Assembly (NCBI GenBank): GCA_964415365.1
Contig: CAYPYW010000004.1
Span: 23,658 to 87,657, forward strand
Reading direction: 5' to 3'
Length of the DNA stretch: 64,000 nucleotides
From: an uncultured Actinomycetota bacterium
Lineage (GTDB): Bacteria; Actinomycetota; Humimicrobiia; Humimicrobiales; Humimicrobiaceae
The translations under genes were made by a program, and so were the position numbers. Positions 1 to 64,000 of the stretch are shown here, piece after piece (positions within the stretch are counted from its first letter, which is position 1; every line of letters starts with the position of its first letter). The notes beneath the pieces were generated by a model. That model made no database searches and was not told where the DNA came from. It worked only from the letters and a program-made list of their open reading frames with translations.

Positions 1-978
1 TTGCGCCCCAGACATATATCGGAATTTATAGGCCAGGAAAAAATAGTAGAAAATCTTTTGGTATTTATCAAATCCGCCAGAAAAAGAAAAGAGCCGTTGG
101 ACCACGTCATTCTATCAGGTCCGCCCGGTCTGGGCAAAACATGCCTTGGAGAGATAATTGCCAATGAATTAGGAGTCGGATTTAGAATTACTTCCGGTCC
201 GGCCATTGAAAGGGCAGGAGATCTGGCTGCTATATTGACTAATTTGGAGAAATTCGACGTGTTATTTGTTGATGAAATTCATAGGTTGAACAGGAGCGTG
301 GAAGAAATTTTATACCCTGCCATGGAGGACTATAAGCTGGATATAATAATAGGAAAGGGGCCTTCTGCAAAGTCGATCAGGATTGATATTGCACCTTTTA
401 CCATTATAGGTGCTACCACTAGAATTGGCCTGGTGGCTTCACCGCTCAGGGATAGATTTGGAGTAAATATAAGATTAGATTATTATGATAAAAAAAGCAT
501 TATTAAAATTATCAAAAGATCTGCATCCATACTTGGTATAGAGATAACTGAAAAAGGTGCCGAAATTATTGCCGGAAGGAGCAGGGGGACACCAAGAATT
601 GCAAATAGATTGCTGCGGAGAGTAAGAGATTATGCTCTGATGTCCAGCGACAGTATAATAGATGACGAGATAGCCGAAAAAGCTCTTGGTAGACTGGACA
701 TAGACAAGCTGGGTCTGGATGTGGTGGATAAAAAAATACTGAATACACTGGTCATAAAGTTTGATGGTGGTCCGGTAGGTGTAGGGACCATAGCAGCTTC
801 GATAGGCGAAGAAGTAAATACCATTGAAGATGTTTATGAACCATATCTTTTACAGTTAGGATTTGTAAAGAGGACTTCAAAGGGCAGAGTGGCCACAAAT
901 TTGGCTTTTAAATATATGGGAATAAAAAAAGAAACTGATCCCAAACTTTTTGATAACTTCCTGGAAAATGAAGACTGA
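1..978 (+). CDS. ruvB: Holliday junction branch migration helicase RuvB (probably 5'-truncated by the window edge)
   Basis: Walker A GPPGLGKT, Walker [40 protein letters not shown]. The TTG at position 1 is most likely the Leu of the conserved 'LRP' motif rather than the true start. Confidence 0.97.
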
Positions 979-1981
979 ATTATTTGATTACGAACTTCCT
1001 CAAAAATTCATAGCTCAAAGACCGCTTCCGCAAAGGGATGAATCTAAACTTTTAATACTTGAGAAACAAACCGGTAATATAAAGCATGATATTTTTTATA
1101 ATATTTACAGCTATTTTGATAATGGAGATGTTTTAGTAGTAAATGAGAGTAAAGTTACCCGCTGCAGGCTAAAGGGTAAAAAAGAGGGAACAGGAGCTAA
1201 TATTGAGTGCTTTGTTCTGAACAGATTAAAAGATAACCAGTATATGGTATTACTCAAACCTTCGAAACGAATTAAGCCTTTAGATAAGGTGACCATAGGT
1301 AAATATCATCTTACTGTTAAAACAAAATTGGATTATGGCGAAGCAATAGTGGAATTCAACTCACCTGCAGATGCTATTTTTAACGAATATGGCAGAATAC
1401 CGCTTCCTCCCTATATTAAATGCAGTGATATAGATGAGAGCTGTTATCAGACTATATATGCCAGTAGGGAAGGCTCTTCTGCTGCTCCTACTGCAGGACT
1501 CCATTTTTCAAGTGAATTAATAAGGAAATTGAAAGGCAAAGGTGTTATATTGGCAAAATTAGGTCTGGATATAGGTCTTGACACTTTCAGGCCTATCTCA
1601 GCAAGTGAAATAGAAGAACATGAAATGCACAGCGAGCATTATTATATCAGAGAATACGAAGCCAGAAAAATTAGGAGAGCAAAAGAACTGGGAAAAAGAA
1701 TCATTGCAGTAGGTACTACTACTGTTAGAGTCCTGGAAACCTTGATGTCCAAACATGGAAAGATAATAGGTGACGGCGGGATGACCGATATCTATATATA
1801 CCCAGGTTATGATTTCAGAGTAGTGGATTGGATGATTACTAATTTTCATCTGCCGAGATCAACTCTTCTGGTAATGGTATCTGCATTTGCGGGAAGAGAA
1901 AATATTTTAAATGCATATGAGAATGCAAAGCAAAATGGTTACAGATTTTATAGTTTTGGGGATTGCATGTTAATAAAATGA
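968..1981 (+). CDS. queA: S-adenosylmethionine:tRNA ribosyltransferase-isomerase QueA
   Basis: Typical N-terminus [16 protein letters not shown] (ATG at 968, in frame with the track ORF starting at 950), [35 protein letters not shown]. Confidence 0.97.
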
Positions 1982-1987
1982 AGCTGC

Positions 1988-3832
1988 TCAGTCATCAAAA
2001 GAGAATTTTTTATCAGTTATGACTTTCAGGCAGGCTTTAGCTATTTCAGGATCGTAAAGCTTTCCTTTATTTTTCCGGATTTCATTAGCTGCTGCTTTAA
2101 TACCGAAAGCAGGTCTGTAGGGCCTATGTGAAGACATTGCTTCCACCACGTCTGCTACACCAATAATTTTTGATTCGAAAATTATATCTTTGCTTTTAAG
2201 GCCGTTAGGATAACCTGAACCATTCTCTCTTTCGTGGTGCTGTAATATGATTTTGGCTATCGGATAATGGAATTCAATTTTTTTAACAATGTCGAATCCC
2301 ACCTGTGGGTGAGTTTTTATCATATTGAATTCTATATCAGACAGTTTTCCTGGTTTTGACAGAATGGAGGCAGGTATATTTATTTTGCCTATATCATGGA
2401 TTTCTGCTGCAGTTCTTATGAATTCAATTTTTCCATCGCTAAGGTTTAATTCTTTGGCAATTTTTCCTGATAGCACAGCAACTCTTTTCTGATGTCCGGC
2501 TGTGTAAGGATCTCTTGTCTCTACTATCAATGCAAGGGTACTTATAGTGTCGTCTAATGTTTTTTTCAGTTCTTCATATGCTTTTTTTCTTTCTGTGATA
2601 TCTATGAAGTTGATTAATAAATATTTTAGTTTTCCATTGATTCTTAGTGGTGATGATGTAAGTTCAACCCAAAACCTTTGGCCACTTTTGTTTATAAGCA
2701 TAAGTTCAGGAATATTCATATCGTTTTTTATGGCATAACTTAATTTTTTCATACAGCTATCTATCATTTCTTTAGGCCAGTACGGGTAAGGAGGTTTAAG
2801 GCCAATAGTTTCTTTTAAGGAAAAACCGGTAATTTTCTCCAGTGCTGGGTTGACATACCTGATTGACTTATCCGGGTTTATAACAAGAGTAGGACTTGGA
2901 GAATTTTCAAGAATAGTTTTATTAAACTCTTCACTGTCTCTCAATTTCTCTTCGATATTTATACGCTCGGTTATGTCTGTTATTATCACCTGAATTCCTG
3001 CGATTCTTTTATTTTTTTTAATTACGGAGGTACGAACTTCTCCAGTAAATAATCTACCATTTTTACGTTTCCAGTTGATGAGCAAAGGCTTTAATTTTTT
3101 ACCGAGTAAAAGTCTTGTATAGACTTTAATATATTGAGGCATATCTTTAATTGAAAGAAATTTCAATTTTGTAAAATGCGTACCCAGAAGTTCCTGTTTT
3201 TTAAAACCTGTAAAATCTGTTACTATATCGCTTATATTTGTTACAAATCCCTTATTGTTTACGATAACAATTCCGACTGGAGATGTTTCAAAAAGAAATC
3301 TATATTTTTTCTCACTTTCTTTTAGGGCTTCTTCTACCTGTTTTATAGCTGTTGTATCTATTATGAACCCCTCGAGTAGTTGTAAATTATGATTGGGCAG
3401 TGGGAGAAATTGTCCGATTTCTGAAACCCATTTTATTTTGTTTTCTGCAGTAATTATCCGGTATTCAAGATGGAATTGTTTCAGTTTTCTTATTGCTTTT
3501 TCTACATTATCTCTCACCATTTTTCTGTCTTCAGGGTGAATAATTCTTTCATAAGAGATTTTATTATTTAATATTAAATCTGAAGGTTTATATCCAGTCA
3601 GCTGGAAGCATCCTTTACTGACAAATTCCATAGTCCAGTTATTGTCATTTCTGCAGCAATAAACCAGACCGGGAAGTTCGTTTATCATCGGGGAATAGAA
3701 GAGTTCATTTTCTTTTATAATTTTTTTTATATATCTATCTTTATCTCTTGTTTTTTCCAGCCTTAAGAGATCTTTGTGCAGTTTCGTACGTAACTTTGCA
3801 AATTCATCTAATGATTTTGTTTTTATTGTCAT
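1988..3832 (-). CDS. Three-PAS-domain HD-GYP cyclic-dinucleotide phosphodiesterase
   Basis: Three PAS-like repeats (..IIHPEDR.., ..TDITER.., ..IDITERK) followed by an HD-GYP domain: RDPYTAGHQKRV, HDIGKI, HHERENGSGYP, VADVVEAMSSHRPYR. Confidence 0.92.
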   Translation of the reverse strand: MTIKTKSLDEFAKLRTKLHKDLLRLEKTRDKDRYIKKIIKENELFYSPMINELPGLVYCCRNDNNWTMEFVSKGCFQLTGYKPSDLILNNKISYERIIHPEDRKMVRDNVEKAIRKLKQFHLEYRIITAENKIKWVSEIGQFLPLPNHNLQLLEGFIIDTTAIKQVEEALKESEKKYRFLFETSPVGIVIVNNKGFVTNISDIVTDFTGFKKQELLGTHFTKLKFLSIKDMPQYIKVYTRLLLGKKLKPLLINWKRKNGRLFTGEVRTSVIKKNKRIAGIQVIITDITERINIEEKLRDSEEFNKTILENSPSPTLVINPDKSIRYVNPALEKITGFSLKETIGLKPPYPYWPKEMIDSCMKKLSYAIKNDMNIPELMLINKSGQRFWVELTSSPLRINGKLKYLLINFIDITERKKAYEELKKTLDDTISTLALIVETRDPYTAGHQKRVAVLSGKIAKELNLSDGKIEFIRTAAEIHDIGKINIPASILSKPGKLSDIEFNMIKTHPQVGFDIVKKIEFHYPIAKIILQHHERENGSGYPNGLKSKDIIFESKIIGVADVVEAMSSHRPYRPAFGIKAAANEIRKNKGKLYDPEIAKACLKVITDKKFSFDD

Positions 3833-4155
3833 TTTTTATGGAGATTTTATTATTTTAAAAAGTTTCATCCTTTTATCTCTGGTTTTAATATCCAAATTGA
3901 ATATAATTGCATTCTACCATAATTTTAAAAATCATAAAGAATACAGAAATTTGGTATACTTTTTATATTTCTTATATTAATTTATAAAACTGACGTGGTA
4001 TGATATTAAAAAAAGCTTTGAATATACACTTACCGGAATATCTGTTACTATCAAAAGGAGAAGATATGGAATACTTATTTTTTCTCAAGATACTGATTCT
4101 GTGACCAGCGAACATGGAATCGTGGAAGAGATATGAGTTAGCTTGGAGGTAAAAT

Positions 4156-4680
4156 TTGGTTGATACATTAATATGGTCATTAGTTATCTTTGCTGCCAGG
4201 ATCGTTGACGTTAGCCTGGGCACCATTAGAGTTAATATGATAGTAAGAAGGAAGAAAATCGTTGCTGCCCTGATAGGTTTTGTTGAAGTCACTATATTTA
4301 TATCAATCATAGTCAGGATAATTAAAAATGTTGACAATATTTATGGAATACTTGCTTATGGCGCTGGCTTTGCTGTAGGGACGGTCATAGGTATTTTAAT
4401 ATCGGAAAAATTATCCCGTGATCTCGTAAGTACGAATATTATTTCCAGAGAACATAATGAGGAAATAAAAAAGTTGCTTCTGAAAGAGGATTTCGGTTTC
4501 ACCTGTTATAAAGGTGCTGGAAGACAGGGCGAAGTAGAAATTATTAATGTAGTGTGCAGTCACGTGAGTCTTCCAAGGCTGAATAAATTAATACATGGCC
4601 AGGATCCAGGCGCTTTTGTAGTAAGCTATATGCTGGACAAGATCAGGGGAGGATTTATCAGAGGATTGAAGAGGAAGTAA
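4156..4680 (+). CDS. DUF5698/DUF2179 (UPF0316/YebE-like) membrane protein, copy A
   Basis: Hydrophobic N-terminal half with RIVDVSLGTIR, GFVE and YGAGFAVG motifs; soluble C-terminus with GFTCYKGAG and a terminal GGF. RBS GGAGGT 5 nt before the TTG. Confidence 0.8.
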   Translation: MVDTLIWSLVIFAARIVDVSLGTIRVNMIVRRKKIVAALIGFVEVTIFISIIVRIIKNVDNIYGILAYGAGFAVGTVIGILISEKLSRDLVSTNIISREHNEEIKKLLLKEDFGFTCYKGAGRQGEVEIINVVCSHVSLPRLNKLIHGQDPGAFVVSYMLDKIRGGFIRGLKRK

Positions 4681-4794
4681 CCAGATATACAAAGATTTAA
4701 GTCCGGATCGGAAAATTTTTGTTTTACTATTCTTTGCAATGAGAATAAAATATCTTTCGATTTCCAATAATTTATAAGCAAAATAATTGATTAG

Positions 4795-5889
4795 ATGAAA
4801 AATATAGATTATATAAATATTATTAATTATTCAATCAGAAATAACTATGGCAATATAATAAGAGTTTTTAGGGGAAGGATCTCATTTTCTTACCTGTTTT
4901 TCTTTTTAAAAATAATGCTCTACCAGAGGAAGGCCATAAAATTAAGAGCATACTGGGAAAAGAAAGGAATCCACGTTCCTCCACTTATGATCGCCAGTGT
5001 AACTAAGAGATGTAATCTTAAATGTAGAGGATGTTATGTACAGGTTAATACTTTATTACGTTCCGGTGAAATTAAGGAAGAACGATGGTTAGAGATAATT
5101 AAGGAAGCCAGGGATCTCGGCATGTCATTTGTTATACTGGCTGGCGGTGAGCCTCTGGTAAGGCCGGAATTATTAGATATAACAGAAAAATTCCCGGAGA
5201 TTGTTTTCCTTTTGTTTACCAATGCCCAGCTAATAAATGAAGATATAATAGTTAGTTTTAAAAAACAAAAGAATTTACTGCCTATAATTAGTATAGAGGG
5301 TTCCAGAGTAGAAACTAATCGTAGGAGAGGTGAGGGTGTATATGAAAAAATTCAGGAGGTAATAACCGCGTTAAATTCAAATGGTATTCCTTTTGGTATT
5401 TCTGCCACAGTGACAAATGAGAATTTTGACACCCTGACCGGTGAGAATTTTATAAGATATTTTATAGATAATAGATGTAATGTCTTTTTCTTTTTAGAAT
5501 ATGTGCCTGTAGAAAAAGGAACCGAATATCTGGTTATTGATAATAACAGAAGAAAAGAATTACTAAATTTGATGTCCAAATTTGAATCCAGGTATCCCGG
5601 TCTTTTCATTGCATTTCCAGGAAATGAAGAAAAGTTTGGCGGCTGTCTCTCTGCCGGAAGAGGCTTTGTTCATATCAGCCCCGAGGGGAATCTTGAGCCC
5701 TGCCCGGTTGCGCCCTATTCAGATACTAATTTAAATGTTACATCCCTGAAGGATGCTTTAAAATCAAACTTACTGAAGCTAATCCGGGAAGATCGCGATA
5801 AATTAAGTGAAACCAGCAGTGGATGTGCTCTCTGGAATAACAGGGATTGGGTTAGATCACTGCTATTATCAAAGATCCCCGAGCCTTAA
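4795..5889 (+). CDS. Radical SAM protein with twitch/SPASM-like C-terminal cysteines
   Basis: CxxxCxxC (CNLKCRGC), GGEP, and C-terminal GCLSAGRGFVHISPEGNLEPCP plus a late GCALW. Confidence 0.88.
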   Translation: MKNIDYINIINYSIRNNYGNIIRVFRGRISFSYLFFFLKIMLYQRKAIKLRAYWEKKGIHVPPLMIASVTKRCNLKCRGCYVQVNTLLRSGEIKEERWLEIIKEARDLGMSFVILAGGEPLVRPELLDITEKFPEIVFLLFTNAQLINEDIIVSFKKQKNLLPIISIEGSRVETNRRRGEGVYEKIQEVITALNSNGIPFGISATVTNENFDTLTGENFIRYFIDNRCNVFFFLEYVPVEKGTEYLVIDNNRRKELLNLMSKFESRYPGLFIAFPGNEEKFGGCLSAGRGFVHISPEGNLEPCPVAPYSDTNLNVTSLKDALKSNLLKLIREDRDKLSETSSGCALWNNRDWVRSLLLSKIPEP

Positions 5890-5898
5890 AAATTTTTA

Positions 5899-5926
5899 TT
5901 TACAAATGAAATAAAAGTATTAAGAT
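5899..5926 (+). promoter_or_regulatory. Candidate sigma70-type promoter for the methyltransferase/ATP-grasp gene
   Basis: TTTACA-N16-TAAGAT about 46 nt upstream of the ATG. The region is AT-rich, so a chance match is possible. Confidence 0.3.
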
Positions 5927-5972
5927 AAGGAAAAAATTAAATAAATATTAATCTAAAGAAGGGGTGCAATAA

Positions 5973-7946
5973 ATGAAAGGAGATTCATCAAGTTGCGAAC
6001 CTCCTCAAAAGGGTATCAATTCAAATTCCTCCTATAAAAAGACCATTGGTCCGATATCAAATCTGGAAGAGCATTTAAAGCCTGATTGGTGGAAAAATAT
6101 TTTCAACTCAAATTATTTAAAAACTGATGGCGATGTTGTAGATGACAAACAGATTACCAAAAAAGAAGTAGACTTATTTATAAAGATTTTAAATTTATCC
6201 CCGGAAGACAAAATACTTGATTTATGTTGTGGGCAGGGACGACATTGTATTGAACTGGCAAACAGAGGATTCAAGTATGTCGAAGGACTGGATCGATCCC
6301 ATTACTTGATTCAAAGGGCAAAAAAAGAAAGCTTAATGATTAAATTCAGAGAGGGTGACGCAAGAAAGCTGCCTTATTCTCCAGACACATTTGATGTAGT
6401 AATGATTCTGGGTAATAGTTTTGGGTATTTTGAGACTTCCAAGGAAGATATGATGGTACTTAAAGAAGTCTTAAGAGTACTAAAGCCCTGGGGGCGTTTT
6501 TTGATTGATTTGTCTGATGGAGAATATTTAAAGGAAAATCTTAAACCCAGGTCATGGGAGTGGATAGATAAAAAATATTTTGTCTGCCGTGAACGCTCAC
6601 TGTCTTTTGACAAAACCCGTTTAATTTCAAGGGAGATAATAAGTGATGTTGATAATGGAGTGGTGGCAGATCAATTTTATGCAGAGAGACTTTATACTCA
6701 GGAAGAAATAATCGAATTCTTGAAACAAGCAGGATTCAGTAATATTACTTCAAATGGTACAATAACACCGGATTCAAAAAGAAATCAGGATCTGGGCATG
6801 ACCGAAAGAAGAATTATCGTTTCTGCTATTGCAAAGAAGGAATGGTCGCCTGTAAAAGTAAAAAAACCTCATTTAAAAAATGTTACAGTTCTATTAGGTG
6901 ATCCCAACAGAATCGATATCCTGAAACCATTCTACATGTTTGATGACGATGATCTGTATACTATTGATCAACTAAAGGATTCTTTGAGAGATATCGAAAA
7001 AAACTATAATTACAAGTTTTATTATCTTGATAACCATGAGACTATGATTAGGGATCTTATTAAAATGCAGGAAAAAGGAAAGATTGATTATGTGCTCAAT
7101 CTTTGTGATGAGGGATACTTCAATGATGCAAGAAGAGAACTTCATGTCCCCGCTTTACTGGAAATCCTGGGGATCTCATATACTGGTTCAGAGCCACAAT
7201 GTCTTGCTCATTGTTACGATAAATCACTGGTAAGAGGTATTGCAGAAGAAATGGGAATCCCTACTCCACAGGCTTTTTTTATAAAGTCAGGAGATACCTC
7301 ATTCGAGGTTCCTTTTGATTTTCCAATGATTATTAAACCGAATTTCGGTGATTCAAGTTTTGGCATAACTCAGAGGAACGTGGTTTATAATATTGAGAAA
7401 ATTTTAAACGTAATTTCAGAGATCAGAGATAAACTTGGATATGACAAGCCAATCCTGATTGAAGAATTTCTTTCAGGTAAGGATTTAAGTGTGGGAATAA
7501 TTGGGAATTTTCCTGACTCCTATACAGTTCTACCAATAATTGAAGAGGATTACTCAGAGCTGCCACCTGACCTTCCCAGGATTTGTGGTTATGAGGCAAA
7601 ATGGCTGCAGGATTCACCTTACTGGAAAATTAAATCTATTCCTGCTGAGTTACCTGTGGAAACAGAACGATTTATTACTGATTGCTCGCTAAAATTATTT
7701 GAAAGACTGGGATGCAGAGATTATGCACGCCTGGACTGGAGATTAACATCAAAAGGGAAGCCCAAGTTATTAGAAGTTAATCCTAATCCCGGATGGTGCT
7801 GGGATGGCCATTTAGCTAAGATGTCTAAAATTAGAGGCATATCGTATAGTGAAATGCTTCTAATGATTTTGAAAGAGTCCGAGAAAAGGTTCAAATCCTT
7901 AGAAAAGATCGATTCACTAAATTCGGTAAAGTCAGTAGTGGAATAG
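5973..7946 (+). CDS. Class I SAM methyltransferase fused to a D-Ala-D-Ala-ligase-like ATP-grasp domain
   Basis: N-terminal half: ILDLCCGQGRH, GLDRS, GDAR, FDVV..LGNSFGYF. C-terminal half: ALLEILGISYTGS, CYDK, IIKPNFGDSSFGI, LIEEFLSG, YARLDWR, LEVNPNPG. Confidence 0.85.
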   Translation: MKGDSSSCEPPQKGINSNSSYKKTIGPISNLEEHLKPDWWKNIFNSNYLKTDGDVVDDKQITKKEVDLFIKILNLSPEDKILDLCCGQGRHCIELANRGFKYVEGLDRSHYLIQRAKKESLMIKFREGDARKLPYSPDTFDVVMILGNSFGYFETSKEDMMVLKEVLRVLKPWGRFLIDLSDGEYLKENLKPRSWEWIDKKYFVCRERSLSFDKTRLISREIISDVDNGVVADQFYAERLYTQEEIIEFLKQAGFSNITSNGTITPDSKRNQDLGMTERRIIVSAIAKKEWSPVKVKKPHLKNVTVLLGDPNRIDILKPFYMFDDDDLYTIDQLKDSLRDIEKNYNYKFYYLDNHETMIRDLIKMQEKGKIDYVLNLCDEGYFNDARRELHVPALLEILGISYTGSEPQCLAHCYDKSLVRGIAEEMGIPTPQAFFIKSGDTSFEVPFDFPMIIKPNFGDSSFGITQRNVVYNIEKILNVISEIRDKLGYDKPILIEEFLSGKDLSVGIIGNFPDSYTVLPIIEEDYSELPPDLPRICGYEAKWLQDSPYWKIKSIPAELPVETERFITDCSLKLFERLGCRDYARLDWRLTSKGKPKLLEVNPNPGWCWDGHLAKMSKIRGISYSEMLLMILKESEKRFKSLEKIDSLNSVKSVVE

Positions 7947-7955
7947 ATGTCAGCA

Positions 7956-8492
7956 TCATATTCTGCTCTTAATATCATAAATAAAACCGCCGCTCAATCC
8001 TTCAAGAGAATGACTGGTGACTAAAACTTTCGTATCTATTTTTTTTACGAATGATTTTAATTCATCAAAATTATTTCTTTTGCAAATTATGTTGAGCACC
8101 TTTATATTACCGTCTTTTCCACTGCCATAATAGCAGGTTACGCCAAAACCTTTCTCACGCAGGGAATCTTCGATCTCCTCACTATGGAATCTGGAAAAAA
8201 TGTTAATACTCAATACATCCTTACTTATTAATTGTGATATATGCATTCCCACATATAGACCCAGAGCAAACCCGGCAGCATAGGACAAAATTATATAAAT
8301 ATTTATTCCCTCTTTAACGGCATTGGATATAACTAATATAGCAATTGTCAGAGCTATTACGGATTCAAAAAAACCTATTGTTATAGTCAATGCTTTTTTA
8401 TTTTTGACCATTAAGATCAGCCTGACAGTGCCAAAAAGTACCTGTACAAGAATGGATATAAAAATAACTATAGCCCAGATTAAAACATTCAT
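7956..8492 (-). CDS. DUF5698/DUF2179 membrane protein, copy B (diverged)
   Basis: Aligns by eye along its whole length with 4156..4680 (GTVR, IGFFE, YAAGFALG, GFGVTCYYGSG, GGFI). Confidence 0.78.
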   Translation of the reverse strand: MNVLIWAIVIFISILVQVLFGTVRLILMVKNKKALTITIGFFESVIALTIAILVISNAVKEGINIYIILSYAAGFALGLYVGMHISQLISKDVLSINIFSRFHSEEIEDSLREKGFGVTCYYGSGKDGNIKVLNIICKRNNFDELKSFVKKIDTKVLVTSHSLEGLSGGFIYDIKSRI

Positions 8493-8719
8493 TTTTTATG
8501 GAATTTCCTTTCGTTAGTATTGTTATCTATAAATTACCAGCATTGATATTTTTCTAATTGGCATATGGTACTACTAAATTTTAAGAATACACTATATCAT
8601 ATAATATACTGTAAAAGAAATAATTTTTTGCGCTAATACGATGTGGAATAAAACCAGAATTATGCTATCTGGATAAGAACACATTGAGAGTGGAAAAATT
8701 TATAAAAAGGAGAAATGTG

Positions 8720-9460
8720 ATGGTAAATCAAGAGAAAGTTAAAATTTGTCAGTTATGTAAAAAACACAAGAAAAAAAGTGAATTAATTCCTCTGGAATTA
8801 GTAGATTCTGCGTTGCTGGAATTTATTAAAGAGAAGTATCCCGAATGTTCCGACGAAGGGTATATATGCAGAACTGACCTTAATCAAGTAAGGTTAAAAT
8901 ATGTTGAAGAGGTTTTAAGGAAGGAAAAGGGAGAAATTACAGCACTTGAAGAAAAAGTATTTGACAGCATAAAGGAACAAGAAACGATTACCAGGAATGT
9001 AAATATTGATTTTGAGGAACAATTAACCTTTGGACAGAAACTGTCAGATAAACTTGCAAATTTTGGTGGTAGCTGGAAATTTATAATGATTTTCTTTGCA
9101 ATTATCATAATCTGGATGGTTGTGAATTCGGTAAGCCTTATCGGAAAAAGTTTTGACCCTTATCCTTATATACTTTTAAATTTAATACTTTCCTGCTTGG
9201 CTGCGGTGCAAGCGCCAATAATAATGATGAGTCAGAACAGGCAGGAAGCCAAGGACAGGCTAAGGTCACGGAATGATTATATTGTAAATTTGAAAGCTGA
9301 GCTCGAGATAAAAAGCTTAAATGAAAAGATAGAGAATTTACTGGTATATCAGTGGCAAAGGTTAATGGAAATACAAAAAATACAGACTGATATAATGAAT
9401 GAATTATCAGAAAAAAACAGCAGAAGAAATCCTCAGGATAGGCAAGGCAGTAAAAAATAA
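8720..9460 (+). CDS. DUF1003-family membrane protein
   Basis: TFGQKLSDKLANFGGSWKFI, FDPYPYILLNLILSCLAAVQAPIIMMSQNRQ, coiled-coil tail. RBS AGGAG 7 nt before ATG 8720 (the track starts at 8684). Confidence 0.85.
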   Translation: MVNQEKVKICQLCKKHKKKSELIPLELVDSALLEFIKEKYPECSDEGYICRTDLNQVRLKYVEEVLRKEKGEITALEEKVFDSIKEQETITRNVNIDFEEQLTFGQKLSDKLANFGGSWKFIMIFFAIIIIWMVVNSVSLIGKSFDPYPYILLNLILSCLAAVQAPIIMMSQNRQEAKDRLRSRNDYIVNLKAELEIKSLNEKIENLLVYQWQRLMEIQKIQTDIMNELSEKNSRRNPQDRQGSKK

Positions 9461-9495
9461 TGTTTTAAATGTTAACATATGAAAATTATATATAA

Positions 9496-10632
<1,137 letters not shown>

Positions 10633-10719
10633 AGATAATTATCTATTTGCAAAATTTTAAAAAAAGTTAATAATAGTGATATTTGATTTTGAAAAAGACT
10701 ATTTTTTTAAGGAGTGATT

Positions 10720-11154
10720 ATGAAGTTATCTAAAAGGATCGTCAGCATATTGATTATCAGTGTATTGGTAATATGTATAGGATCTTTGTCTATTGCATGT
10801 CTTCCGGTGACGACAACTGAAGGAGAAACAGCAGCTGAAGGAACGACAACTGAAGGGGCTGAAGTCCAGGAAACCACTGGTTTTGCTAAAATCTTTTCAA
10901 GCTATGGAACATGGATATGGCTGGCAATTTTGGTGGTAGCATTTTATTTTTTACTTATAAGACCACAAAGGGTGAGATCTAAAAAGGCTCAGGAACTGAT
11001 GTCAAGTTTACAAAGAGGTGACGAAGTAGTAACCATCGGCGGATTTCACGGCAGAATTAAAGACATTAGAGAAGATGTAATTATAATAACCATCGCAAGC
11101 GGTGTTGATGTAAAAGTAAATAAGAGTGCTGTTTCAAGAAAGTCAGCTCAATAA
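10720..11154 (+). CDS. yajC: Preprotein translocase subunit YajC with an N-terminal lipoprotein-like extension
   Basis: FYFLLIRPQ, LQRGDEVVTIGGFHG; lies between tgt and secD. RBS AAGGAG before ATG 10720. Confidence 0.93.
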   Translation: MKLSKRIVSILIISVLVICIGSLSIACLPVTTTEGETAAEGTTTEGAEVQETTGFAKIFSSYGTWIWLAILVVAFYFLLIRPQRVRSKKAQELMSSLQRGDEVVTIGGFHGRIKDIREDVIIITIASGVDVKVNKSAVSRKSAQ

Positions 11155-11159
11155 AAAGT

Positions 11160-12773
11160 ATGAGAAATAAGAAAGTTCATATAACAGTTATTGTATTATT
11201 TGTAGTACTGATTAGTGTAAGTTTTTATTATATATTCACCAACCCTATAGAATTGGGGCTTGACCTGAAGGGCGGAACTCAGATAATTTTAAAGCCCACA
11301 GAGGTAGGAGGAGAAGAAGTAACCCCTGAAAAACTGGAAGCTGCTATTGATATTATAAGGGACAGAGTGGACAGACTTGGTATTTCTGAACCTCTGATTA
11401 CGAAAGATTTATCCAACAATATTGTAGTTCAACTTCCCGGTGTAAAAGAATCCCAGAGAGCGGAAGAGATAATAGGGAAGACTGCTCAGCTTGAATTCAG
11501 GCTAGTTAAGGGGACATTCATCTATATAAAAGACCAGAGCTGGAATCTGGTGAAAATTGATTCTGAAAAAGGGGAATTAATAATAGACCCTGATGCGGAT
11601 GAGATACTGCTTGTTGATGATATAAATGCCTTTATTGAGGGAGATCCTTATGTAATAGTTGGCGAATTGTTGGAAAACACTGAAGGCGAAGGAAAATTGC
11701 TGGTCGAATACACCAGGGAAGATATCTCAGAGGAAGATATTGATTCAGAAGACGAGGCCAGTGCTGTCGTTGATCAAGAAAAGATTATAGGAAAGATAAC
11801 ATATAATTCCGAAACCGGAGAATTGCTTGAAACAGATTATAATGACGGCAGCGAGATCGGGGAAATACTGGTTAACTCTAAAATAGATGCTGCGACATTG
11901 GTTGGGCCTGTCCTTCTAACAGGAGATAAACTGGCAAAGGCAGCGGCCGGGTATGATAGTTATGGAGAGATAATAGTTACTTTAAGTTTTAAAGATGAAG
12001 GAGTGGAGATATTCAAAGAAATCACTACCGAGAACATCGGCAGTAATCTTGCCATAGTGCTGGATGAAGAAATCAAATCAGCTCCTTATATAAGAGTTCC
12101 CATAACGGATGGTAATGCGGAAATTTCCAATATCGGTAGCCTCGAGGAAGCAAAAGATATTGAGATTGTTCTTCAATTTGGAGCATTGCCGGTAAATTTG
12201 GAAATAGAAGAAAATAATGTTGTAGGGCCTACTCTGGGAATGGATTCTTTAAAAGGGGGTCTCTATGCCGGAGTAGCTGGTTTTGCTCTGATTCTGGTAT
12301 TTATGTTTTTTAGTTATAGAGGCCTCGGACTTTATTCTGCTCTGGGTTTAATAATCTATGTTATATTATTCTGGGGTATAATCTCAGCGATAGGTGCAGC
12401 ACTAACGCTACCAGGAATTGCCGGAATCATACTAACCATAGGTATGGCCGTAGATGCTAATGTTATTATTTTCGCAAGAATAAGAGAAGAAGCAGCCAAA
12501 GATAAATCTACAAGAATCGCCATTGGATATGGCTTTAAGAATGCGCTCAGAACTATTGTCGATTCCAACGTAACAACTCTGATTACAGCAGCTGCGTTGT
12601 ATAGATTTGGCACCGGACCTATAAGAGGTTTTGCAGTTACATTAAGCCTGGGAGTAGTAATAAGTATGGTAATCAGCCTTTTGTTTACCAGATCCTTTAT
12701 GTTCCTTATGTCCGGGATATCCAGGATGAACACACCTGCCTTTTTAGGAATGAGGAGAAGGAGCAGTGAGTAA
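11160..12773 (+). CDS. secD: Protein translocase subunit SecD
   Basis: LGLDLKGG, RVDRLGISEP, IGKTAQLEFR, LAIVLD, GALPV, GPTLG, GMAVDANVIIFARIREE, DSNVTT, GPIRGFAVTL. Confidence 0.96.
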   Translation: MRNKKVHITVIVLFVVLISVSFYYIFTNPIELGLDLKGGTQIILKPTEVGGEEVTPEKLEAAIDIIRDRVDRLGISEPLITKDLSNNIVVQLPGVKESQRAEEIIGKTAQLEFRLVKGTFIYIKDQSWNLVKIDSEKGELIIDPDADEILLVDDINAFIEGDPYVIVGELLENTEGEGKLLVEYTREDISEEDIDSEDEASAVVDQEKIIGKITYNSETGELLETDYNDGSEIGEILVNSKIDAATLVGPVLLTGDKLAKAAAGYDSYGEIIVTLSFKDEGVEIFKEITTENIGSNLAIVLDEEIKSAPYIRVPITDGNAEISNIGSLEEAKDIEIVLQFGALPVNLEIEENNVVGPTLGMDSLKGGLYAGVAGFALILVFMFFSYRGLGLYSALGLIIYVILFWGIISAIGAALTLPGIAGIILTIGMAVDANVIIFARIREEAAKDKSTRIAIGYGFKNALRTIVDSNVTTLITAAALYRFGTGPIRGFAVTLSLGVVISMVISLLFTRSFMFLMSGISRMNTPAFLGMRRRSSE

Positions 12774-12776
12774 CAT

Positions 12777-13682
12777 TTGAAGCTTAAGAATTTTTATTTT
12801 GATTTCATAGGTAAGAGAAAAATATGGTTTATTATTTCTCTGGCTGTAATACTTGCAGGTGTTGCAGGTTTCCTGATCAGGGGAGCAAGTTTCAATTTAG
12901 GTATCGACTTTTTGGGAGGATCACTTATAGAGGTGAAGTTTACAAAGGAAGTAAATACTTCAGAAGTACGTAGTGTGATAAGTGACATGGGACTTGGGAA
13001 TGCAATAATTCAACAGACAGAATTACTCCAGCAAACCAAATCAAACAGATTTATAATAAGGACTACTCCCATAGATACAGATACCAAAAATGAGATGCTT
13101 GAATTGCTGGACGAAAAAATAGGTTTAGATGGTTCGCCTCTCCAGGATAGAAAGGTAGATCCGGGGTTCAGCAAACAAATAACCAAATATGCCCTGATAG
13201 CCGTGGGCATAAGCATTATTGGAATTTTAATCTATGTTTGGATAAGATTTGAATTCAGATTAGGAGTTTCGGCAATTCTTGCTCTGATTCACGACGTCCT
13301 GATAACTATCGGGATATATGCTATTTTGAACCGTGAAATAAATACGTCCACTGTCGCTGCTATACTTACTATAATAGGGTATTCCATAAATGACACCATT
13401 GTTGTTTTTGATAGAATAAGGGAAAATACTCCTATGGCAGGGAAGATAGGCTATGCTAAAGCAGTAAATGATTCTGTAAATATCACTTTATCCAGATCCC
13501 TAAATACTTCTGCAACCACATTAATTCCAGTAGTTCTACTTCTTATACTGGGAACCGCTGCATTACAAGATTTCGCCTTGGCCCTTATGGTGGGTATAAT
13601 AGCCGGAACATATTCCTCTATATTTATTGCAAGTCCCGTTTTGGTGGTATGGAATAACAGATTTCCAAGATATAAGAAATAA
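12777..13682 (+). CDS. secF: Protein translocase subunit SecF
   Basis: GIDFLGG, HDVLIT, GYSINDTIVVFDRIREN, RSLNTS, GTYSSIFIASP. Confidence 0.96.
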   Translation: MKLKNFYFDFIGKRKIWFIISLAVILAGVAGFLIRGASFNLGIDFLGGSLIEVKFTKEVNTSEVRSVISDMGLGNAIIQQTELLQQTKSNRFIIRTTPIDTDTKNEMLELLDEKIGLDGSPLQDRKVDPGFSKQITKYALIAVGISIIGILIYVWIRFEFRLGVSAILALIHDVLITIGIYAILNREINTSTVAAILTIIGYSINDTIVVFDRIRENTPMAGKIGYAKAVNDSVNITLSRSLNTSATTLIPVVLLLILGTAALQDFALALMVGIIAGTYSSIFIASPVLVVWNNRFPRYKK

Positions 13683-13684
13683 AA

Positions 13685-15415
13685 ATGACAAATTTTCCTG
13701 CTAACTGGCTGTATAGAGATATTAAAAAGGAAAACACAAAGTTATCAGACAAATTAAATTATAGTCAATTCTTGTTAAATATTCTTGCCGGAAGAAACTT
13801 AACCTCGGAAGAAGAAATAATATCTTTTCTTAACCCAACCCTTAAAGATTTACGTGACTGCATGATGCTTCCAGGTATCGAACAGGGTATTAAGAGAGTA
13901 AAGGAAGCAATTCGAAAGAAAGAGAATATTTTAGTTTTCGGAGATTATGATGCAGATGGAATCATAAGCGCTTCACTTATATACAAATTCTTAAAGAAAT
14001 TGAAATTAAACGTGGAGGCCTATATCCCAGACAGGTTTAGCGAAGGGTATGGTTTAAATCTTGATTTTTTTAAAAAAATCTCTTCAGAAGGCAAATATAA
14101 TTTAATAATATGTGTGGATTGCGGCACGAATAGTGTGGAAGTTCAGAAATTTATTCAAGATAATCCAGGGCCCGATGTAATAGTCTGTGACCATCATAAT
14201 CGCTCGATTGATTTTGATATAAAGCAGGAAAATTACATAATAATTAACCCCAAGCTTAGAGGTTCCGGTTATCCTTTTAAACACTTAAGTGGTGCAGGTG
14301 TCACTTTTAAATTTATTATAGGTGTCTTAAGGAAACTAGGAAGTAATTACAAGAAAAAATTTAACAAGGATTATCTGACCACCCTTCTGGATCTGGTTGC
14401 AATATCAACCATTGCGGATGTGATGCCTCTTGTTGACGAAAACAGGATAATGGTTAAAAAGGGACTTAGAATGCTTAAGAAAACTATAAATCCTGGCCTT
14501 GAAAAGATGATAGGTACAGTAGTAAAAGATAAAAAAAATATAAATGAGTATGACATAGGGTTTATTATAGCCCCCAGGCTGAATGCAGCCGGCAGAATTA
14601 AAAATGCAGAAAGCAGTTTTAATTTATTGACCGGCGAGGGAGATATTTTAGATGAAATAGTAAATGACCTTAACTCGTTTAATGAGGAAAGACAGAGTAT
14701 TCAAAAGGATATATTGAATGAAATAATCGAAAGTTATGATTTTGATAAGATAATAGCGGAAAAGAGGATATTTATAGATAAATCAAAAAACTGGAATGAG
14801 GGAGTGCTCGGGATAGTAGCTTCTGATATTGTAAAAAAATTCAATATTCCTGCCATTTTATTTAAAGAATCGGAAGGTAAACTCAAAGGTTCGGGAAGAA
14901 GTACTGATAAATTCGATTTGTATGGAAATCTGATTTCCTGCAGCAATCTATTTGATAATTTTGGAGGACACAGAGCAGCCTGTGGTATAAGTATGGACGT
15001 TTCAAACTTCGAAACCTTTTATAAGAGTATGGTAGAAATTGCTTATAAAAATATTAAGGCTGGCGATATCGAAAAAAAGTTTATTTATGACCTGGAATTA
15101 GATTTCAGTGCTATAAATGAGAAAATTCTAAAAGAAATTGATCTACTTAAACCTTTTGGAGCCGGAAATCCTGTACCGAGTTTTGTGACCGGAAACTGCG
15201 AAATAGTAGGTTTTAGTTATTTGATGGAGGGGAGGCATGTGAAACTTAAGCTCAGGCAGGCTGGAGCTATAATTGACGCTATAATGTTTAAGATAGACAA
15301 AAAAGTCAGAGAGAAAACAAAAATCGGGAGTAAGATCAATATATTATACAAAATTGAAGAGAATATCTGGGGTGATTTTAAAACGGTACAGCTGGTGATA
15401 ATAGACTTATTTTAG
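13685..15415 (+). CDS. recJ: Single-stranded DNA exonuclease RecJ
   Basis: DHH family motifs GDYDADG, PDRFSEGYG, VDCGT, DHH, INPK, STIAD, PRLNAAGR, GSGRS, GGHRAACG, PFGAGNP. Confidence 0.95.
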   Translation: MTNFPANWLYRDIKKENTKLSDKLNYSQFLLNILAGRNLTSEEEIISFLNPTLKDLRDCMMLPGIEQGIKRVKEAIRKKENILVFGDYDADGIISASLIYKFLKKLKLNVEAYIPDRFSEGYGLNLDFFKKISSEGKYNLIICVDCGTNSVEVQKFIQDNPGPDVIVCDHHNRSIDFDIKQENYIIINPKLRGSGYPFKHLSGAGVTFKFIIGVLRKLGSNYKKKFNKDYLTTLLDLVAISTIADVMPLVDENRIMVKKGLRMLKKTINPGLEKMIGTVVKDKKNINEYDIGFIIAPRLNAAGRIKNAESSFNLLTGEGDILDEIVNDLNSFNEERQSIQKDILNEIIESYDFDKIIAEKRIFIDKSKNWNEGVLGIVASDIVKKFNIPAILFKESEGKLKGSGRSTDKFDLYGNLISCSNLFDNFGGHRAACGISMDVSNFETFYKSMVEIAYKNIKAGDIEKKFIYDLELDFSAINEKILKEIDLLKPFGAGNPVPSFVTGNCEIVGFSYLMEGRHVKLKLRQAGAIIDAIMFKIDKKVREKTKIGSKINILYKIEENIWGDFKTVQLVIIDLF

Positions 15416-15471
15416 ATAAGCTGAAAATGTTCTATAATAATATTGACTTTTTTATTAAAGAATAAAGAGAA

Positions 15472-17682
15472 ATGAACTTAGATCTGAACAGTAAAACCAA
15501 AAATATAAATACAGATCTTATATACAAGAAATTAATAAAAAAAATAAAAGCTTACAATCCGGACATAGACGAGCAGCTGATTTATAAAGCTTACCTTACT
15601 TCAAAAAAATATCATCAAAATCAGTACAGAAAATCAGGGGAACCTTTTGTAATTCACCCCCTGGAAGTAGCCGGGATTCTAGCAGACCTTGAACTGGATC
15701 AGGTATCTATTATATCAGCCATTTTGCATGATGTAATAGAAGATACAGATTATAGTCTGGAAATGGCTAAAAAAGAATTCGGGCAAAAGACTGCCAATAT
15801 TATAAATGGGGTTACGAAATTAGATAAGATAGTTTTTAGCAGTAAAGAAGAACAGCAAGTAAATAATATAAGGAAAATGATAATCGCAATGTCTGAAGAT
15901 GTGAGAATAATACTGGTAAAGCTTGCAGACAGGCTCCATAATATGCGGACTTTATTTCCACTGGATGAAGAAAAGAGACGTATGAATTCGATAGAAACCC
16001 TGGAAGTTTATACGCCTATTGCCCATAGACTGGGAATATACCACATAAAATCGGAATTGGAAGATTTGAGTTTTAAATATCTTTACCCCAGGGAGTACAC
16101 CAAAATAAAGAATATGATCGATGAAAAACTGGAAGAGAGGAAGTCGCTAATTGATGAGGCAATAAAAATAATGAGTAAAAAGTTAAAGGAAGTGAAAATC
16201 CCTGCGGATATAAGTGGGAGAATTAAAACTTATTATAGTGTCTATAATAAAATTACGAAGCAGAACAGAAAATTCGAAGACATTTATGACATAATTGCAG
16301 TTAGAATTATAGTAAATGATGTAAAAAGTTGCTATGCTGCCCTGGGAATAATACATTCTTTATGGAAACCTGTGCCTGGAAGGTTTAGGGATTTCATAGC
16401 CAATCCTAAATTCAATATGTATCAATCTCTCCATACCACGGTTATTGGGGTAAAGGGTAAACCCGTTGAAATACAGATAAGAACGTATGAAATGCATAAA
16501 TTTGCAGAGTATGGTATTGCAGCACACTATAAATATAAAGAGGGTGGATTTAAAAAGCTCAGTGAATTTGATAAAAGAGTTGCCTGGATACGACAGATAT
16601 TGGACTGGCAGAAGGAGTTGAGCGATCCCCAGGATTATATGGAGTCGTTAAAGCTGGATTTATTTGAGGAAGAGGTATTTGTGTTTACTCCAAAAGGTAA
16701 GGTAGTAAATCTGCCCCGTGGAGCCACTACTATTGATTTTGCCTATCAGATACATACTGATGTGGGAAACAATATAATAGGTTCAAAGATAAATGGGAAC
16801 ATGGTCCCCATAGAAACTATTCTGGAGAATGGCGATATTGTAGAAATAATAGTATCCAAAACCAATAAGGGACCCAGCAGAGACTGGCTTAATATAGTCA
16901 AAACTTCAAGAGCACGTAATAAGATAAAACAGTGGTTCAGCAAAGAGCAGAGACAGGAAACATATAATACAGGTAGAGACATAATGTTAAAAGTCTTAAG
17001 AAAAAACGGTCTTTCTTTTAAAAGTGTACCAGCGGAAATATTTGATGAAGTTACCAGAGATATGAATCTTGGGAAGACAGATGCCCTTTTCAGGAATATA
17101 GGTTCTCATAAACTATCTGCACATCAGGTTTTTACTAAAATAGTTAAAAAATTAAGTCAAAAAGAACCCAAGAAAGAGTTAACCATAGAAGATATACACA
17201 GAAAAGAAGTTGAGAAGAAAGAAAGAAGTGGTATTAAAGTAAAAGGTATGGAAGAGGTACTAGTGACTATTGCTAAATGCTGTAATCCGGTGCCGGGAGA
17301 TAGTATTATAGGTTATATCACCAGAGGCAAGGGAATTTCAGTTCACAGGATTGATTGCAACAATATTGCCACTTCTATGAGTTCCGAAAAGGAGAGGTTT
17401 ATTGAGGTTTGCTGGGATAAAAAGGCTCCTTATAAATTCAATGCCGAAATACAAATAGAGGCTCTTGATAGAACCAAACTTCTAAGAGATATTACCAATG
17501 CAATAGGTGAATATGATCTGAATATAGTCAGAGCCAATTCTTTAAGAATGGATAAGGCCGGTCATATTAAATTAAAGTTCTTGATAGAAATTAGTAATAA
17601 ATATATCCTTAAGGATGTTATTAACAATATTAAACAAATAGACTCAGTCTACGATGTTTTCAGAATATTGCCCAGAAAGTAA
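15472..17682 (+). CDS. rel: Bifunctional (p)ppGpp synthetase/hydrolase Rel (RelA/SpoT family)
   Basis: LHDVIED hydrolase motif, KLADRLHNMRT, YQSLHTTV, EIQIRT, TGS (FTPKG...DFAYQIHT), CCNP..GD zinc finger, ACT domain. Confidence 0.96.
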   Translation: MNLDLNSKTKNINTDLIYKKLIKKIKAYNPDIDEQLIYKAYLTSKKYHQNQYRKSGEPFVIHPLEVAGILADLELDQVSIISAILHDVIEDTDYSLEMAKKEFGQKTANIINGVTKLDKIVFSSKEEQQVNNIRKMIIAMSEDVRIILVKLADRLHNMRTLFPLDEEKRRMNSIETLEVYTPIAHRLGIYHIKSELEDLSFKYLYPREYTKIKNMIDEKLEERKSLIDEAIKIMSKKLKEVKIPADISGRIKTYYSVYNKITKQNRKFEDIYDIIAVRIIVNDVKSCYAALGIIHSLWKPVPGRFRDFIANPKFNMYQSLHTTVIGVKGKPVEIQIRTYEMHKFAEYGIAAHYKYKEGGFKKLSEFDKRVAWIRQILDWQKELSDPQDYMESLKLDLFEEEVFVFTPKGKVVNLPRGATTIDFAYQIHTDVGNNIIGSKINGNMVPIETILENGDIVEIIVSKTNKGPSRDWLNIVKTSRARNKIKQWFSKEQRQETYNTGRDIMLKVLRKNGLSFKSVPAEIFDEVTRDMNLGKTDALFRNIGSHKLSAHQVFTKIVKKLSQKEPKKELTIEDIHRKEVEKKERSGIKVKGMEEVLVTIAKCCNPVPGDSIIGYITRGKGISVHRIDCNNIATSMSSEKERFIEVCWDKKAPYKFNAEIQIEALDRTKLLRDITNAIGEYDLNIVRANSLRMDKAGHIKLKFLIEISNKYILKDVINNIKQIDSVYDVFRILPRK

Positions 17683-17690
17683 AATCTGTA

Positions 17691-18350
17691 TTGAAATTAA
17701 AAAGATTAGAATTAGGATTTTATAAAGTTAATTGTTATATATTGTCTCTGGAGAGGGCAAATGTAATTGTAGACCCTGGTGCAGACTTTGATACTATTCA
17801 AAAGAATATTGAAGAAGATAATACAAGACCAGACTTTATATTAAATACACACGGGCACTACGATCATATAGGTTCAGTCGAGGATTTGATATCGTATTAC
17901 AAAATTCCATTTTATATTCATGAACTGGAAGAGCCGATTATTACCGATCCGGAAAAGAATTGTTCTTCATTTTTTGGAGAAAATGAATTATCATTAAAAA
18001 CTTATAATTTAATAAATAGTACCGATTATAAATATTTTGCTGACATGGGTATTGAAATCATCAACGTTCCGGGACATACTCCGGGGAGTATAATGTTTAA
18101 AGTAGGTGATTTTCTTTTTACCGGTGATTTGCTTTTTAAGGGTGCAATAGGGCGTACCGATTTGCCAGGAGGGAATATCGGGCAAATAAAAAAATCACTG
18201 ATTAAGGTAAAAAAAATGGAAAGTAGGTTAATGATATACCCCGGTCACGGGCAAATCAGTAGTCTTGGATACGAGCTGGAATCAAATTATTATCTCAGAG
18301 ATCATTTTTTAAATGAAGAGAGCAATGGAGAAGAAGGTGATTTATTTTGA
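17691..18350 (+). CDS. Metallo-beta-lactamase fold hydrolase (glyoxalase II-like)
   Basis: THGHYDHIG, PGHTPG, FTGDLLF, YPGHG; sits in the usual position between rel and hisS. Confidence 0.9.
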   Translation: MKLKRLELGFYKVNCYILSLERANVIVDPGADFDTIQKNIEEDNTRPDFILNTHGHYDHIGSVEDLISYYKIPFYIHELEEPIITDPEKNCSSFFGENELSLKTYNLINSTDYKYFADMGIEIINVPGHTPGSIMFKVGDFLFTGDLLFKGAIGRTDLPGGNIGQIKKSLIKVKKMESRLMIYPGHGQISSLGYELESNYYLRDHFLNEESNGEEGDLF

Positions 18351-19630
18351 AATTAAGTTCTCCCAGAGGTACAACTGATATCTACGGTGAAGATATAGAT
18401 TACAGAAACTATATTATAAATACTGCCCGAGAGATATTTAAAATCTTTAATTACAGAGAGATAATAACTCCAGCGTTTGAATATACTCAGGTTTTCAGCA
18501 GGAGTATTGGAGAAAGCACTGAAATCGTTAAGAAAGAAATGTATACCTTCCCGGATAAAAAGGGAAGATCGCTGACACTGCGGCCTGAAGGTACCGCATC
18601 AATAGCGAGAGCAGTCGTCGAGAACAAAATGTATTCAGAAAATATGCCCTTAAAGTTATTTTATATCGGAAATATGTTCAGATACGAAAGGCCTCAAAAG
18701 GGAAGGATGAGAGAATTCTGGCAACTGGGAATAGAAGCTATTGGTACTAATAATCCTGTTATAGATGCTGAAGTTATCTGGATTTTAAATTCATTTTTTG
18801 AAAAATTAGGTTTTAAAAAATTAGTACTTCTGATAAACAGTATTGGCTGCAGTGTATGTAGGGAGAAATTTCTGACGGAATTTAAAAAATATCTGAAACC
18901 TGAAGTAGAAAAATTATGTAGTGATTGCAAAAACAGGTTTGAAAAGAACCCTTTAAGGATATTTGACTGCAAAAAGAGTAGCTGCCACAGCATTATAGCC
19001 GGGTCACCGGGGGTATTTTCCTATCTGTGCCCTGAATGCAGGAAAAACTTTGAAGAAATTTTAAAATATCTGAAAATTCTTAAAATAAAGTACAGGGTTA
19101 ATAAAAACCTGGTAAGAGGTTTTGATTATTATACCAGGACTATATTTGAGATAATATCCGAGGACCTCGATAGTGCACAAAATGCCCTGGGCGGCGGAGG
19201 AAGGTATGATAATTTAATAGACCAGTTGGGAGGTCAGGATATCCCTGCTACAGGGTTTGCGGTGGGGATTGACAGGACAATAATGCTTATGAAACAACTA
19301 AATTTGAAGTTTAAAAAGACCGAAACTAAATCAAAAGTTTATTTAATAGCAATGGACAAAAATTGCTTGGCTTATTCCCTGGATATTCTAAAATATCTTA
19401 GAGGGAAAGGTGTGGTTTGTGATATTAATTTTAACAATAAGAGCCTGAAAAAAGAAATTAAGTGGGCTAAAGAAAATAGTTATAATTTTATTATTATAAT
19501 TGGTGAAGATGAAATTAAAACTGAAAATCTGACTATAAAGGATGTTAAAGAATTCAAGCAATGTAAAGTTGACTGGAAAAACAAAAGGGAAGAAATTATG
19601 GAAATTATAGGAGTGGAAAGTTATGATTAA
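18347..19630 (+). CDS. hisS: Histidine--tRNA ligase
   Basis: PRGT.D, LRPEGTA, FRYERPQKGR.REFWQ, LVRGFDYY, GGGRYD. Confidence 0.97.
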   Translation: MKLSSPRGTTDIYGEDIDYRNYIINTAREIFKIFNYREIITPAFEYTQVFSRSIGESTEIVKKEMYTFPDKKGRSLTLRPEGTASIARAVVENKMYSENMPLKLFYIGNMFRYERPQKGRMREFWQLGIEAIGTNNPVIDAEVIWILNSFFEKLGFKKLVLLINSIGCSVCREKFLTEFKKYLKPEVEKLCSDCKNRFEKNPLRIFDCKKSSCHSIIAGSPGVFSYLCPECRKNFEEILKYLKILKIKYRVNKNLVRGFDYYTRTIFEIISEDLDSAQNALGGGGRYDNLIDQLGGQDIPATGFAVGIDRTIMLMKQLNLKFKKTETKSKVYLIAMDKNCLAYSLDILKYLRGKGVVCDINFNNKSLKKEIKWAKENSYNFIIIIGEDEIKTENLTIKDVKEFKQCKVDWKNKREEIMEIIGVESYD

Positions 19631-21416
19631 TCCTGTTTTTAAGACCGGAATGAGAACTAACTTATGTGGAGAGATAAATAAGGAATTTGAGAGTAAAGAA
19701 GTCATTTTGAGTGGCTGGGTTAATAAAAGAAGAGACCACGGCAAGTTGATTTTTATTGACCTGAGGGATTTTTCCGGAGTTGTCCAGCTGGTTTTTAATC
19801 TCAATGTAAACAAGAACTCTTATACCATAGCCAAGGACATACGGAGTGAATATGTAATTAAAATCAAAGGCAAAGTCAGAATGAGGTCAAAGGATACTAT
19901 TAATTCTTCAATTCCGACCGGTGAGATAGAAATAGTAGTAAAAGATATTACAGTACTTGGCAAATCAAAAACGCCTCCTTTTATGCTTGAAGATAGAGAT
20001 AAAGTTGAAGAGAACACAAGATTAAAATACAGATATATCGATTTAAGAACCGGAGAGATGCAGAGAAACCTTAGATTAAGGCATAATATAACAACTGCAA
20101 CCAGAAAATATTTCAACTCTAAAGGTTTTTTAGAAATAGAGACTCCTATAATGGCAAAAAGTACTCCAGAAGGAGCAAGGGATTTTCTGGTACCTTCAAG
20201 GATGAACTCTGGTAAGTTTTATGCCCTTCCACAATCACCACAGCTTTTCAAACAGATTTTGATGTTTTCCGGGTTCGACAGGTGCTACCAGATTGCAAGA
20301 TGTTTTAGAGACGAAGATTTAAGAGCAAATAGGCAACCGGAATTTACCCAGATAGATCTGGAAATGACTTTTGTAGAAATGGAAGATGTGATGGAGATAA
20401 TAGAGGGTTTGTTTTTTTACATTTTTAATGAAGTACTTGGTAAAAAGGTAGAGATGCCCTTTAAGAGAATCAAATGGAAAGAAAGTATGGAAACCTATGG
20501 TACAGATAAACCTGATTTGAGATTTAATTTAATTATAAAGGATATATCCGATATATTTAAAAATAGCGAGATTAAAATTTTTAAGGATATATTAAAAAAC
20601 AATGGCTGTATAAAAAGTATAGTAATAGATGACTGGTCCAGTTTCGCCAGGAGGGAATTGGATGAACTGGTAGAGATGTCAAAGGAATGCGGTGCCAGGG
20701 GACTGATATGGATAAAAGTTGATGAAGACATGGATCTTAAGTCTCCAATCTCAAAACTTTTATCCCAGGATGAGAAAGAAGGTTTAATTAAGGCTCTGGG
20801 CTTGAAAAAAAAGAATCTGCTTCTAATTGTTGCTGACCAATTCATGACTACGTGCCAAACGCTGGGCACTATCAGAAAACATCTTGCCGGTAAATTAAAA
20901 ATGATAAAAGAAAATGAATTTAATTTTGTATGGATATACGATTTTCCATTGTTTGAATGGGATGAGAATGAGAAAAGAATAACGTCAGTACATCACCCAT
21001 TTACAAAACCAGATGAAAATACAATGAGTTACCTTGATACCGAACCTTTAAATGTTAAATCCCAGGCTTATGATATAGTGTTGAATGGTGAAGAATTAGG
21101 CGGAGGTTCTATAAGGATTAATGATGTAAATTTACAAAAAAAGATATTTAAAATACTTAATTTTGACGAAAAAAGGATCAGGGAAAATTTTGGTTTCTTT
21201 ACAAGGGCAATGGAATACGGCATCCCGCCTCATGGTGGTATAGCTCTGGGGATGGATAGACTAATTATGCTTTTAGGAGGGCTTGAAAACATAAGAGATG
21301 TAATAGCTTTTCCAAAGACGCAATCTGCAGTGTGCTTGCTTACCGGTTCACCTTCAGGTGTAACAGATGAACAATTGAAAGAAGTATTCATTGAGGTGAT
21401 AGAGGAAGATAGATAG
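19623..21416 (+). CDS. aspS: Aspartate--tRNA ligase
   Basis: RRDHGKLIFIDLRD, RLKYRYIDLR, PEGARDF, YALPQSPQLFKQ, FRDEDLRANRQPEFTQID, PPHGGIALG.DR, VIAFPKT. Confidence 0.97.
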   Translation: MINPVFKTGMRTNLCGEINKEFESKEVILSGWVNKRRDHGKLIFIDLRDFSGVVQLVFNLNVNKNSYTIAKDIRSEYVIKIKGKVRMRSKDTINSSIPTGEIEIVVKDITVLGKSKTPPFMLEDRDKVEENTRLKYRYIDLRTGEMQRNLRLRHNITTATRKYFNSKGFLEIETPIMAKSTPEGARDFLVPSRMNSGKFYALPQSPQLFKQILMFSGFDRCYQIARCFRDEDLRANRQPEFTQIDLEMTFVEMEDVMEIIEGLFFYIFNEVLGKKVEMPFKRIKWKESMETYGTDKPDLRFNLIIKDISDIFKNSEIKIFKDILKNNGCIKSIVIDDWSSFARRELDELVEMSKECGARGLIWIKVDEDMDLKSPISKLLSQDEKEGLIKALGLKKKNLLLIVADQFMTTCQTLGTIRKHLAGKLKMIKENEFNFVWIYDFPLFEWDENEKRITSVHHPFTKPDENTMSYLDTEPLNVKSQAYDIVLNGEELGGGSIRINDVNLQKKIFKILNFDEKRIRENFGFFTRAMEYGIPPHGGIALGMDRLIMLLGGLENIRDVIAFPKTQSAVCLLTGSPSGVTDEQLKEVFIEVIEEDR

Positions 21417-21448
21417 TTCTGTATGATTACCTGGCAAAATCCCGGTTT

Positions 21449-21478
21449 ATTGAATAAACTATTCAATTATGATAACAT
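21449..21478 (+). promoter_or_regulatory. Sigma70-type promoter of the 6S RNA, overlapped by an 8-3-8 palindrome
   Basis: TTGAAT (21450-55), N17, TAACAT (21473-78) with an extended TG at 21470-71, placing the start near G21485, the 5' end of the predicted RNA. Palindrome ATTGAATA-aac-TATTCAAT at 21449-21467. Confidence 0.6.
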
Positions 21479-21484
21479 TTTTCC

Positions 21485-21672
21485 GGGTACTCTGTTTGTA
21501 TCGCAACTAAAGTTAAATTTTTGTGCCAACAAATTTACATTGGAAGCTCAAACTTTGGCTGTAGCGTAAATGCCCATTACATAGTGGGACTTATAAAACA
21601 GACAGGAGGGCATCCACCTGCTGAGCGCAGGGCGCAAAAAACTTCCTCTAGTTACGACTAAGCGGAGTATCC
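21485..21672 (+). ncRNA. ssrS: 6S RNA
   Basis: The ends pair into a long closing stem (GGGTACTCTGTT with AGCGGAGTATCC; TCGCAACTAAAG with CTCTAGTTACGA). The internal GGAGGGCATCCACCTGCTGAGCGCAGG motif resembles 6S RNA. About 188 nt, located just after aspS as in Firmicutes. Confidence 0.85.
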
Positions 21673-21707
21673 ATTTTATTATCGAATATCAGCCTGATTT
21701 AATTTTT

Positions 21708-24413
21708 ATGGATATAAGAAAGACATTTTTGGATTATTTTAAGAAAAATGATCATCTGGTAATGTCTTCGTCAAGCCTTATACCACAGGATGACCCCAGT
21801 GTGCTTCTAACTACTGCCGGAATGCAACAGTTCAAACCGTACTATCTGGGAATAAAAAAACCTCCTGCCAGCAGAATTGCTACAGTGCAGAAATGCTTCA
21901 GAACCAGTGATATAGATAAGGTGGGTTACACGGACAAACATCTTACATTTTTTGAGATGTTAGGCAATTTTTCATTCGGAGATTATTTTAAAAAAGAAGC
22001 AATAGAATATTCTTTTGATTTTCTTTTAAATGTTTTAAAAATTCCCATCGAAAAGTTACTGGTTGCTGTATTTGAAGGGAGCAAAGAAATACCGGCGGAT
22101 TTGGAATCTATAGAATACTGGAAGAAAAGCGGGATAAGCGCTGATAAAATATACAAATTCGGAAAAGAAGAAAATTTCTGGGGTCCTGCCGGAGAGACCG
22201 GACCCTGTGGACCATGCTCTGAAATATACTATGATTTTGGAAAAGAATATGGATGCGGTAAAAAAGATTGTAATCCGAATTGCGATTGCGGCAGATTCCT
22301 TGAAATATGGAATCTTGTTTTTACCCAGTACAATTTCAATGGCAAAAAGTATGACGAATTGCCCCGGAAAAATATTGATACCGGTATGGGATTAGAACGA
22401 ATAATGGCGGTTTTAAAAGGGAATCCATCTGTTTTTAGGACGTCCTTATTTGATACTATAATGAAAGAAATAGAAAAAATATCAGGGAAAGAGAGTAATT
22501 TTAAAAATAATAAAAGTCATAATTCTGAATTTGATAAGAGTGCAAGAATAATAGCCGACCACAGCCGGGCTATTTACTTTTTGATTTCCGATGGAGTGGT
22601 ACCTTCAAACGAAGGAAGAGGTTATATCTTGAGGAGAATAATTAGAAGAGCCATAAGATATGGTAAGTTAGTGGGAATCGAAGATTATTTTTTAAATGAT
22701 ATCGGCCAGCTAATCATACATGAATATTCAAAAATATATCCCGAACTTTTAGAAAGGGAAGAGTTTTCGTTTAAATTAGTAAGGGATGAAGAAAAGAGAT
22801 TCACAGAAACATTAAAGGAAGGAAGTAAGGTTCTGGTACAGAAAATTAACAGTATCAAGAAGGATAATAGAGAATATCTTGATTCCAAAGACGCTTTTAA
22901 ATTGTATGACACGTTTGGTTTTCCAGTTGAGCTGACCATGGAAATATTGGGTGAAAACGACTTAAAATTGGACATGAAAAAGTTCCATGATTATTTAAAG
23001 AAACATGTTGAGAAATCAAGGAAAAAAGTTTTATTTGATAAAAAAATAGATAAGAATCTGGAACTATACCGTAAAATAAGCAAGAATCTGGAAGTGGTAT
23101 TTGTTGGTTATCAGAAGAATGTATCGGAAACAATAATTGAAAGTATTGTAAAAATTGATAAATATGGAAACAGGGAATTGACATCGAAGTTACCTGAAGG
23201 AGAAAAAGGCGAAATAATTTTAAAAGAAACTCCGTTTTACGGAGAAAAAGGTGGTCAGATTGGAGATAGAGGCATTATTAAAAAAGGCAATAATATATTT
23301 ATAGTCGAAGACTGCAAGATTCCAGTTGATGGTATTTATGCTCATATAGGAAGTGTTAAGAAAGGTGAACTGAGAGTAGGTGACGAGATAAGTGCGGAGA
23401 TCGACCGCAGTCGCAGAAAGGATATAAGTAGAAACCATACTGCAACCCATCTTCTTCATTGGGCTCTAAGAAACGTGTTTGGCAATGAAGTGAAACAGGC
23501 CGGTTCTTTTGTGGGAGAAGATAGATTCAGGTTTGATTATTCTATCTATAATGCGCCGTCCGAAGAAAAGCTTAACAAAGTAGAAAGAATGATAAATGAG
23601 AAGATACAGAATAATGATTCCGTGAGATGTTTTGAAACCACCAGGGAATTTGCGGAAGAAATAGGAGCCATATCTTTATTTGGTGAGAAGTACGGTAAGT
23701 TTGTAAGGGTAGTAGAGATAAATAATTATAGCAGAGAGCTCTGTGGTGGTATTCACGTAAGCAGGACAGGGGATATTGGCATATTTAAGATTATGGCTGA
23801 AACCAGCATTGGTGCTAACTTAAGAAGAATAGAAGCAGTAACTGGTATGTATGCATATAATTATCTGCAAGAAAAGGAAAGAGTATTAGATGAGATTTCT
23901 GCTAACCTGGAAGTGGAACATAACAGAATATTGGATACCTTAGGTGAAGTTAAAGATAACACGAGGAAGAAAGAAGAGGAATTAACATTACTGCAAATAA
24001 GGATTGCAAAGAAAGAAATACTTGGTAAATTCAGGTACGATTCTTCTGATAGTGGTTTAAAAATAATTGATTTTAATTTTTCAAAGTCTGAATTGGTGCC
24101 CAATATGGAAATTAGTAAAATAGGGATAGTAGGCGATGAGATTAAGGATTATTTTAGAGGGATAAATACGTTTATCGTTTTTGGGAATATTTTAAATGGT
24201 AAACCGGTTATGATTCTGCAAGCTACTGAGGATCTTGTGAAGGAAGGGGTAGATTGCGGAAAGATAGCCAGGGAAACCAGTAAAAAATTAAAAGGTGGAG
24301 GTGGAGGTAAACCCTACTTTGCACAGCTGGGTGGTTCAGATGCCTCCTCTTTGGATAGCGTCATTGATTTTGTAAAGTCCAGAGTTATGGACATATTAAA
24401 AAATGGGAAATGA
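21708..24413 (+). CDS. alaS: Alanine--tRNA ligase
   Basis: TTAGMQQFKPY, HLTFFEMLGNFSFGDYFK, GPCGPCSEI, EIWNLVF, DTGMGLER, editing site NHTATHLLH / ELCGGIH, GGGGGKP. Confidence 0.98.
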   Translation: MDIRKTFLDYFKKNDHLVMSSSSLIPQDDPSVLLTTAGMQQFKPYYLGIKKPPASRIATVQKCFRTSDIDKVGYTDKHLTFFEMLGNFSFGDYFKKEAIEYSFDFLLNVLKIPIEKLLVAVFEGSKEIPADLESIEYWKKSGISADKIYKFGKEENFWGPAGETGPCGPCSEIYYDFGKEYGCGKKDCNPNCDCGRFLEIWNLVFTQYNFNGKKYDELPRKNIDTGMGLERIMAVLKGNPSVFRTSLFDTIMKEIEKISGKESNFKNNKSHNSEFDKSARIIADHSRAIYFLISDGVVPSNEGRGYILRRIIRRAIRYGKLVGIEDYFLNDIGQLIIHEYSKIYPELLEREEFSFKLVRDEEKRFTETLKEGSKVLVQKINSIKKDNREYLDSKDAFKLYDTFGFPVELTMEILGENDLKLDMKKFHDYLKKHVEKSRKKVLFDKKIDKNLELYRKISKNLEVVFVGYQKNVSETIIESIVKIDKYGNRELTSKLPEGEKGEIILKETPFYGEKGGQIGDRGIIKKGNNIFIVEDCKIPVDGIYAHIGSVKKGELRVGDEISAEIDRSRRKDISRNHTATHLLHWALRNVFGNEVKQAGSFVGEDRFRFDYSIYNAPSEEKLNKVERMINEKIQNNDSVRCFETTREFAEEIGAISLFGEKYGKFVRVVEINNYSRELCGGIHVSRTGDIGIFKIMAETSIGANLRRIEAVTGMYAYNYLQEKERVLDEISANLEVEHNRILDTLGEVKDNTRKKEEELTLLQIRIAKKEILGKFRYDSSDSGLKIIDFNFSKSELVPNMEISKIGIVGDEIKDYFRGINTFIVFGNILNGKPVMILQATEDLVKEGVDCGKIARETSKKLKGGGGGKPYFAQLGGSDASSLDSVIDFVKSRVMDILKNGK

Positions 24414-24820
24414 GAATTCTGGGACTGGATATAGGAGACAGAAGAATAGGAGTCGCGGTTTCGGATGAACTTGAGATCATATCTACGCCGCTTGAAGTAA
24501 TCAGAAACGATGAAAAAGTAAACGAAAAAATCAGGGAAATTATAAATGAATATAATGTCAAAAGAATAGTGGTAGGAATGCCATATACTTTGAGAGGAGA
24601 AACAGGTATTCAGGCAAAGAAGGTTGTTGGTTTTGTTGACAATATAATTAAAAACCTGAATATTGAAGTCGATTATATTGATGAAAGGTATACCACAAAA
24701 ATTCCATCAAAACTTTTAAGTAAGCGTTCTAAAAAAAAGGCAATTGATAAATTTTCAGCAAGCATAATTCTCAGTCATTATTTAGATAGGAAAAAGAGGA
24801 AAATTGAAAATATTAGATAA
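24410..24820 (+). CDS. ruvX: RuvX/YqgF-family nuclease (putative Holliday junction resolvase / pre-16S nuclease)
   Basis: ILGLDIGDRRIGVAVSD, VVGMP, IDERYTT, D..SA..IL; follows alaS. Confidence 0.93.
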   Translation: MRILGLDIGDRRIGVAVSDELEIISTPLEVIRNDEKVNEKIREIINEYNVKRIVVGMPYTLRGETGIQAKKVVGFVDNIIKNLNIEVDYIDERYTTKIPSKLLSKRSKKKAIDKFSASIILSHYLDRKKRKIENIR

Positions 24821-25829
24821 TAAATCTGCAGGTAAGGTAATTTTAATATGTATATTGGTGTTTATATCCATACTTTTCTTTTGCTTAACTTCCTGTGATC
24901 TTTTTAAAGGAGAAGAAGAGGATACGGTTCAGGCAGGGGTCGATGTTGAATTTGAAATAGAAGAAGGGATGACACTGAAGGAAGTTGCTAACCTTCTGGA
25001 AGAAAAAGGAATAATCAACAGCGCGTTTCTTTTCAGGTTGTTTGTGGAACAGAAGGGTAAAGAGGGAAGTTTAATACCCGGTATATATACATTGAAAACA
25101 AATTCAGAATATGAAGATGTGCTGAATGAAATAACAGCCGGCCCAGCGATAGTAACGTACAAGTTTACTATTCCAGAGGGCTATACAGTAAAACAGATTG
25201 TTGAAAGGGTAGCTGGCGACGTACCTTTTATAGAGTATGAAGATATGGAACAAGTTGTGGATATCAGTAATTATGATTATGATTATTTAGAAGGTGCTGA
25301 GAGCCTGGAGGGATTTTTATTTCCAAAAACTTATGAAGTAACGATAGATTATACTGCCAGAAATATAATTGAAATGATGCTTGCGCAGTACCAGTTTGAA
25401 ACTGGAAGCCTTGATTACTCTTTTGCAGAAAACAAAGGTTTAACCCATTATGACATATTAAAAATTGCGTCAATGATTGAGAGAGAAGCTTATATTCCCG
25501 AAGAGAGAGTTTTGATATCTGCAGTAGTACATAACAGGCTGGATATAGATATGAAGTTGGATATAGATGCCACCTTAAGTTATTTTTTAGACAAATGGGA
25601 GGAAGATTTGACTGAAAGTGACCTGCAGATTGACACAGAGTATAATACCAGACTGTATGCCGGCTTACCGCCTACTCCTATATGCAATCCAGGCCTGGCC
25701 TGTATTGAGGCAGCTTTAAGTCCTGCACAGGACGTAGAGTATACGTATTTCAAAGTTACAGACACCGAGAACCACAAGCATTCTTTTTTTAATACTTACC
25801 AGGAATTCCTAGATGCAGAGGTTAAATAG
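24804..25829 (+). CDS. mltG: Endolytic transglycosylase MltG
   Basis: FTIPEG, LEGFLFPKTY, catalytic ASMIERE, ISAVVHNRL, YNTRLYAGLPPTPICNPG. Confidence 0.94.
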   Translation: MKILDNKSAGKVILICILVFISILFFCLTSCDLFKGEEEDTVQAGVDVEFEIEEGMTLKEVANLLEEKGIINSAFLFRLFVEQKGKEGSLIPGIYTLKTNSEYEDVLNEITAGPAIVTYKFTIPEGYTVKQIVERVAGDVPFIEYEDMEQVVDISNYDYDYLEGAESLEGFLFPKTYEVTIDYTARNIIEMMLAQYQFETGSLDYSFAENKGLTHYDILKIASMIEREAYIPEERVLISAVVHNRLDIDMKLDIDATLSYFLDKWEEDLTESDLQIDTEYNTRLYAGLPPTPICNPGLACIEAALSPAQDVEYTYFKVTDTENHKHSFFNTYQEFLDAEVK

Positions 25830-26448
25830 CAATGCGAAAATAAGAGATTTAATCGCGGAAAAGAAATTACTACATGAACTACAAAAAAAAGCAGGCCTGA
25901 AAAAAGTACCAATAATAGGTATAACTACAGGAAGGTTTCTTGAGGTAATCTGTCTATTTACCAACCCAAGGAATATTTTAGAGATTGGATGCGGAACAGG
26001 ATTTTCGTCTTATTTCTTAATTAAGAATCTTGTGGAGGGCTGTTACACCGGTATAGATTTGAACAGGGAAAGAATAAAAGAAGCTAAAGAATTCATAAGT
26101 GGCAAATTTCCGGAAAAGAATTTTAGGTTTATAGCCGGTAACGCTTTAAGTTTGATTCCAGATATCGAAGAAAAATTCGATCTGGTGTTCATTGATGGAG
26201 CGAAATATGAATACCCGCTGTATATAAAAACTGTGGAAAGCAGGCTGAACTCAGGAGCCATAATGATTGCCGATAACGTTTTTTATGGCAATAAAGTTTT
26301 TAAGGATAAAATAAGCAAACATGATTTTAACAGTATAAATGGAATTAGAGAGTATATAAACTATGTGACAGATTCCGATAGTTTCAGTAATTATTTCTAT
26401 GATATAGGTGATGGTATATTGATTTCCAAGTTTTTTTTAAAAAAGTAG
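25813..26448 (+). CDS. O-methyltransferase, TrmR/YrrM-like
   Basis: ILEIGCGTGFS, FDLVFIDGAK, IADNV, GDG; position mltG-yrrM-U32 as in Bacillus. Confidence 0.8.
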   Translation: MQRLNSNAKIRDLIAEKKLLHELQKKAGLKKVPIIGITTGRFLEVICLFTNPRNILEIGCGTGFSSYFLIKNLVEGCYTGIDLNRERIKEAKEFISGKFPEKNFRFIAGNALSLIPDIEEKFDLVFIDGAKYEYPLYIKTVESRLNSGAIMIADNVFYGNKVFKDKISKHDFNSINGIREYINYVTDSDSFSNYFYDIGDGILISKFFLKK

Positions 26449-26461
26449 TTTTTGTCAAATT

Positions 26462-27706
26462 ATGCTAGAAGATAAAAAAATACCAGAACTTTTGGTACCT
26501 GCCAATAATTTAAATATTTTAAAGTATGCAGTCAATTATGGAGCGGACGCTGTTTATGTGGGGGGCAAAGAATTCAACTTAAGAAGCATCAGGGGAAATT
26601 TCAGCCTTAAAGAGTTGGAAGAAGGAGTTAATTATGCTCATAAACATGGGGTAAAAATTTATTTTACCCTTAACTCTATAGTTTATGAGCATGAGCTGGT
26701 CAGATTAAAAAAATATTTAAGAGAAATAAAAGACGTAAGTCTGGATGCTATCATAGTATCCGATTTCGGTGTTCTGGAGCTGGTAAAAGAAATTCTGCCT
26801 GAGAGAAAAATACATATAAGCACACAGACCAATATAAATAATCACCTGGGAGTAAAGTTTTTTGAAAAACTCGGGGTAAGCAGGGTAAATCTGGCAAGGG
26901 AAATAAATTTTTCCGATTTAAAAAATATTATAGGGAAAGCAAATATTGAGATAGAAATATTCGTGCATGGTGCATTATGCATTTCCTATTCCGGAAGATG
27001 TATGTTAAGTAAATATATGACCGGCCGTGATGCTAATAGAGGAAAGTGTGCACATAGCTGCAGGTGGAAATATTATTTGATGGAAGAGGAAAGAGCGAAC
27101 TTGTTTTTCCCGGTGGAACAGGATGAAAGAGGGACTTATATATATAATTCAAGAGATCTCTGTCTTTTGGATAAATTGAAATTGCTGACGGATACAGGTG
27201 TGGATGCTTTTAAAATAGAAGGGAGAATGAAAACTGAAAATTACGTAAGCCTTACAACCTGGGTCTACAGAAAAGCGCTGGATTATATCAAACAAAACAA
27301 ATTTACAGAACAGAGAATATCATATTTAACTGATGAGCTGGATAAATGTTCTCACCGGAATTTTACCCACGGCTTTATGTTTCTAAAAGATAAGAATGAA
27401 CTTGAAGACAATGATAATGTTGGTTATATCATAAAGTACAGGTTTATCGGTGTATACTATGATTTTAGTGATAAATATAATGGCCCGGTTATAAGTGTAA
27501 AGAACCAGTTCAGAACTGGGGAGGTCCTGGATATATTGCAGCCGTATAAGAATCCTAAAAGGTTTACTATAGAAAAAATAGTATCGATGTCAGATAATAC
27601 TAAGGTTGAATGCACAAATCCCAATGATTTTGTTGTTATATGTGGCCTGGGTAGAGTAAGCCCATTTTCAATTTTCAGAATAAAGAAGCGGGGATTTAAA
27701 ATATAA
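26462..27706 (+). CDS. U32-family protein, TrhP/YrrO-like tRNA hydroxylation protein
   Basis: ELLVPA, GADAVYVGG, HISTQ, Cys cluster CISYSGRC...RGKCAHSCRW, FKIEGRMK. Confidence 0.85.
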   Translation: MLEDKKIPELLVPANNLNILKYAVNYGADAVYVGGKEFNLRSIRGNFSLKELEEGVNYAHKHGVKIYFTLNSIVYEHELVRLKKYLREIKDVSLDAIIVSDFGVLELVKEILPERKIHISTQTNINNHLGVKFFEKLGVSRVNLAREINFSDLKNIIGKANIEIEIFVHGALCISYSGRCMLSKYMTGRDANRGKCAHSCRWKYYLMEEERANLFFPVEQDERGTYIYNSRDLCLLDKLKLLTDTGVDAFKIEGRMKTENYVSLTTWVYRKALDYIKQNKFTEQRISYLTDELDKCSHRNFTHGFMFLKDKNELEDNDNVGYIIKYRFIGVYYDFSDKYNGPVISVKNQFRTGEVLDILQPYKNPKRFTIEKIVSMSDNTKVECTNPNDFVVICGLGRVSPFSIFRIKKRGFKI

Positions 27707-27730
27707 TAAAAGTTATGAAAGTTTAAGAAG

Positions 27731-27759
27731 TTGAAAATATAAAAATTTTTTAGTATTAT
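27731..27759 (+). promoter_or_regulatory. Candidate sigma70-type promoter upstream of acyP-aroE-pilT-pilC-sigma
   Basis: TTGAAA-N17-TATTAT in the intergenic gap, 24 nt before the acyP ATG. Confidence 0.5.
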
Positions 27760-27783
27760 TATAATAATTAATTTAAAAGATAT

Positions 27784-28068
27784 ATGGTTGAAAATATTAA
27801 AACTTACAGAGTGGTACTGTTGGGTAGGGTTCAAGGTGTAGGTTTCAGGTATTTCGTAGAGTCTATAGCCAATAAGTATGGCATGGGTGGCTATGTGAGA
27901 AACACTTTCGACCGCAAAGTAGAAGTTGTATGTCAGGGAGAAGAAGAAGATCTGAAGCAGTTTATAGATGAAGTGAAAAAAGGGCCTGCATTCTCTGTGG
28001 TAACAGATGTTAGAATAGAAGAAATCGAAGATAGCAAAGAATATAATATATTCGAGATCAAATTTTAG
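27784..28068 (+). CDS. acyP: Acylphosphatase
   Basis: GRVQGVGFR, GYVRN, VEVVCQG, GP. Confidence 0.93.
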   Translation: MVENIKTYRVVLLGRVQGVGFRYFVESIANKYGMGGYVRNTFDRKVEVVCQGEEEDLKQFIDEVKKGPAFSVVTDVRIEEIEDSKEYNIFEIKF

Positions 28069-28098
28069 TAGTAGCAATATAATAGTTAAATAATAGCA

Positions 28099-28989
28099 AT
28101 GGACATAGATGAAATGATTAGCTCCAGTACAAAAGTAATAGCGCTTGTTGGGAAGCCGGTAAAACATAGCCTATCCCCGAAGATTCAGAATTTTTTCATA
28201 AGTAGATACTCCAAAGACGCAGTTTATCTGGCATTTGAATTTAATCACGAAGATCTTGAAGAGGCTTTTAACGGAGCGAAAAAATTAGGTTTTATAGGAT
28301 TAAATGTAACTATGCCTTATAAGGAGGGAATATTTAAATTAGTCGATAAGCTGGATGGGACATCTTCAATTATAAAATCTGTAAATACAGTTAAATTTGA
28401 CCGGGAGCGAGGGGTTTCAAAAGGTTTTAATACCGATGTAGGAGGTTTTTTAAGATCACTGGATAAAAAAAAATTTAAATGGGCAGGTAGCCAGTGTCTG
28501 ATCATAGGAGCAGGTGGCGCTGCAAGGGGTGCTATTTATGGGGTACTTCAAAAGAAAGTTAAAAAGGTATTTGTATATAACAGAACAAGGAAGAAAATAA
28601 CCGATATCATAAGTGATTTCAAATCTGTAGGAAGTGAAAAAATAGAGGCTTTGAATAGTATCAATGACATAAATGGCGAAATGGATTATATTGATTTAAT
28701 TGTAAATTGCACTCCTGTGGGAATGGATACAGGGCCTCATAAAGATATGCTGCCTGTACCTGATAACTGGAGTCTTAAGGGGAAATTCATTTTTGATATG
28801 GTCTATAGACCAATAGAAACCAGATTTATAAAAAAAGCGAAAAAAGAAGGTGCAACAGTTATAAATGGCATAGATTTACTAATAAGTCAGGCAGCGCTAT
28901 CTTTTAAAATCTGGTTTGGTATATTGCCCGGGATAGATGATGTAAGAAGGGTGATTCTGAATAGTATAGAAAAAAACAAGATAACATAA
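28099..28989 (+). CDS. aroE: Shikimate dehydrogenase
   Basis: HSLSP, GLNVTMPYK, SVNTV, NTDVGG, GAGGAARG, YNRT, NCTPVGM, DMVYRP. Confidence 0.95.
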   Translation: MDIDEMISSSTKVIALVGKPVKHSLSPKIQNFFISRYSKDAVYLAFEFNHEDLEEAFNGAKKLGFIGLNVTMPYKEGIFKLVDKLDGTSSIIKSVNTVKFDRERGVSKGFNTDVGGFLRSLDKKKFKWAGSQCLIIGAGGAARGAIYGVLQKKVKKVFVYNRTRKKITDIISDFKSVGSEKIEALNSINDINGEMDYIDLIVNCTPVGMDTGPHKDMLPVPDNWSLKGKFIFDMVYRPIETRFIKKAKKEGATVINGIDLLISQAALSFKIWFGILPGIDDVRRVILNSIEKNKIT

Positions 28990-29025
28990 TAAAATAAGCA
29001 AATAATTAAACAGATAGGGAAAAAG

Positions 29026-30084
29026 ATGGATATTGATGATATTTTAATTGAGGCAGTTAAAAGTAATGCATCAGATGTGCATATCGTATGTGTTCTTCCT
29101 CCTGTTGTTAGAATCCATGGTGGCTTGGTAAAGTTAGAAAAATTTGGAGAAATCACTCCGGAAATATCAGAAAAAATGCTAACTAAGATATTAAATCAGG
29201 AACAAATGGAAAGGCTGGGGGAACAGCTGGCAGTTGATTTTTCATATACAATGCCCGGTTATGGAAGATTTAGATGCAGTTATTATTACCAGAGAAACAC
29301 CCTGGCGGCTGCTTTCAGATATATTTCAAGAGATATACTCAGTATTGAAGAGTTAAATTTACCGAAACAAATTGAAGAATTTGCCAGTTACCCCAGAGGT
29401 CTTGTTCTTGTAGCCGGACCTACCGGTTGTGGAAAATCAACTACTCTTGCTGCAATAATAGATATGATTAATAGAAGTAGGTCTGAAAATATCATAACTA
29501 TAGAAGATCCTATAGAATATTTATTCACACATAAAAAAAGTATCGTATCCCAGAGAGAGGTATTGGCAGACACACACTCATTCGGAGCTGCTCTTAAGTA
29601 CATTTTAAGAGAAGACCCGGATGTTATAATGGTAGGAGAAATGAGAGATCTGGAAACAATATCAAGTGCATTGACTGCAGCAGAAACCGGTCACCTGGTT
29701 TTTTCAACACTGCATACCCAGGATGCGCCGCAGACGATTGATAGAATTATAGATATTTTTCCGACTTATCAGCAAAAGCAGGTAAGAGCTCAATTAGCAG
29801 GAACTTTAAAAGCAGTTCTGGTACAGCAATTAATACCCAATAAAGATAAGAGCGGGAGAATACCTGCAACCGAATTAATGTTTGTGACTTCTGCAATAAG
29901 AAATATGATTAGGGAAGTGAAAGTACATCAGATTTACTCGGCAATCCAGGCCAGTGGCAGGAGAGGCATGATGACCATGGATATGTCACTGGTAAATCTT
30001 TATAAAGGGGATAAGATTACAGAGGAGCTTGCATTAGAGAAGGCTCATAATATAGATGAAGTAAAGAGAATGATTCATGGTTAA
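29026..30084 (+). CDS. pilT: Type IV pilus retraction ATPase PilT
   Basis: GPTGCGKSTT, TIEDPIEY, REDPDVIMVGEMRD, AAETGHLVFSTLHT, and the PilT-specific AIRNMIRE motif. No PilB N-terminal domains (352 aa). Confidence 0.93.
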   Translation: MDIDDILIEAVKSNASDVHIVCVLPPVVRIHGGLVKLEKFGEITPEISEKMLTKILNQEQMERLGEQLAVDFSYTMPGYGRFRCSYYYQRNTLAAAFRYISRDILSIEELNLPKQIEEFASYPRGLVLVAGPTGCGKSTTLAAIIDMINRSRSENIITIEDPIEYLFTHKKSIVSQREVLADTHSFGAALKYILREDPDVIMVGEMRDLETISSALTAAETGHLVFSTLHTQDAPQTIDRIIDIFPTYQQKQVRAQLAGTLKAVLVQQLIPNKDKSGRIPATELMFVTSAIRNMIREVKVHQIYSAIQASGRRGMMTMDMSLVNLYKGDKITEELALEKAHNIDEVKRMIHG

Positions 30085-30122
30085 GACTTACTTGAAAATA
30101 ATAAATATCGAGGTTAATTTTT

Positions 30123-31349
30123 ATGTCAGTATATAATTATACAGTCAGAGATTCAAAAGGCGAAGCGATAGAAGGTTCTATTGATGCTGATACCCAGGAT
30201 TTGGTCGTATCCAAATTAAAGGATATGGGTTATTTTATTATTAATATCGATAAACTTAAAGAAGAAAAAGTCAAACTTAAAAATAGAACAATAAGTTTTA
30301 GCATTTTTAACCGTGTCAGAATCAGAGATCTTGTTGTTTTTACCAGACAATTTGCAACTTTAATTTCTTCGGGGATGTCTCTGCTGGAATCTCTTATAGT
30401 TCTGGAGAGGCAAACTCCAAACCCAAAATTCAAGACTATAATTTCCGAGGTAAGGATGCATGTGGAATCGGGTCACTCTCTTTCGGAGTCAATGGAAAGA
30501 TATTCCAATGTTTTTAATAGATTGTATGTAAGTTTAATAAGAGCTGGTGAGGCAGGAGGAGTACTGGATAAAACCATGAACGACCTCGCTGATTTTCTGG
30601 AAAATGAAGAAGAAATTAAATTGAAGGTAAGAAATAAGACCGCCTATCCAAAGTTCGTCCTTGCCTTTGCAGTAATAATATCCCTGGTAATAATAATATT
30701 TCTGGTTCCCACTTTTCAAGGCATATATGATGAGTTAGGAGCAGAACTGCCAATGATTACTCAGGTAATAATATCTATAGGAAATCTGTTCAAGAAATTT
30801 TATTTTTACATTATTTTAGCCGTGGTAGTATTCGGCGGAAGATATCTATTTAGAAAATTTGTAAGAAGTCCCAGGGGGAGATATCTTATGGACAGACTGA
30901 AGTTAAATATTCCTAAATTCGGAGATCTTTTTAGAAAAATGTCTTTATCAAGATTTAGTAGACATTTTGGAATATTGCTGACTACCGGAGTTCCTATATT
31001 AAATTCCCTGGAGATTGCGAAAGGGGTTGCCGATAATATACTAATTGATAATGCGCTCGAGAAAATCAGAAAAGGAATAAGAGAAGGGGAGAATATTTCT
31101 GATCCGATGTCCAGTATGGAAGTGTTTCCTCCTATGATGGTACAGATGATGGCAGTTGGGGAGAAAACCGGTACACTTGATGAAATAGCTTCCAAGATTG
31201 CTGATTTTTACGAGAAGGAAGTGTCAAATACCATAGATATATTAGTCACCATACTGGAACCTGTAATGCTTTTATTTGTTGCTTTATTTATTGGTATAAT
31301 TGTAATCTCAATGTATCTTCCAATGTTTAATATATATCAGAATATGTAA
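30123..31349 (+). CDS. pilC: Type IV pilus inner-membrane platform protein PilC (GspF family)
   Basis: FTRQFATLISSG, AGEAGGVL, TAYP, VGEKTGTL, LEP..., MYLPMF. Confidence 0.94.
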   Translation: MSVYNYTVRDSKGEAIEGSIDADTQDLVVSKLKDMGYFIINIDKLKEEKVKLKNRTISFSIFNRVRIRDLVVFTRQFATLISSGMSLLESLIVLERQTPNPKFKTIISEVRMHVESGHSLSESMERYSNVFNRLYVSLIRAGEAGGVLDKTMNDLADFLENEEEIKLKVRNKTAYPKFVLAFAVIISLVIIIFLVPTFQGIYDELGAELPMITQVIISIGNLFKKFYFYIILAVVVFGGRYLFRKFVRSPRGRYLMDRLKLNIPKFGDLFRKMSLSRFSRHFGILLTTGVPILNSLEIAKGVADNILIDNALEKIRKGIREGENISDPMSSMEVFPPMMVQMMAVGEKTGTLDEIASKIADFYEKEVSNTIDILVTILEPVMLLFVALFIGIIVISMYLPMFNIYQNM

Positions 31350-31383
31350 TTTAAAACAGAAAGATATTTTTACTATTTTAATT

Positions 31384-32175
31384 ATGAATGAGCCAGAATA
31401 TAAAGACTACGATATAATAAAATTGAGAGGTCTGCCAGTAAAAGAGCTTATTGGAATTTATAAAAATTGCAATAGCTCAGCGATATTAAATTTAATAGTT
31501 AAAAAGACCGAGAGACTCGCCTATAAAATTGCTGGAGGATTCCGGAATAATGGATGGGAGAAAAAAGATATACAACAAGTTGCTTTTACCGGACTTGTGA
31601 TAGCAATAAACAGATTTAATCCTGAAAAGAACCACAAGTTTTCTACTTTTGCTGTTCATTATATAAAAGGTGAGATATTACATTTTATCAGAGACAGCAA
31701 GTTAGTAAAAATTCCCCGATGGTTATGGGGATTGAATAAATTATTCAGTAATTTTGTAAAGAATTTTGAAGCCAATAACAACAGATATCCCACAATAGAA
31801 GAAATATCAGCAGGCATTAATATTTCAATAGAAGGTATTAACGAGTTTTTGAAAGCAAGAGAGGCAGCTTTTTATAATTTCAGGCCAATCAGAGAAGATG
31901 GAAATGAAGACACAAGTGATGACCACAAATATGACAAAAGTTTGATTAAATCAAAGGAATGTAAGAGTTTTGACCTTGTGACAGAGGATAAAATTTTATT
32001 ATGGGATGCCATAGATAAACTTTGTAACTTGAATAAGAAAATATTGATTTTAAGCTATTTTTTAGGTTTCAGCCAGAAAGAGATAGGTGAAAAAATCGGA
32101 ATCTCACAGAGGTCTGTGTCCAGAAATTTAGAAGAGAGCATAAAAATATTAAAAGGTTACTACGTAAACGGTTAA
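31384..32175 (+). CDS. Group 3 alternative sigma factor, SigB/SigF-like
   Basis: Region 2: DIQQVAFTGLVIAINRFNP..KFSTFAVHYIKGEILHFIRD..VKIPRW. Region 3: PTIEEIS. Region 4 HTH: SQKEIGEKIGISQRSVSR. Confidence 0.88.
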   Translation: MNEPEYKDYDIIKLRGLPVKELIGIYKNCNSSAILNLIVKKTERLAYKIAGGFRNNGWEKKDIQQVAFTGLVIAINRFNPEKNHKFSTFAVHYIKGEILHFIRDSKLVKIPRWLWGLNKLFSNFVKNFEANNNRYPTIEEISAGINISIEGINEFLKAREAAFYNFRPIREDGNEDTSDDHKYDKSLIKSKECKSFDLVTEDKILLWDAIDKLCNLNKKILILSYFLGFSQKEIGEKIGISQRSVSRNLEESIKILKGYYVNG

Positions 32176-32398
32176 GAAATCTCCTGCAAAATATTTTTTT
32201 CTTTGCTGCCATATTAAATCCTAATAACTATTATAAATTGGTGATAATTGTTGAAATATAACTATTTATAATTTAAGTAGAAATGTATTTTAGCATTTTT
32301 AAGATATTTATAATTTATTATTGTAATTTATAATAAATTGTTATAAACTTACTTTGCAATATAAGTATTAATAATTAAAAAGAAAATAATAAATATAT

Positions 32399-32423
32399 GT
32401 CTAAGATTTTTAATTATGGGTAT
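32399..32423 (+). promoter_or_regulatory. SigB-type promoter candidate upstream of the major pilin
   Basis: GTCTAA (32399-404), N13, GGGTAT (32418-423). One mismatch to the Bacillus SigB consensus GTTTAA-N12-14-GGGTAT; 57 nt upstream of the pilin ATG. Confidence 0.55.
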
Positions 32424-32480
32424 AATAATATAATGTACAATAATAAAATTTAAATTTTTGTTAAATAAAGGAGGTAAAAG

Positions 32481-32882
32481 ATGAAGTGGCTATATAGAAA
32501 TCTATATAGAAAGGAAAAAGGTTTTACACTGGTAGAACTCATGGTAGTAATAATCATACTAGCAGTTCTGACAGGTATAGCCATTCCGAGTTACATGGCA
32601 CTACGAAACAGAGCCAGAACAGCTGCAGCACAGAGTGAGATGAAAAACATAGCTACTGCACTGGAAATATACCAGTCGGATCTAGAAGCTTACCCATTAA
32701 CAGCTGCTTATCCTGCTGCCTTGCAACCTGATTACATGGCTACAGTACCAGTCAATGATCCATGGGCTGTAGCATATGTTTATGCATCAGATGGTACGAC
32801 TTATACATTAACATGTTATGGTCCAGATGGGGCAGCTGCTGGAGGTGATGACATAGTAATAATAGATGGACAGCTGCAGTAA
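32481..32882 (+). CDS. pilA: Major type IV pilin (class III signal peptide; GspG-like C-terminus)
   Basis: Leader MKWLYRNLYRKEKG|FTLVELMVV with E5; DPW..Y.Y and GPDG...DDI motifs. Strong RBS AAGGAGGT, its own promoter candidate and a terminator. Confidence 0.88.
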   Translation: MKWLYRNLYRKEKGFTLVELMVVIIILAVLTGIAIPSYMALRNRARTAAAQSEMKNIATALEIYQSDLEAYPLTAAYPAALQPDYMATVPVNDPWAVAYVYASDGTTYTLTCYGPDGAAAGGDDIVIIDGQLQ

Positions 32883-32928
32883 GAAGAGTAAAAGTTATGT
32901 AGCGGGGTAATTATAGAATTATTAAGTC

Positions 32929-32963
32929 ATAATAAGGGGTAGTTAGAATCTACCCCTTATTAT
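32929..32963 (+). terminator. Intrinsic terminator hairpin after the pilin gene
   Basis: Perfect 14-bp inverted repeat ATAATAAGGGGTAG / CTACCCCTTATTAT with a 7-nt loop, 46 nt after the pilin stop, followed by A/T-rich sequence. Confidence 0.8.
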
Positions 32964-32983
32964 TATAATTAGTTTCTTATTTT

Positions 32984-33012
32984 TTGACTAATAGAAATAA
33001 CCGTGCTATTAT
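32984..33012 (+). promoter_or_regulatory. Sigma70-type promoter for pilD-pilMNOP-aroCKB
   Basis: TTGACT (32984-89), N17, TATTAT (33007-12) with an extended TG at 33004-05, just downstream of the pilin terminator. Confidence 0.65.
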
Positions 33013-33185
33013 TCAAAAATATAAATATTTATTTACACACATATATTATTAGAATAATAGAAATATATCTGTAATAAATATTTTTAGAATTATTATTCAA
33101 TTATAATAAATATAGCAATATAATATAGAAAAGATTTTAACAATTATAAAAGAATAAAAATAGCAGCAAATAAGTAACAATTAAA

Positions 33186-33947
33186 ATGGAAATAATTAAA
33201 GTAGCCTTTTATATAATATTTTTTATTTTCGGTTTGGCTGTAGGTAGCTTTTTAGGTGTTGTTGCATATAGGCTGCCCCGGAAATTGTCCATTGTAAAAC
33301 CGGCATCTTTTTGTGCTGATTGCAAGAGAAAAATTCCTTTCTACGATAATATTCCACTGCTGTCTTTTATTATACTTAAAGGAAGATGCCGGTATTGTAA
33401 AAATAAAATTCCAGTAACAAATCTTCTAATAGAGATAATAACCGGAATACTGTTCACAGCCAATTATATTCTATTTGGATTAACTGTAAGAACCCTTGTC
33501 GGTATAATCTTATGCAGCGTGCTTATTGTGATATCCTTTATTGATATTGAGTTTAAAATAATTCCCAATGTAATAGTGCTGCCATTTGCCCTGGTAGGAC
33601 TTATTACAAATATCGTATTTGATTTAAGGAACTGGTGGATGCCTTTGGCATTCAGTGTGGGCGCTTTTCTATTTATGCTTATAATTCATTTAATATACCC
33701 AAGAGGTATGGGAATGGGTGACATAAAATTGAGTCTGATGATAGGGGCATTTCTGGTAAAAAACGTAATAGCAGCCTTATTCCTTGGGTTTTTAGCCGGT
33801 TCAATATATGGTTTGTCTTTGCTTGCTTTAAAAGGAAGAAAATTGAAGCAGGCAATACCATTCGGGCCCTTTATATCCCTGGGAAGTGTTATATCTTTAT
33901 TTTGGGGTGATAATATCTTAAAATGGTATATAAATTTTCTTAGATAA
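33186..33947 (+). CDS. pilD: Prepilin peptidase PilD (A24 family)
   Basis: GSFL.VV.YRLP, Zn motifs CADC and CRYC, DIEFKIIPN, GMGDIKL, IPFGPFI. Confidence 0.93.
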   Translation: MEIIKVAFYIIFFIFGLAVGSFLGVVAYRLPRKLSIVKPASFCADCKRKIPFYDNIPLLSFIILKGRCRYCKNKIPVTNLLIEIITGILFTANYILFGLTVRTLVGIILCSVLIVISFIDIEFKIIPNVIVLPFALVGLITNIVFDLRNWWMPLAFSVGAFLFMLIIHLIYPRGMGMGDIKLSLMIGAFLVKNVIAALFLGFLAGSIYGLSLLALKGRKLKQAIPFGPFISLGSVISLFWGDNILKWYINFLR

Positions 33948-33953
33948 AAGAGA

Positions 33954-35129
33954 GTGATTAAGATGCTGACAGTCGGATTAAATTTAAGTTCCTACAGGAT
34001 ATATGTTGCTGAACTGTTAAAATCAGGAAAGAATCTTACTATAAGAAAAATGGTAAGGTCCGAAGTACCGTCTAATTCTATTGTAAGAGGAGAAATACAG
34101 GATTCAGAGCTTTTGGCCAAAAACTTAAAGGATATCTGGAAGAAATATAAGATTTCCGATAGAAAAGTGTTTATTGGGATTTCCAACCAAAAGGTGATTG
34201 CAAAAGAAATAAAGATACCAGTTATAGAAGACGAAGAAATAAGCAATTCTATCAAATATCAGATCAATGATTTTATTCCCATACCTAAAAATAATATTAT
34301 TTATGATTATTATGTTGTGGAAAAAGGAGAAAACTTTTCAAAACTGATGCTTGTAGGTGCGATGAAGAGTATGATTGATGATGTAGTTAAAAGCTTTAAA
34401 AGCGCCGGGCTTATTGCCCAGGCAATTGATCTGAATTGTTTTTCTCTTTATAGAACTGTAGATTATATCTATAATATTGATAAAAATGCAAAAAATAAAA
34501 AATCAGGTACTTTTTGTGTAGTGAACCTTGGGTGTGAAATGTCCATTATTGAGATGATCCAGGACAATAACCTAAAATATCCAAGATTTACATCTACTTC
34601 TATAAAGAGTTTTATTGACGGAATTTATAAAGAAGTAAAAAAAGATAATAAGTATTGTGAGGAAACAATCTCTAAATTTGATTTTAAATCTTTACTCATT
34701 AAGAAGAGCGATAGTGGTGAGAAAACTAGAAAAGAAGAGAGTAAAGATCCGCCAGCTAAATCCGGGGAAAAAGAGGATAAAAAAATAGATAAGGATGATG
34801 CCAAAAGTACTGCCAGCACCGTGGACTTAGTTAAAGTTATGAAAGATACTGCTGATCATTTAGTAGGGGAGATTAAATTGTCAATAGAGCACTTTTTACA
34901 GGAGAATCCAAAATATAAAGTTGGTAAAATAATTTTAACCGGTGAATATATTAAAGATATTGATAAATATATAGAGCAGGAAGTAGGTTATAAGGTTGAG
35001 TTATTAAATATGGCCGATTATTTTTCATTAAAATACCTAAAAAGGAATCCGGAATATAAAGGCAAGGATTTAAATTATCTGCTGGATCCTCTGGCCATAG
35101 GTATGGCATTACGGGGTCTGAATAAATGA
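33954..35129 (+). CDS. pilM: Type IV pilus alignment protein PilM (degenerate nucleotide-binding motifs)
   Basis: Actin-like fold pattern (GEIQD..L, IPIP...IYDY, AGL...AIDL, ALGMALRG-like end); overlaps the start of pilN. Confidence 0.8.
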   Translation: MIKMLTVGLNLSSYRIYVAELLKSGKNLTIRKMVRSEVPSNSIVRGEIQDSELLAKNLKDIWKKYKISDRKVFIGISNQKVIAKEIKIPVIEDEEISNSIKYQINDFIPIPKNNIIYDYYVVEKGENFSKLMLVGAMKSMIDDVVKSFKSAGLIAQAIDLNCFSLYRTVDYIYNIDKNAKNKKSGTFCVVNLGCEMSIIEMIQDNNLKYPRFTSTSIKSFIDGIYKEVKKDNKYCEETISKFDFKSLLIKKSDSGEKTRKEESKDPPAKSGEKEDKKIDKDDAKSTASTVDLVKVMKDTADHLVGEIKLSIEHFLQENPKYKVGKIILTGEYIKDIDKYIEQEVGYKVELLNMADYFSLKYLKRNPEYKGKDLNYLLDPLAIGMALRGLNK

Positions 35130-35836
35130 AGACTATAAATCTTCTTCCTAAAGAAGAAAAAATAAGAGATATCAAGGGTATAGTATTCAATGTAATATTA
35201 GCACTACTGGTGATAGTGCTTGTTGTGTTAATTGTCCTTTCGGTATTTTTGTTTAATATTAATAACTATCTTACGCCAAAGTTGGATGATTATAGAAGGG
35301 TAAATATGCAGATTAATAATTATGTAACTAAATTAGAAACTTATAATGAGTTCAAGAAAAAAGTAAACGCCAAAGCTGAACTCATAGACTCTTTACAGAA
35401 AGAGGAGATATTATGGTCAGAAGTTCTGATTGATTTCGGAGAAAGGATACCTGGTGATGCCTATGTTAATTATATAGAGGGAAGCAGCGAGCCTTTTTAT
35501 AAATTTATTTCCACAACTCTGGAAGAAAACAATGATCAGGCAGAGATCAAAAAAATATTGTTTTTCACTATCGGGGGATATGCGGCTGATTATACTGATA
35601 TAACAAAATTGATTGTGGAGATAAGGAATATGCCAGACATTGGTGAGGTGTGGATAAATAATATCAGCAAGAGTTACATTACGGAACCAAATATAGAGGC
35701 ACTATCCTTTAACATAAGTGCATATCTGGATATAGAGCCTTATCTGGAAGAAATGAAGGCAGAGAAGGGAACACAAACAGAGAAAACATCAGAAGAAGAT
35801 GAATTGGATACGGAGTTACAATCATTAAGTAAATAG
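35126..35836 (+). CDS. pilN: PilN-like alignment protein
   Basis: N-terminal INLLP motif, one TM helix, coiled coil; follows pilM. Confidence 0.82.
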   Translation: MKTINLLPKEEKIRDIKGIVFNVILALLVIVLVVLIVLSVFLFNINNYLTPKLDDYRRVNMQINNYVTKLETYNEFKKKVNAKAELIDSLQKEEILWSEVLIDFGERIPGDAYVNYIEGSSEPFYKFISTTLEENNDQAEIKKILFFTIGGYAADYTDITKLIVEIRNMPDIGEVWINNISKSYITEPNIEALSFNISAYLDIEPYLEEMKAEKGTQTEKTSEEDELDTELQSLSK

Positions 35837-35860
35837 TAAAGGTTATTTTTTTATTTAATT

Positions 35861-36403
35861 ATGAGCAGCAAAGTTAAGATAATTTTTATAGTAGCAATTT
35901 TTTTGATAAGTGTTTTACTGGTTGTTTTATTTATTATTCCTAATTTGTCTACCAGTATTAAAGCCAATACCGCTATAGAAAAAGAAAGGGAAAATAATAA
36001 AGCGTTTAATGAAACATTGAAGGAACTATTGTTGCTAAGGGACGAATACTATTCACTAAATGCTGAATACCAGAAATATTCCTTACAGCTTCCATCGGAA
36101 AATGATATAAGTGTTTTCACCAATGAAATTTATGATATCGCAAAGTATTCAGATGTGGCTATTTACTCAATTGATTATTCGGAAAAGTCTTCTGCCGCTG
36201 ACGAAAAGGAGAAAGAACCAGAAAGAACTATAATTGAGGCAGATCTAATACTCACGGGTTCCTATTATAATATAATTAACTTTATTAAAACAATGGAGAG
36301 AATGCCCAGGATAGTAACAATCGAAGATATAATAATACAATCTACAGAAAGCGAGTATGCGAATTTAAGTGCTTATATTACTGCTCAGTTATATTATGAG
36401 TAA
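35861..36403 (+). CDS. pilO: PilO-like alignment protein
   Basis: One N-terminal TM helix, coiled coil, QLPSE, GSYYNIINFI..MERMPRIVTI. Confidence 0.8.
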   Translation: MSSKVKIIFIVAIFLISVLLVVLFIIPNLSTSIKANTAIEKERENNKAFNETLKELLLLRDEYYSLNAEYQKYSLQLPSENDISVFTNEIYDIAKYSDVAIYSIDYSEKSSAADEKEKEPERTIIEADLILTGSYYNIINFIKTMERMPRIVTIEDIIIQSTESEYANLSAYITAQLYYE

Positions 36404-36936
36404 TGAATATGAATAATAATATTAATAATAAAAAGACAAAAAGACTAACAGTGGTTTTTATAACTGCCGTTGTTATATCTTGCCTGGCTATGATTCCTTA
36501 TATTTCCGGGTGTTCTGTCTATAATATTATAAAGGAATCATATACGGAAGAGGAAGAATCCCTGGAATTACCGGAAGTTGAGATAGATGAAGAGGAAATT
36601 AAAGAGATTGGTAAAAGTGATACAGATATAAAGAAGAGTTATGATATAGAAGGTGAGATCAATCTGGTGGATGAATCAATCAGGGATCCGTTCAGGCCAT
36701 TTTATATCCAGGATGAAGAAGAAGAGGAAAAGAATGTCCTCAAATTGGAGAGAATCTACAGTAAAGATGGTGTGGAGTATGCGGAGATAAATCTTAATGA
36801 TTATACTTATAAGCTAAAAGAGGAGGATCCTCTTTCGGACACTTATTTAGTTCAGGCAATAAATGTTAATTCGGTGGTGTTATTAAAAGGTGACGATATA
36901 TTAACGTTATTTATTGATGAAGTAAAATATGACTAA
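36403..36936 (+). CDS. PilP-like lipoprotein
   Basis: Signal peptide with lipobox ISGC, acidic linker, RDPFRPF motif, short beta-rich C-terminal domain; occupies the pilP position after pilO. Confidence 0.55.
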   Translation: MNMNNNINNKKTKRLTVVFITAVVISCLAMIPYISGCSVYNIIKESYTEEEESLELPEVEIDEEEIKEIGKSDTDIKKSYDIEGEINLVDESIRDPFRPFYIQDEEEEEKNVLKLERIYSKDGVEYAEINLNDYTYKLKEEDPLSDTYLVQAINVNSVVLLKGDDILTLFIDEVKYD

Positions 36937-36951
36937 AAAAGGATGTAATAT

Positions 36952-38118
36952 TTGAGATTTTTAACTGCCGGCGAATCTCATGGTAAAAGCCTTGTTGGAA
37001 TCATAGAGGACTATCCTTCTGGAGTTTTAATAGACGTGGATTTTTTAAACCGTGAACTTTCCAGGAGGCAGAGAGGTTTTGGCAGGGGGAAAAGAATGTC
37101 CATAGAGAAAGATAGCGTTGAGATAATTTCCGGTATTAGAAAGGGTAAAAGCATAGGTTCGCCAATTTCTTTTATTATTAAAAATAAAGACTGGAATAAT
37201 TGGAAAGAGATAATGGACATTAGTATTGCAACTCACAGTGATATGAATCCGGAAAAGAAATTATTGAACCCAAGACCGGGTCACGCGGATCTGCCAGGTT
37301 TTCTAAAATATAGACTGGATAATATCAGAGATGTAATAGAGAGAAGTAGTGCCAGGGAAACCGCAGTAAGAACCTGTATAGGTGGATTAGCTAAAATTGT
37401 ATTAAAAACACTGGGAATAAATATATTTAGTTATGTAAGTCAGATTGGGAAAGTAATTTTTAGTAAAAGTATAGAAATAAACGATAATACGCTAAAGGAA
37501 ATTGAAAAGTCCGAAGTGAGATGTCCGGATAAAACTATAAGCTCTCAAATGAAGGAAGAAATAACCAGGGTCAAAAAACTTGGGGATAGTGTAGGAGGCA
37601 AGTTTAGAGTCATTGCAACTGGAGTACCTCCTGGCCTGGGCTCATATAGCCAGTGGGATAGGAGAATTGATGGCAGGATAGCAAAATCGTTTATGAGTAT
37701 TCCTGCTATAAAGGCCGTTGAAATCGGTGATGGCTTTAGTGCGTCTGATAAAACCGGTACCAACTTTCATGACGAGATCTACTATAAGAATAGTATTGGA
37801 TTTTATAGAAAGACCAACAGGGCAGGGGGAATAGAAGGTGGGGTTACTAATGGAGAACCTATTGTAGTTGGGGCCTGGATGAAACCTATACCCACTACTG
37901 TCAAAGGTCTACATACTATAAATATTGAGACCAAAAAAAGTGAAACAAGCCTGAAAGAAAGGTCGGATGTGTGTGCAGTGCCCAGTGCGTCCATAATTGG
38001 CGAGGCAATGTTGTCTATAGAAGTTTTAAATTCTATTCAGGAAAAATTTGGAAGAGATAATATAGATGAAATTTTGGAAAATTATAATGGTTACAGAAAG
38101 TATCTTGAAAAAGTCTAG
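36952..38118 (+). CDS. aroC: Chorismate synthase
   Basis: TAGESHG, RRQRGFGRG.R, PRPGHAD, ERSSARETA, NRAGGIEGGVTNG, ERSDVCAVP. Confidence 0.97.
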   Translation: MRFLTAGESHGKSLVGIIEDYPSGVLIDVDFLNRELSRRQRGFGRGKRMSIEKDSVEIISGIRKGKSIGSPISFIIKNKDWNNWKEIMDISIATHSDMNPEKKLLNPRPGHADLPGFLKYRLDNIRDVIERSSARETAVRTCIGGLAKIVLKTLGINIFSYVSQIGKVIFSKSIEINDNTLKEIEKSEVRCPDKTISSQMKEEITRVKKLGDSVGGKFRVIATGVPPGLGSYSQWDRRIDGRIAKSFMSIPAIKAVEIGDGFSASDKTGTNFHDEIYYKNSIGFYRKTNRAGGIEGGVTNGEPIVVGAWMKPIPTTVKGLHTINIETKKSETSLKERSDVCAVPSASIIGEAMLSIEVLNSIQEKFGRDNIDEILENYNGYRKYLEKV

Positions 38119-38124
38119 CATTAT

Positions 38125-38643
38125 ATGGATTTTAAAAACATATCTCTTATAGGTTTTATGGGCTCTGGCAAGAGTACAATAGGGAAAATTCTGGCAAAAA
38201 AACTGGGGCTACTGTTTATTGACTTGGATAGAGTAATTGAATTAGATCAGGAAAAAGAAGTCAGTGATATTTTTAAAATACATGGCGAGGAACATTTTAG
38301 AGAATTAGAAACTAAGGTTATTAAAAAGATATATAAAAATAAAAATTGTGTTTTTGCCTGTGGGGGCGGTGTAGTAAAAAGAAAAGAAAATATGTGTATA
38401 ATCAGGAGGAATAGCGTAGTCGTATATTTGAAAATATCTGGCCAGAACGCATTCGAGCGTCTTAAAGATGTCAGAGATAGACCGCTTGTTGATGTGAAGA
38501 ATAAAAAAGAAACTATAGAAAAAATGATCAAAGAAAGAGATATTTTGTACAAGAAATATGCTCACATAACTATAGATAATGATAATAATGATCCTGAGCA
38601 AATTTCAGATCAGATATTGGCCAGGCTTAAATTACAAAAATAG
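38125..38643 (+). CDS. aroK: Shikimate kinase
   Basis: GFMGSGKST, DLD, GEEHFRELE, GGG, RPL. Confidence 0.95.
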   Translation: MDFKNISLIGFMGSGKSTIGKILAKKLGLLFIDLDRVIELDQEKEVSDIFKIHGEEHFRELETKVIKKIYKNKNCVFACGGGVVKRKENMCIIRRNSVVVYLKISGQNAFERLKDVRDRPLVDVKNKKETIEKMIKERDILYKKYAHITIDNDNNDPEQISDQILARLKLQK

Positions 38644-39759
38644 ATGAGAGTTATTACCGCTAAAACCAAACTTAGACATTATCCCATATATGTAAGCCCA
38701 GAGTTTACCGAATATTTTCCGTCACTGATTAGGAAGAATTTTAAGAATTCTGAAAAAATGATACTGGTGACGAACAATAAAGTATTTGGCATATATGAGA
38801 GCAAAATAAAAAATACCCTGGAAAAATGTCACTTGCCCTATGAAATAATAATTATTCAGGATGGTGAAGAATATAAAAGCTTGAAAAGCGCTGATCACAT
38901 ATTTAGTAAATTGGTTGATTTCAATGTGCATAGAAATGATATTATGATTGCATTTGGCGGCGGCGTGATAGGTGATCTGGCAGGATTTACAGCTTCGATT
39001 TTTCACAGAGGGATGAAGCTTATACACTGTCCAACGACTATTGTTGGCCAGGTTGACAGCAGCATGGGTGGGAAGGTTGCTATCAATTATAACGAAATAA
39101 AAAATGTGATCGGAAGTTTCTATCAACCTTATATGATAGTTATTGATCCAACCTTTAATTATACCCTGGAAGAAAAGCAAATCATTAACGGCCTAAGTGA
39201 GATTGTGAAATATGGACTGGTTTTTAACAAAAAAATATTAGATAAAATGTCGGAAAACGTGGAAGAAAAAAAAGACGATAGATTGTTCAGATTAATTAAA
39301 ACAGAAGTTTTTAAAGACATCATTTACAGTTGTTGTTGTATAAAAGAAAGAGTAGTTGAGAAAGATGAATTTGACGAGGGCTATAGAAACGTACTTAATT
39401 TTGGACATACCATAGGGCATTGTATAGAGAATGCGTTTAAATTAAGAGAAATTAACCACGGAGAAGCTATCAGCATTGGCATGGTAATTGCAATTGACAT
39501 TTCAATTTCAATGGGCCTGGTAAAAAAGGAAGTAAAAGATGAGGTTCTGGAGCTGTATAAAAAGTTGAAATTGCCTTACAGAATGCCAAAAACAGATGTA
39601 GAGAAAGTTATTGGTGCATTGAAGTATGATAAAAAGTTTAAGACAGCACAAAATAAGTTTGTACTGCTTAAGGGAATAAACAAGCCCATTTTCTTCTATA
39701 ATATAGAGGAAAGTGTAATCGTTGATAGTATTAAAAAAAGTATGTATAATTATATATAG
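38644..39759 (+). CDS. aroB: 3-dehydroquinate synthase
   Basis: DGEEYKS, GGGVIGDLAGF, PTT..QVDSSMGGKVAIN, LNFGHTIGH, HGEAISIGM, DKK. Confidence 0.96.
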   Translation: MRVITAKTKLRHYPIYVSPEFTEYFPSLIRKNFKNSEKMILVTNNKVFGIYESKIKNTLEKCHLPYEIIIIQDGEEYKSLKSADHIFSKLVDFNVHRNDIMIAFGGGVIGDLAGFTASIFHRGMKLIHCPTTIVGQVDSSMGGKVAINYNEIKNVIGSFYQPYMIVIDPTFNYTLEEKQIINGLSEIVKYGLVFNKKILDKMSENVEEKKDDRLFRLIKTEVFKDIIYSCCCIKERVVEKDEFDEGYRNVLNFGHTIGHCIENAFKLREINHGEAISIGMVIAIDISISMGLVKKEVKDEVLELYKKLKLPYRMPKTDVEKVIGALKYDKKFKTAQNKFVLLKGINKPIFFYNIEESVIVDSIKKSMYNYI

Positions 39760-39834
39760 ATATATATAAAAAAATATTAAATATATTATTAATTATATAA
39801 CGATTTTATATAAGCATTCATAAGGTTAATTAAA

Positions 39835-40269
39835 ATGAAGAAGATAATTATAATTAATGGTCCTAATTTAAATCTATTAGGACAAAGAGAAGAAAAAATT
39901 TACGGTAATAGAAGTTTTGAGGATTTAAAGAAAGAACTGGATGAGTTATCAAAGGGTAAAGCAGAACTTATATACTTCCAATCCAACCATGAAGGTGAAA
40001 TTATTGATAAAATTCAACAGTGTATCGGAAGCATTGATTTTATGATAATTAATCCCGGGGCATTTACTCACTACAGTTATGGAATACATGATGCTATAGT
40101 AGCCAGCAAAATTCCAACTATTGAAGTGCATATCTCAAATATTTACAGCAGAGAATACTGGAGATCAAAGTCGGTAGTTTCACCGGCGGTTAAGGGAGTA
40201 ATAAGTGGTCTCGGAATAGAAGTGTATAAAATAGCTATTCTATATATCCTTGATTACTATATAGATTAA
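39835..40269 (+). CDS. aroQ: Type II 3-dehydroquinate dehydratase
   Basis: NGPNLNLLGQRE..IYG, QSNHEGEIID, INPGAFTHYS, EVHISN. Confidence 0.96.
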   Translation: MKKIIIINGPNLNLLGQREEKIYGNRSFEDLKKELDELSKGKAELIYFQSNHEGEIIDKIQQCIGSIDFMIINPGAFTHYSYGIHDAIVASKIPTIEVHISNIYSREYWRSKSVVSPAVKGVISGLGIEVYKIAILYILDYYID

Positions 40270-40280
40270 GGATTTTATGG

Positions 40281-41036
40281 ATGGAAAAGAGATATTTTTA
40301 CTTTTTAAAGAATAAAAATATAAAAAGATTTAATGTCAAAAGTCAGAAAGGTATGACTTTAGTTGAAGTAGTGATTGCTTTTCTGGTACTTGTAATTGTA
40401 TCTTTGATAATGGTCCAGGGAGTCATGATAGCTACAAGAGCAGCTGAGATAAATAAATCCAGAACCGAAGCAGCAGCCATAGCTAATAATGAAATAGAAG
40501 AAATAAGACTGAGGAGTTATAGTGAAATCGGAATTGAAGGGGCCTCTGCAGGGGAACCGGCAGGGAATATAGAAGCTGAATCAGTGATAAATGGGTATAC
40601 CGTAAGGAGAAGTATTACCTGGGTTGAGGGAGAATATAGCTATAAACAAGTCGAGGTAAGTGCAATAAATGACAAGATGAATGAAGAAGTAACAGTAGTT
40701 ACTCAAGTCTATCCTTCTTTTGGTGAAGGTGGGCCACCGAGTCTCCCTTACCCGCCGCCTGCAAATTTAATTATAGAATATGATTTTACTATAATTATTT
40801 TAAGATCGATTGGTTTGAATTGGGAAAGACCAGACACCGAAACTCCCATCAGTACGTATAAAATTTACAGAAAAAAAGGGAGTGGTTCATACGGGTATCG
40901 TGGATCAAGTAATATAACAAGATATGTAGATACCTTCCTTGAGTTTGGAGTTGGTAAGTATACTTATTACGTGACTGCTGTATATACTGATGGCACTGAA
41001 AGTGAGCCAAGTAATGAAGCTGCTACTACGAGATAA
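40281..41036 (+). CDS. PilV-like minor pilin with a C-terminal fibronectin type III-like domain
   Basis: KG|MTLVEVVIA class III signal with E5; C-terminal PPPANL..LNWE.P....YKIYRK....YYVTAVY.DG.ES.PSN. Confidence 0.72.
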   Translation: MEKRYFYFLKNKNIKRFNVKSQKGMTLVEVVIAFLVLVIVSLIMVQGVMIATRAAEINKSRTEAAAIANNEIEEIRLRSYSEIGIEGASAGEPAGNIEAESVINGYTVRRSITWVEGEYSYKQVEVSAINDKMNEEVTVVTQVYPSFGEGGPPSLPYPPPANLIIEYDFTIIILRSIGLNWERPDTETPISTYKIYRKKGSGSYGYRGSSNITRYVDTFLEFGVGKYTYYVTAVYTDGTESEPSNEAATTR

Positions 41037-41592
41037 ATTTAAAAATAATTCAGGGTTAACTTTAGTTGAATTATTATTGTCAACTTTACTTATTACAGTA
41101 ATAGTTGGCCTTGTGACTATGTCTTATTTCAACTCAACCAAAGCCACGGAGACTACTATTACTGTTGCTACTTCAGTAAAGGATGCCAGAACAGCGATGT
41201 ACAGAGTAACCAGAGATATAAGAGAAATAAGAAAAGCATTGGGTATTGAAGAAGCAGACACAGATGAAGTTACGTTTTATAGTAATGTTGACTCTGATGA
41301 TGAGTTTGAAAAAGTACACTATTATCTGGAAGATGATGGGGGATTTTTTAATTTATTAAGACAAATAGACGATGGTGACAGTAAAGTTGTAGTCACGCAT
41401 CTGATAAGTGACGGAATCTTTTCATATAAAACAGCTTTTGGTGAAGATAGTCTGTCCACACCCGTAAGTACATCCGAACTAGAGAATATAAGAAGTATAG
41501 GTATTAATTTAATTATCGACCAGGAAAGTACAACAGAAGGTAATAGAACAATGAATTTAGAAACATCTGTTACTTTAAGGAATAGAGTTTAA
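41014..41592 (+). CDS. PilW/PilJ-like minor pilin
   Basis: MKLLLRDKFKNNSG|LTLVELLL with E5 (ATG 41014 preferred over the track's 40990); RDIRE helix; ends LETSVTLRN. Confidence 0.72.
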   Translation: MKLLLRDKFKNNSGLTLVELLLSTLLITVIVGLVTMSYFNSTKATETTITVATSVKDARTAMYRVTRDIREIRKALGIEEADTDEVTFYSNVDSDDEFEKVHYYLEDDGGFFNLLRQIDDGDSKVVVTHLISDGIFSYKTAFGEDSLSTPVSTSELENIRSIGINLIIDQESTTEGNRTMNLETSVTLRNRV

Positions 41593-41594
41593 AA

Positions 41595-43238
41595 ATGAAG
41601 AATAAGAAAAATAGAAAAAACACCAGAATTAAGAGCATGTGTGGAAATGTTACCATAATGGTATTAATAATAGGACTTGTAATAATAGTGGCTATTACTG
41701 CTTTAACGAAGTTTATGTTTGAGGATATTATTTTTGCAAAACTTGATGAAAGTAAGTTGAAAGCTCTAAATATCGCAGAGGCAGGGATATCCAATATGTT
41801 CTCAGAAATTGAAAAATTTCATAACGATGAAATATCAAGCCTGCCTTCTAATCCATATAGTGAAGATGTTTTAAACTCAGATAGTGAAATAATAGGAAGT
41901 TTTACTGTAGAGTATGAAGAAATTTATAACGACGATGGTAAACTCACTAATTATATAATAACTTCCGAAGGAACTGATGAATACAGCGGTCAAGCCAGAA
42001 AAATACAAGTAAATTTGGCAGTAAGCTTTTCGACCGAAGTTGATATCTTTGGTTATATTTATTCAAAGGGTGGCTTAGAGTTTTTTGACTTAATCAATGT
42101 ACCCTTCATAAATGGCCCTTTGTATGTAGGTGAGGATCTCGTTATAAGAGATCTTATTCAGCTTGGAGATGTTGTAGATAGCGATAAAATTTTAGTTGGC
42201 GGTAATATAGATCTGGAAGGCTATATAGATATAGGTGGACCAACAAGAATTAGATCACAGATGATTAATGTTGCCGGTGATATTGAAATGAGCGGTGCGC
42301 TGATTGGTTCAACACTTATAGAATCCAATTCTTCGGTAGTGACAATGGCATTAATAGTTATGGGTGACATAAGGATGAGCGGGAGTTCACGAATAGGAAG
42401 TTCCAGTAATCCTGTTGATTTATCCTGCCATGGATCAATTAGCACAGGAACAGGTTCTAATATATATTATAATTCACCTATAGGTGATGATATATTTGAT
42501 CCCCCAAAACTTAATGTTGGGGTTTATGTTAACAATTTTATAAGTCAGATACAGGAACCACCAAGTGATGTTCTCGTAATTGATGAAGATGATATGACTG
42601 ATGGTGTATTTGTTATAGATCCGGAGCTTATACCGGTTGAGCCGCCACCTAATGATGTATTCCTGAGAGCAAATGGAGATAATTATATAAGTTTCGAGCA
42701 AGGAGATGATGGAAGTTACTATCTGGAGGTTGAAGGAAATGTTCTGATAAATGGTGATATTAGAATTGGTGAAGAAATAGAAGATAGTAATCTTGATTCT
42801 CCGGACAACGATATTTATTATTCAGGTAAAGGAAAGTTAATTGCCACTGGAAATATTGATGCTTCCTGTGGACTGGTTCCCGATTCTGTCAGTGATTTCC
42901 CCACAAATAGTCTGCTTATTCTGATGCCCTTAGGAGATTTAGATATATCTGTAGATGATTACAACCATTATTTAGCGGATTATGAAGATCCCGATGTGTA
43001 TATTCTTGGTATAGCAGGAGGATCAGCAATACTGAGCAGCCATAATGCCGTTCTTGGTTCTTTAATATGCAATCAGATTAATGCCACAGATGAAGGTGGC
43101 TTTTTAGGTTATCTCCTCGGAAGCTTTGCAACTATAGGTTATCAGGAAAATCTGGGTGATAGTATTCCCGAGGATCTGCCAAAATTGGTATATGGAGGAG
43201 TAACCTTTTCAAAGCAGTGGGAAGAAGTTATTGACTAA
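41595..43238 (+). CDS. PilX/GspK-like large minor pilin (putative tip component)
   Basis: Basic leader ending in G, hydrophobic helix without E5, A..IAEAG motif, long acidic Gly/Asp/Ile-rich beta-repeat body. Confidence 0.65.
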   Translation: MKNKKNRKNTRIKSMCGNVTIMVLIIGLVIIVAITALTKFMFEDIIFAKLDESKLKALNIAEAGISNMFSEIEKFHNDEISSLPSNPYSEDVLNSDSEIIGSFTVEYEEIYNDDGKLTNYIITSEGTDEYSGQARKIQVNLAVSFSTEVDIFGYIYSKGGLEFFDLINVPFINGPLYVGEDLVIRDLIQLGDVVDSDKILVGGNIDLEGYIDIGGPTRIRSQMINVAGDIEMSGALIGSTLIESNSSVVTMALIVMGDIRMSGSSRIGSSSNPVDLSCHGSISTGTGSNIYYNSPIGDDIFDPPKLNVGVYVNNFISQIQEPPSDVLVIDEDDMTDGVFVIDPELIPVEPPPNDVFLRANGDNYISFEQGDDGSYYLEVEGNVLINGDIRIGEEIEDSNLDSPDNDIYYSGKGKLIATGNIDASCGLVPDSVSDFPTNSLLILMPLGDLDISVDDYNHYLADYEDPDVYILGIAGGSAILSSHNAVLGSLICNQINATDEGGFLGYLLGSFATIGYQENLGDSIPEDLPKLVYGGVTFSKQWEEVID

Positions 43239-43285
43239 AATTATTTTTGGGTATGTAAAAAATGTTAGAATATTTATAGGTAAAA

Positions 43286-44398
43286 GTGGTTGAGCTATTT
43301 GTCTCCAGAATTGAAAAGTTAAAGAGTTTCTTAAATATAAAAGAAATTCAGAGTTTTTTAATAACCGGTGATGAAAATATTTTTTATCTCACCGGTTTTT
43401 ATGGTAAAGATTCAGGCAGCGTGTTACTGATTGCGGATGGCCATCTGTATCTGCTGGTTCATTTTATCTACCTGGAACAGGCAAGAAAATCAATTCAAAA
43501 TAAAAATATAAGTATTGTTTGCTACCAGAGAAATAAATTCATAAATCTTGCAGAAATATTAAAAGGTTATAGTTTTAAATCGGTCAGTTTAGAGGGTAAG
43601 AATATAAGTTTTGCAGATTTCCGCAAACTGGAAAAGATTTTATCCAAACAGAATAAAAGACTTGTAAGTGTTGGTGGAGTCGTCGAGAAATTAAGAGCAG
43701 TCAAAGAGGAGACTGAAATTGCCAGTATTAAGAATGCATGCAAGATTACAGATAAAGTTTTTAAGAATATAATAAACTTTAGTGCTTCTAAAATAAATAA
43801 TTATGAGGAAATTGAACTCGCTTATAGAATAGAAGAGCTTCTGATAAAAAATAACTCAAGCGGAAAGTCATTTGACACGATTGTTGCTTATGATAAGAAC
43901 TCTTCTATGCCTCATTATTCTCCTCACAAAGTAAAGGTAAAAAACGGTTTGATACTTATGGACTTTGGATGTAAATTTGAGAATTACTGTTCGGATGTAA
44001 CCCGGACAATTTTTACGAAGAATAATAAAATTTGTAATGAATTTAAAAAAATTTATGATATAGTTTTAAAGGCACAACTTGCAGCAATTGAAAAGTGCAG
44101 GGAAGGTATAACCTGCAGCCAATTGGACAGAGTAGCAAGGAAACTTATAACATCAAGAGGTTATGGTGCAAATTTTGGGCATGGGCTGGGACATGGGGTT
44201 GGCCTTGAAGTTCATGAAAAGCCAGCAATAAACACAGGAAACAGAACAGTTTTGAGAGAAAATATGGTCATAACTATTGAACCGGCTATCTATATAGAAA
44301 ATCTTGGCGGTGTAAGAATAGAGGATATAGTTCTGGTAAGAAAGAGTAGTTGCGAAGTCCTTTATAGTTCAAGGAAAGATTTTTTCATAATGGATTGA
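43286..44398 (+). CDS. Xaa-Pro aminopeptidase (M24 family)
   Basis: MDFGC...YCSDVTRT, HGLGHGVGLEVHE, TIEP, GGVRIED; adjacent to efp. Confidence 0.92.
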   Translation: MVELFVSRIEKLKSFLNIKEIQSFLITGDENIFYLTGFYGKDSGSVLLIADGHLYLLVHFIYLEQARKSIQNKNISIVCYQRNKFINLAEILKGYSFKSVSLEGKNISFADFRKLEKILSKQNKRLVSVGGVVEKLRAVKEETEIASIKNACKITDKVFKNIINFSASKINNYEEIELAYRIEELLIKNNSSGKSFDTIVAYDKNSSMPHYSPHKVKVKNGLILMDFGCKFENYCSDVTRTIFTKNNKICNEFKKIYDIVLKAQLAAIEKCREGITCSQLDRVARKLITSRGYGANFGHGLGHGVGLEVHEKPAINTGNRTVLRENMVITIEPAIYIENLGGVRIEDIVLVRKSSCEVLYSSRKDFFIMD

Positions 44399-44430
44399 TC
44401 ATACGATTACAGAAAAAGGAGAATCAGTTA

Positions 44431-44991
44431 ATGATAAGCACCAGTGATTTCAAGAATGGAATGACTATAACATATGGTAACCAATTATATAGAATATTGT
44501 ATTTTCAGCATGTTAAGCCTGGCAAAGGCGGTGCTTTTGTAAGAACAAAATTAAAGGATTTAAGTACTGGAGCTATTATTGATAAGACTTTTCGTGCTGG
44601 TGAGAAAATGGAGCAGGCAATACTGGAAACAAGGAAAATGCAATACCTGTACAAAGATCAGTATTATAATTTTATGGATGTCAAAACCTATGAACAGATC
44701 CAACTAAGTGAAAATGTACTGGAAGATCAAAAAGATTATTTGATGGAAAATATGGAACTAACAGTTATATTTTATAAAGGAAAGCCGATTTCAATTGAGC
44801 TTCCTATCAATATAGAGGCCGAAATTACGAAAACAGAACCAGGAGTGAAGGGAGATACGGTGAGCTCGAGCTTCAAGCCTGCAGAGATAGAAACCGGAGC
44901 AAAAGTTATGGTTCCATTATTTATAAATGTAGGAGACGTCATAAGAATTGATACCAGAACCGGAGAGTATATAACCAGAGTAAGTGTTTAA
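44431..44991 (+). CDS. efp: Elongation factor P
   Basis: MISTSDFKNG (ATG 44431 after RBS AAGGAG), HVKPGKGGAFVR, PGVKGDT, VPLFI, DTRTGEY. Confidence 0.97.
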   Translation: MISTSDFKNGMTITYGNQLYRILYFQHVKPGKGGAFVRTKLKDLSTGAIIDKTFRAGEKMEQAILETRKMQYLYKDQYYNFMDVKTYEQIQLSENVLEDQKDYLMENMELTVIFYKGKPISIELPINIEAEITKTEPGVKGDTVSSSFKPAEIETGAKVMVPLFINVGDVIRIDTRTGEYITRVSV

Positions 44992-45014
44992 TCAACTTTA
45001 AATGTATTTAAATT

Positions 45015-45422
45015 ATGCCTAAAATTGCAAGGAGAAAAAGTAGAGAGAATGCAGTAATAATATTGTATCAAAGAGATTTACTGGAGAAAAAAGTAGATGA
45101 GATCGTAGAAAATAACTTACTGGCAGGTAAGAGATACGACGAGTTTACTTTAAAACTTGTAAAAGGCGTAGATAAACATAGAAAAAGAATTGACTGCATG
45201 ATTACAGATATTGTGGAGAACTGGACCCTGGATAGAATAGCAATAATTGATAGAAATATTTTAAGAGTAGCTATTTATGAAATGTTATATGAAGACGATA
45301 TACCTCTGAAAGTTTCCGTAGATGAGGCCATCGAGATCGCAAAAAGTTTAGGCCAAAAAGAAGATACTCCAAAGTTTGTAAATGGTGTTCTGGGCAAGAT
45401 TTTAAATAATATAAACTGTTAA
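45015..45422 (+). CDS. nusB: Transcription antitermination factor NusB
   Basis: RRKSRE, NWTLDRIAIIDRNILR, DEAIEIAK, FVNGVLG. Confidence 0.95.
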   Translation: MPKIARRKSRENAVIILYQRDLLEKKVDEIVENNLLAGKRYDEFTLKLVKGVDKHRKRIDCMITDIVENWTLDRIAIIDRNILRVAIYEMLYEDDIPLKVSVDEAIEIAKSLGQKEDTPKFVNGVLGKILNNINC

Positions 45423-45452
45423 TACTGCCATTTATGATATGGATTTATTAAT

Positions 45453-46361
45453 ATGTCTGACTCAAAAGTATACAATTTAAATGTAAATGAGCTTTATCCT
45501 GAATTCCTAATAAAAGAAATAAACGATAGTTTAAGATATTATGTCAAGAAATATAAGGGTAGCCCTGATATTTTAGAGAAGGCAATCAAATATAGTATAG
45601 AAAATGGTGGAAAGAGATTCAGGCCAATACTATGCTTGCTGACTGCAAAGAGCCTGGGGAAAAATTACAGAACGGTACTTCCTACTGCGTGTGCAATTGA
45701 ATTTATCCATACCTATTCTTTAATACATGATGACCTACCTTCTATGGATAATGATGATCTCAGAAGGGGCAAACCTACGTGCCATAAGAAGTTTGGTGAA
45801 GATATAGCAATACTTACCGGTGATGCTTTATTTGCTGAGGCCTTTAATTTGATAATCAAATATCAAAAAGCAGACGCCAGAATAAAAAATAAGATTTTGG
45901 AAGAGATTGTTGACGCCTCAGGTGCTATGGGTATGGTTGCAGGACAGATAATAGACGTTTATTTTAGCGGTAAGAAGATCGGTGATGAAAAATTGGAATA
46001 TATGCATCGAAATAAGACAGGAAAATTGATAACTGCTTCCGTTAGATGTGCAGCAATTCTGTGTAAAGCCGGTAGTGATTATCTTAAAAAGTTTACTGAA
46101 TATTCCGAAAATTTAGGTCTTGCTTTCCAGATAACGGATGATATTTTAGATGTAACATCTAATAATTATACAGCAGGGAAGACGACAGGAAAGGATGCGA
46201 TGCAGAAAAAAAATACTTATCCGGGTAGATGGGGAGTTTCAAAATCTAAAAAAATTGCCAGTGAAAAAATTAATGAAGCTATTACTGTAATTAAAAGCAT
46301 GGATATAGACTATGAATGGCTGGTTAATATAGCTAATTTTTTATTAATAAGAAAGGCATAG
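45453..46361 (+). CDS. ispA: Polyprenyl diphosphate synthase (IspA/GGPPS)
   Basis: GGKRFRP, FARM YSLIHDDLPSMD.DDLRRGKPT, GQ, KTG, SARM FQITDDILD, GK.TY. Confidence 0.92.
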   Translation: MSDSKVYNLNVNELYPEFLIKEINDSLRYYVKKYKGSPDILEKAIKYSIENGGKRFRPILCLLTAKSLGKNYRTVLPTACAIEFIHTYSLIHDDLPSMDNDDLRRGKPTCHKKFGEDIAILTGDALFAEAFNLIIKYQKADARIKNKILEEIVDASGAMGMVAGQIIDVYFSGKKIGDEKLEYMHRNKTGKLITASVRCAAILCKAGSDYLKKFTEYSENLGLAFQITDDILDVTSNNYTAGKTTGKDAMQKKNTYPGRWGVSKSKKIASEKINEAITVIKSMDIDYEWLVNIANFLLIRKA

Positions 46362-47209
46362 CAAGTATTAAAAATATAAAGAGGGATAGTAAAAAGAAGA
46401 AAATATCGACCTTACTTTTAGAAAGAGAATTAGCTTCTACCAAAAAGGGTGCTCAGGCGCTAGTACTGGAGGGCAGAGTTAAGGTTAAGGGAAGAGTAAT
46501 CGAAAAACCCGGCATACTTGTAGATCCAGATTCAGAGATAGAAATAGTTCCAGAAAATTTTTATGTTTCAAGAGGTGGTTTGAAATTAGAAGGAGTATTC
46601 AATGAATTAAAACTCAGTGCTGCTGGCAAAAGAGCTATAGATATAGGATCCTCGACAGGAGGGTTTACTGATTTTCTACTGAAAAATGGAGCAGAGAAAA
46701 TAATTGATATTGATGTTGGATATGGACAGCTATCCTGGAAAATAAGGAACTTGCCACAGGTGATTGTTTTTGAAAGGACAAATATCAGGCATCTTGACAT
46801 TAGCAGACTTCCGTTCATTTCAAATCTTACAGTTGTAGATGTTTCTTTTATTTCCATAAGGAAAATTTTCAGTAAGATCTTGGAACTTACAGATATAGAC
46901 GGCGAAATATTGCTGCTGGTAAAGCCGCAATTTGAATTAAAAAAAGATGAAGTTGAAAATAAAGGCATAATCAGGAGTAAAAAATTGCATCATAAGGTAC
47001 TAGTGGAAATAGCCGAATTTATTATAAAATTTCCAGTTGAGATAAAAAGTTTTACTTTTTCAAAAATAAAAGGTTCGAAGGGTAATATTGAATTCTGGAT
47101 TTTTTTAATAAAATCACTTAAAGAAGCTAAATCTATTTTAAATTATGATAAAATAATTGAAGATGTAGTTGATAGAGCACATTTTTATTTTAATCAGTCT
47201 AAGGAATAA
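46358..47209 (+). CDS. tlyA: TlyA-family rRNA 2'-O-methyltransferase (S4 + FtsJ domains); start uncertain, probably non-canonical ATA/ATT
   Basis: The frame of the track ORF 46580..47209 is open upstream to a stop at 46334-36 and encodes an S4-like segment (LLLERELA...AQALVLEGRVKV..EKPG) and YVSRGGLKL; then DIGSSTGGFTD, DVGYGQL, DVSFIS, VKPQFE, GNIEF. Confidence 0.88.
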   Translation: MASIKNIKRDSKKKKISTLLLERELASTKKGAQALVLEGRVKVKGRVIEKPGILVDPDSEIEIVPENFYVSRGGLKLEGVFNELKLSAAGKRAIDIGSSTGGFTDFLLKNGAEKIIDIDVGYGQLSWKIRNLPQVIVFERTNIRHLDISRLPFISNLTVVDVSFISIRKIFSKILELTDIDGEILLLVKPQFELKKDEVENKGIIRSKKLHHKVLVEIAEFIIKFPVEIKSFTFSKIKGSKGNIEFWIFLIKSLKEAKSILNYDKIIEDVVDRAHFYFNQSKE

Positions 47210-47212
47210 GAA

Positions 47213-48088
47213 ATGAAAAATATTGGCATAGTTTCAAATAACGAGAAGCAGGAAGCGATAGAAATTGCACGGGAGATATATGACTATTTAATTAAAAAAG
47301 GCAGTAATGTCAATGTGCTTCTGGTGGAAACAGATAAGATGCCTAGAAACTACCACCTTCCCTCAGTTTCTGAAGAAGAATTCAGTAAAAGAAATGATGT
47401 AATAATAGCAGTAGGAGGAGATGGGACATTTCTGAGGGCTTCAAAATATTCTTTCAAGAAAGAAATCCCTGTACTGGGAATTAATGTGGGAAATCTGGGA
47501 TTTTTAACCGTTGTGGATACCTGTAATATGTATAACGCTATAGATAGAGTACTGAAAGACATGTACAAAGTGGAAAAAAGAATGTTACTGGAGGGCAGAT
47601 TTTTTAAAGGCAAAGAAGCAATAGAAAATAAGGCCCTTCCTTATCTGGCTTTGAATGAGTTTGCAATAACAAGGTCTATGCTTGGAAAAATAATAAGATT
47701 TGAAATTGTAGTAAACGGAATATCGATAAAGAACTTTGCTGCTGATGGAGTAATAATTTCTACACCAACAGGTTCTACAGCATATTCCCTCTCAGCCGGA
47801 GGACCGATTGTGGAACCAAGAAGTGAAGTTATAATTATAACCCCTATATGCCCGCATACATTGCTCAGTAGAAGCATAATTCTAAACCCAGACAATAAAT
47901 TGGAAATAATGATTAATTCGAGAAATGAAAAAGACAGTATGAGTGTTGACGGTAAAACAGTGCCAGTCAGCATTGAGTCGGGTTATACATTCAAGGTGAA
48001 AAAATCAAAACTAAAATTGAAGCTTATAACTTTTAATAAGGATATTTTTTTCAAAGTATTTAAAGAAAAATTTATTGAAAGAATCTAA
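47213..48088 (+). CDS. nadK: NAD kinase
   Basis: GGDGT, GINVGNLGFL, LNE, DGVIISTPTGSTAYSLSAGGP, PICPH. Confidence 0.96.
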   Translation: MKNIGIVSNNEKQEAIEIAREIYDYLIKKGSNVNVLLVETDKMPRNYHLPSVSEEEFSKRNDVIIAVGGDGTFLRASKYSFKKEIPVLGINVGNLGFLTVVDTCNMYNAIDRVLKDMYKVEKRMLLEGRFFKGKEAIENKALPYLALNEFAITRSMLGKIIRFEIVVNGISIKNFAADGVIISTPTGSTAYSLSAGGPIVEPRSEVIIITPICPHTLLSRSIILNPDNKLEIMINSRNEKDSMSVDGKTVPVSIESGYTFKVKKSKLKLKLITFNKDIFFKVFKEKFIERI

Positions 48089-48121
48089 TTAAAAATAAGT
48101 TTGTGATTTTATTTCATAAGT

Positions 48122-49891
48122 ATGCTAAAAGAGCTACAGGTAAAAAATTTTGCCATAATAGATGATGCCAGAATAAAATTTCAGAGAGGCCTTAACATTC
48201 TGACCGGGGAAACAGGAGCCGGTAAAACCCTTATAATTGAAGCAATAAACTTGTTGATCGGTGAACGTGCAGGTGTTGATTTAATAAGAGACGGTGAAGA
48301 TAAGTTACTGGTTCAGGGGTATTTTGATTTTAGAAACAACCCCACGATTATAAATTATCTACTATCCCAGAATTTAATTGATGAAGAGGAAACAGGTGAT
48401 GATATAGTGATAACGAGGGAAGTAACGAGGGTTGGCAAAAACAGGGCATTCGTAAACGGGATTTTTACTCAGGTCAATAACTTAAAGAAAATAGGAGAAC
48501 TTTTTCTGGACATTCATGGTCAGCATGATCACCAATACTTGCTGAATCATAAGACTCACATAGAGATAATAGATAGATTTGGCAGAGACAGGATTTCAGA
48601 TACAAAAAGAGATTATTCTAAAAGTCTGGAAGAGTATTTCAAAAGAATGGAAGAATTCTCAAAATTAAAGGAATTAAAGAATACCAGAGAAGAAAAGTTA
48701 AAAGATCTAAATTACAGGTATGAAGAGATTAAGAAATTAAATATCAGAGAAAATGAAGAAGAAATTTTAGAAAACGAAATAAGGATTCTTAAAAATTATG
48801 AGAAGATTTATAAACTGGCATCAGAGAGTAAAAAGATTATAGATGGCGATAATACTGATATTCCGTCAATAAGCGACAATTTGGCTGTTCTGAATAAGAA
48901 TATAACAGAGCTTTCTGAAATTGATAATAAGTTTAAAAAATTTAACGATAGGATGTCTGCTCTCGGAGATTTTATTAAGGAATTAAGTTATCATCTAAAC
49001 AGTTATCTTGCCGATTTTGATTTCAGCGCAGAAAGATTGGACAGTATTCAGGAAAGGCTATTTAAGCTGTCAGAAATAAAGAAAAAATATAACCTTGATT
49101 TGAATTTAATTAACCAGTATGCAGAAAAATTAAAAGAGGAAATTGATAGTTTTGAAAATCTGGATGGCGAGATTGAGAAAAAGCAGATCCAGTATAATGA
49201 AATTCACAAAATTTTAATAAATAAAGCTTTACTGCTAAGTGAGCTGAGGAAAGAAACAGTAACTAGTCTGAAGGAAAAGATAACCAAAGAAATGGCTGAT
49301 CTGGGCTTTAAATCCGTGTCTTTTCAACCACAACACAGACTGCTGGAAGGCGATAATGGAATAGAGATTGAAGGAGAAAAGGTAAAATTTGCTAAAGACG
49401 GGATAGATGATATAGAATTTTTAATATCCCTGAATGTAGGCGAAGCCGAAAGACCACTTAGTAAGATTGCTTCAGGTGGGGAAATATCGAGGATTATGCT
49501 TGCTCTAAAATCGGTGATAGGTTCTGTTGATAATATCACTACTATGATATTTGACGAAATAGATGTAGGTATAGGAGGTGCAGCTTCACTGGTGGTTGGT
49601 GAAAAGTTATATAAAATTTCGAGAAACTGCCAGGTAATCGCCATTACTCATCTTGCACAGATCGCCTGTTTTTCTGATGCCCATTATTTTATTGATAAGT
49701 TCACAGACGGTAAAAGAACTAAGATAAAAATAAAGAAACTGGACCTGGGAAGTAAGATAAAAGAAATTTCCCGAATGATGAGTGGACTGACTGAAAGCGA
49801 TATTTCAGTTATGCATGCCGAGGAACTTCTGGACAAATGTAATACTATTAAAAATGATTTAGTAGAGAGGAAGATTAAAGTTGAAAACTAA
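48122..49891 (+). CDS. recN: DNA repair protein RecN
   Basis: [52 protein letters not shown]. Confidence 0.96.
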
Positions 49892-51512
49892 GTTCATCTT
49901 CGTAACCGGAGGAGTTTTATCTTCACTGGGTAAAGGTATATGTGCAGCATCTCTGGGAAGACTTTTGAAGTCGAGAGGCTATAGTGTCACTATCCAAAAA
50001 TTTGATCCTTATATAAACATCGATCCTGGAACTATGAATCCTATTCAACATGGAGAAGTCTTTGTTACCGATGACGGAGGTGAAACTGATCTTGATCTGG
50101 GACATTACGAGAGGTTTATTGATGAAGATTTGTCTAAATATAATAATTTCACTTCAGGAAAAATTTATAAAGGTGTTATTGACAATGAGAGAAAAGGCAA
50201 ATTTCTGGGGTCCACAGTGCAGGTAATTCCCCATGTAACAGATGAAATAAAAGCAAGTATCAAAAAAACTTTACTTCGAAGGAGAACAGATATAGTTATT
50301 ACCGAGATAGGAGGAACCGTAGGTGACATAGAAAGCCTGCCTTTTCTGGAAGCAATAAGACAATTTAAAAAGGACGTTGGAAAAGAGAATGTTCTTTATA
50401 TTCATGTTACCTACATACCGTATCTAAAAACTACCGAAGAATTAAAATCAAAACCTACCCAACACAGTGTAAAAGAGCTCAGAAGTATAGGAATTCAGCC
50501 GGATATAATAATATGTAGAAGTGAAACAAAATTAACTGACAGCATAAAAGGTAAAATAAGCCTTTTCTGTGATATAGAAAAAGAAGACACCATCGAAGCA
50601 ATTGATGTTAAACATATTTATGAAGTTCCTTTAATGCTTCAAAAAGAAAAATTGGATTCAAGAGTCCTGTCAAAACTAAAATTAAAAGCCAGAGAGTCTG
50701 ACCTTAAGGGGTGGAAGAAACTGGTCAGTGCAATTCATCATCTGGATGGCGAAGTAGAGATAGGAATAGTTGGAAAATATACCAATTTGAAAGATGCTTA
50801 TATAAGTATTGTGGAATCTTTAAACCATGGTGGATATTATTTCAAGAAAAATGTTAAGTTAACATGGATAAATTCTGAATCAATAGAAGAAAGCTGCCCG
50901 GAAGAAAATATATTATTTAAAGTAGACGGAATACTGGTGCCGTACGGTTTCGGGGCCAGAGGAATAAACGGAAAAATCAATGCTATAAGGTGTGCCAGGA
51001 AAAAAAAGATACCATTTTTGGGAATATGTCTGGGAATGCAGTGTGCAGTAATCGAATTTGGAAGAAACGTACTGGGTCTTGAAGACGCAAACAGCACTGA
51101 ATTTGATCCTGATACCAGAAGCCCCCTTATTGATTTAATGCATGAGCAGAAAGATATAGAAGATAAGGGCGGAACTATGAGATTGGGAAGTTATAAGTGT
51201 AGGTTGAAGATTGATTCTAAAGCTTTTAAAGCTTACCAGAAAAGAATTATTTTTGAGAGGCACAGACATAGATTCGAGTTAAATAATGATTACCGGGACA
51301 AATTAGAGAAAGCAGGTCTTGTAGTAACTGGAATCAATCCAGATAAGAACCTGGCGGAGATTGTTGAAATAAAGAACCACCCCTGGTTTGTTGCAGTTCA
51401 GTTTCATCCTGAATTTAAGTCTAGGCCAGATAAACCCCATCCATTATTCAGAGATTTTATAGGTGCTTCCATAAAATATTCATCCCTGAAAAGAAAGAAA
51501 CAAGTTGTTTAG
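49881..51512 (+). CDS. pyrG: CTP synthase
   Basis: [64 protein letters not shown]. Confidence 0.98.
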
Positions 51513-51543
51513 AGATAATAGAAAAGATTCACAGAATTAAGGT

Positions 51544-52293
51544 ATGAGTTTTAAAACAAGTAAGACTAAAAAAACTTTGGTTTTAATAAATTCTATTTTA
51601 CTTATTATAATTATTTTATTTACTCCTCTTGTTTATTACGTTTTTAATCTGAATTATTATGTGACTTTATATGAGGATAATGAAGTGTTCTCTGTTTTGA
51701 ATAAAAGTGAAGTTATAAATATCACGAAAAAAATTTTTGAATTTTTTAAATATAAATCAGAATTGGACCCCCTGGATTATACCAACCAGGTAAAATATGC
51801 AGATGAAAGTATGAGCGCGGTCGCCGTTTTCACACTTGATGAGGTCAGCCACCTTGAAGATGTAAGAATACTGCTTGCAAGAATTTTTATTTTATATTAT
51901 TCAAGTCTTGTCGTATTTATAATTATAACTTTATTGTTGATAGAAAGGGATATTAAGAATTTTATTAGAAATTTAGGGATAACATTTATAATATCTTCAG
52001 CGGTGATGCTGTTGTTTGTTATGATTATTTATTTTTTTGGGAAAAATTTTCCTGCTTTATTTGAAAATTTTCATCTGTTGTTTTTCCCTCAGGGGAACTA
52101 CGCTTTTCCCGAGGGCTCTCTTATAATTACCCTTTTTCCATCCGGTTTCTTTTATGATTTCTTTGTAAGGCTTATTTTAAGTTCTACTATAATATCGGTT
52201 GTTTTACTGGTTACAGGTATAATCTTTATTAACATCTTTAAGCTTGCGAAAAAATATGATAAAAAAATTACTATTAACACTGGAAAGATCTAA
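51544..52293 (+). CDS. Integral membrane protein, TIGR01906-like
   Basis: Several TM helices with HLEDV, FENFHLLFF..NY.F....LITLFP..FF motifs. Confidence 0.65.
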   Translation: MSFKTSKTKKTLVLINSILLIIIILFTPLVYYVFNLNYYVTLYEDNEVFSVLNKSEVINITKKIFEFFKYKSELDPLDYTNQVKYADESMSAVAVFTLDEVSHLEDVRILLARIFILYYSSLVVFIIITLLLIERDIKNFIRNLGITFIISSAVMLLFVMIIYFFGKNFPALFENFHLLFFPQGNYAFPEGSLIITLFPSGFFYDFFVRLILSSTIISVVLLVTGIIFINIFKLAKKYDKKITINTGKI

Positions 52294-53439
52294 ATGTTAA
52301 GAAGTGAAAAGTATAATATGATTAACGAAAAAAGACTTCTACAAATATTTATTGAACTGTTAAGAATAAAAAGCCCCTCAAAAAATGAAAAAGAAATAGT
52401 TAACCATGTAAGCCAAAAATTAAAAAAACTGGGCCTTGAAGTTAATGTTGATAAGTGTGGCAGTAAATTTGGCAGCAATGCGGGAAATATCATAGCTTTA
52501 TACCGGACAAAGAATCCATCAGGAAGCAGCCCAATTTTTCTGGCAGCGCATCTTGACACAGTAAGTATAAATGGAGACATCATACCAGTAATAGAGAATG
52601 GGAAGATAGTCAATAGTAACAAGGAATGCATATTGGGTGGCGATAACAAGGCTGCTGTTGCTGCAATTCTAGAAGCTCTAAATGTTATAAAGAAAAAAAA
52701 TATCCCCACGGGAAATATTTACATTATATTTACTATTTCAGAAGAAATTGGGGTATTAGGCTCAAAATGTATTGATATGAATTCAATCAAAGCAAAGTAT
52801 GGTTTTGCATTTGATAGTGATGGTGATGTGGGAGCTATAATAAATAAAGCACCATATCAGAATTCAATTTATGCGTACTTTAAAGGAAGATCAGCCCACG
52901 CGGGGGTAGAGCCTGAAAAGGGGATTAATTCTATTAAAGCCGCTGCTATAGCAATTTCCAATATGAAAATGGGCAGGATAGATGAAGAAAGTACATGTAA
53001 TGTGGGAAGAATAGATGGAGGTGTGGCCAGAAATATAGTTGCGGAGGATACAAAATTAGAGCTGGAAGCAAGAAGTTTAAAATTATCAAAACTCGAAAAA
53101 ATTACTGATGAAATGATTAATGACCTGAAAAAAGGCGCAAAAGAAACCGGAGCAATTTTGAATTATGAGACCATAAGGGAATATGACGGGTTTGAAATTG
53201 CAGAAAATGAAATACCTGTATGCGTTGCCAGAGCGGCCATAGAAAAGTTAAAAATAAAACCGAAAATCACATCATCAGGAGGAGGAAGCGATATTAATAT
53301 ATTTAATTCAAAGGGAAAAACATCGCTTAATTTGAGTAGTGGAATGGAGAACGTTCACACAAGTAAAGAATTTGTGAAAGTTGAGCAATTGGTAAAATTG
53401 GCTGCGTTGGTACTTGAAATATGTAAATCTATAATTTAG
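52294..53439 (+). CDS. M20 peptidase, PepT-like (YqjE-type)
   Basis: AHLDTV, GGDNK, SEEIG, GRSAHAG..PEKG, GGGSD.N, HT..E. Confidence 0.88.
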   Translation: MLRSEKYNMINEKRLLQIFIELLRIKSPSKNEKEIVNHVSQKLKKLGLEVNVDKCGSKFGSNAGNIIALYRTKNPSGSSPIFLAAHLDTVSINGDIIPVIENGKIVNSNKECILGGDNKAAVAAILEALNVIKKKNIPTGNIYIIFTISEEIGVLGSKCIDMNSIKAKYGFAFDSDGDVGAIINKAPYQNSIYAYFKGRSAHAGVEPEKGINSIKAAAIAISNMKMGRIDEESTCNVGRIDGGVARNIVAEDTKLELEARSLKLSKLEKITDEMINDLKKGAKETGAILNYETIREYDGFEIAENEIPVCVARAAIEKLKIKPKITSSGGGSDINIFNSKGKTSLNLSSGMENVHTSKEFVKVEQLVKLAALVLEICKSII

Positions 53440-53469
53440 TTTTAATAAGATAAAAGGAAAAATTTTAAA

Positions 53470-54042
53470 ATGACTAAAGAACTTTACGAAAAGAAAGTAA
53501 GCTCAAAGGAAATTTTTAAAGGCGAAATAGTTGAGTTGTTTGTCGATAGAGTAAAACTACCAAACAATAAAATCGCTACAAGAGAAAAGGTCACTCACCC
53601 TGGCGCGGTTGGTATTGTTCCCATAAACAAAGAAGGGAAAATAATACTGGTAAAACAGTTCAGATACCCCTTAAACAGCGTCTTAATGGAAATACCGGCA
53701 GGGAAGTTAGGCAAAAATGAAGTTCCTCTGGATTGTGCCAGAAGGGAACTAAGAGAGGAAGTCGGAGCAGCAGGAGGGAAATTAATCCATTTGGCTGATT
53801 TCCATACATCGCCCGGGTTTTGCAATGAAATATTATATTTATATCTGGCCATAGATTTTGAAAAAAAAGGAAACAATTTAGATGAAGATGAATTCCTGGA
53901 AATAGTTGAATTAAAGATGGTAGATGCTCTCTCATACATAGAAAATGGTAAATTAAGAGATGCAAAAACCATTATAGGGATACTGCTAGCCAGGGATTAT
54001 TTAAACAGGAATATAAAAGTTGGCAAAAGAAGTAAAAAATAA
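53470..54042 (+). CDS. nudF: NUDIX hydrolase, ADP-ribose pyrophosphatase-like
   Basis: HPGAV, KQFRYP, EIPAGK, Nudix box ARRELREEVG, SPGFCNE, DAKT. Confidence 0.88.
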   Translation: MTKELYEKKVSSKEIFKGEIVELFVDRVKLPNNKIATREKVTHPGAVGIVPINKEGKIILVKQFRYPLNSVLMEIPAGKLGKNEVPLDCARRELREEVGAAGGKLIHLADFHTSPGFCNEILYLYLAIDFEKKGNNLDEDEFLEIVELKMVDALSYIENGKLRDAKTIIGILLARDYLNRNIKVGKRSKK

Positions 54043-54937
54043 GGGTATTGGCAGTGTTATCGGTAAGTATATCGAATATTTGAGATTTGAAAGACTGCTG
54101 CTTCCAAATACTATTAACTCCTACCTGATGGATCTGAAAAAATTCAGAGTTTTCCTGAAAAACAGAAATATAGAAAATTACCGTGAGCTCTCAAAAGAAC
54201 AGATACTGGATTTTCTTCAAAATTTATATAAAAGCCAATCAGAATCATCTATCTCAAGAATATTGTCAACACTTAGAAGCTTTTATAAATTTCTGGTAAT
54301 AGAAAGAGTTTGCCAGAAGAATCCCTGGATACAGGTAAGTAGCCCAAAGAAACCAAAAAAAATGCTGGAAGTTTTAAAATTGGAGGAAGTAGAAAAGTTC
54401 CTTGAAAGTATACCATATTCTACCGCACTGGAGATGAGAGATAAGGCTATGTTTGAAATATTATACTCCTGCGGGCTTAGAGTAAGCGAGATTATAAATT
54501 TAAAGATGCAGAATATTGATTTTGATGAAGAGTTGTTAAGATTTGTGGGTAAGGGAGACAAGGAGAGAATTACTCCAATAGGTGAGAAGGGAATGTTATT
54601 TTTAGAAAAGTACCTGAGAACAAGCAGATATAAAATCAAAAAGGAATACAGGTCAGATTATGTTTTCTTGAACAGGAGTGGTGGGAGGATAACCAGACAG
54701 GGATTCTGGAAGATACTGAAAAAATATGCCAGTAGAGTAAATCTTGATAAGAATCTATATCCTCATATCTTCAGACATAGTTTTGCCACTCACATGCTGC
54801 AGAGGGGAGCAGATTTAAGGACAGTACAGGAATTACTTGGCCACAGCAGCATTTCTACAACCGAAATTTATACTAATCTGGACAAGGAACATATAAAAGA
54901 AGTATATTTTAGATATCATCCCAGAGAAAAAAAGTAA
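54020..54937 (+). CDS. xerD: Site-specific tyrosine recombinase XerD
   Basis: RDKAMFEILYSCGLRVSE, GKGDKER, HIFRHSFATH, VQELLGH, TTEIYT; in chromosomal nudF/scpAB context. Confidence 0.9.
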   Translation: MAKEVKNKGIGSVIGKYIEYLRFERLLLPNTINSYLMDLKKFRVFLKNRNIENYRELSKEQILDFLQNLYKSQSESSISRILSTLRSFYKFLVIERVCQKNPWIQVSSPKKPKKMLEVLKLEEVEKFLESIPYSTALEMRDKAMFEILYSCGLRVSEIINLKMQNIDFDEELLRFVGKGDKERITPIGEKGMLFLEKYLRTSRYKIKKEYRSDYVFLNRSGGRITRQGFWKILKKYASRVNLDKNLYPHIFRHSFATHMLQRGADLRTVQELLGHSSISTTEIYTNLDKEHIKEVYFRYHPREKK

Positions 54938-55064
54938 ATTGATTGTGAAAAACCTATAGAGATTTATTTTATAATTTAACTTTGGCGTAGCATAGAATAA
55001 TATTTGCAAATTCAACAGATTTTGGTATGGTATATGGTCATAGAATAATGAAAGGTCAGGGTAT

Positions 55065-55781
55065 ATGAGTGGTCTGGGACAATCGATAATAGATTTTTTA
55101 AAACAGTTACTTACCTGGGCACCAGGTTTGATCATGGGTGTTATTTTACATGAGTATGCCCACGGATATATAGCTTACAAAAGTGGTGATCCCACTGCCA
55201 GAAATATGGGAAGGCTTACTCTGAATCCAATTGCACACATAGATTTATTTGGAAGTATACTTTTGCCTCTGCTACTTATACTTATTAATTCCGGTATAAT
55301 ATTTGGTTACGCCAAACCGGTTCCCATAAACCCTTCATATTTTAGAAATTACAGGAAAGGAATCCGCTATACTTCACTGGCCGGTCCGGCAGCGAATCTT
55401 ATTTTCGCTTTTGTAGCAGGCTTGATATATGGCCTTTTTTTCTACATTTATTTTAAACTAACAAACGGGGTATTGGTATCAGACACTCTTGGGTACAGAA
55501 CTTTTGATCTTATAAGCCGGATTTTTCAGGGTGCAATATATGTAAACATTTTCTTAGCTATCTTTAACTTCATACCTATACCGCCACTTGACGGTTCAAA
55601 GATTCTCGCTTCCTTTCTGCCTGATGAAGCTATGTTTAGATATTTAAATTTTGGAAGATTTGGTTTTATATTCATTTTCATATTAATGTTTCTTTTTGGA
55701 GGAAGGTTCTGGGCTGCTATATCCCCGGTATTTAACTTTATTTATAATGCGTGTACCTGGTGGCGGTATTTAATTAGTTAA
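55065..55781 (+). CDS. Site-2 protease family (M50) membrane metalloprotease
   Basis: HEYAHG, GDPTA..GRLTLNP, AKPVP, AGP.AN, FNFIPIPPLDG. Confidence 0.92.
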   Translation: MSGLGQSIIDFLKQLLTWAPGLIMGVILHEYAHGYIAYKSGDPTARNMGRLTLNPIAHIDLFGSILLPLLLILINSGIIFGYAKPVPINPSYFRNYRKGIRYTSLAGPAANLIFAFVAGLIYGLFFYIYFKLTNGVLVSDTLGYRTFDLISRIFQGAIYVNIFLAIFNFIPIPPLDGSKILASFLPDEAMFRYLNFGRFGFIFIFILMFLFGGRFWAAISPVFNFIYNACTWWRYLIS

Positions 55782-55807
55782 TGGATAGGATAACAGAGGA
55801 GTAATGA

Positions 55808-56788
55808 ATGAAAAAGAGAATGCTTACCGGATTTCGACCAACAGGCAAGTTGCATCTGGGCCATTTGCATGGAAATATTAGTAATATGATCAAATATCAG
55901 AAGGACTATGAAAATTTTTTCTTCCTGGTTGACTGGCATGCATTATCAACAGAATACCAGAATCCTAAGAATATAAAACTTGATTTAGTCGAATGTGTGG
56001 TGGATTTGATAGCTCTGGGAATTGATCCCAGGTTCACTCATTTATACAGGCAATCAGATATACCACAGATATCAGAGCTGACTCTCTATCTTTCAATGAT
56101 TACCCCTTTATCCTGGCTGGAGCGCTGCCCTACTTATAAAGAACAGATAAGCGAATTAAAGTCGAAAGATCTATCCACGCTCGGTTTTTTGTCGTATCCT
56201 GTGCTTATGGCTGCGGATATACTTATAGTCAATTCCGATATAATACCGGTTGGGGAGGATCAATTACCTCATCTTGAAATCACAAGGGAGATTGCAAGGA
56301 GATTTAATCATCTCTATGGGAAATATTTTACCGAGCCGAAGGAAATGCTCTCAAAAGCTACCCGTGTTCCAGGAATAGATGGCAGGAAGATGTCCAAAAG
56401 TTATGATAATGCTGTATTTTTATCAGACAATTTTGAAACAATCCGCAAAAAAGTTGGAATGATGATAACTGATCCCAAAAGAGTACATCTTAAAGATCCC
56501 GGTCATCCGGAAGTTTGTAGTGTATTTGATTTCTACAAAATATATAAGGAAGAGGGAATAGAGGAAATAGAAAACAGATGTAAACAGGGAAAAATCGGAT
56601 GCACCGGGTGCAAAGAAGAGATTTCAGCGATAATATATAGATCTTTGAAAGATTTTCAGGAAAGAAGAAATGAGATTAAGAAAGATTTAAATTACATTTA
56701 TAACATACTGGAAGAAGGTAAAACCCAGGTTAGAAAAATTGCTGATGAAACGATATCTGATGTAAGAAAAAAGATGGGCATAGATTAG
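55808..56788 (+). CDS. trpS: Tryptophan--tRNA ligase
   Basis: RPTGKLHLGH, YPVLMAADIL, VPVGEDQ-like PVGEDQLPH, KMSKS, GCTGCK. Confidence 0.96.
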   Translation: MKKRMLTGFRPTGKLHLGHLHGNISNMIKYQKDYENFFFLVDWHALSTEYQNPKNIKLDLVECVVDLIALGIDPRFTHLYRQSDIPQISELTLYLSMITPLSWLERCPTYKEQISELKSKDLSTLGFLSYPVLMAADILIVNSDIIPVGEDQLPHLEITREIARRFNHLYGKYFTEPKEMLSKATRVPGIDGRKMSKSYDNAVFLSDNFETIRKKVGMMITDPKRVHLKDPGHPEVCSVFDFYKIYKEEGIEEIENRCKQGKIGCTGCKEEISAIIYRSLKDFQERRNEIKKDLNYIYNILEEGKTQVRKIADETISDVRKKMGID

Positions 56789-56789
56789 A

Positions 56790-57536
56790 TTGGAAAACTG
56801 TATAGAAAGCAAAGACTATTTAGTAGAGTACAAAGAATTTAGAGGTCCTATAAATCTTCTTCTGGAGTTAGTCCAGAAAAAAAAAGAAGATATCTATGAA
56901 ATCAGTTTAAATACCATTATAAAAGATTTCATAAGTTACATTAAAAATAAAAAAAATATATTATTTGACACTCTATCGGGATTTGTATATATAGCTTCCA
57001 TTCTACTGGAAATAAAATCAAGATCACTGTTTCCCTCAAAGAGCGAAACTGCTGATGAAGAGGAAAATGTTTTAAGTGCTGAAATTCTAAAAAGAAGGGA
57101 AGAGGAGTACAGGATTTTTAAGAAGATATCCAATTACCTGGGGAGTCTTTATGAAAGAGAGTCCCTATATTTCATAAGGGAAGCCCCCATAGAAAAAGAA
57201 TTTCTAAAGTTACTGCCGGATTTTACCAGGGATATAAACATAAAGGAGTTATCATTAATTGCTTCAAAACTTATTAAGTATAAAGAGGAAAAATTAAATT
57301 TAAACAATATTTATAACCACAGGATAAGTATAAGCATATTTGAGGAGATGAAAAGAATAAGAGGAATATTATATTCAAAAGATAATATAACATTTAAGGA
57401 AATCACATCTAAGTATGACCAAATTATTGATAAAATAATCAGCTTCCTGTCAATACTGGAGCTTTACAAAAAGAATGTGATCGATATTGTTCAGTTTGAG
57501 AGTTTTGGTAGCATTATAATAAAAAGAATTAAATAA
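56790..57536 (+). CDS. scpA: Segregation and condensation protein A
   Basis: FRGPINLLLELV, LLEIKSRSL.P, SFLSILELYK; precedes scpB. Confidence 0.85.
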   Translation: MENCIESKDYLVEYKEFRGPINLLLELVQKKKEDIYEISLNTIIKDFISYIKNKKNILFDTLSGFVYIASILLEIKSRSLFPSKSETADEEENVLSAEILKRREEEYRIFKKISNYLGSLYERESLYFIREAPIEKEFLKLLPDFTRDINIKELSLIASKLIKYKEEKLNLNNIYNHRISISIFEEMKRIRGILYSKDNITFKEITSKYDQIIDKIISFLSILELYKKNVIDIVQFESFGSIIIKRIK

Positions 57537-57556
57537 CAAGCTGGAATGTAAATAAA

Positions 57557-58144
57557 GTGAATAGTCAAGGTAAAAATAAGAGTATAGTATTGCATGGAGA
57601 AAAAACATGGCTTAAAACCTGTGTAGAGGGCATACTTTTTGTGTCTGAGGGAGTAGTAAAAGCCAGAGAAATATCCTCTGTGCTAGGAATTACTGAAAAA
57701 AAAGTGTATGAAATAATAGAGCTTCTGGAAAAGGAGTATATTGATGAGAATAGAGGATTTATCGTTAAAAAAGTGGCCGGAGGGTTCAGACTTTACTCAA
57801 ATCCTTCATTGAGTGAAATACTGATAAAATTTATTAAATCCAACATACGTTCATATCTTTCCCAGGCTGCACTTGAAACCCTGGCAATTATTTCTTACAG
57901 GCAGCCCGTCACCAGGACACAAATTGCTGAACTAAGAGGAGTTAGAAATGATAGTGTAATACTGACACTGGTGGATAAAGGATTGATAAAAGAAGCAGGC
58001 AAGCTTAAGGAACCGGGAAATCCTATATTATATAAAGTAACTGAAAGGTTTTTGGAGCTTTTGGGTATAGAAAATTTAAAAGAGTTGCCCCCTCTGGAAG
58101 ATTTTAGAGAAAATAAAGAAGACGTCCAGAATATGGACGAGTAA
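57557..58144 (+). CDS. scpB: Segregation and condensation protein B
   Basis: EGILF, LSQAALETLAIISYRQPVTR, RGV, PG.P.LY..T..FL..LG...L..LP. Confidence 0.94.
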   Translation: MNSQGKNKSIVLHGEKTWLKTCVEGILFVSEGVVKAREISSVLGITEKKVYEIIELLEKEYIDENRGFIVKKVAGGFRLYSNPSLSEILIKFIKSNIRSYLSQAALETLAIISYRQPVTRTQIAELRGVRNDSVILTLVDKGLIKEAGKLKEPGNPILYKVTERFLELLGIENLKELPPLEDFRENKEDVQNMDE

Positions 58145-58187
58145 AATGGTAAGAGCAATAGAACCTTTATAGCCGTGGAGAATATTC

Positions 58188-60584
58188 ATGACCAGGTCGA
58201 AAAAAACAATCACAATGATGATATTATTACTTCTAATTACAGTTCTGAATCTTACTTCCTGCCGTAACAGAAGCGAAGAAGAGTCCATCGATATAGGAGT
58301 ATTCACAGGCATCCCAAATTCATATCTTTTAAGTAAGATAAATGTGCCCGGTCAAGCCATAGATGTCGATACAGACGGTAATTACGCCTACCTTACCAGT
58401 GATCTGGGCATCCTTTATATAATAGATATTAAAGATAAGGAGAACCCTGCAGTAGTTGGGAAGTGCAACGGAGTAGATTCAGCAAATATTGTAATTGTCA
58501 AAGATAATTACGCATATATCTCATATACCGAGTGGATCAGCGATGAAAATGTTGAAGCTTATACTAACTGCGGATTTTACATAGTGGATATACGCAAAAA
58601 AGAGAATCCCATACTTGTCGGAAACTATAATACCGGCGAGAATAATAATAAATCAGCGTATGGCTTATTCATTGAAGGTGATTATGTCTATATTAATACT
58701 TCGGTTGAAAATGAAAATTGGGAAATAAGTAAGTTTGAGATTGTAGACATTTCGAAAAAAAATAACCCCGAAATTGTCAGTGCATATGAAGTGGATGGAC
58801 TACCTTCGAGTATATGGGTGAAGGATAGTCTAGCCTATATAAATATCAATTTTTACGATTATGAAAAAAGAGAATATGCGGATGACAGCAGGCTGCTTGT
58901 TCTAGATGTAAAAGAAAAAAATAATCCTAAAATTGTAGGTTCGTGCAAGATTCCTTCAAATTCGTGGGGAATATATGTGCTGGGAAGTTATGCTTATGTT
59001 ACAAGCTGTAAAAGTGATGAGGAAAGAGAAAGGTATACTGAAAGTATACTTCAGATAGTGGATGTGAGAGATTTATCTAATCTAAAAGCTCTTGGAAGTT
59101 GCGAAATTCCAGGTGGGGCATGGGAACTGGATTCTGTGGGCGATTTTATTTATGTATCAAGCCTATCTGGAGGAATATATACTGTAGATGTCAAAGATGA
59201 TAAAAATCCTATTATTGTTGATAGTCTAAATACTGATGGAACTTCATACGATATAACCATAAAAGGCAACTACGGATATATTGTGGATGGGTTTGAAGGA
59301 ATGGCTATAGTAGAATTATCAGGTCAGGTTGTAGAAAAAGAAAAATTGTACACTGATAGCAGCAGTGATACGAACTTACCTCCAAAAGCTTTTATTGAGA
59401 TTACCGGAGACAAGCTGGCGGAGGACTGTTTTCAAATAAAAAATCCGGTGTATTTTGACGGCAGGAAATCTTTTGATCCGGATGGAGATGAGCTAAATTA
59501 TTTATGGGTAGTAAATGGTGACAAATCTTCAGATGAAGAATCTTTTTCTTACTATTTTGATAAACCAGGCGAGAATGAAGTAGAACTGGTTGTTTCAGAT
59601 GGAACTGAAAGCAGTAAGGCAGTTGAGGCTGTACTGGTTACAGAGATGAATCTACCTATCACATCCCTCATTCAGCATGATTTTAAGGTTGAGATAGAAT
59701 ATACTTTAACGAACAATAGTACAGAAAGTTTAGAGGATATTGAGTGTTTTATGAGAATCCCGCAGACATATTACCCATTCCAGATAATAAATGATCTTTT
59801 ACCCAATATTCCAAATACTGATGAATTGTTTGATAACAACTGGAATTCGCTTATCCATTTTCAATTTGAAGATGAGCTTCAGGCAGGTGAAAGTCTAACT
59901 GCATCGGTAGAAGCAGATGTAACTATGTATGAATTCGATTATAGATATATTGATAGTGACAATTTAAGTTATGACGAAAATGATGAGGATCTGGAAACAT
60001 ATACTACTGATGACTTATTTATAGATTCGGATAACCCTGAAATTTACAATACAGCTGAATCATTAATTAAAAGTGAAACCAGACCAATAGAAATAGCAAA
60101 AATTCTCTATAATTTTGTAATCAGGAATCTTTATTACGACTTCCCACGTGCTGAGGAAAAAAATTATGAATTTCTTTATGCTTCTGAAATATTGGAAAGA
60201 GGAAAGGGCGTGTGCAGCGATTATGCTATTCTGTATGCAGCTCTTTTGAGATCAGCAGGTATACCTGCAAGGCTTGCAGCAGGAATTCCTGTATATACTA
60301 TTCTGTATGAAAGAGAAAAAGAGATAGATATGGGACATGCATGGGTTGAAATTAAACTACCCGGTTATGGGTGGATACCGATAGATATTACACCGGAAGA
60401 AGATTTTATGTCTTCAAATTATTATCTGGATGTTGTCATAGAAAAAGGTTCCGGGTATTTATATGAAAATAAAACAATGGACTGGGGAAGTTATTATTAT
60501 GATGGGTTTTTAGTTCCAGAGGAGGACCAGGAATTTATTTACAGAGTAACCGGTCTTGACCTTGGAGACATTGAACTTGACTAA
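58188..60584 (+). CDS. Lipoprotein: seven LVIVD repeats + PKD domain + transglutaminase-like catalytic domain
   Basis: Lipobox LTSC; repeats of the type GNYAY...IIDIKDKENP.VVG; PKD segment FDG..S.DPDGD..Y.W...PG..EV.L.VSDG; triad GVCSDYA / HAWVE / IDIT. Confidence 0.8.
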   Translation: MTRSKKTITMMILLLLITVLNLTSCRNRSEEESIDIGVFTGIPNSYLLSKINVPGQAIDVDTDGNYAYLTSDLGILYIIDIKDKENPAVVGKCNGVDSANIVIVKDNYAYISYTEWISDENVEAYTNCGFYIVDIRKKENPILVGNYNTGENNNKSAYGLFIEGDYVYINTSVENENWEISKFEIVDISKKNNPEIVSAYEVDGLPSSIWVKDSLAYININFYDYEKREYADDSRLLVLDVKEKNNPKIVGSCKIPSNSWGIYVLGSYAYVTSCKSDEERERYTESILQIVDVRDLSNLKALGSCEIPGGAWELDSVGDFIYVSSLSGGIYTVDVKDDKNPIIVDSLNTDGTSYDITIKGNYGYIVDGFEGMAIVELSGQVVEKEKLYTDSSSDTNLPPKAFIEITGDKLAEDCFQIKNPVYFDGRKSFDPDGDELNYLWVVNGDKSSDEESFSYYFDKPGENEVELVVSDGTESSKAVEAVLVTEMNLPITSLIQHDFKVEIEYTLTNNSTESLEDIECFMRIPQTYYPFQIINDLLPNIPNTDELFDNNWNSLIHFQFEDELQAGESLTASVEADVTMYEFDYRYIDSDNLSYDENDEDLETYTTDDLFIDSDNPEIYNTAESLIKSETRPIEIAKILYNFVIRNLYYDFPRAEEKNYEFLYASEILERGKGVCSDYAILYAALLRSAGIPARLAAGIPVYTILYEREKEIDMGHAWVEIKLPGYGWIPIDITPEEDFMSSNYYLDVVIEKGSGYLYENKTMDWGSYYYDGFLVPEEDQEFIYRVTGLDLGDIELD

Positions 60585-60728
60585 TTCTATCAGTAAAAAT
60601 AAAAATTAAGTATTTAATAAAAAAACTAAAATGACCATAAATCTGGATTATGTGCTATGATATAATAATATCCCTATAAAGACGCTGCTAAGATTATATT
60701 ATAATAAGAAAGAAAGTGTCGTTTCGAA

Positions 60729-61916
60729 ATGGTACTTTTTATTTACAATATAATAGTTTCTTTCTTACTACTAATATTTTTTGTTAATTATCTTATCAAT
60801 TCCATTCTTTTTAAAGATATATCAAATTACAAACTGCCTCCAGAAGTAAAAGAAGAAAATCCTCTTATTTCGATTCTGGTACCTGCCCGAAACGAAGAAG
60901 AAAATATAGAAAAATGTCTACTTTCTTTAGTAAAGCAGGATTATAAAAATACAGAAATTCTGGTACTTAATGATAACTCCACTGATAAAACCGCCATCAT
61001 TGCCGGAAATATATCAAAGGTCTTTAAGAATGTAAAACTGATTAATGGTGGGCCTTTGCCAGAGGGATGGACAGGCAAGAATTACGCCTGTTATCAATTG
61101 TTTAAAAAGTCGAAGGGCAAATATTTATTTTTCACCGATGCAGATACTATCCATAACAAGGGATCCGTAACCAGTGCGATCAGTTGTCTTACGCAGGAAA
61201 AGCTTGATATACTGTCCGCGTGTCCAAATCAGATTATGAAATCATTCCACGAGAGGATGGTGATTAATCTGACAAATTTTCAAATTTTAATTCCTCCATT
61301 ACTTTTTGTTAGAAAATCCAGAATTCCTGTATTCGGCAGTGGAATAGGAAGTCTAATGATAGTTAAAAGAAACATTTACCAGAGTCTCGGAGGACATAAA
61401 GGAATTAGAAATAGTTGTGTGGAGGATACCATTATTTCAAAATTATTTATTAAGAAGGGTTATAAATTTATGATTTTTAATGGGAGAAGAACATATTCAA
61501 CCAGATTGTATAATAATTTTAAAGAAATATATGATGGATTTTGCAGAGTCTTTCTTGGAAACTTTAACAGCAAATTTGTGGTCTCATTGATTATTCTTGT
61601 TATGTTTGTCTTCTTCCTATTCCCATTTATTTTACTGGCATTTTTACCCTTTATTGAATTTCAGATTTATGCATTATTCTATACAAATTTGTTAATGGTA
61701 TTATTTCAAATCCTGGTCATATTATCAACAAGGGCAATGGCTACAATGAAAATAAATGGAAGAATTATTGATATATTTTTACACCCAATTTCAATACTTT
61801 ATATGATCTTTATGAATTTAAAGTTATTACTTCAAAGAAAAAGAAACTCCCAGATTAGCTGGAAGGGGAGGCTGTATAGATATTCATCTAATTTCGCAAA
61901 TGGACTATTGAGATAA
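60729..61916 (+). CDS. Membrane-bound GT2 glycosyltransferase (CrtQ/HpnB-like)
   Basis: SILVPARNEE, DNSTD, LPEGWTGKNYAC, FTDADT, VED; N- and C-terminal TM helices. Confidence 0.85.
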   Translation: MVLFIYNIIVSFLLLIFFVNYLINSILFKDISNYKLPPEVKEENPLISILVPARNEEENIEKCLLSLVKQDYKNTEILVLNDNSTDKTAIIAGNISKVFKNVKLINGGPLPEGWTGKNYACYQLFKKSKGKYLFFTDADTIHNKGSVTSAISCLTQEKLDILSACPNQIMKSFHERMVINLTNFQILIPPLLFVRKSRIPVFGSGIGSLMIVKRNIYQSLGGHKGIRNSCVEDTIISKLFIKKGYKFMIFNGRRTYSTRLYNNFKEIYDGFCRVFLGNFNSKFVVSLIILVMFVFFLFPFILLAFLPFIEFQIYALFYTNLLMVLFQILVILSTRAMATMKINGRIIDIFLHPISILYMIFMNLKLLLQRKRNSQISWKGRLYRYSSNFANGLLR

Positions 61917-61920
61917 GAAT

Positions 61921-63288
61921 ATGGAACTGCAAAGAAAACAAATCCTAGAGGGTAACTTAAATAAGCTGCTTTTTAAGTTTGCCGGGCCGGGAATTCTAGG
62001 ATTGCTATCAGGGTTTATCTATGTGATCGTGGATGCTATTTTTGTAGGCAGGGGAGTTGGCTCTCTGGCAATAACCGCCCTTTCAATAGCATTACCTATA
62101 CTGCTGGCAATGATGGCTATTGGACTTATGGTAGGAACTGGTTCCGCTTCTATTATTTCAAGAGCTCTGGGTAGGAATGATATAAAAGAAGCAGTAAATG
62201 CAATGGGGAACGGTGTCATACTGAATTTTTTTCTAAACACCGTTTTTATAGCACTGGGGTATGTGTTTATTGATAGAATGCTTATTTTTTTTGGCGCTTC
62301 CACAGATGTAATACCCCTTGCAAAAGAGTATCTGGTTATCGTATTCCCGGGCTTTATCCTTCTTTCTTTTTTAATCACTACCAATGATTTTGTAAGAGCA
62401 GAGGGAAAGCCCAGAGCAGCAATGTATTTTATTGCTGTTGGGTCATTATTAAATATTATATTTGATCCGGTTTTCATTTTTGGCTTCAAAATGGGCATAA
62501 GAGGAGCCGCCATTGCTACTGTTATAGGTGAAGTACTGAGTACAGCTCTTATAATGTGGTTTTATATGTGGGGTAAAAGTATTTACAAATTTAAGTTGCA
62601 AATGTTTAAGATTGATTTTAGAAAAATAAGAGAAATACTGCTTATCGGCTGTCCAAATTTCTTTATGATGACTATTGCAAGTATAGTAATTCTAATTTTT
62701 AATAGATCGCTACGAATATATGGGAATGATATCCATATAGCTATTCTGGGTATAGGCTACCGGATGATTGGACTGATACAGATACCCATAGTTGTGATAT
62801 CTCAAAGTTTTGCCACTATTTCAAGTTTTAATTATGGTGCAAAAAAATACCTGCGAGTTAAGAAAGTATTAGGAATAACCGTAATGTGGACTACTATTAT
62901 ATCCTTTCTGGCTTTTATACCAATGATGTTTTTCCCAAGGTATTTCTTAAGTATTTTTAGCAGTGACCCCGATCTTATTAATAATGGGATAACACCTTTA
63001 AGAATATTAGTTGCACTTTTTCCTATGGTAGGTATGCACATGGTTAGTGCCAGCTTTTTCCAGTCTCTGGGAAAGGCAATACAATCACTGTTGATTATTT
63101 TGACCAAACAATTTTTATTTTTAGTTCCTGCTATTTACATACTCCCAAAAATTTTTGGCTTAAATGGAGTCTGGCTGGCAATGCCGACCGCAGACTTTTT
63201 GTCATTGTCTATCGCTGCCATATTCATATTTTATGAAATTAGAATTTTTAACCGGAAAGTTGCTGATGAAGCCTTAGAGAGTAGTTGA
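61921..63288 (+). CDS. MATE family efflux transporter
   Basis: VDAIFVG, RAEG.P, NIIFDP.FI, GIRGAAIAT, G.GV.LAM; about 12 TM helices. Confidence 0.92.
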   Translation: MELQRKQILEGNLNKLLFKFAGPGILGLLSGFIYVIVDAIFVGRGVGSLAITALSIALPILLAMMAIGLMVGTGSASIISRALGRNDIKEAVNAMGNGVILNFFLNTVFIALGYVFIDRMLIFFGASTDVIPLAKEYLVIVFPGFILLSFLITTNDFVRAEGKPRAAMYFIAVGSLLNIIFDPVFIFGFKMGIRGAAIATVIGEVLSTALIMWFYMWGKSIYKFKLQMFKIDFRKIREILLIGCPNFFMMTIASIVILIFNRSLRIYGNDIHIAILGIGYRMIGLIQIPIVVISQSFATISSFNYGAKKYLRVKKVLGITVMWTTIISFLAFIPMMFFPRYFLSIFSSDPDLINNGITPLRILVALFPMVGMHMVSASFFQSLGKAIQSLLIILTKQFLFLVPAIYILPKIFGLNGVWLAMPTADFLSLSIAAIFIFYEIRIFNRKVADEALESS

Positions 63289-63349
63289 AGTGTAGACAAT
63301 TCTATAAAAGAAACCTCCCCTAAGATGGACGTGAGGTATTATTTGAATT

Positions 63350-63378
63350 TTGACTTATTGACCTATAGATATTATATT
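63350..63378 (+). promoter_or_regulatory. Sigma70-type promoter candidate for the CDF transporter
   Basis: TTGACT (63350-55), N17, TATATT (63373-78), 26 nt upstream of ATG 63405. Confidence 0.55.
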
Positions 63379-63404
63379 TATTAAAAGTTAATATTCCTTA
63401 TATT

Positions 63405-64000
63405 ATGAAGAAAGAACAATCAATCATTTTAAGAGATTCATACAAGAAAAAAGTTGCCCTTTTTTCTTTACTGGTATCTATTTTTCTTGTTATTATTAAA
63501 GTTGCAATTGCTTATTTTACAAATAGCATTGGCGTTTTCTCAGAGGCTTTAAATAATGGTCTTGATATTGTAACTGTTCTCATAACCTATATGGCCATAA
63601 GGATTTCAACAAGGCCAGCTGATAAAGATCATACTTATGGACATGGAAAGTATGAAAATCTTTCTGCTTTTTTAGAAATTATTATAATATCCGCTTTAAG
63701 TTTCTTTATTATATATAAATCCATTCAAAGAATAATTTATAGAAATTTTGTATTGAATTTAAACTGGTATGTATTTTTAATTTTGGTGATTTCTATAGCT
63801 TTAAATATAATAAGAGTCTTTTATATCGGGAGAGCTGCAAGAAGATACAACTCTTTTGCATTCAAGGCGGATTTTTTAAATTATACAAGTGATATCATAA
63901 GCTCAACCGTTGTAATAGTAGGATTATTAGTAGCTAATACCGGGTTTAACCTAGCAGATCCTATCGCTTCTATAATCGTTTCTATAATTGTTTTGATTTT
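63405..64000 (+). CDS. Cation diffusion facilitator (CDF) transporter, 3'-truncated by the window end (absent from the ORF track)
   Basis: My translation from ATG 63405 is open to the window end: ...SEALNNGLD...RPADKDHTYGHGKYE...ADFLNYTSD...LADPIAS. PAD.DH.YGHGK.E is the FieF/CDF signature. Confidence 0.92.
   Translation, partial: MKKEQSIILRDSYKKKVALFSLLVSIFLVIIKVAIAYFTNSIGVFSEALNNGLDIVTVLITYMAIRISTRPADKDHTYGHGKYENLSAFLEIIIISALSFFIIYKSIQRIIYRNFVLNLNWYVFLILVISIALNIIRVFYIGRAARRYNSFAFKADFLNYTSDIISSTVVIVGLLVANTGFNLADPIASIIVSIIVLI

Follow-up and report, generated by a model that had tools for sequence, protein, structure and literature searches.

[quoted passage not shown]

Results

A 64-kb stretch of DNA from an uncultured Humimicrobiaceae-like actinobacterium (hereafter the window, the whole stretch that was analyzed) carries a type IV pilus locus that probably (roughly 75%) contains a dedicated sigma factor/promoter pair. 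A group-3 sigma gene lies between pilC and the major pilin gene, and a promoter-like motif of the type recognized by SigB-family sigma factors precedes the pilin gene. The comparison with related loci supports a core wiring in which the locus-encoded SigB/SigF-type sigma would drive the pilin promoter, a step that rests on the family consensus, on conservation and on phyletic co-occurrence. All material consists of metagenome-assembled genomes of uncultured bacteria.

Organization of the Pilus Locus

The window contains a type IV pilus cluster in the order acyP-aroE-pilT-pilC-sigma-pilin-pilD-pilMNO, with the following genes.

29026–30084, + strand: pilT-family ATPase gene (TIGR01420 pilT_fam 452 bits, cut-off 319; Pfam T2SSE)
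30123–31349, + strand: pilC, platform protein gene (two Pfam T2SSF domains; PilC NCBIfam model 394 bits)
31384–32175, + strand: group-3 sigma gene of the SigB/SigF/SigG type (263 aa; Pfam Sigma70_r2 and r4)
32481–32882, + strand: major pilin gene (133 aa; Pfam N_methyl and T2SSG)
33186–36936, + strand: pilD, pilM, pilN, pilO and a 177-aa membrane-anchored ORF, orf177 (Pfam Peptidase_A24, PilM_2, PilN (weak), PilO)

With a pilin, PilD, PilC, PilM, PilN (weak), PilO and a PilT-family ATPase, the locus has the components of a type IVa-like monoderm pilus. Minor pilin genes begin at 40281. ORF layout and domain scans of the 64-kb window revealed neither a PilB-type assembly ATPase nor a secretin gene; for about 20 of the ORFs in this survey the name rests on the N-terminal sequence alone. 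The order acyP-aroE-pilT-pilC-sigma-pilin-pilD-pilMNO is retained in 24 species-level genomes, and the 177-aa ORF is conserved together with the pilD-pilMNO-orf177 order. A previous reading of the window from its sequence alone (the sequence-only reading) had placed the sigma gene between pilC and the pilin gene, and both the ORFs and the Pfam domains agree with this. The gap between pilC and the sigma gene is 34 nt in the window and only 2 nt in two relatives (L019 and L024), a short distance that fits cotranscription of the two genes.

Family Placement of the Sigma Factor

The SigB/SigF/SigG subfamily is defined by sigma-70 regions 2, 3, and 4 in the absence of region 1.1, and this is the arrangement found in the protein encoded in the window (Pfam Sigma70_r2 and r4 match, r3 weak; 263 aa compared with an expected ~250 aa). 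The best NCBIfam model was TIGR02980 SigBFG (148 bits, below its cut-off of 234), followed by PRK07408 (NF005644) SigF (134.6 bits, below its cut-off of 261), and TIGR02980 was the top model for all 22 sigmas scanned (the window sigma and 21 relatives). The closest solved structures were the SigF 1L0O_C (76 bits) and the 256-aa sigma 8X6G_H (73 bits), with lower matches for FliA (47 bits) and WhiG (40 bits). A region 2.4 signature, GEIxxF(I/L)RD, is common to the window sigma, the 21 relatives, 1L0O_C, and 8X6G_H. Since the sigma stays under the curated threshold of every family, its SigB/SigF promoter specificity is transferred by inference. Membership of the FliA/WhiG group was ruled out by the model scores (FliA_WhiG 80 bits vs. 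a cut-off of 189.6, WhiG 77 vs. 343) and by the promoter type: both the GCCGATAA box and the 15-nt spacing of FliA/WhiG-type promoters (TAAA-N15-GCCGATAA, PMC8325347) are missing from the pilin promoter.

A wider presence of this sigma family in pilus loci was considered and rejected. The next homologues (30–38% identity) occur in unrelated contexts, namely tandem sigmas with DUF6982, clostridial sigG genes by spoIIGA-sigE, and a Fusobacteriales sigma with a STAS protein. The closest homologues outside the clade in the protein database show ~32% identity, and one of these (P0099) adjoins spoIIGA-sigE.

The Pilin Promoter and Its Conservation

The pilin gene appears as a separate unit with the following elements.

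32399–32426, + strand: proximal pilin promoter, GTCTAA-N13-GGGTAT with an overlapping TATAAT (read from the sequence, conserved)
32431–32437, + strand: TAATGTA block, candidate transcription start region (conserved)
32470–32474, + strand: Shine–Dalgarno sequence GGAGG, 6 nt 5' of the pilin ATG (read from the sequence)
32929–32963, + strand: intrinsic terminator hairpin 3' of the pilin gene, with a perfect 14-bp stem

The motif is composed of GTCTAA at 32399–32404, a 13-nt spacer and GGGTAT at 32418–32423, and ends 57 nt before the pilin ATG. It differs by one base from the SigB-family consensus GTTTAA-N12-14-GGG(A/T)A(A/T) (PMC8346170), matching 11 out of 12 positions at the canonical spacing (N13). 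The 64-kb window has a single copy of the motif, where shuffled sequences predict ~1.5 sites (≤1 mismatch, 12–15 nt spacer); one copy carries no significance alone, and the significance of the motif comes from its conservation. Protein similarity led to 21 pilin promoters, and every one of them keeps TGTCTAA-N13-GGGTATAAT with an unvarying 13-nt spacer; the motif columns of these promoters show 96.5% pairwise identity compared with 65% in the neighboring columns. The surrounding DNA is ~87% A+T and the conservation signal sits in the G, the C, and the GGG. A TATAAT that overlaps GGGTAT (32421–32426 in the window) is almost as invariant as the GGG and was present in 20 of the 21 promoters (TATACT in L151). 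Both synteny and motif were kept in every relative that has the sigma gene, as the sequence-only reading had required of its proposal.

A scan of metagenome contigs with the exact pattern located the motif at the identical sigma–pilin position on at least 29 further contigs. The same scan was rejected as a means of regulon discovery: among the matches listed, 90 were on unrelated contigs without pilus-locus genes, 72 of them inside open frames of ≥60 codons, and a few AT-rich intergenic ones (e.g., upstream of mnmG in L040 and L057) were not assignable to the clade.

With the first G of GGG as the reference point, the positions T +13, T +16, and G +17 are shared by 18–21 of the 21 loci. The pilin transcript probably starts within the TAATGTA block, in the conserved TAATG ~10 nt downstream of GGGTAT, a position that suits a −10 element at either GGGTAT or the overlapping TATAAT. 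A second TATAAT at 32429–32434, which the sequence-only reading had admitted as a competing −10 element, was rejected, as relatives do not keep it as TAnnnT and TAATG alone is conserved.

The remaining features of the unit, described earlier as a strong ribosome binding site and a perfect 14-bp terminator, were found as such. The AAGGAGG sequence ahead of the pilin gene is conserved in the alignments of relatives. The terminator stem pairs 32929–32942 with 32950–32963 around a 7-nt loop (dG −20.1 kcal/mol, z = −5.4 vs. shuffles) and is retained in relatives via compensatory changes. The pilin itself begins with the leader MKWLYRNLYRKEKG followed by FTLVELM and scores 74.5 bits with a GspG-type model, below the cut-off of 88.85. 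The strong ribosome binding site and the terminator would set the pilin gene apart as a unit of high expression.

Relatives without the Sigma Gene and a Second Copy of the Motif

Three syntenic loci (L153, L154, and L156) lack the sigma gene, and none of them contains the motif at up to two mismatches. Their pilin genes are preceded instead by promoters of the housekeeping type (TTGACA-N16-TGT-TAAAYT and TTGACT-N17-TATAAT). L155, with a PilC as divergent as those of the sigma-less loci, has both the sigma gene and the exact motif. Because the three sigma-less loci fall into one PilC subclade, the co-occurrence of sigma and motif represents a single gain or loss event. The best 120 PilC matches were all inside the clade, with no outgroup PilC among them that would polarize gain versus loss.

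A second copy of the motif was identified ~105–114 nt upstream of the sigma ATG in L102, L151, and L152, which form one sublineage. In this sublineage the sigma gene, with its own copy of the promoter, may be positively autoregulated. With the variants found in these loci (AGTCTAA...GGGTATAAT and TGTCTAA...GGGTATACT), the core common to all copies is reduced to GTCTAA-N13-GGGTAT. L102 was the sole carrier in a scan of 42 loci, and L151 and L152, found later, are arranged alike. Autoregulation was rejected for the lineage of the window itself, as 41 of the 42 loci have no motif (≤3 mismatches) in the 450 nt that precede the sigma gene.

Housekeeping-Type Promoters in the Same Loci

The assembly genes on either side of the pilin gene are preceded by promoters of a different type, and a further element of this type lies between the sigma and pilin genes.

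27731–27759, + strand: housekeeping (sigmaA/sigma70)-type promoter TTGAAA-N17-TATTAT, upstream of acyP-aroE-pilT-pilC-sigma (consensus scan)
32321–32349, + strand: distal housekeeping-like element TTGTAA-N17-TAAACT in the sigma–pilin spacer, ~50 nt upstream of the proximal promoter
32984–33012, + strand: housekeeping-type promoter with an extended −10 element, TTGACT-N14-TGc-TATTAT, for pilD-pilMNO-orf177-aroCKBQ (scan)

A generic sigma70 consensus scan is uninformative alone in this AT-rich window (41 sites vs. 34 expected), but the sigma70-type promoters that the sequence-only reading assigned to both flanking operons were found by the scan and are also conserved in relatives. The acyP promoter (TTGAAA/TTGTAA-N17-TATTAT/TATAAT) is clear in 11 out of 13 related loci, with a degenerate form in L016 and L018, the most divergent pair, and the pilD promoter (TTTTGACT...TGnTA(T/A)TAT) is conserved in 18 out of 19 (degenerate in L005, TTTAAG). 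The housekeeping sigma would transcribe acyP-aroE-pilT-pilC together with the sigma gene and, separately, pilD-pilMNO-orf177 and the aro genes. Both promoters combine a 17-nt TTGAAA/TTGACT spacing with the absence of GGG in the same loci that carry the GGG motif at the pilin gene.

The distal element is found as (A/G)TTG(C/T/A)(A/C)A-N17-TATACT in ~14 of 20 loci (absent in L008, L009, L010, L017, L018, and L023) and resembles the TTGACA-N16-TGT-TAAAYT promoter downstream of pilC in the sigma-less relatives. We infer that it functions as a promoter, weaker than the proximal one, that may supply basal pilin expression; given this element, pilin expression may depend on more than the locus sigma.

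Alternative Explanations for the Conserved Pilin Promoter

The pilin promoter could be a housekeeping promoter that uses the TATAAT at 32421–32426, with GTCTAA and GGG forming the site of an activator or repressor and the locus sigma acting on targets elsewhere or in general stress. The near-invariance of TATAAT fits this explanation, the G at −14 would then belong to an extended −10 element, and the sigma-less relatives show that housekeeping promoters can serve a pilin gene. With ATGTCT at an 18-nt spacing from TATAAT, which shares three out of six positions with TTGACA, a housekeeping sigma could read the site as well. The motif scans covered 64 kb of this genome and ~14 kb per relative, a small part of each genome in which other sites for the sigma could lie. 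The conserved housekeeping promoters of the same loci, however, have TTGnnn at a 17-nt spacing, and the pilD promoter has a TGn before its −10 element (TAG in the acyP promoter); the pilin site lacks both. Furthermore, both half-sites fit the SigB-family consensus at the right spacing, the motif is lost along with the sigma gene and precedes the sigma gene in one sublineage, and domain scans and the gene order in relatives revealed no conserved regulator gene in the locus. Overall, this explanation is considered unlikely.

A related possibility is a dual promoter at which the locus sigma and the housekeeping sigma start transcription at the same place, the locus sigma boosting an otherwise constitutive pilin promoter. 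GGGTAT and TATAAT are conserved and overlap, the predicted start region in TAATG fits both, and an additional housekeeping-like promoter is located upstream. The −35 region is, however, a poor match for the housekeeping sigma, and the conserved AAT may merely belong to the −10 preference of the locus sigma; the −10 elements of Bacillus SigF-type promoters are longer than six bases. An arrangement of this kind is regarded as rather improbable.

That transcription from the distal promoter at 32321–32349 yields a long 5' UTR in which the block is a leader element, either a protein-binding site or an RNA structure, is highly improbable: a conserved TTGnnA-N17-TAtACT is present upstream in most loci, but the six loci without it still keep the block, which has two promoter-like boxes at a fixed spacing, RNAalifold predicted 0 pairs in 16 leaders, the leader folded as a single sequence does no better than shuffles (z = +0.3), and no Rfam family matches the leader at E ≤ 1, so that an RNA leader or riboswitch was rejected as the cause of conservation. 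The sole Rfam match in the window is a 6S RNA at a location other than the pilin leader.

The preferred explanation remains that the locus sigma, of the SigB/SigF/SigG type, together with core RNA polymerase would transcribe the monocistronic pilin gene from GTCTAA-N13-GGGTAT.

Absence of Partner-Switching Genes

Sigma factors of the SigB/SigF/SigG family are usually controlled by a linked RsbW/SpoIIAB/UsfX-type kinase and a STAS anti-anti-sigma factor. Pfam searches of the neighboring genes and 20 further window ORFs identified no STAS or RsbW/SpoIIAB-type proteins, which upholds the earlier observation that no anti-sigma or anti-anti-sigma genes are adjacent, and none were identified among the called genes of the related loci. 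The lack of a partner-switching module in 64 kb is unusual for this family. The sequence-only reading had proposed a feed-forward pilus switch; conservation and the sigma-less loci support the sigma–pilin wiring in this proposal, but not the term switch, as no anti-sigma factor or input was found. If the distal promoter provides basal pilin expression, the circuit would be a coherent feed-forward loop.

Discussion

A close parallel is the cyanobacterial SigF of Synechocystis PCC 6803, which drives pilA1 from a promoter with TAGGC at −32 in an AG-rich context and GGTAA at −12, and regulates its own expression (PMC2532724). In both cases the major pilin is the target of a group-3 sigma (putatively so in the window), the promoters share GGGTA, and autoregulation is also predicted here for the L102/L151 sublineage. 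The systems differ in the −35 element (GTCTAA here, TAGGC at −32 there), in the host, here an actinobacterium, and in the sigma itself, which scores below the PRK07408 cut-off (134.6 vs. 261 bits). We know of no cyanobacterial sigF encoded inside a pilus cluster.

Within the Actinomycetota, WhiG/FliA-type group-3 sigmas (sigma-28) are reported to drive genes for type IV pili in Rubrobacter and Actinoplanes; WhiG is gated by the anti-sigma RsiG-c-di-GMP and controls several pil operons as well as c-di-GMP enzymes, and neither study describes whiG as a member of the pilus cluster (PMC8325347; PMC12871210). An alternative group-3 sigma with promoters inside the pilus gene cluster is common to these species and, putatively, the window, but the sigma in the window belongs to another clade (80 bits with FliA_WhiG, 40 bits with the WhiG structure) and its putative promoter, GTCTAA-N13-GGGTAT, is unlike TAAA-N15-GCCGATAA. 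With these precedents and that of the cyanobacterial SigF, the earlier statement that no described monoderm pilus locus of this wiring was known was too strong.

The window sigma shares its best-scoring family, TIGR02980, and the architecture of its putative promoter with SigB of Bacillus and Staphylococcus and nine Streptomyces SigB homologues, whose promoters have an invariant GGG and an A at position 5 of the −10 element (PMC8346170). Unlike in the SigB systems, no RsbW/RsbV-type partner-switching genes are located nearby, and one pilus gene, rather than a general stress or differentiation regulon, appears to be the target. Sporulation SigF and SigG of the Firmicutes provide the closest solved structure and the closest homologues outside the clade; in the window there is no sporulation context and no SpoIIAB/SpoIIAA, and the target is a different one.

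Tentatively, and at somewhat less than even odds, the sigma gene and its promoter might form a portable single-target module that has an orthogonal sigma operating without an anti-sigma, serves solely to couple high-level pilin synthesis to expression of the machinery, is gained or lost as a unit, and has become self-activating in one sublineage. No natural sigma regulon linked to a surface appendage would be smaller than such a module, which, following cyanobacterial SigF and actinobacterial WhiG, would be the third independent case in the Terrabacteria of a group-3 sigma capturing pilin expression. The gain or loss of sigma and promoter between sister lineages would provide a clean example of the coevolution of a regulator and its site.

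To our knowledge, the class of Actinomycetota to which the host belongs has never been cultured. A 263-aa sigma and a ~45-bp promoter are small and apparently self-contained, so that testing the prediction requires no growth of the organism; if specific, the pair could be used as an orthogonal part for gene expression. How monoderms regulate their type IV pili is poorly known, and a complete circuit that lends itself to testing is predicted here from the comparative data. Alongside cyanobacterial SigF and the WhiG of Rubrobacter and Actinoplanes, this circuit points to a link, recurrent or ancient, between group-3 sigma factors and pilin expression.

Organization and Conservation of the Pilus Locus

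The window has a G+C content of 34% and carries nearly all of its genes on the + strand. The genes around the pilus locus are arranged in the following order:

27784-28068, acyP
28099-28989, aroE
29026-30084, PilT-family ATPase gene
30123-31349, pilC
31384-32175, sigma-70-family gene (the locus sigma)
32481-32882, prepilin gene (133 aa)
33186-33947, pilD
downstream of pilD, pilM, pilN, pilO and a conserved 177-aa ORF (orf177), in that order
downstream of orf177, aroC, aroK, aroB and aroQ
from 40281, after the aro genes, minor pilins

A scan with one genome per species retrieved 24 loci from Actinomycetota MAGs (sigma identity 52-74%). The order acyP-aroE-pilT-pilC-sigma-pilin-pilD-pilMNO-orf177-aroC is kept in 24/24 loci as far as each contig extends, and the pilC-sigma-pilin synteny on which the sequence-only reading depended is thus conserved to the same extent. 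The source names attached to near relatives of the sigma and PilC proteins include Candidatus Humimicrobiaceae, Candidatus Hydromicrobium, and Actinomycetota, which identifies the host as a deeply branching, uncultured actinobacterium.

The interleaving of shikimate-pathway genes with pilus genes (window 27784-40269, loci L001-L024) is conserved clade-wide: aroE lies 5' of pilT, aroC-aroK-aroB-aroQ follow pilO/orf177, and the minor pilins begin 11 nt past aroQ. Two membrane-anchored proteins have no Pfam match, the 177-aa ORF (36403-36936, +), found after pilO in all loci, and a 547-aa protein (41595-43238, +) after the minor pilins. The sole pilus ATPase seen in the window is the PilT-family protein (352 aa), and no PilB-type assembly ATPase gene was found in the window or, for two related loci (L151 and L154), in the 6-10 kb flanking the looked-up pilus gene on each side, so that either the assembly ATPase is encoded elsewhere or PilT doubles for it. 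In a further related locus (L155), insertions of small toxin-antitoxin-like genes (CopG, BrnT, DUF433, MazE) separate the U32 peptidase gene from acyP (1483-3741) and pilin from pilD (8875-9410), while the sigma gene and promoter are undisturbed.

A SigB-Type Motif Upstream of the Pilin Gene

The pilin transcription unit outlined in the sequence-only reading was confirmed: GTCTAA (32399-32404) and GGGTAT (32418-32423) are separated by 13 nt, the latter ending 57 nt from the pilin ATG, and are accompanied by a GGAGG ribosome-binding site (32470-32474) and a perfect 14-bp hairpin (32929-32963, dG -20.1 kcal/mol, z = -5.4). The motif occurs once in the 64-kb window and, since a loose definition of the motif gives a chance expectation of about 1.5 near-matches, this lone copy proves nothing by itself. 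The 130 nt 5' of the pilin ATG were therefore compared among 19 loci and the window, with L151 added later (n = 21); the sample was collected via protein similarity and is thus unbiased regarding the motif. All 21 promoters carry (A)TGTCTAA-N13-GGGTATAAT, followed about 5 nt on by TAATG, so that the motif, too, proved to be conserved among relatives. The spacer is 13 nt in every case while the motif lies anywhere between 49 and 74 nt from the ATG, and mean pairwise identity is 96.5% over the 16 motif columns versus 65% over the other columns. The information is concentrated in G-19, C-17, GGG, and G+17 (counted from the first G of GGG), the surrounding DNA being 87% A+T, and variants are found at the edges (GACTAA, GTCCAA, GTCTGA, GGATAT, GGGTATACT). 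Three metagenome loci of the clade (L039, L058, and L144) have about 44% G+C overall, yet a near-identical, fully AT-rich pilin promoter (ATATGTCTAAAATAATTAATTATGGGTATAATTAATTAATG).

The Bacillus subtilis SigB consensus is GTTTAA-N12-14-GGG(A/T)A(A/T), and GGG and the A at -10 position 5 are almost invariant in the promoters of nine Streptomyces SigB homologues (PMC8346170). The SigF-dependent pilA1 promoter of Synechocystis contains GGGTAAG at -15 to -9 (PMC2532724).

Absence and Second Copies of the Motif

A PilC search reached three syntenic loci (L153 from a Logan assembly, L154 from GCA_964423265.1, and L156 from GCA_051744345.1) in which the pilin gene directly follows pilC without a sigma gene. 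Their PilC proteins are 56-58% identical to that of the window, comparable with sigma-containing loci (e.g., 57.6% in L155). None of the three contains GTCTAA-N12-14-GGGTAT 5' of the pilin gene (up to two mismatches) or anywhere in the locus (up to one mismatch), whereas L155 carries the exact motif; sigma gene and motif are thus either both present or both absent. The PilC proteins of the three sigma-less loci form one subclade, indicating a single evolutionary event rather than three. These loci carry TTGACA-N16-TGT-TAAAT/CT immediately after pilC and a second element closer to the pilin gene, TTGACT-N17-TATAAT in L154 and TGTTATAAT in L156.

A scan of metagenome contigs for the exact pattern TGTCTAA-N13-GGGTATAAT gave at least 121 matches. 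Among the matches listed, 29 occupy the sigma-pilin position of the same locus type (pilin ORF in view in 27/29), one lies 5' of a sigma gene (L102), and the remaining 90 come from unrelated contigs and lie mostly within ORFs. In L102 the pilC-sigma gap is 330 nt and the motif is found both 114 nt 5' of the sigma ATG and before the pilin gene. In a related lineage (L151 and L152, GCA_004196255.1) variant copies precede both genes (AGTCTAA...GGGTATAAT for sigma, TGTCTAA...GGGTATACT for pilin), which defines the shared core as GTCTAA-N13-GGGTAT. The motif is absent 5' of the sigma gene in 41 other loci, where pilC and sigma are 2-70 nt apart; these short gaps fit co-transcription of sigma with pilT-pilC, and the 2-nt gap in L019 and L024 suggests translational coupling. 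Two AT-rich metagenome contigs of unknown taxon (L040, 9065-9093, -; L057) carry the exact pattern with an AT-rich spacer 88 nt 5' of an mnmG-like gene; this site could be coincidental or could be recognised by a related sigma as an additional target.

Alternative Readings of the Pilin Promoter

The main alternative is that the housekeeping sigma reads the invariant TATAAT overlapping GGGTAT (32421-32426) and that GTCTAA and GGG form a regulator site. This is less parsimonious than recognition by the locus sigma because the motif matches the family consensus, is lost together with the sigma gene, and has a copy in front of that gene. Furthermore, housekeeping promoters of the same loci can be compared. 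Beyond the pilin terminator, whose hairpin is retained among relatives by compensatory changes, lies a conserved TTTTGACT-N14-TGn-TA(T/A)TAT, a canonical -35 with an extended -10 (the pilD promoter), and TTGAAA/TTGTAA-N17-TATTAT/TATAAT is conserved 5' of acyP. Judged from these conserved sequences, the ordinary promoters of the clade have TTG at 17-nt spacing, in pilD with an additional TGn before the -10. Both features are missing from the pilin site, where GTCTAA and GGG are kept in their place. The pilD leader (about 170 nt) also contains a long AT-rich block (~33080-33135, +; ATTATTATTCAATTATAATAAATATAGCAATATAATA...). This block shows strong conservation across most related loci and matches no Rfam family; a second promoter or a regulatory site is a possible function.

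The pilin site may also be a dual promoter. A second TATAAT (32429-34), named in the sequence-only reading as a possible pilin -10, is not conserved as such in relatives and was rejected, as were an RNA structure (fold analyses) and a known RNA family (no Rfam match) as explanations of the conserved block.

A distal element that had previously gone unmentioned, (A/G)TTG(C/T/A)(A/C)A-N17-TATACT, lies about 50 nt 5' of GTCTAA in most loci (TTGTAA 32321-26 and TAAACT 32344-49 in the window). Its sequence is similar to the TTGACA-N16-TGT-TAAAYT promoter found in the sigma-less relatives, and it is possibly the promoter from which the pilin gene was ancestrally expressed; six loci lack it and still keep the proximal motif. 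If the distal element is active, the housekeeping sigma would feed the pilin both directly and via the locus sigma, forming a coherent feed-forward loop.

The Locus Sigma

The locus sigma contains regions 2 and 4 and a weak region 3. TIGR02980 (SigB/SigF/SigG) is the best model for this protein and 21 relatives, followed by PRK07408 (SigF), both scoring far under their curated cut-offs; FliA/WhiG models score much lower. The best solved structures are Geobacillus SigF (1L0O_C, 76 bits) and a 256-aa sigma (8X6G_H, 73 bits), compared with 47 for FliA and 40 for WhiG. The SigF-like region 2.4 noted from sequence is borne out by alignments in which GEIxxF(I/L)RD is common to the locus sigma and these two structures. 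The family forms a compact group in the protein database (96 clusters at ≥49% identity, next homologues ≤38%), and the remoter homologues lie outside pilus loci. Together, these matches and the identity gap place the locus sigma, by sequence, in an undescribed subfamily inside the SigB/F/G branch of group-3 sigmas. Genes for an anti-sigma or anti-anti-sigma factor were found neither in the locus, in agreement with the earlier reading, nor among the other scanned ORFs of the window.

Other Features of the Window

The only Rfam family in the window at the gathering threshold is a full-length 6S (SsrS) RNA gene just 5' of alaS (21486-21672, +; RF00013, 82.8 bits). One of the few minus-strand genes encodes a PAS-PAS-HD_5 (HD-GYP-type) protein (1988-3832, -), which may be an enzyme of cyclic-nucleotide signalling; the distance to the pilus locus is about 28 kb. 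Two DUF5698/DUF2179 membrane proteins, paralogous and oppositely oriented, are encoded at 4156-8492 on either side of genes for a radical-SAM/SPASM protein and for a fusion of a methyltransferase with a D-Ala-D-Ala-ligase-like domain.

Relation to Known Systems

Cyanobacterial SigF controls pilA1 transcription and its own expression (PMC2532724). In Rubrobacter, TAAA/GCCGATAA promoters within the pilus cluster are used by a WhiG-RsiG-c-di-GMP switch and, in Actinoplanes, pilus genes are driven by FliA-like sigmas (PMC8325347); for several more actinobacterial families, WhiG control of pili is predicted in a 2026 preprint (PMC12871210). The principle that a group-3 sigma can drive the pilus genes of a monoderm was thus already known, and the statement in the sequence-only reading that no described monoderm locus was known to be wired in this way was too strong. 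Literature searches on the clade and on sigma factors in pilus clusters yielded no description of the present arrangement. What appears to be new is a SigB/F/G-branch sigma encoded within the pilus cluster, between pilC and pilin, a putative SigB-type promoter apparently serving the pilin alone, plus the sigma itself in one sublineage, and the joint gain or loss of sigma gene and promoter.
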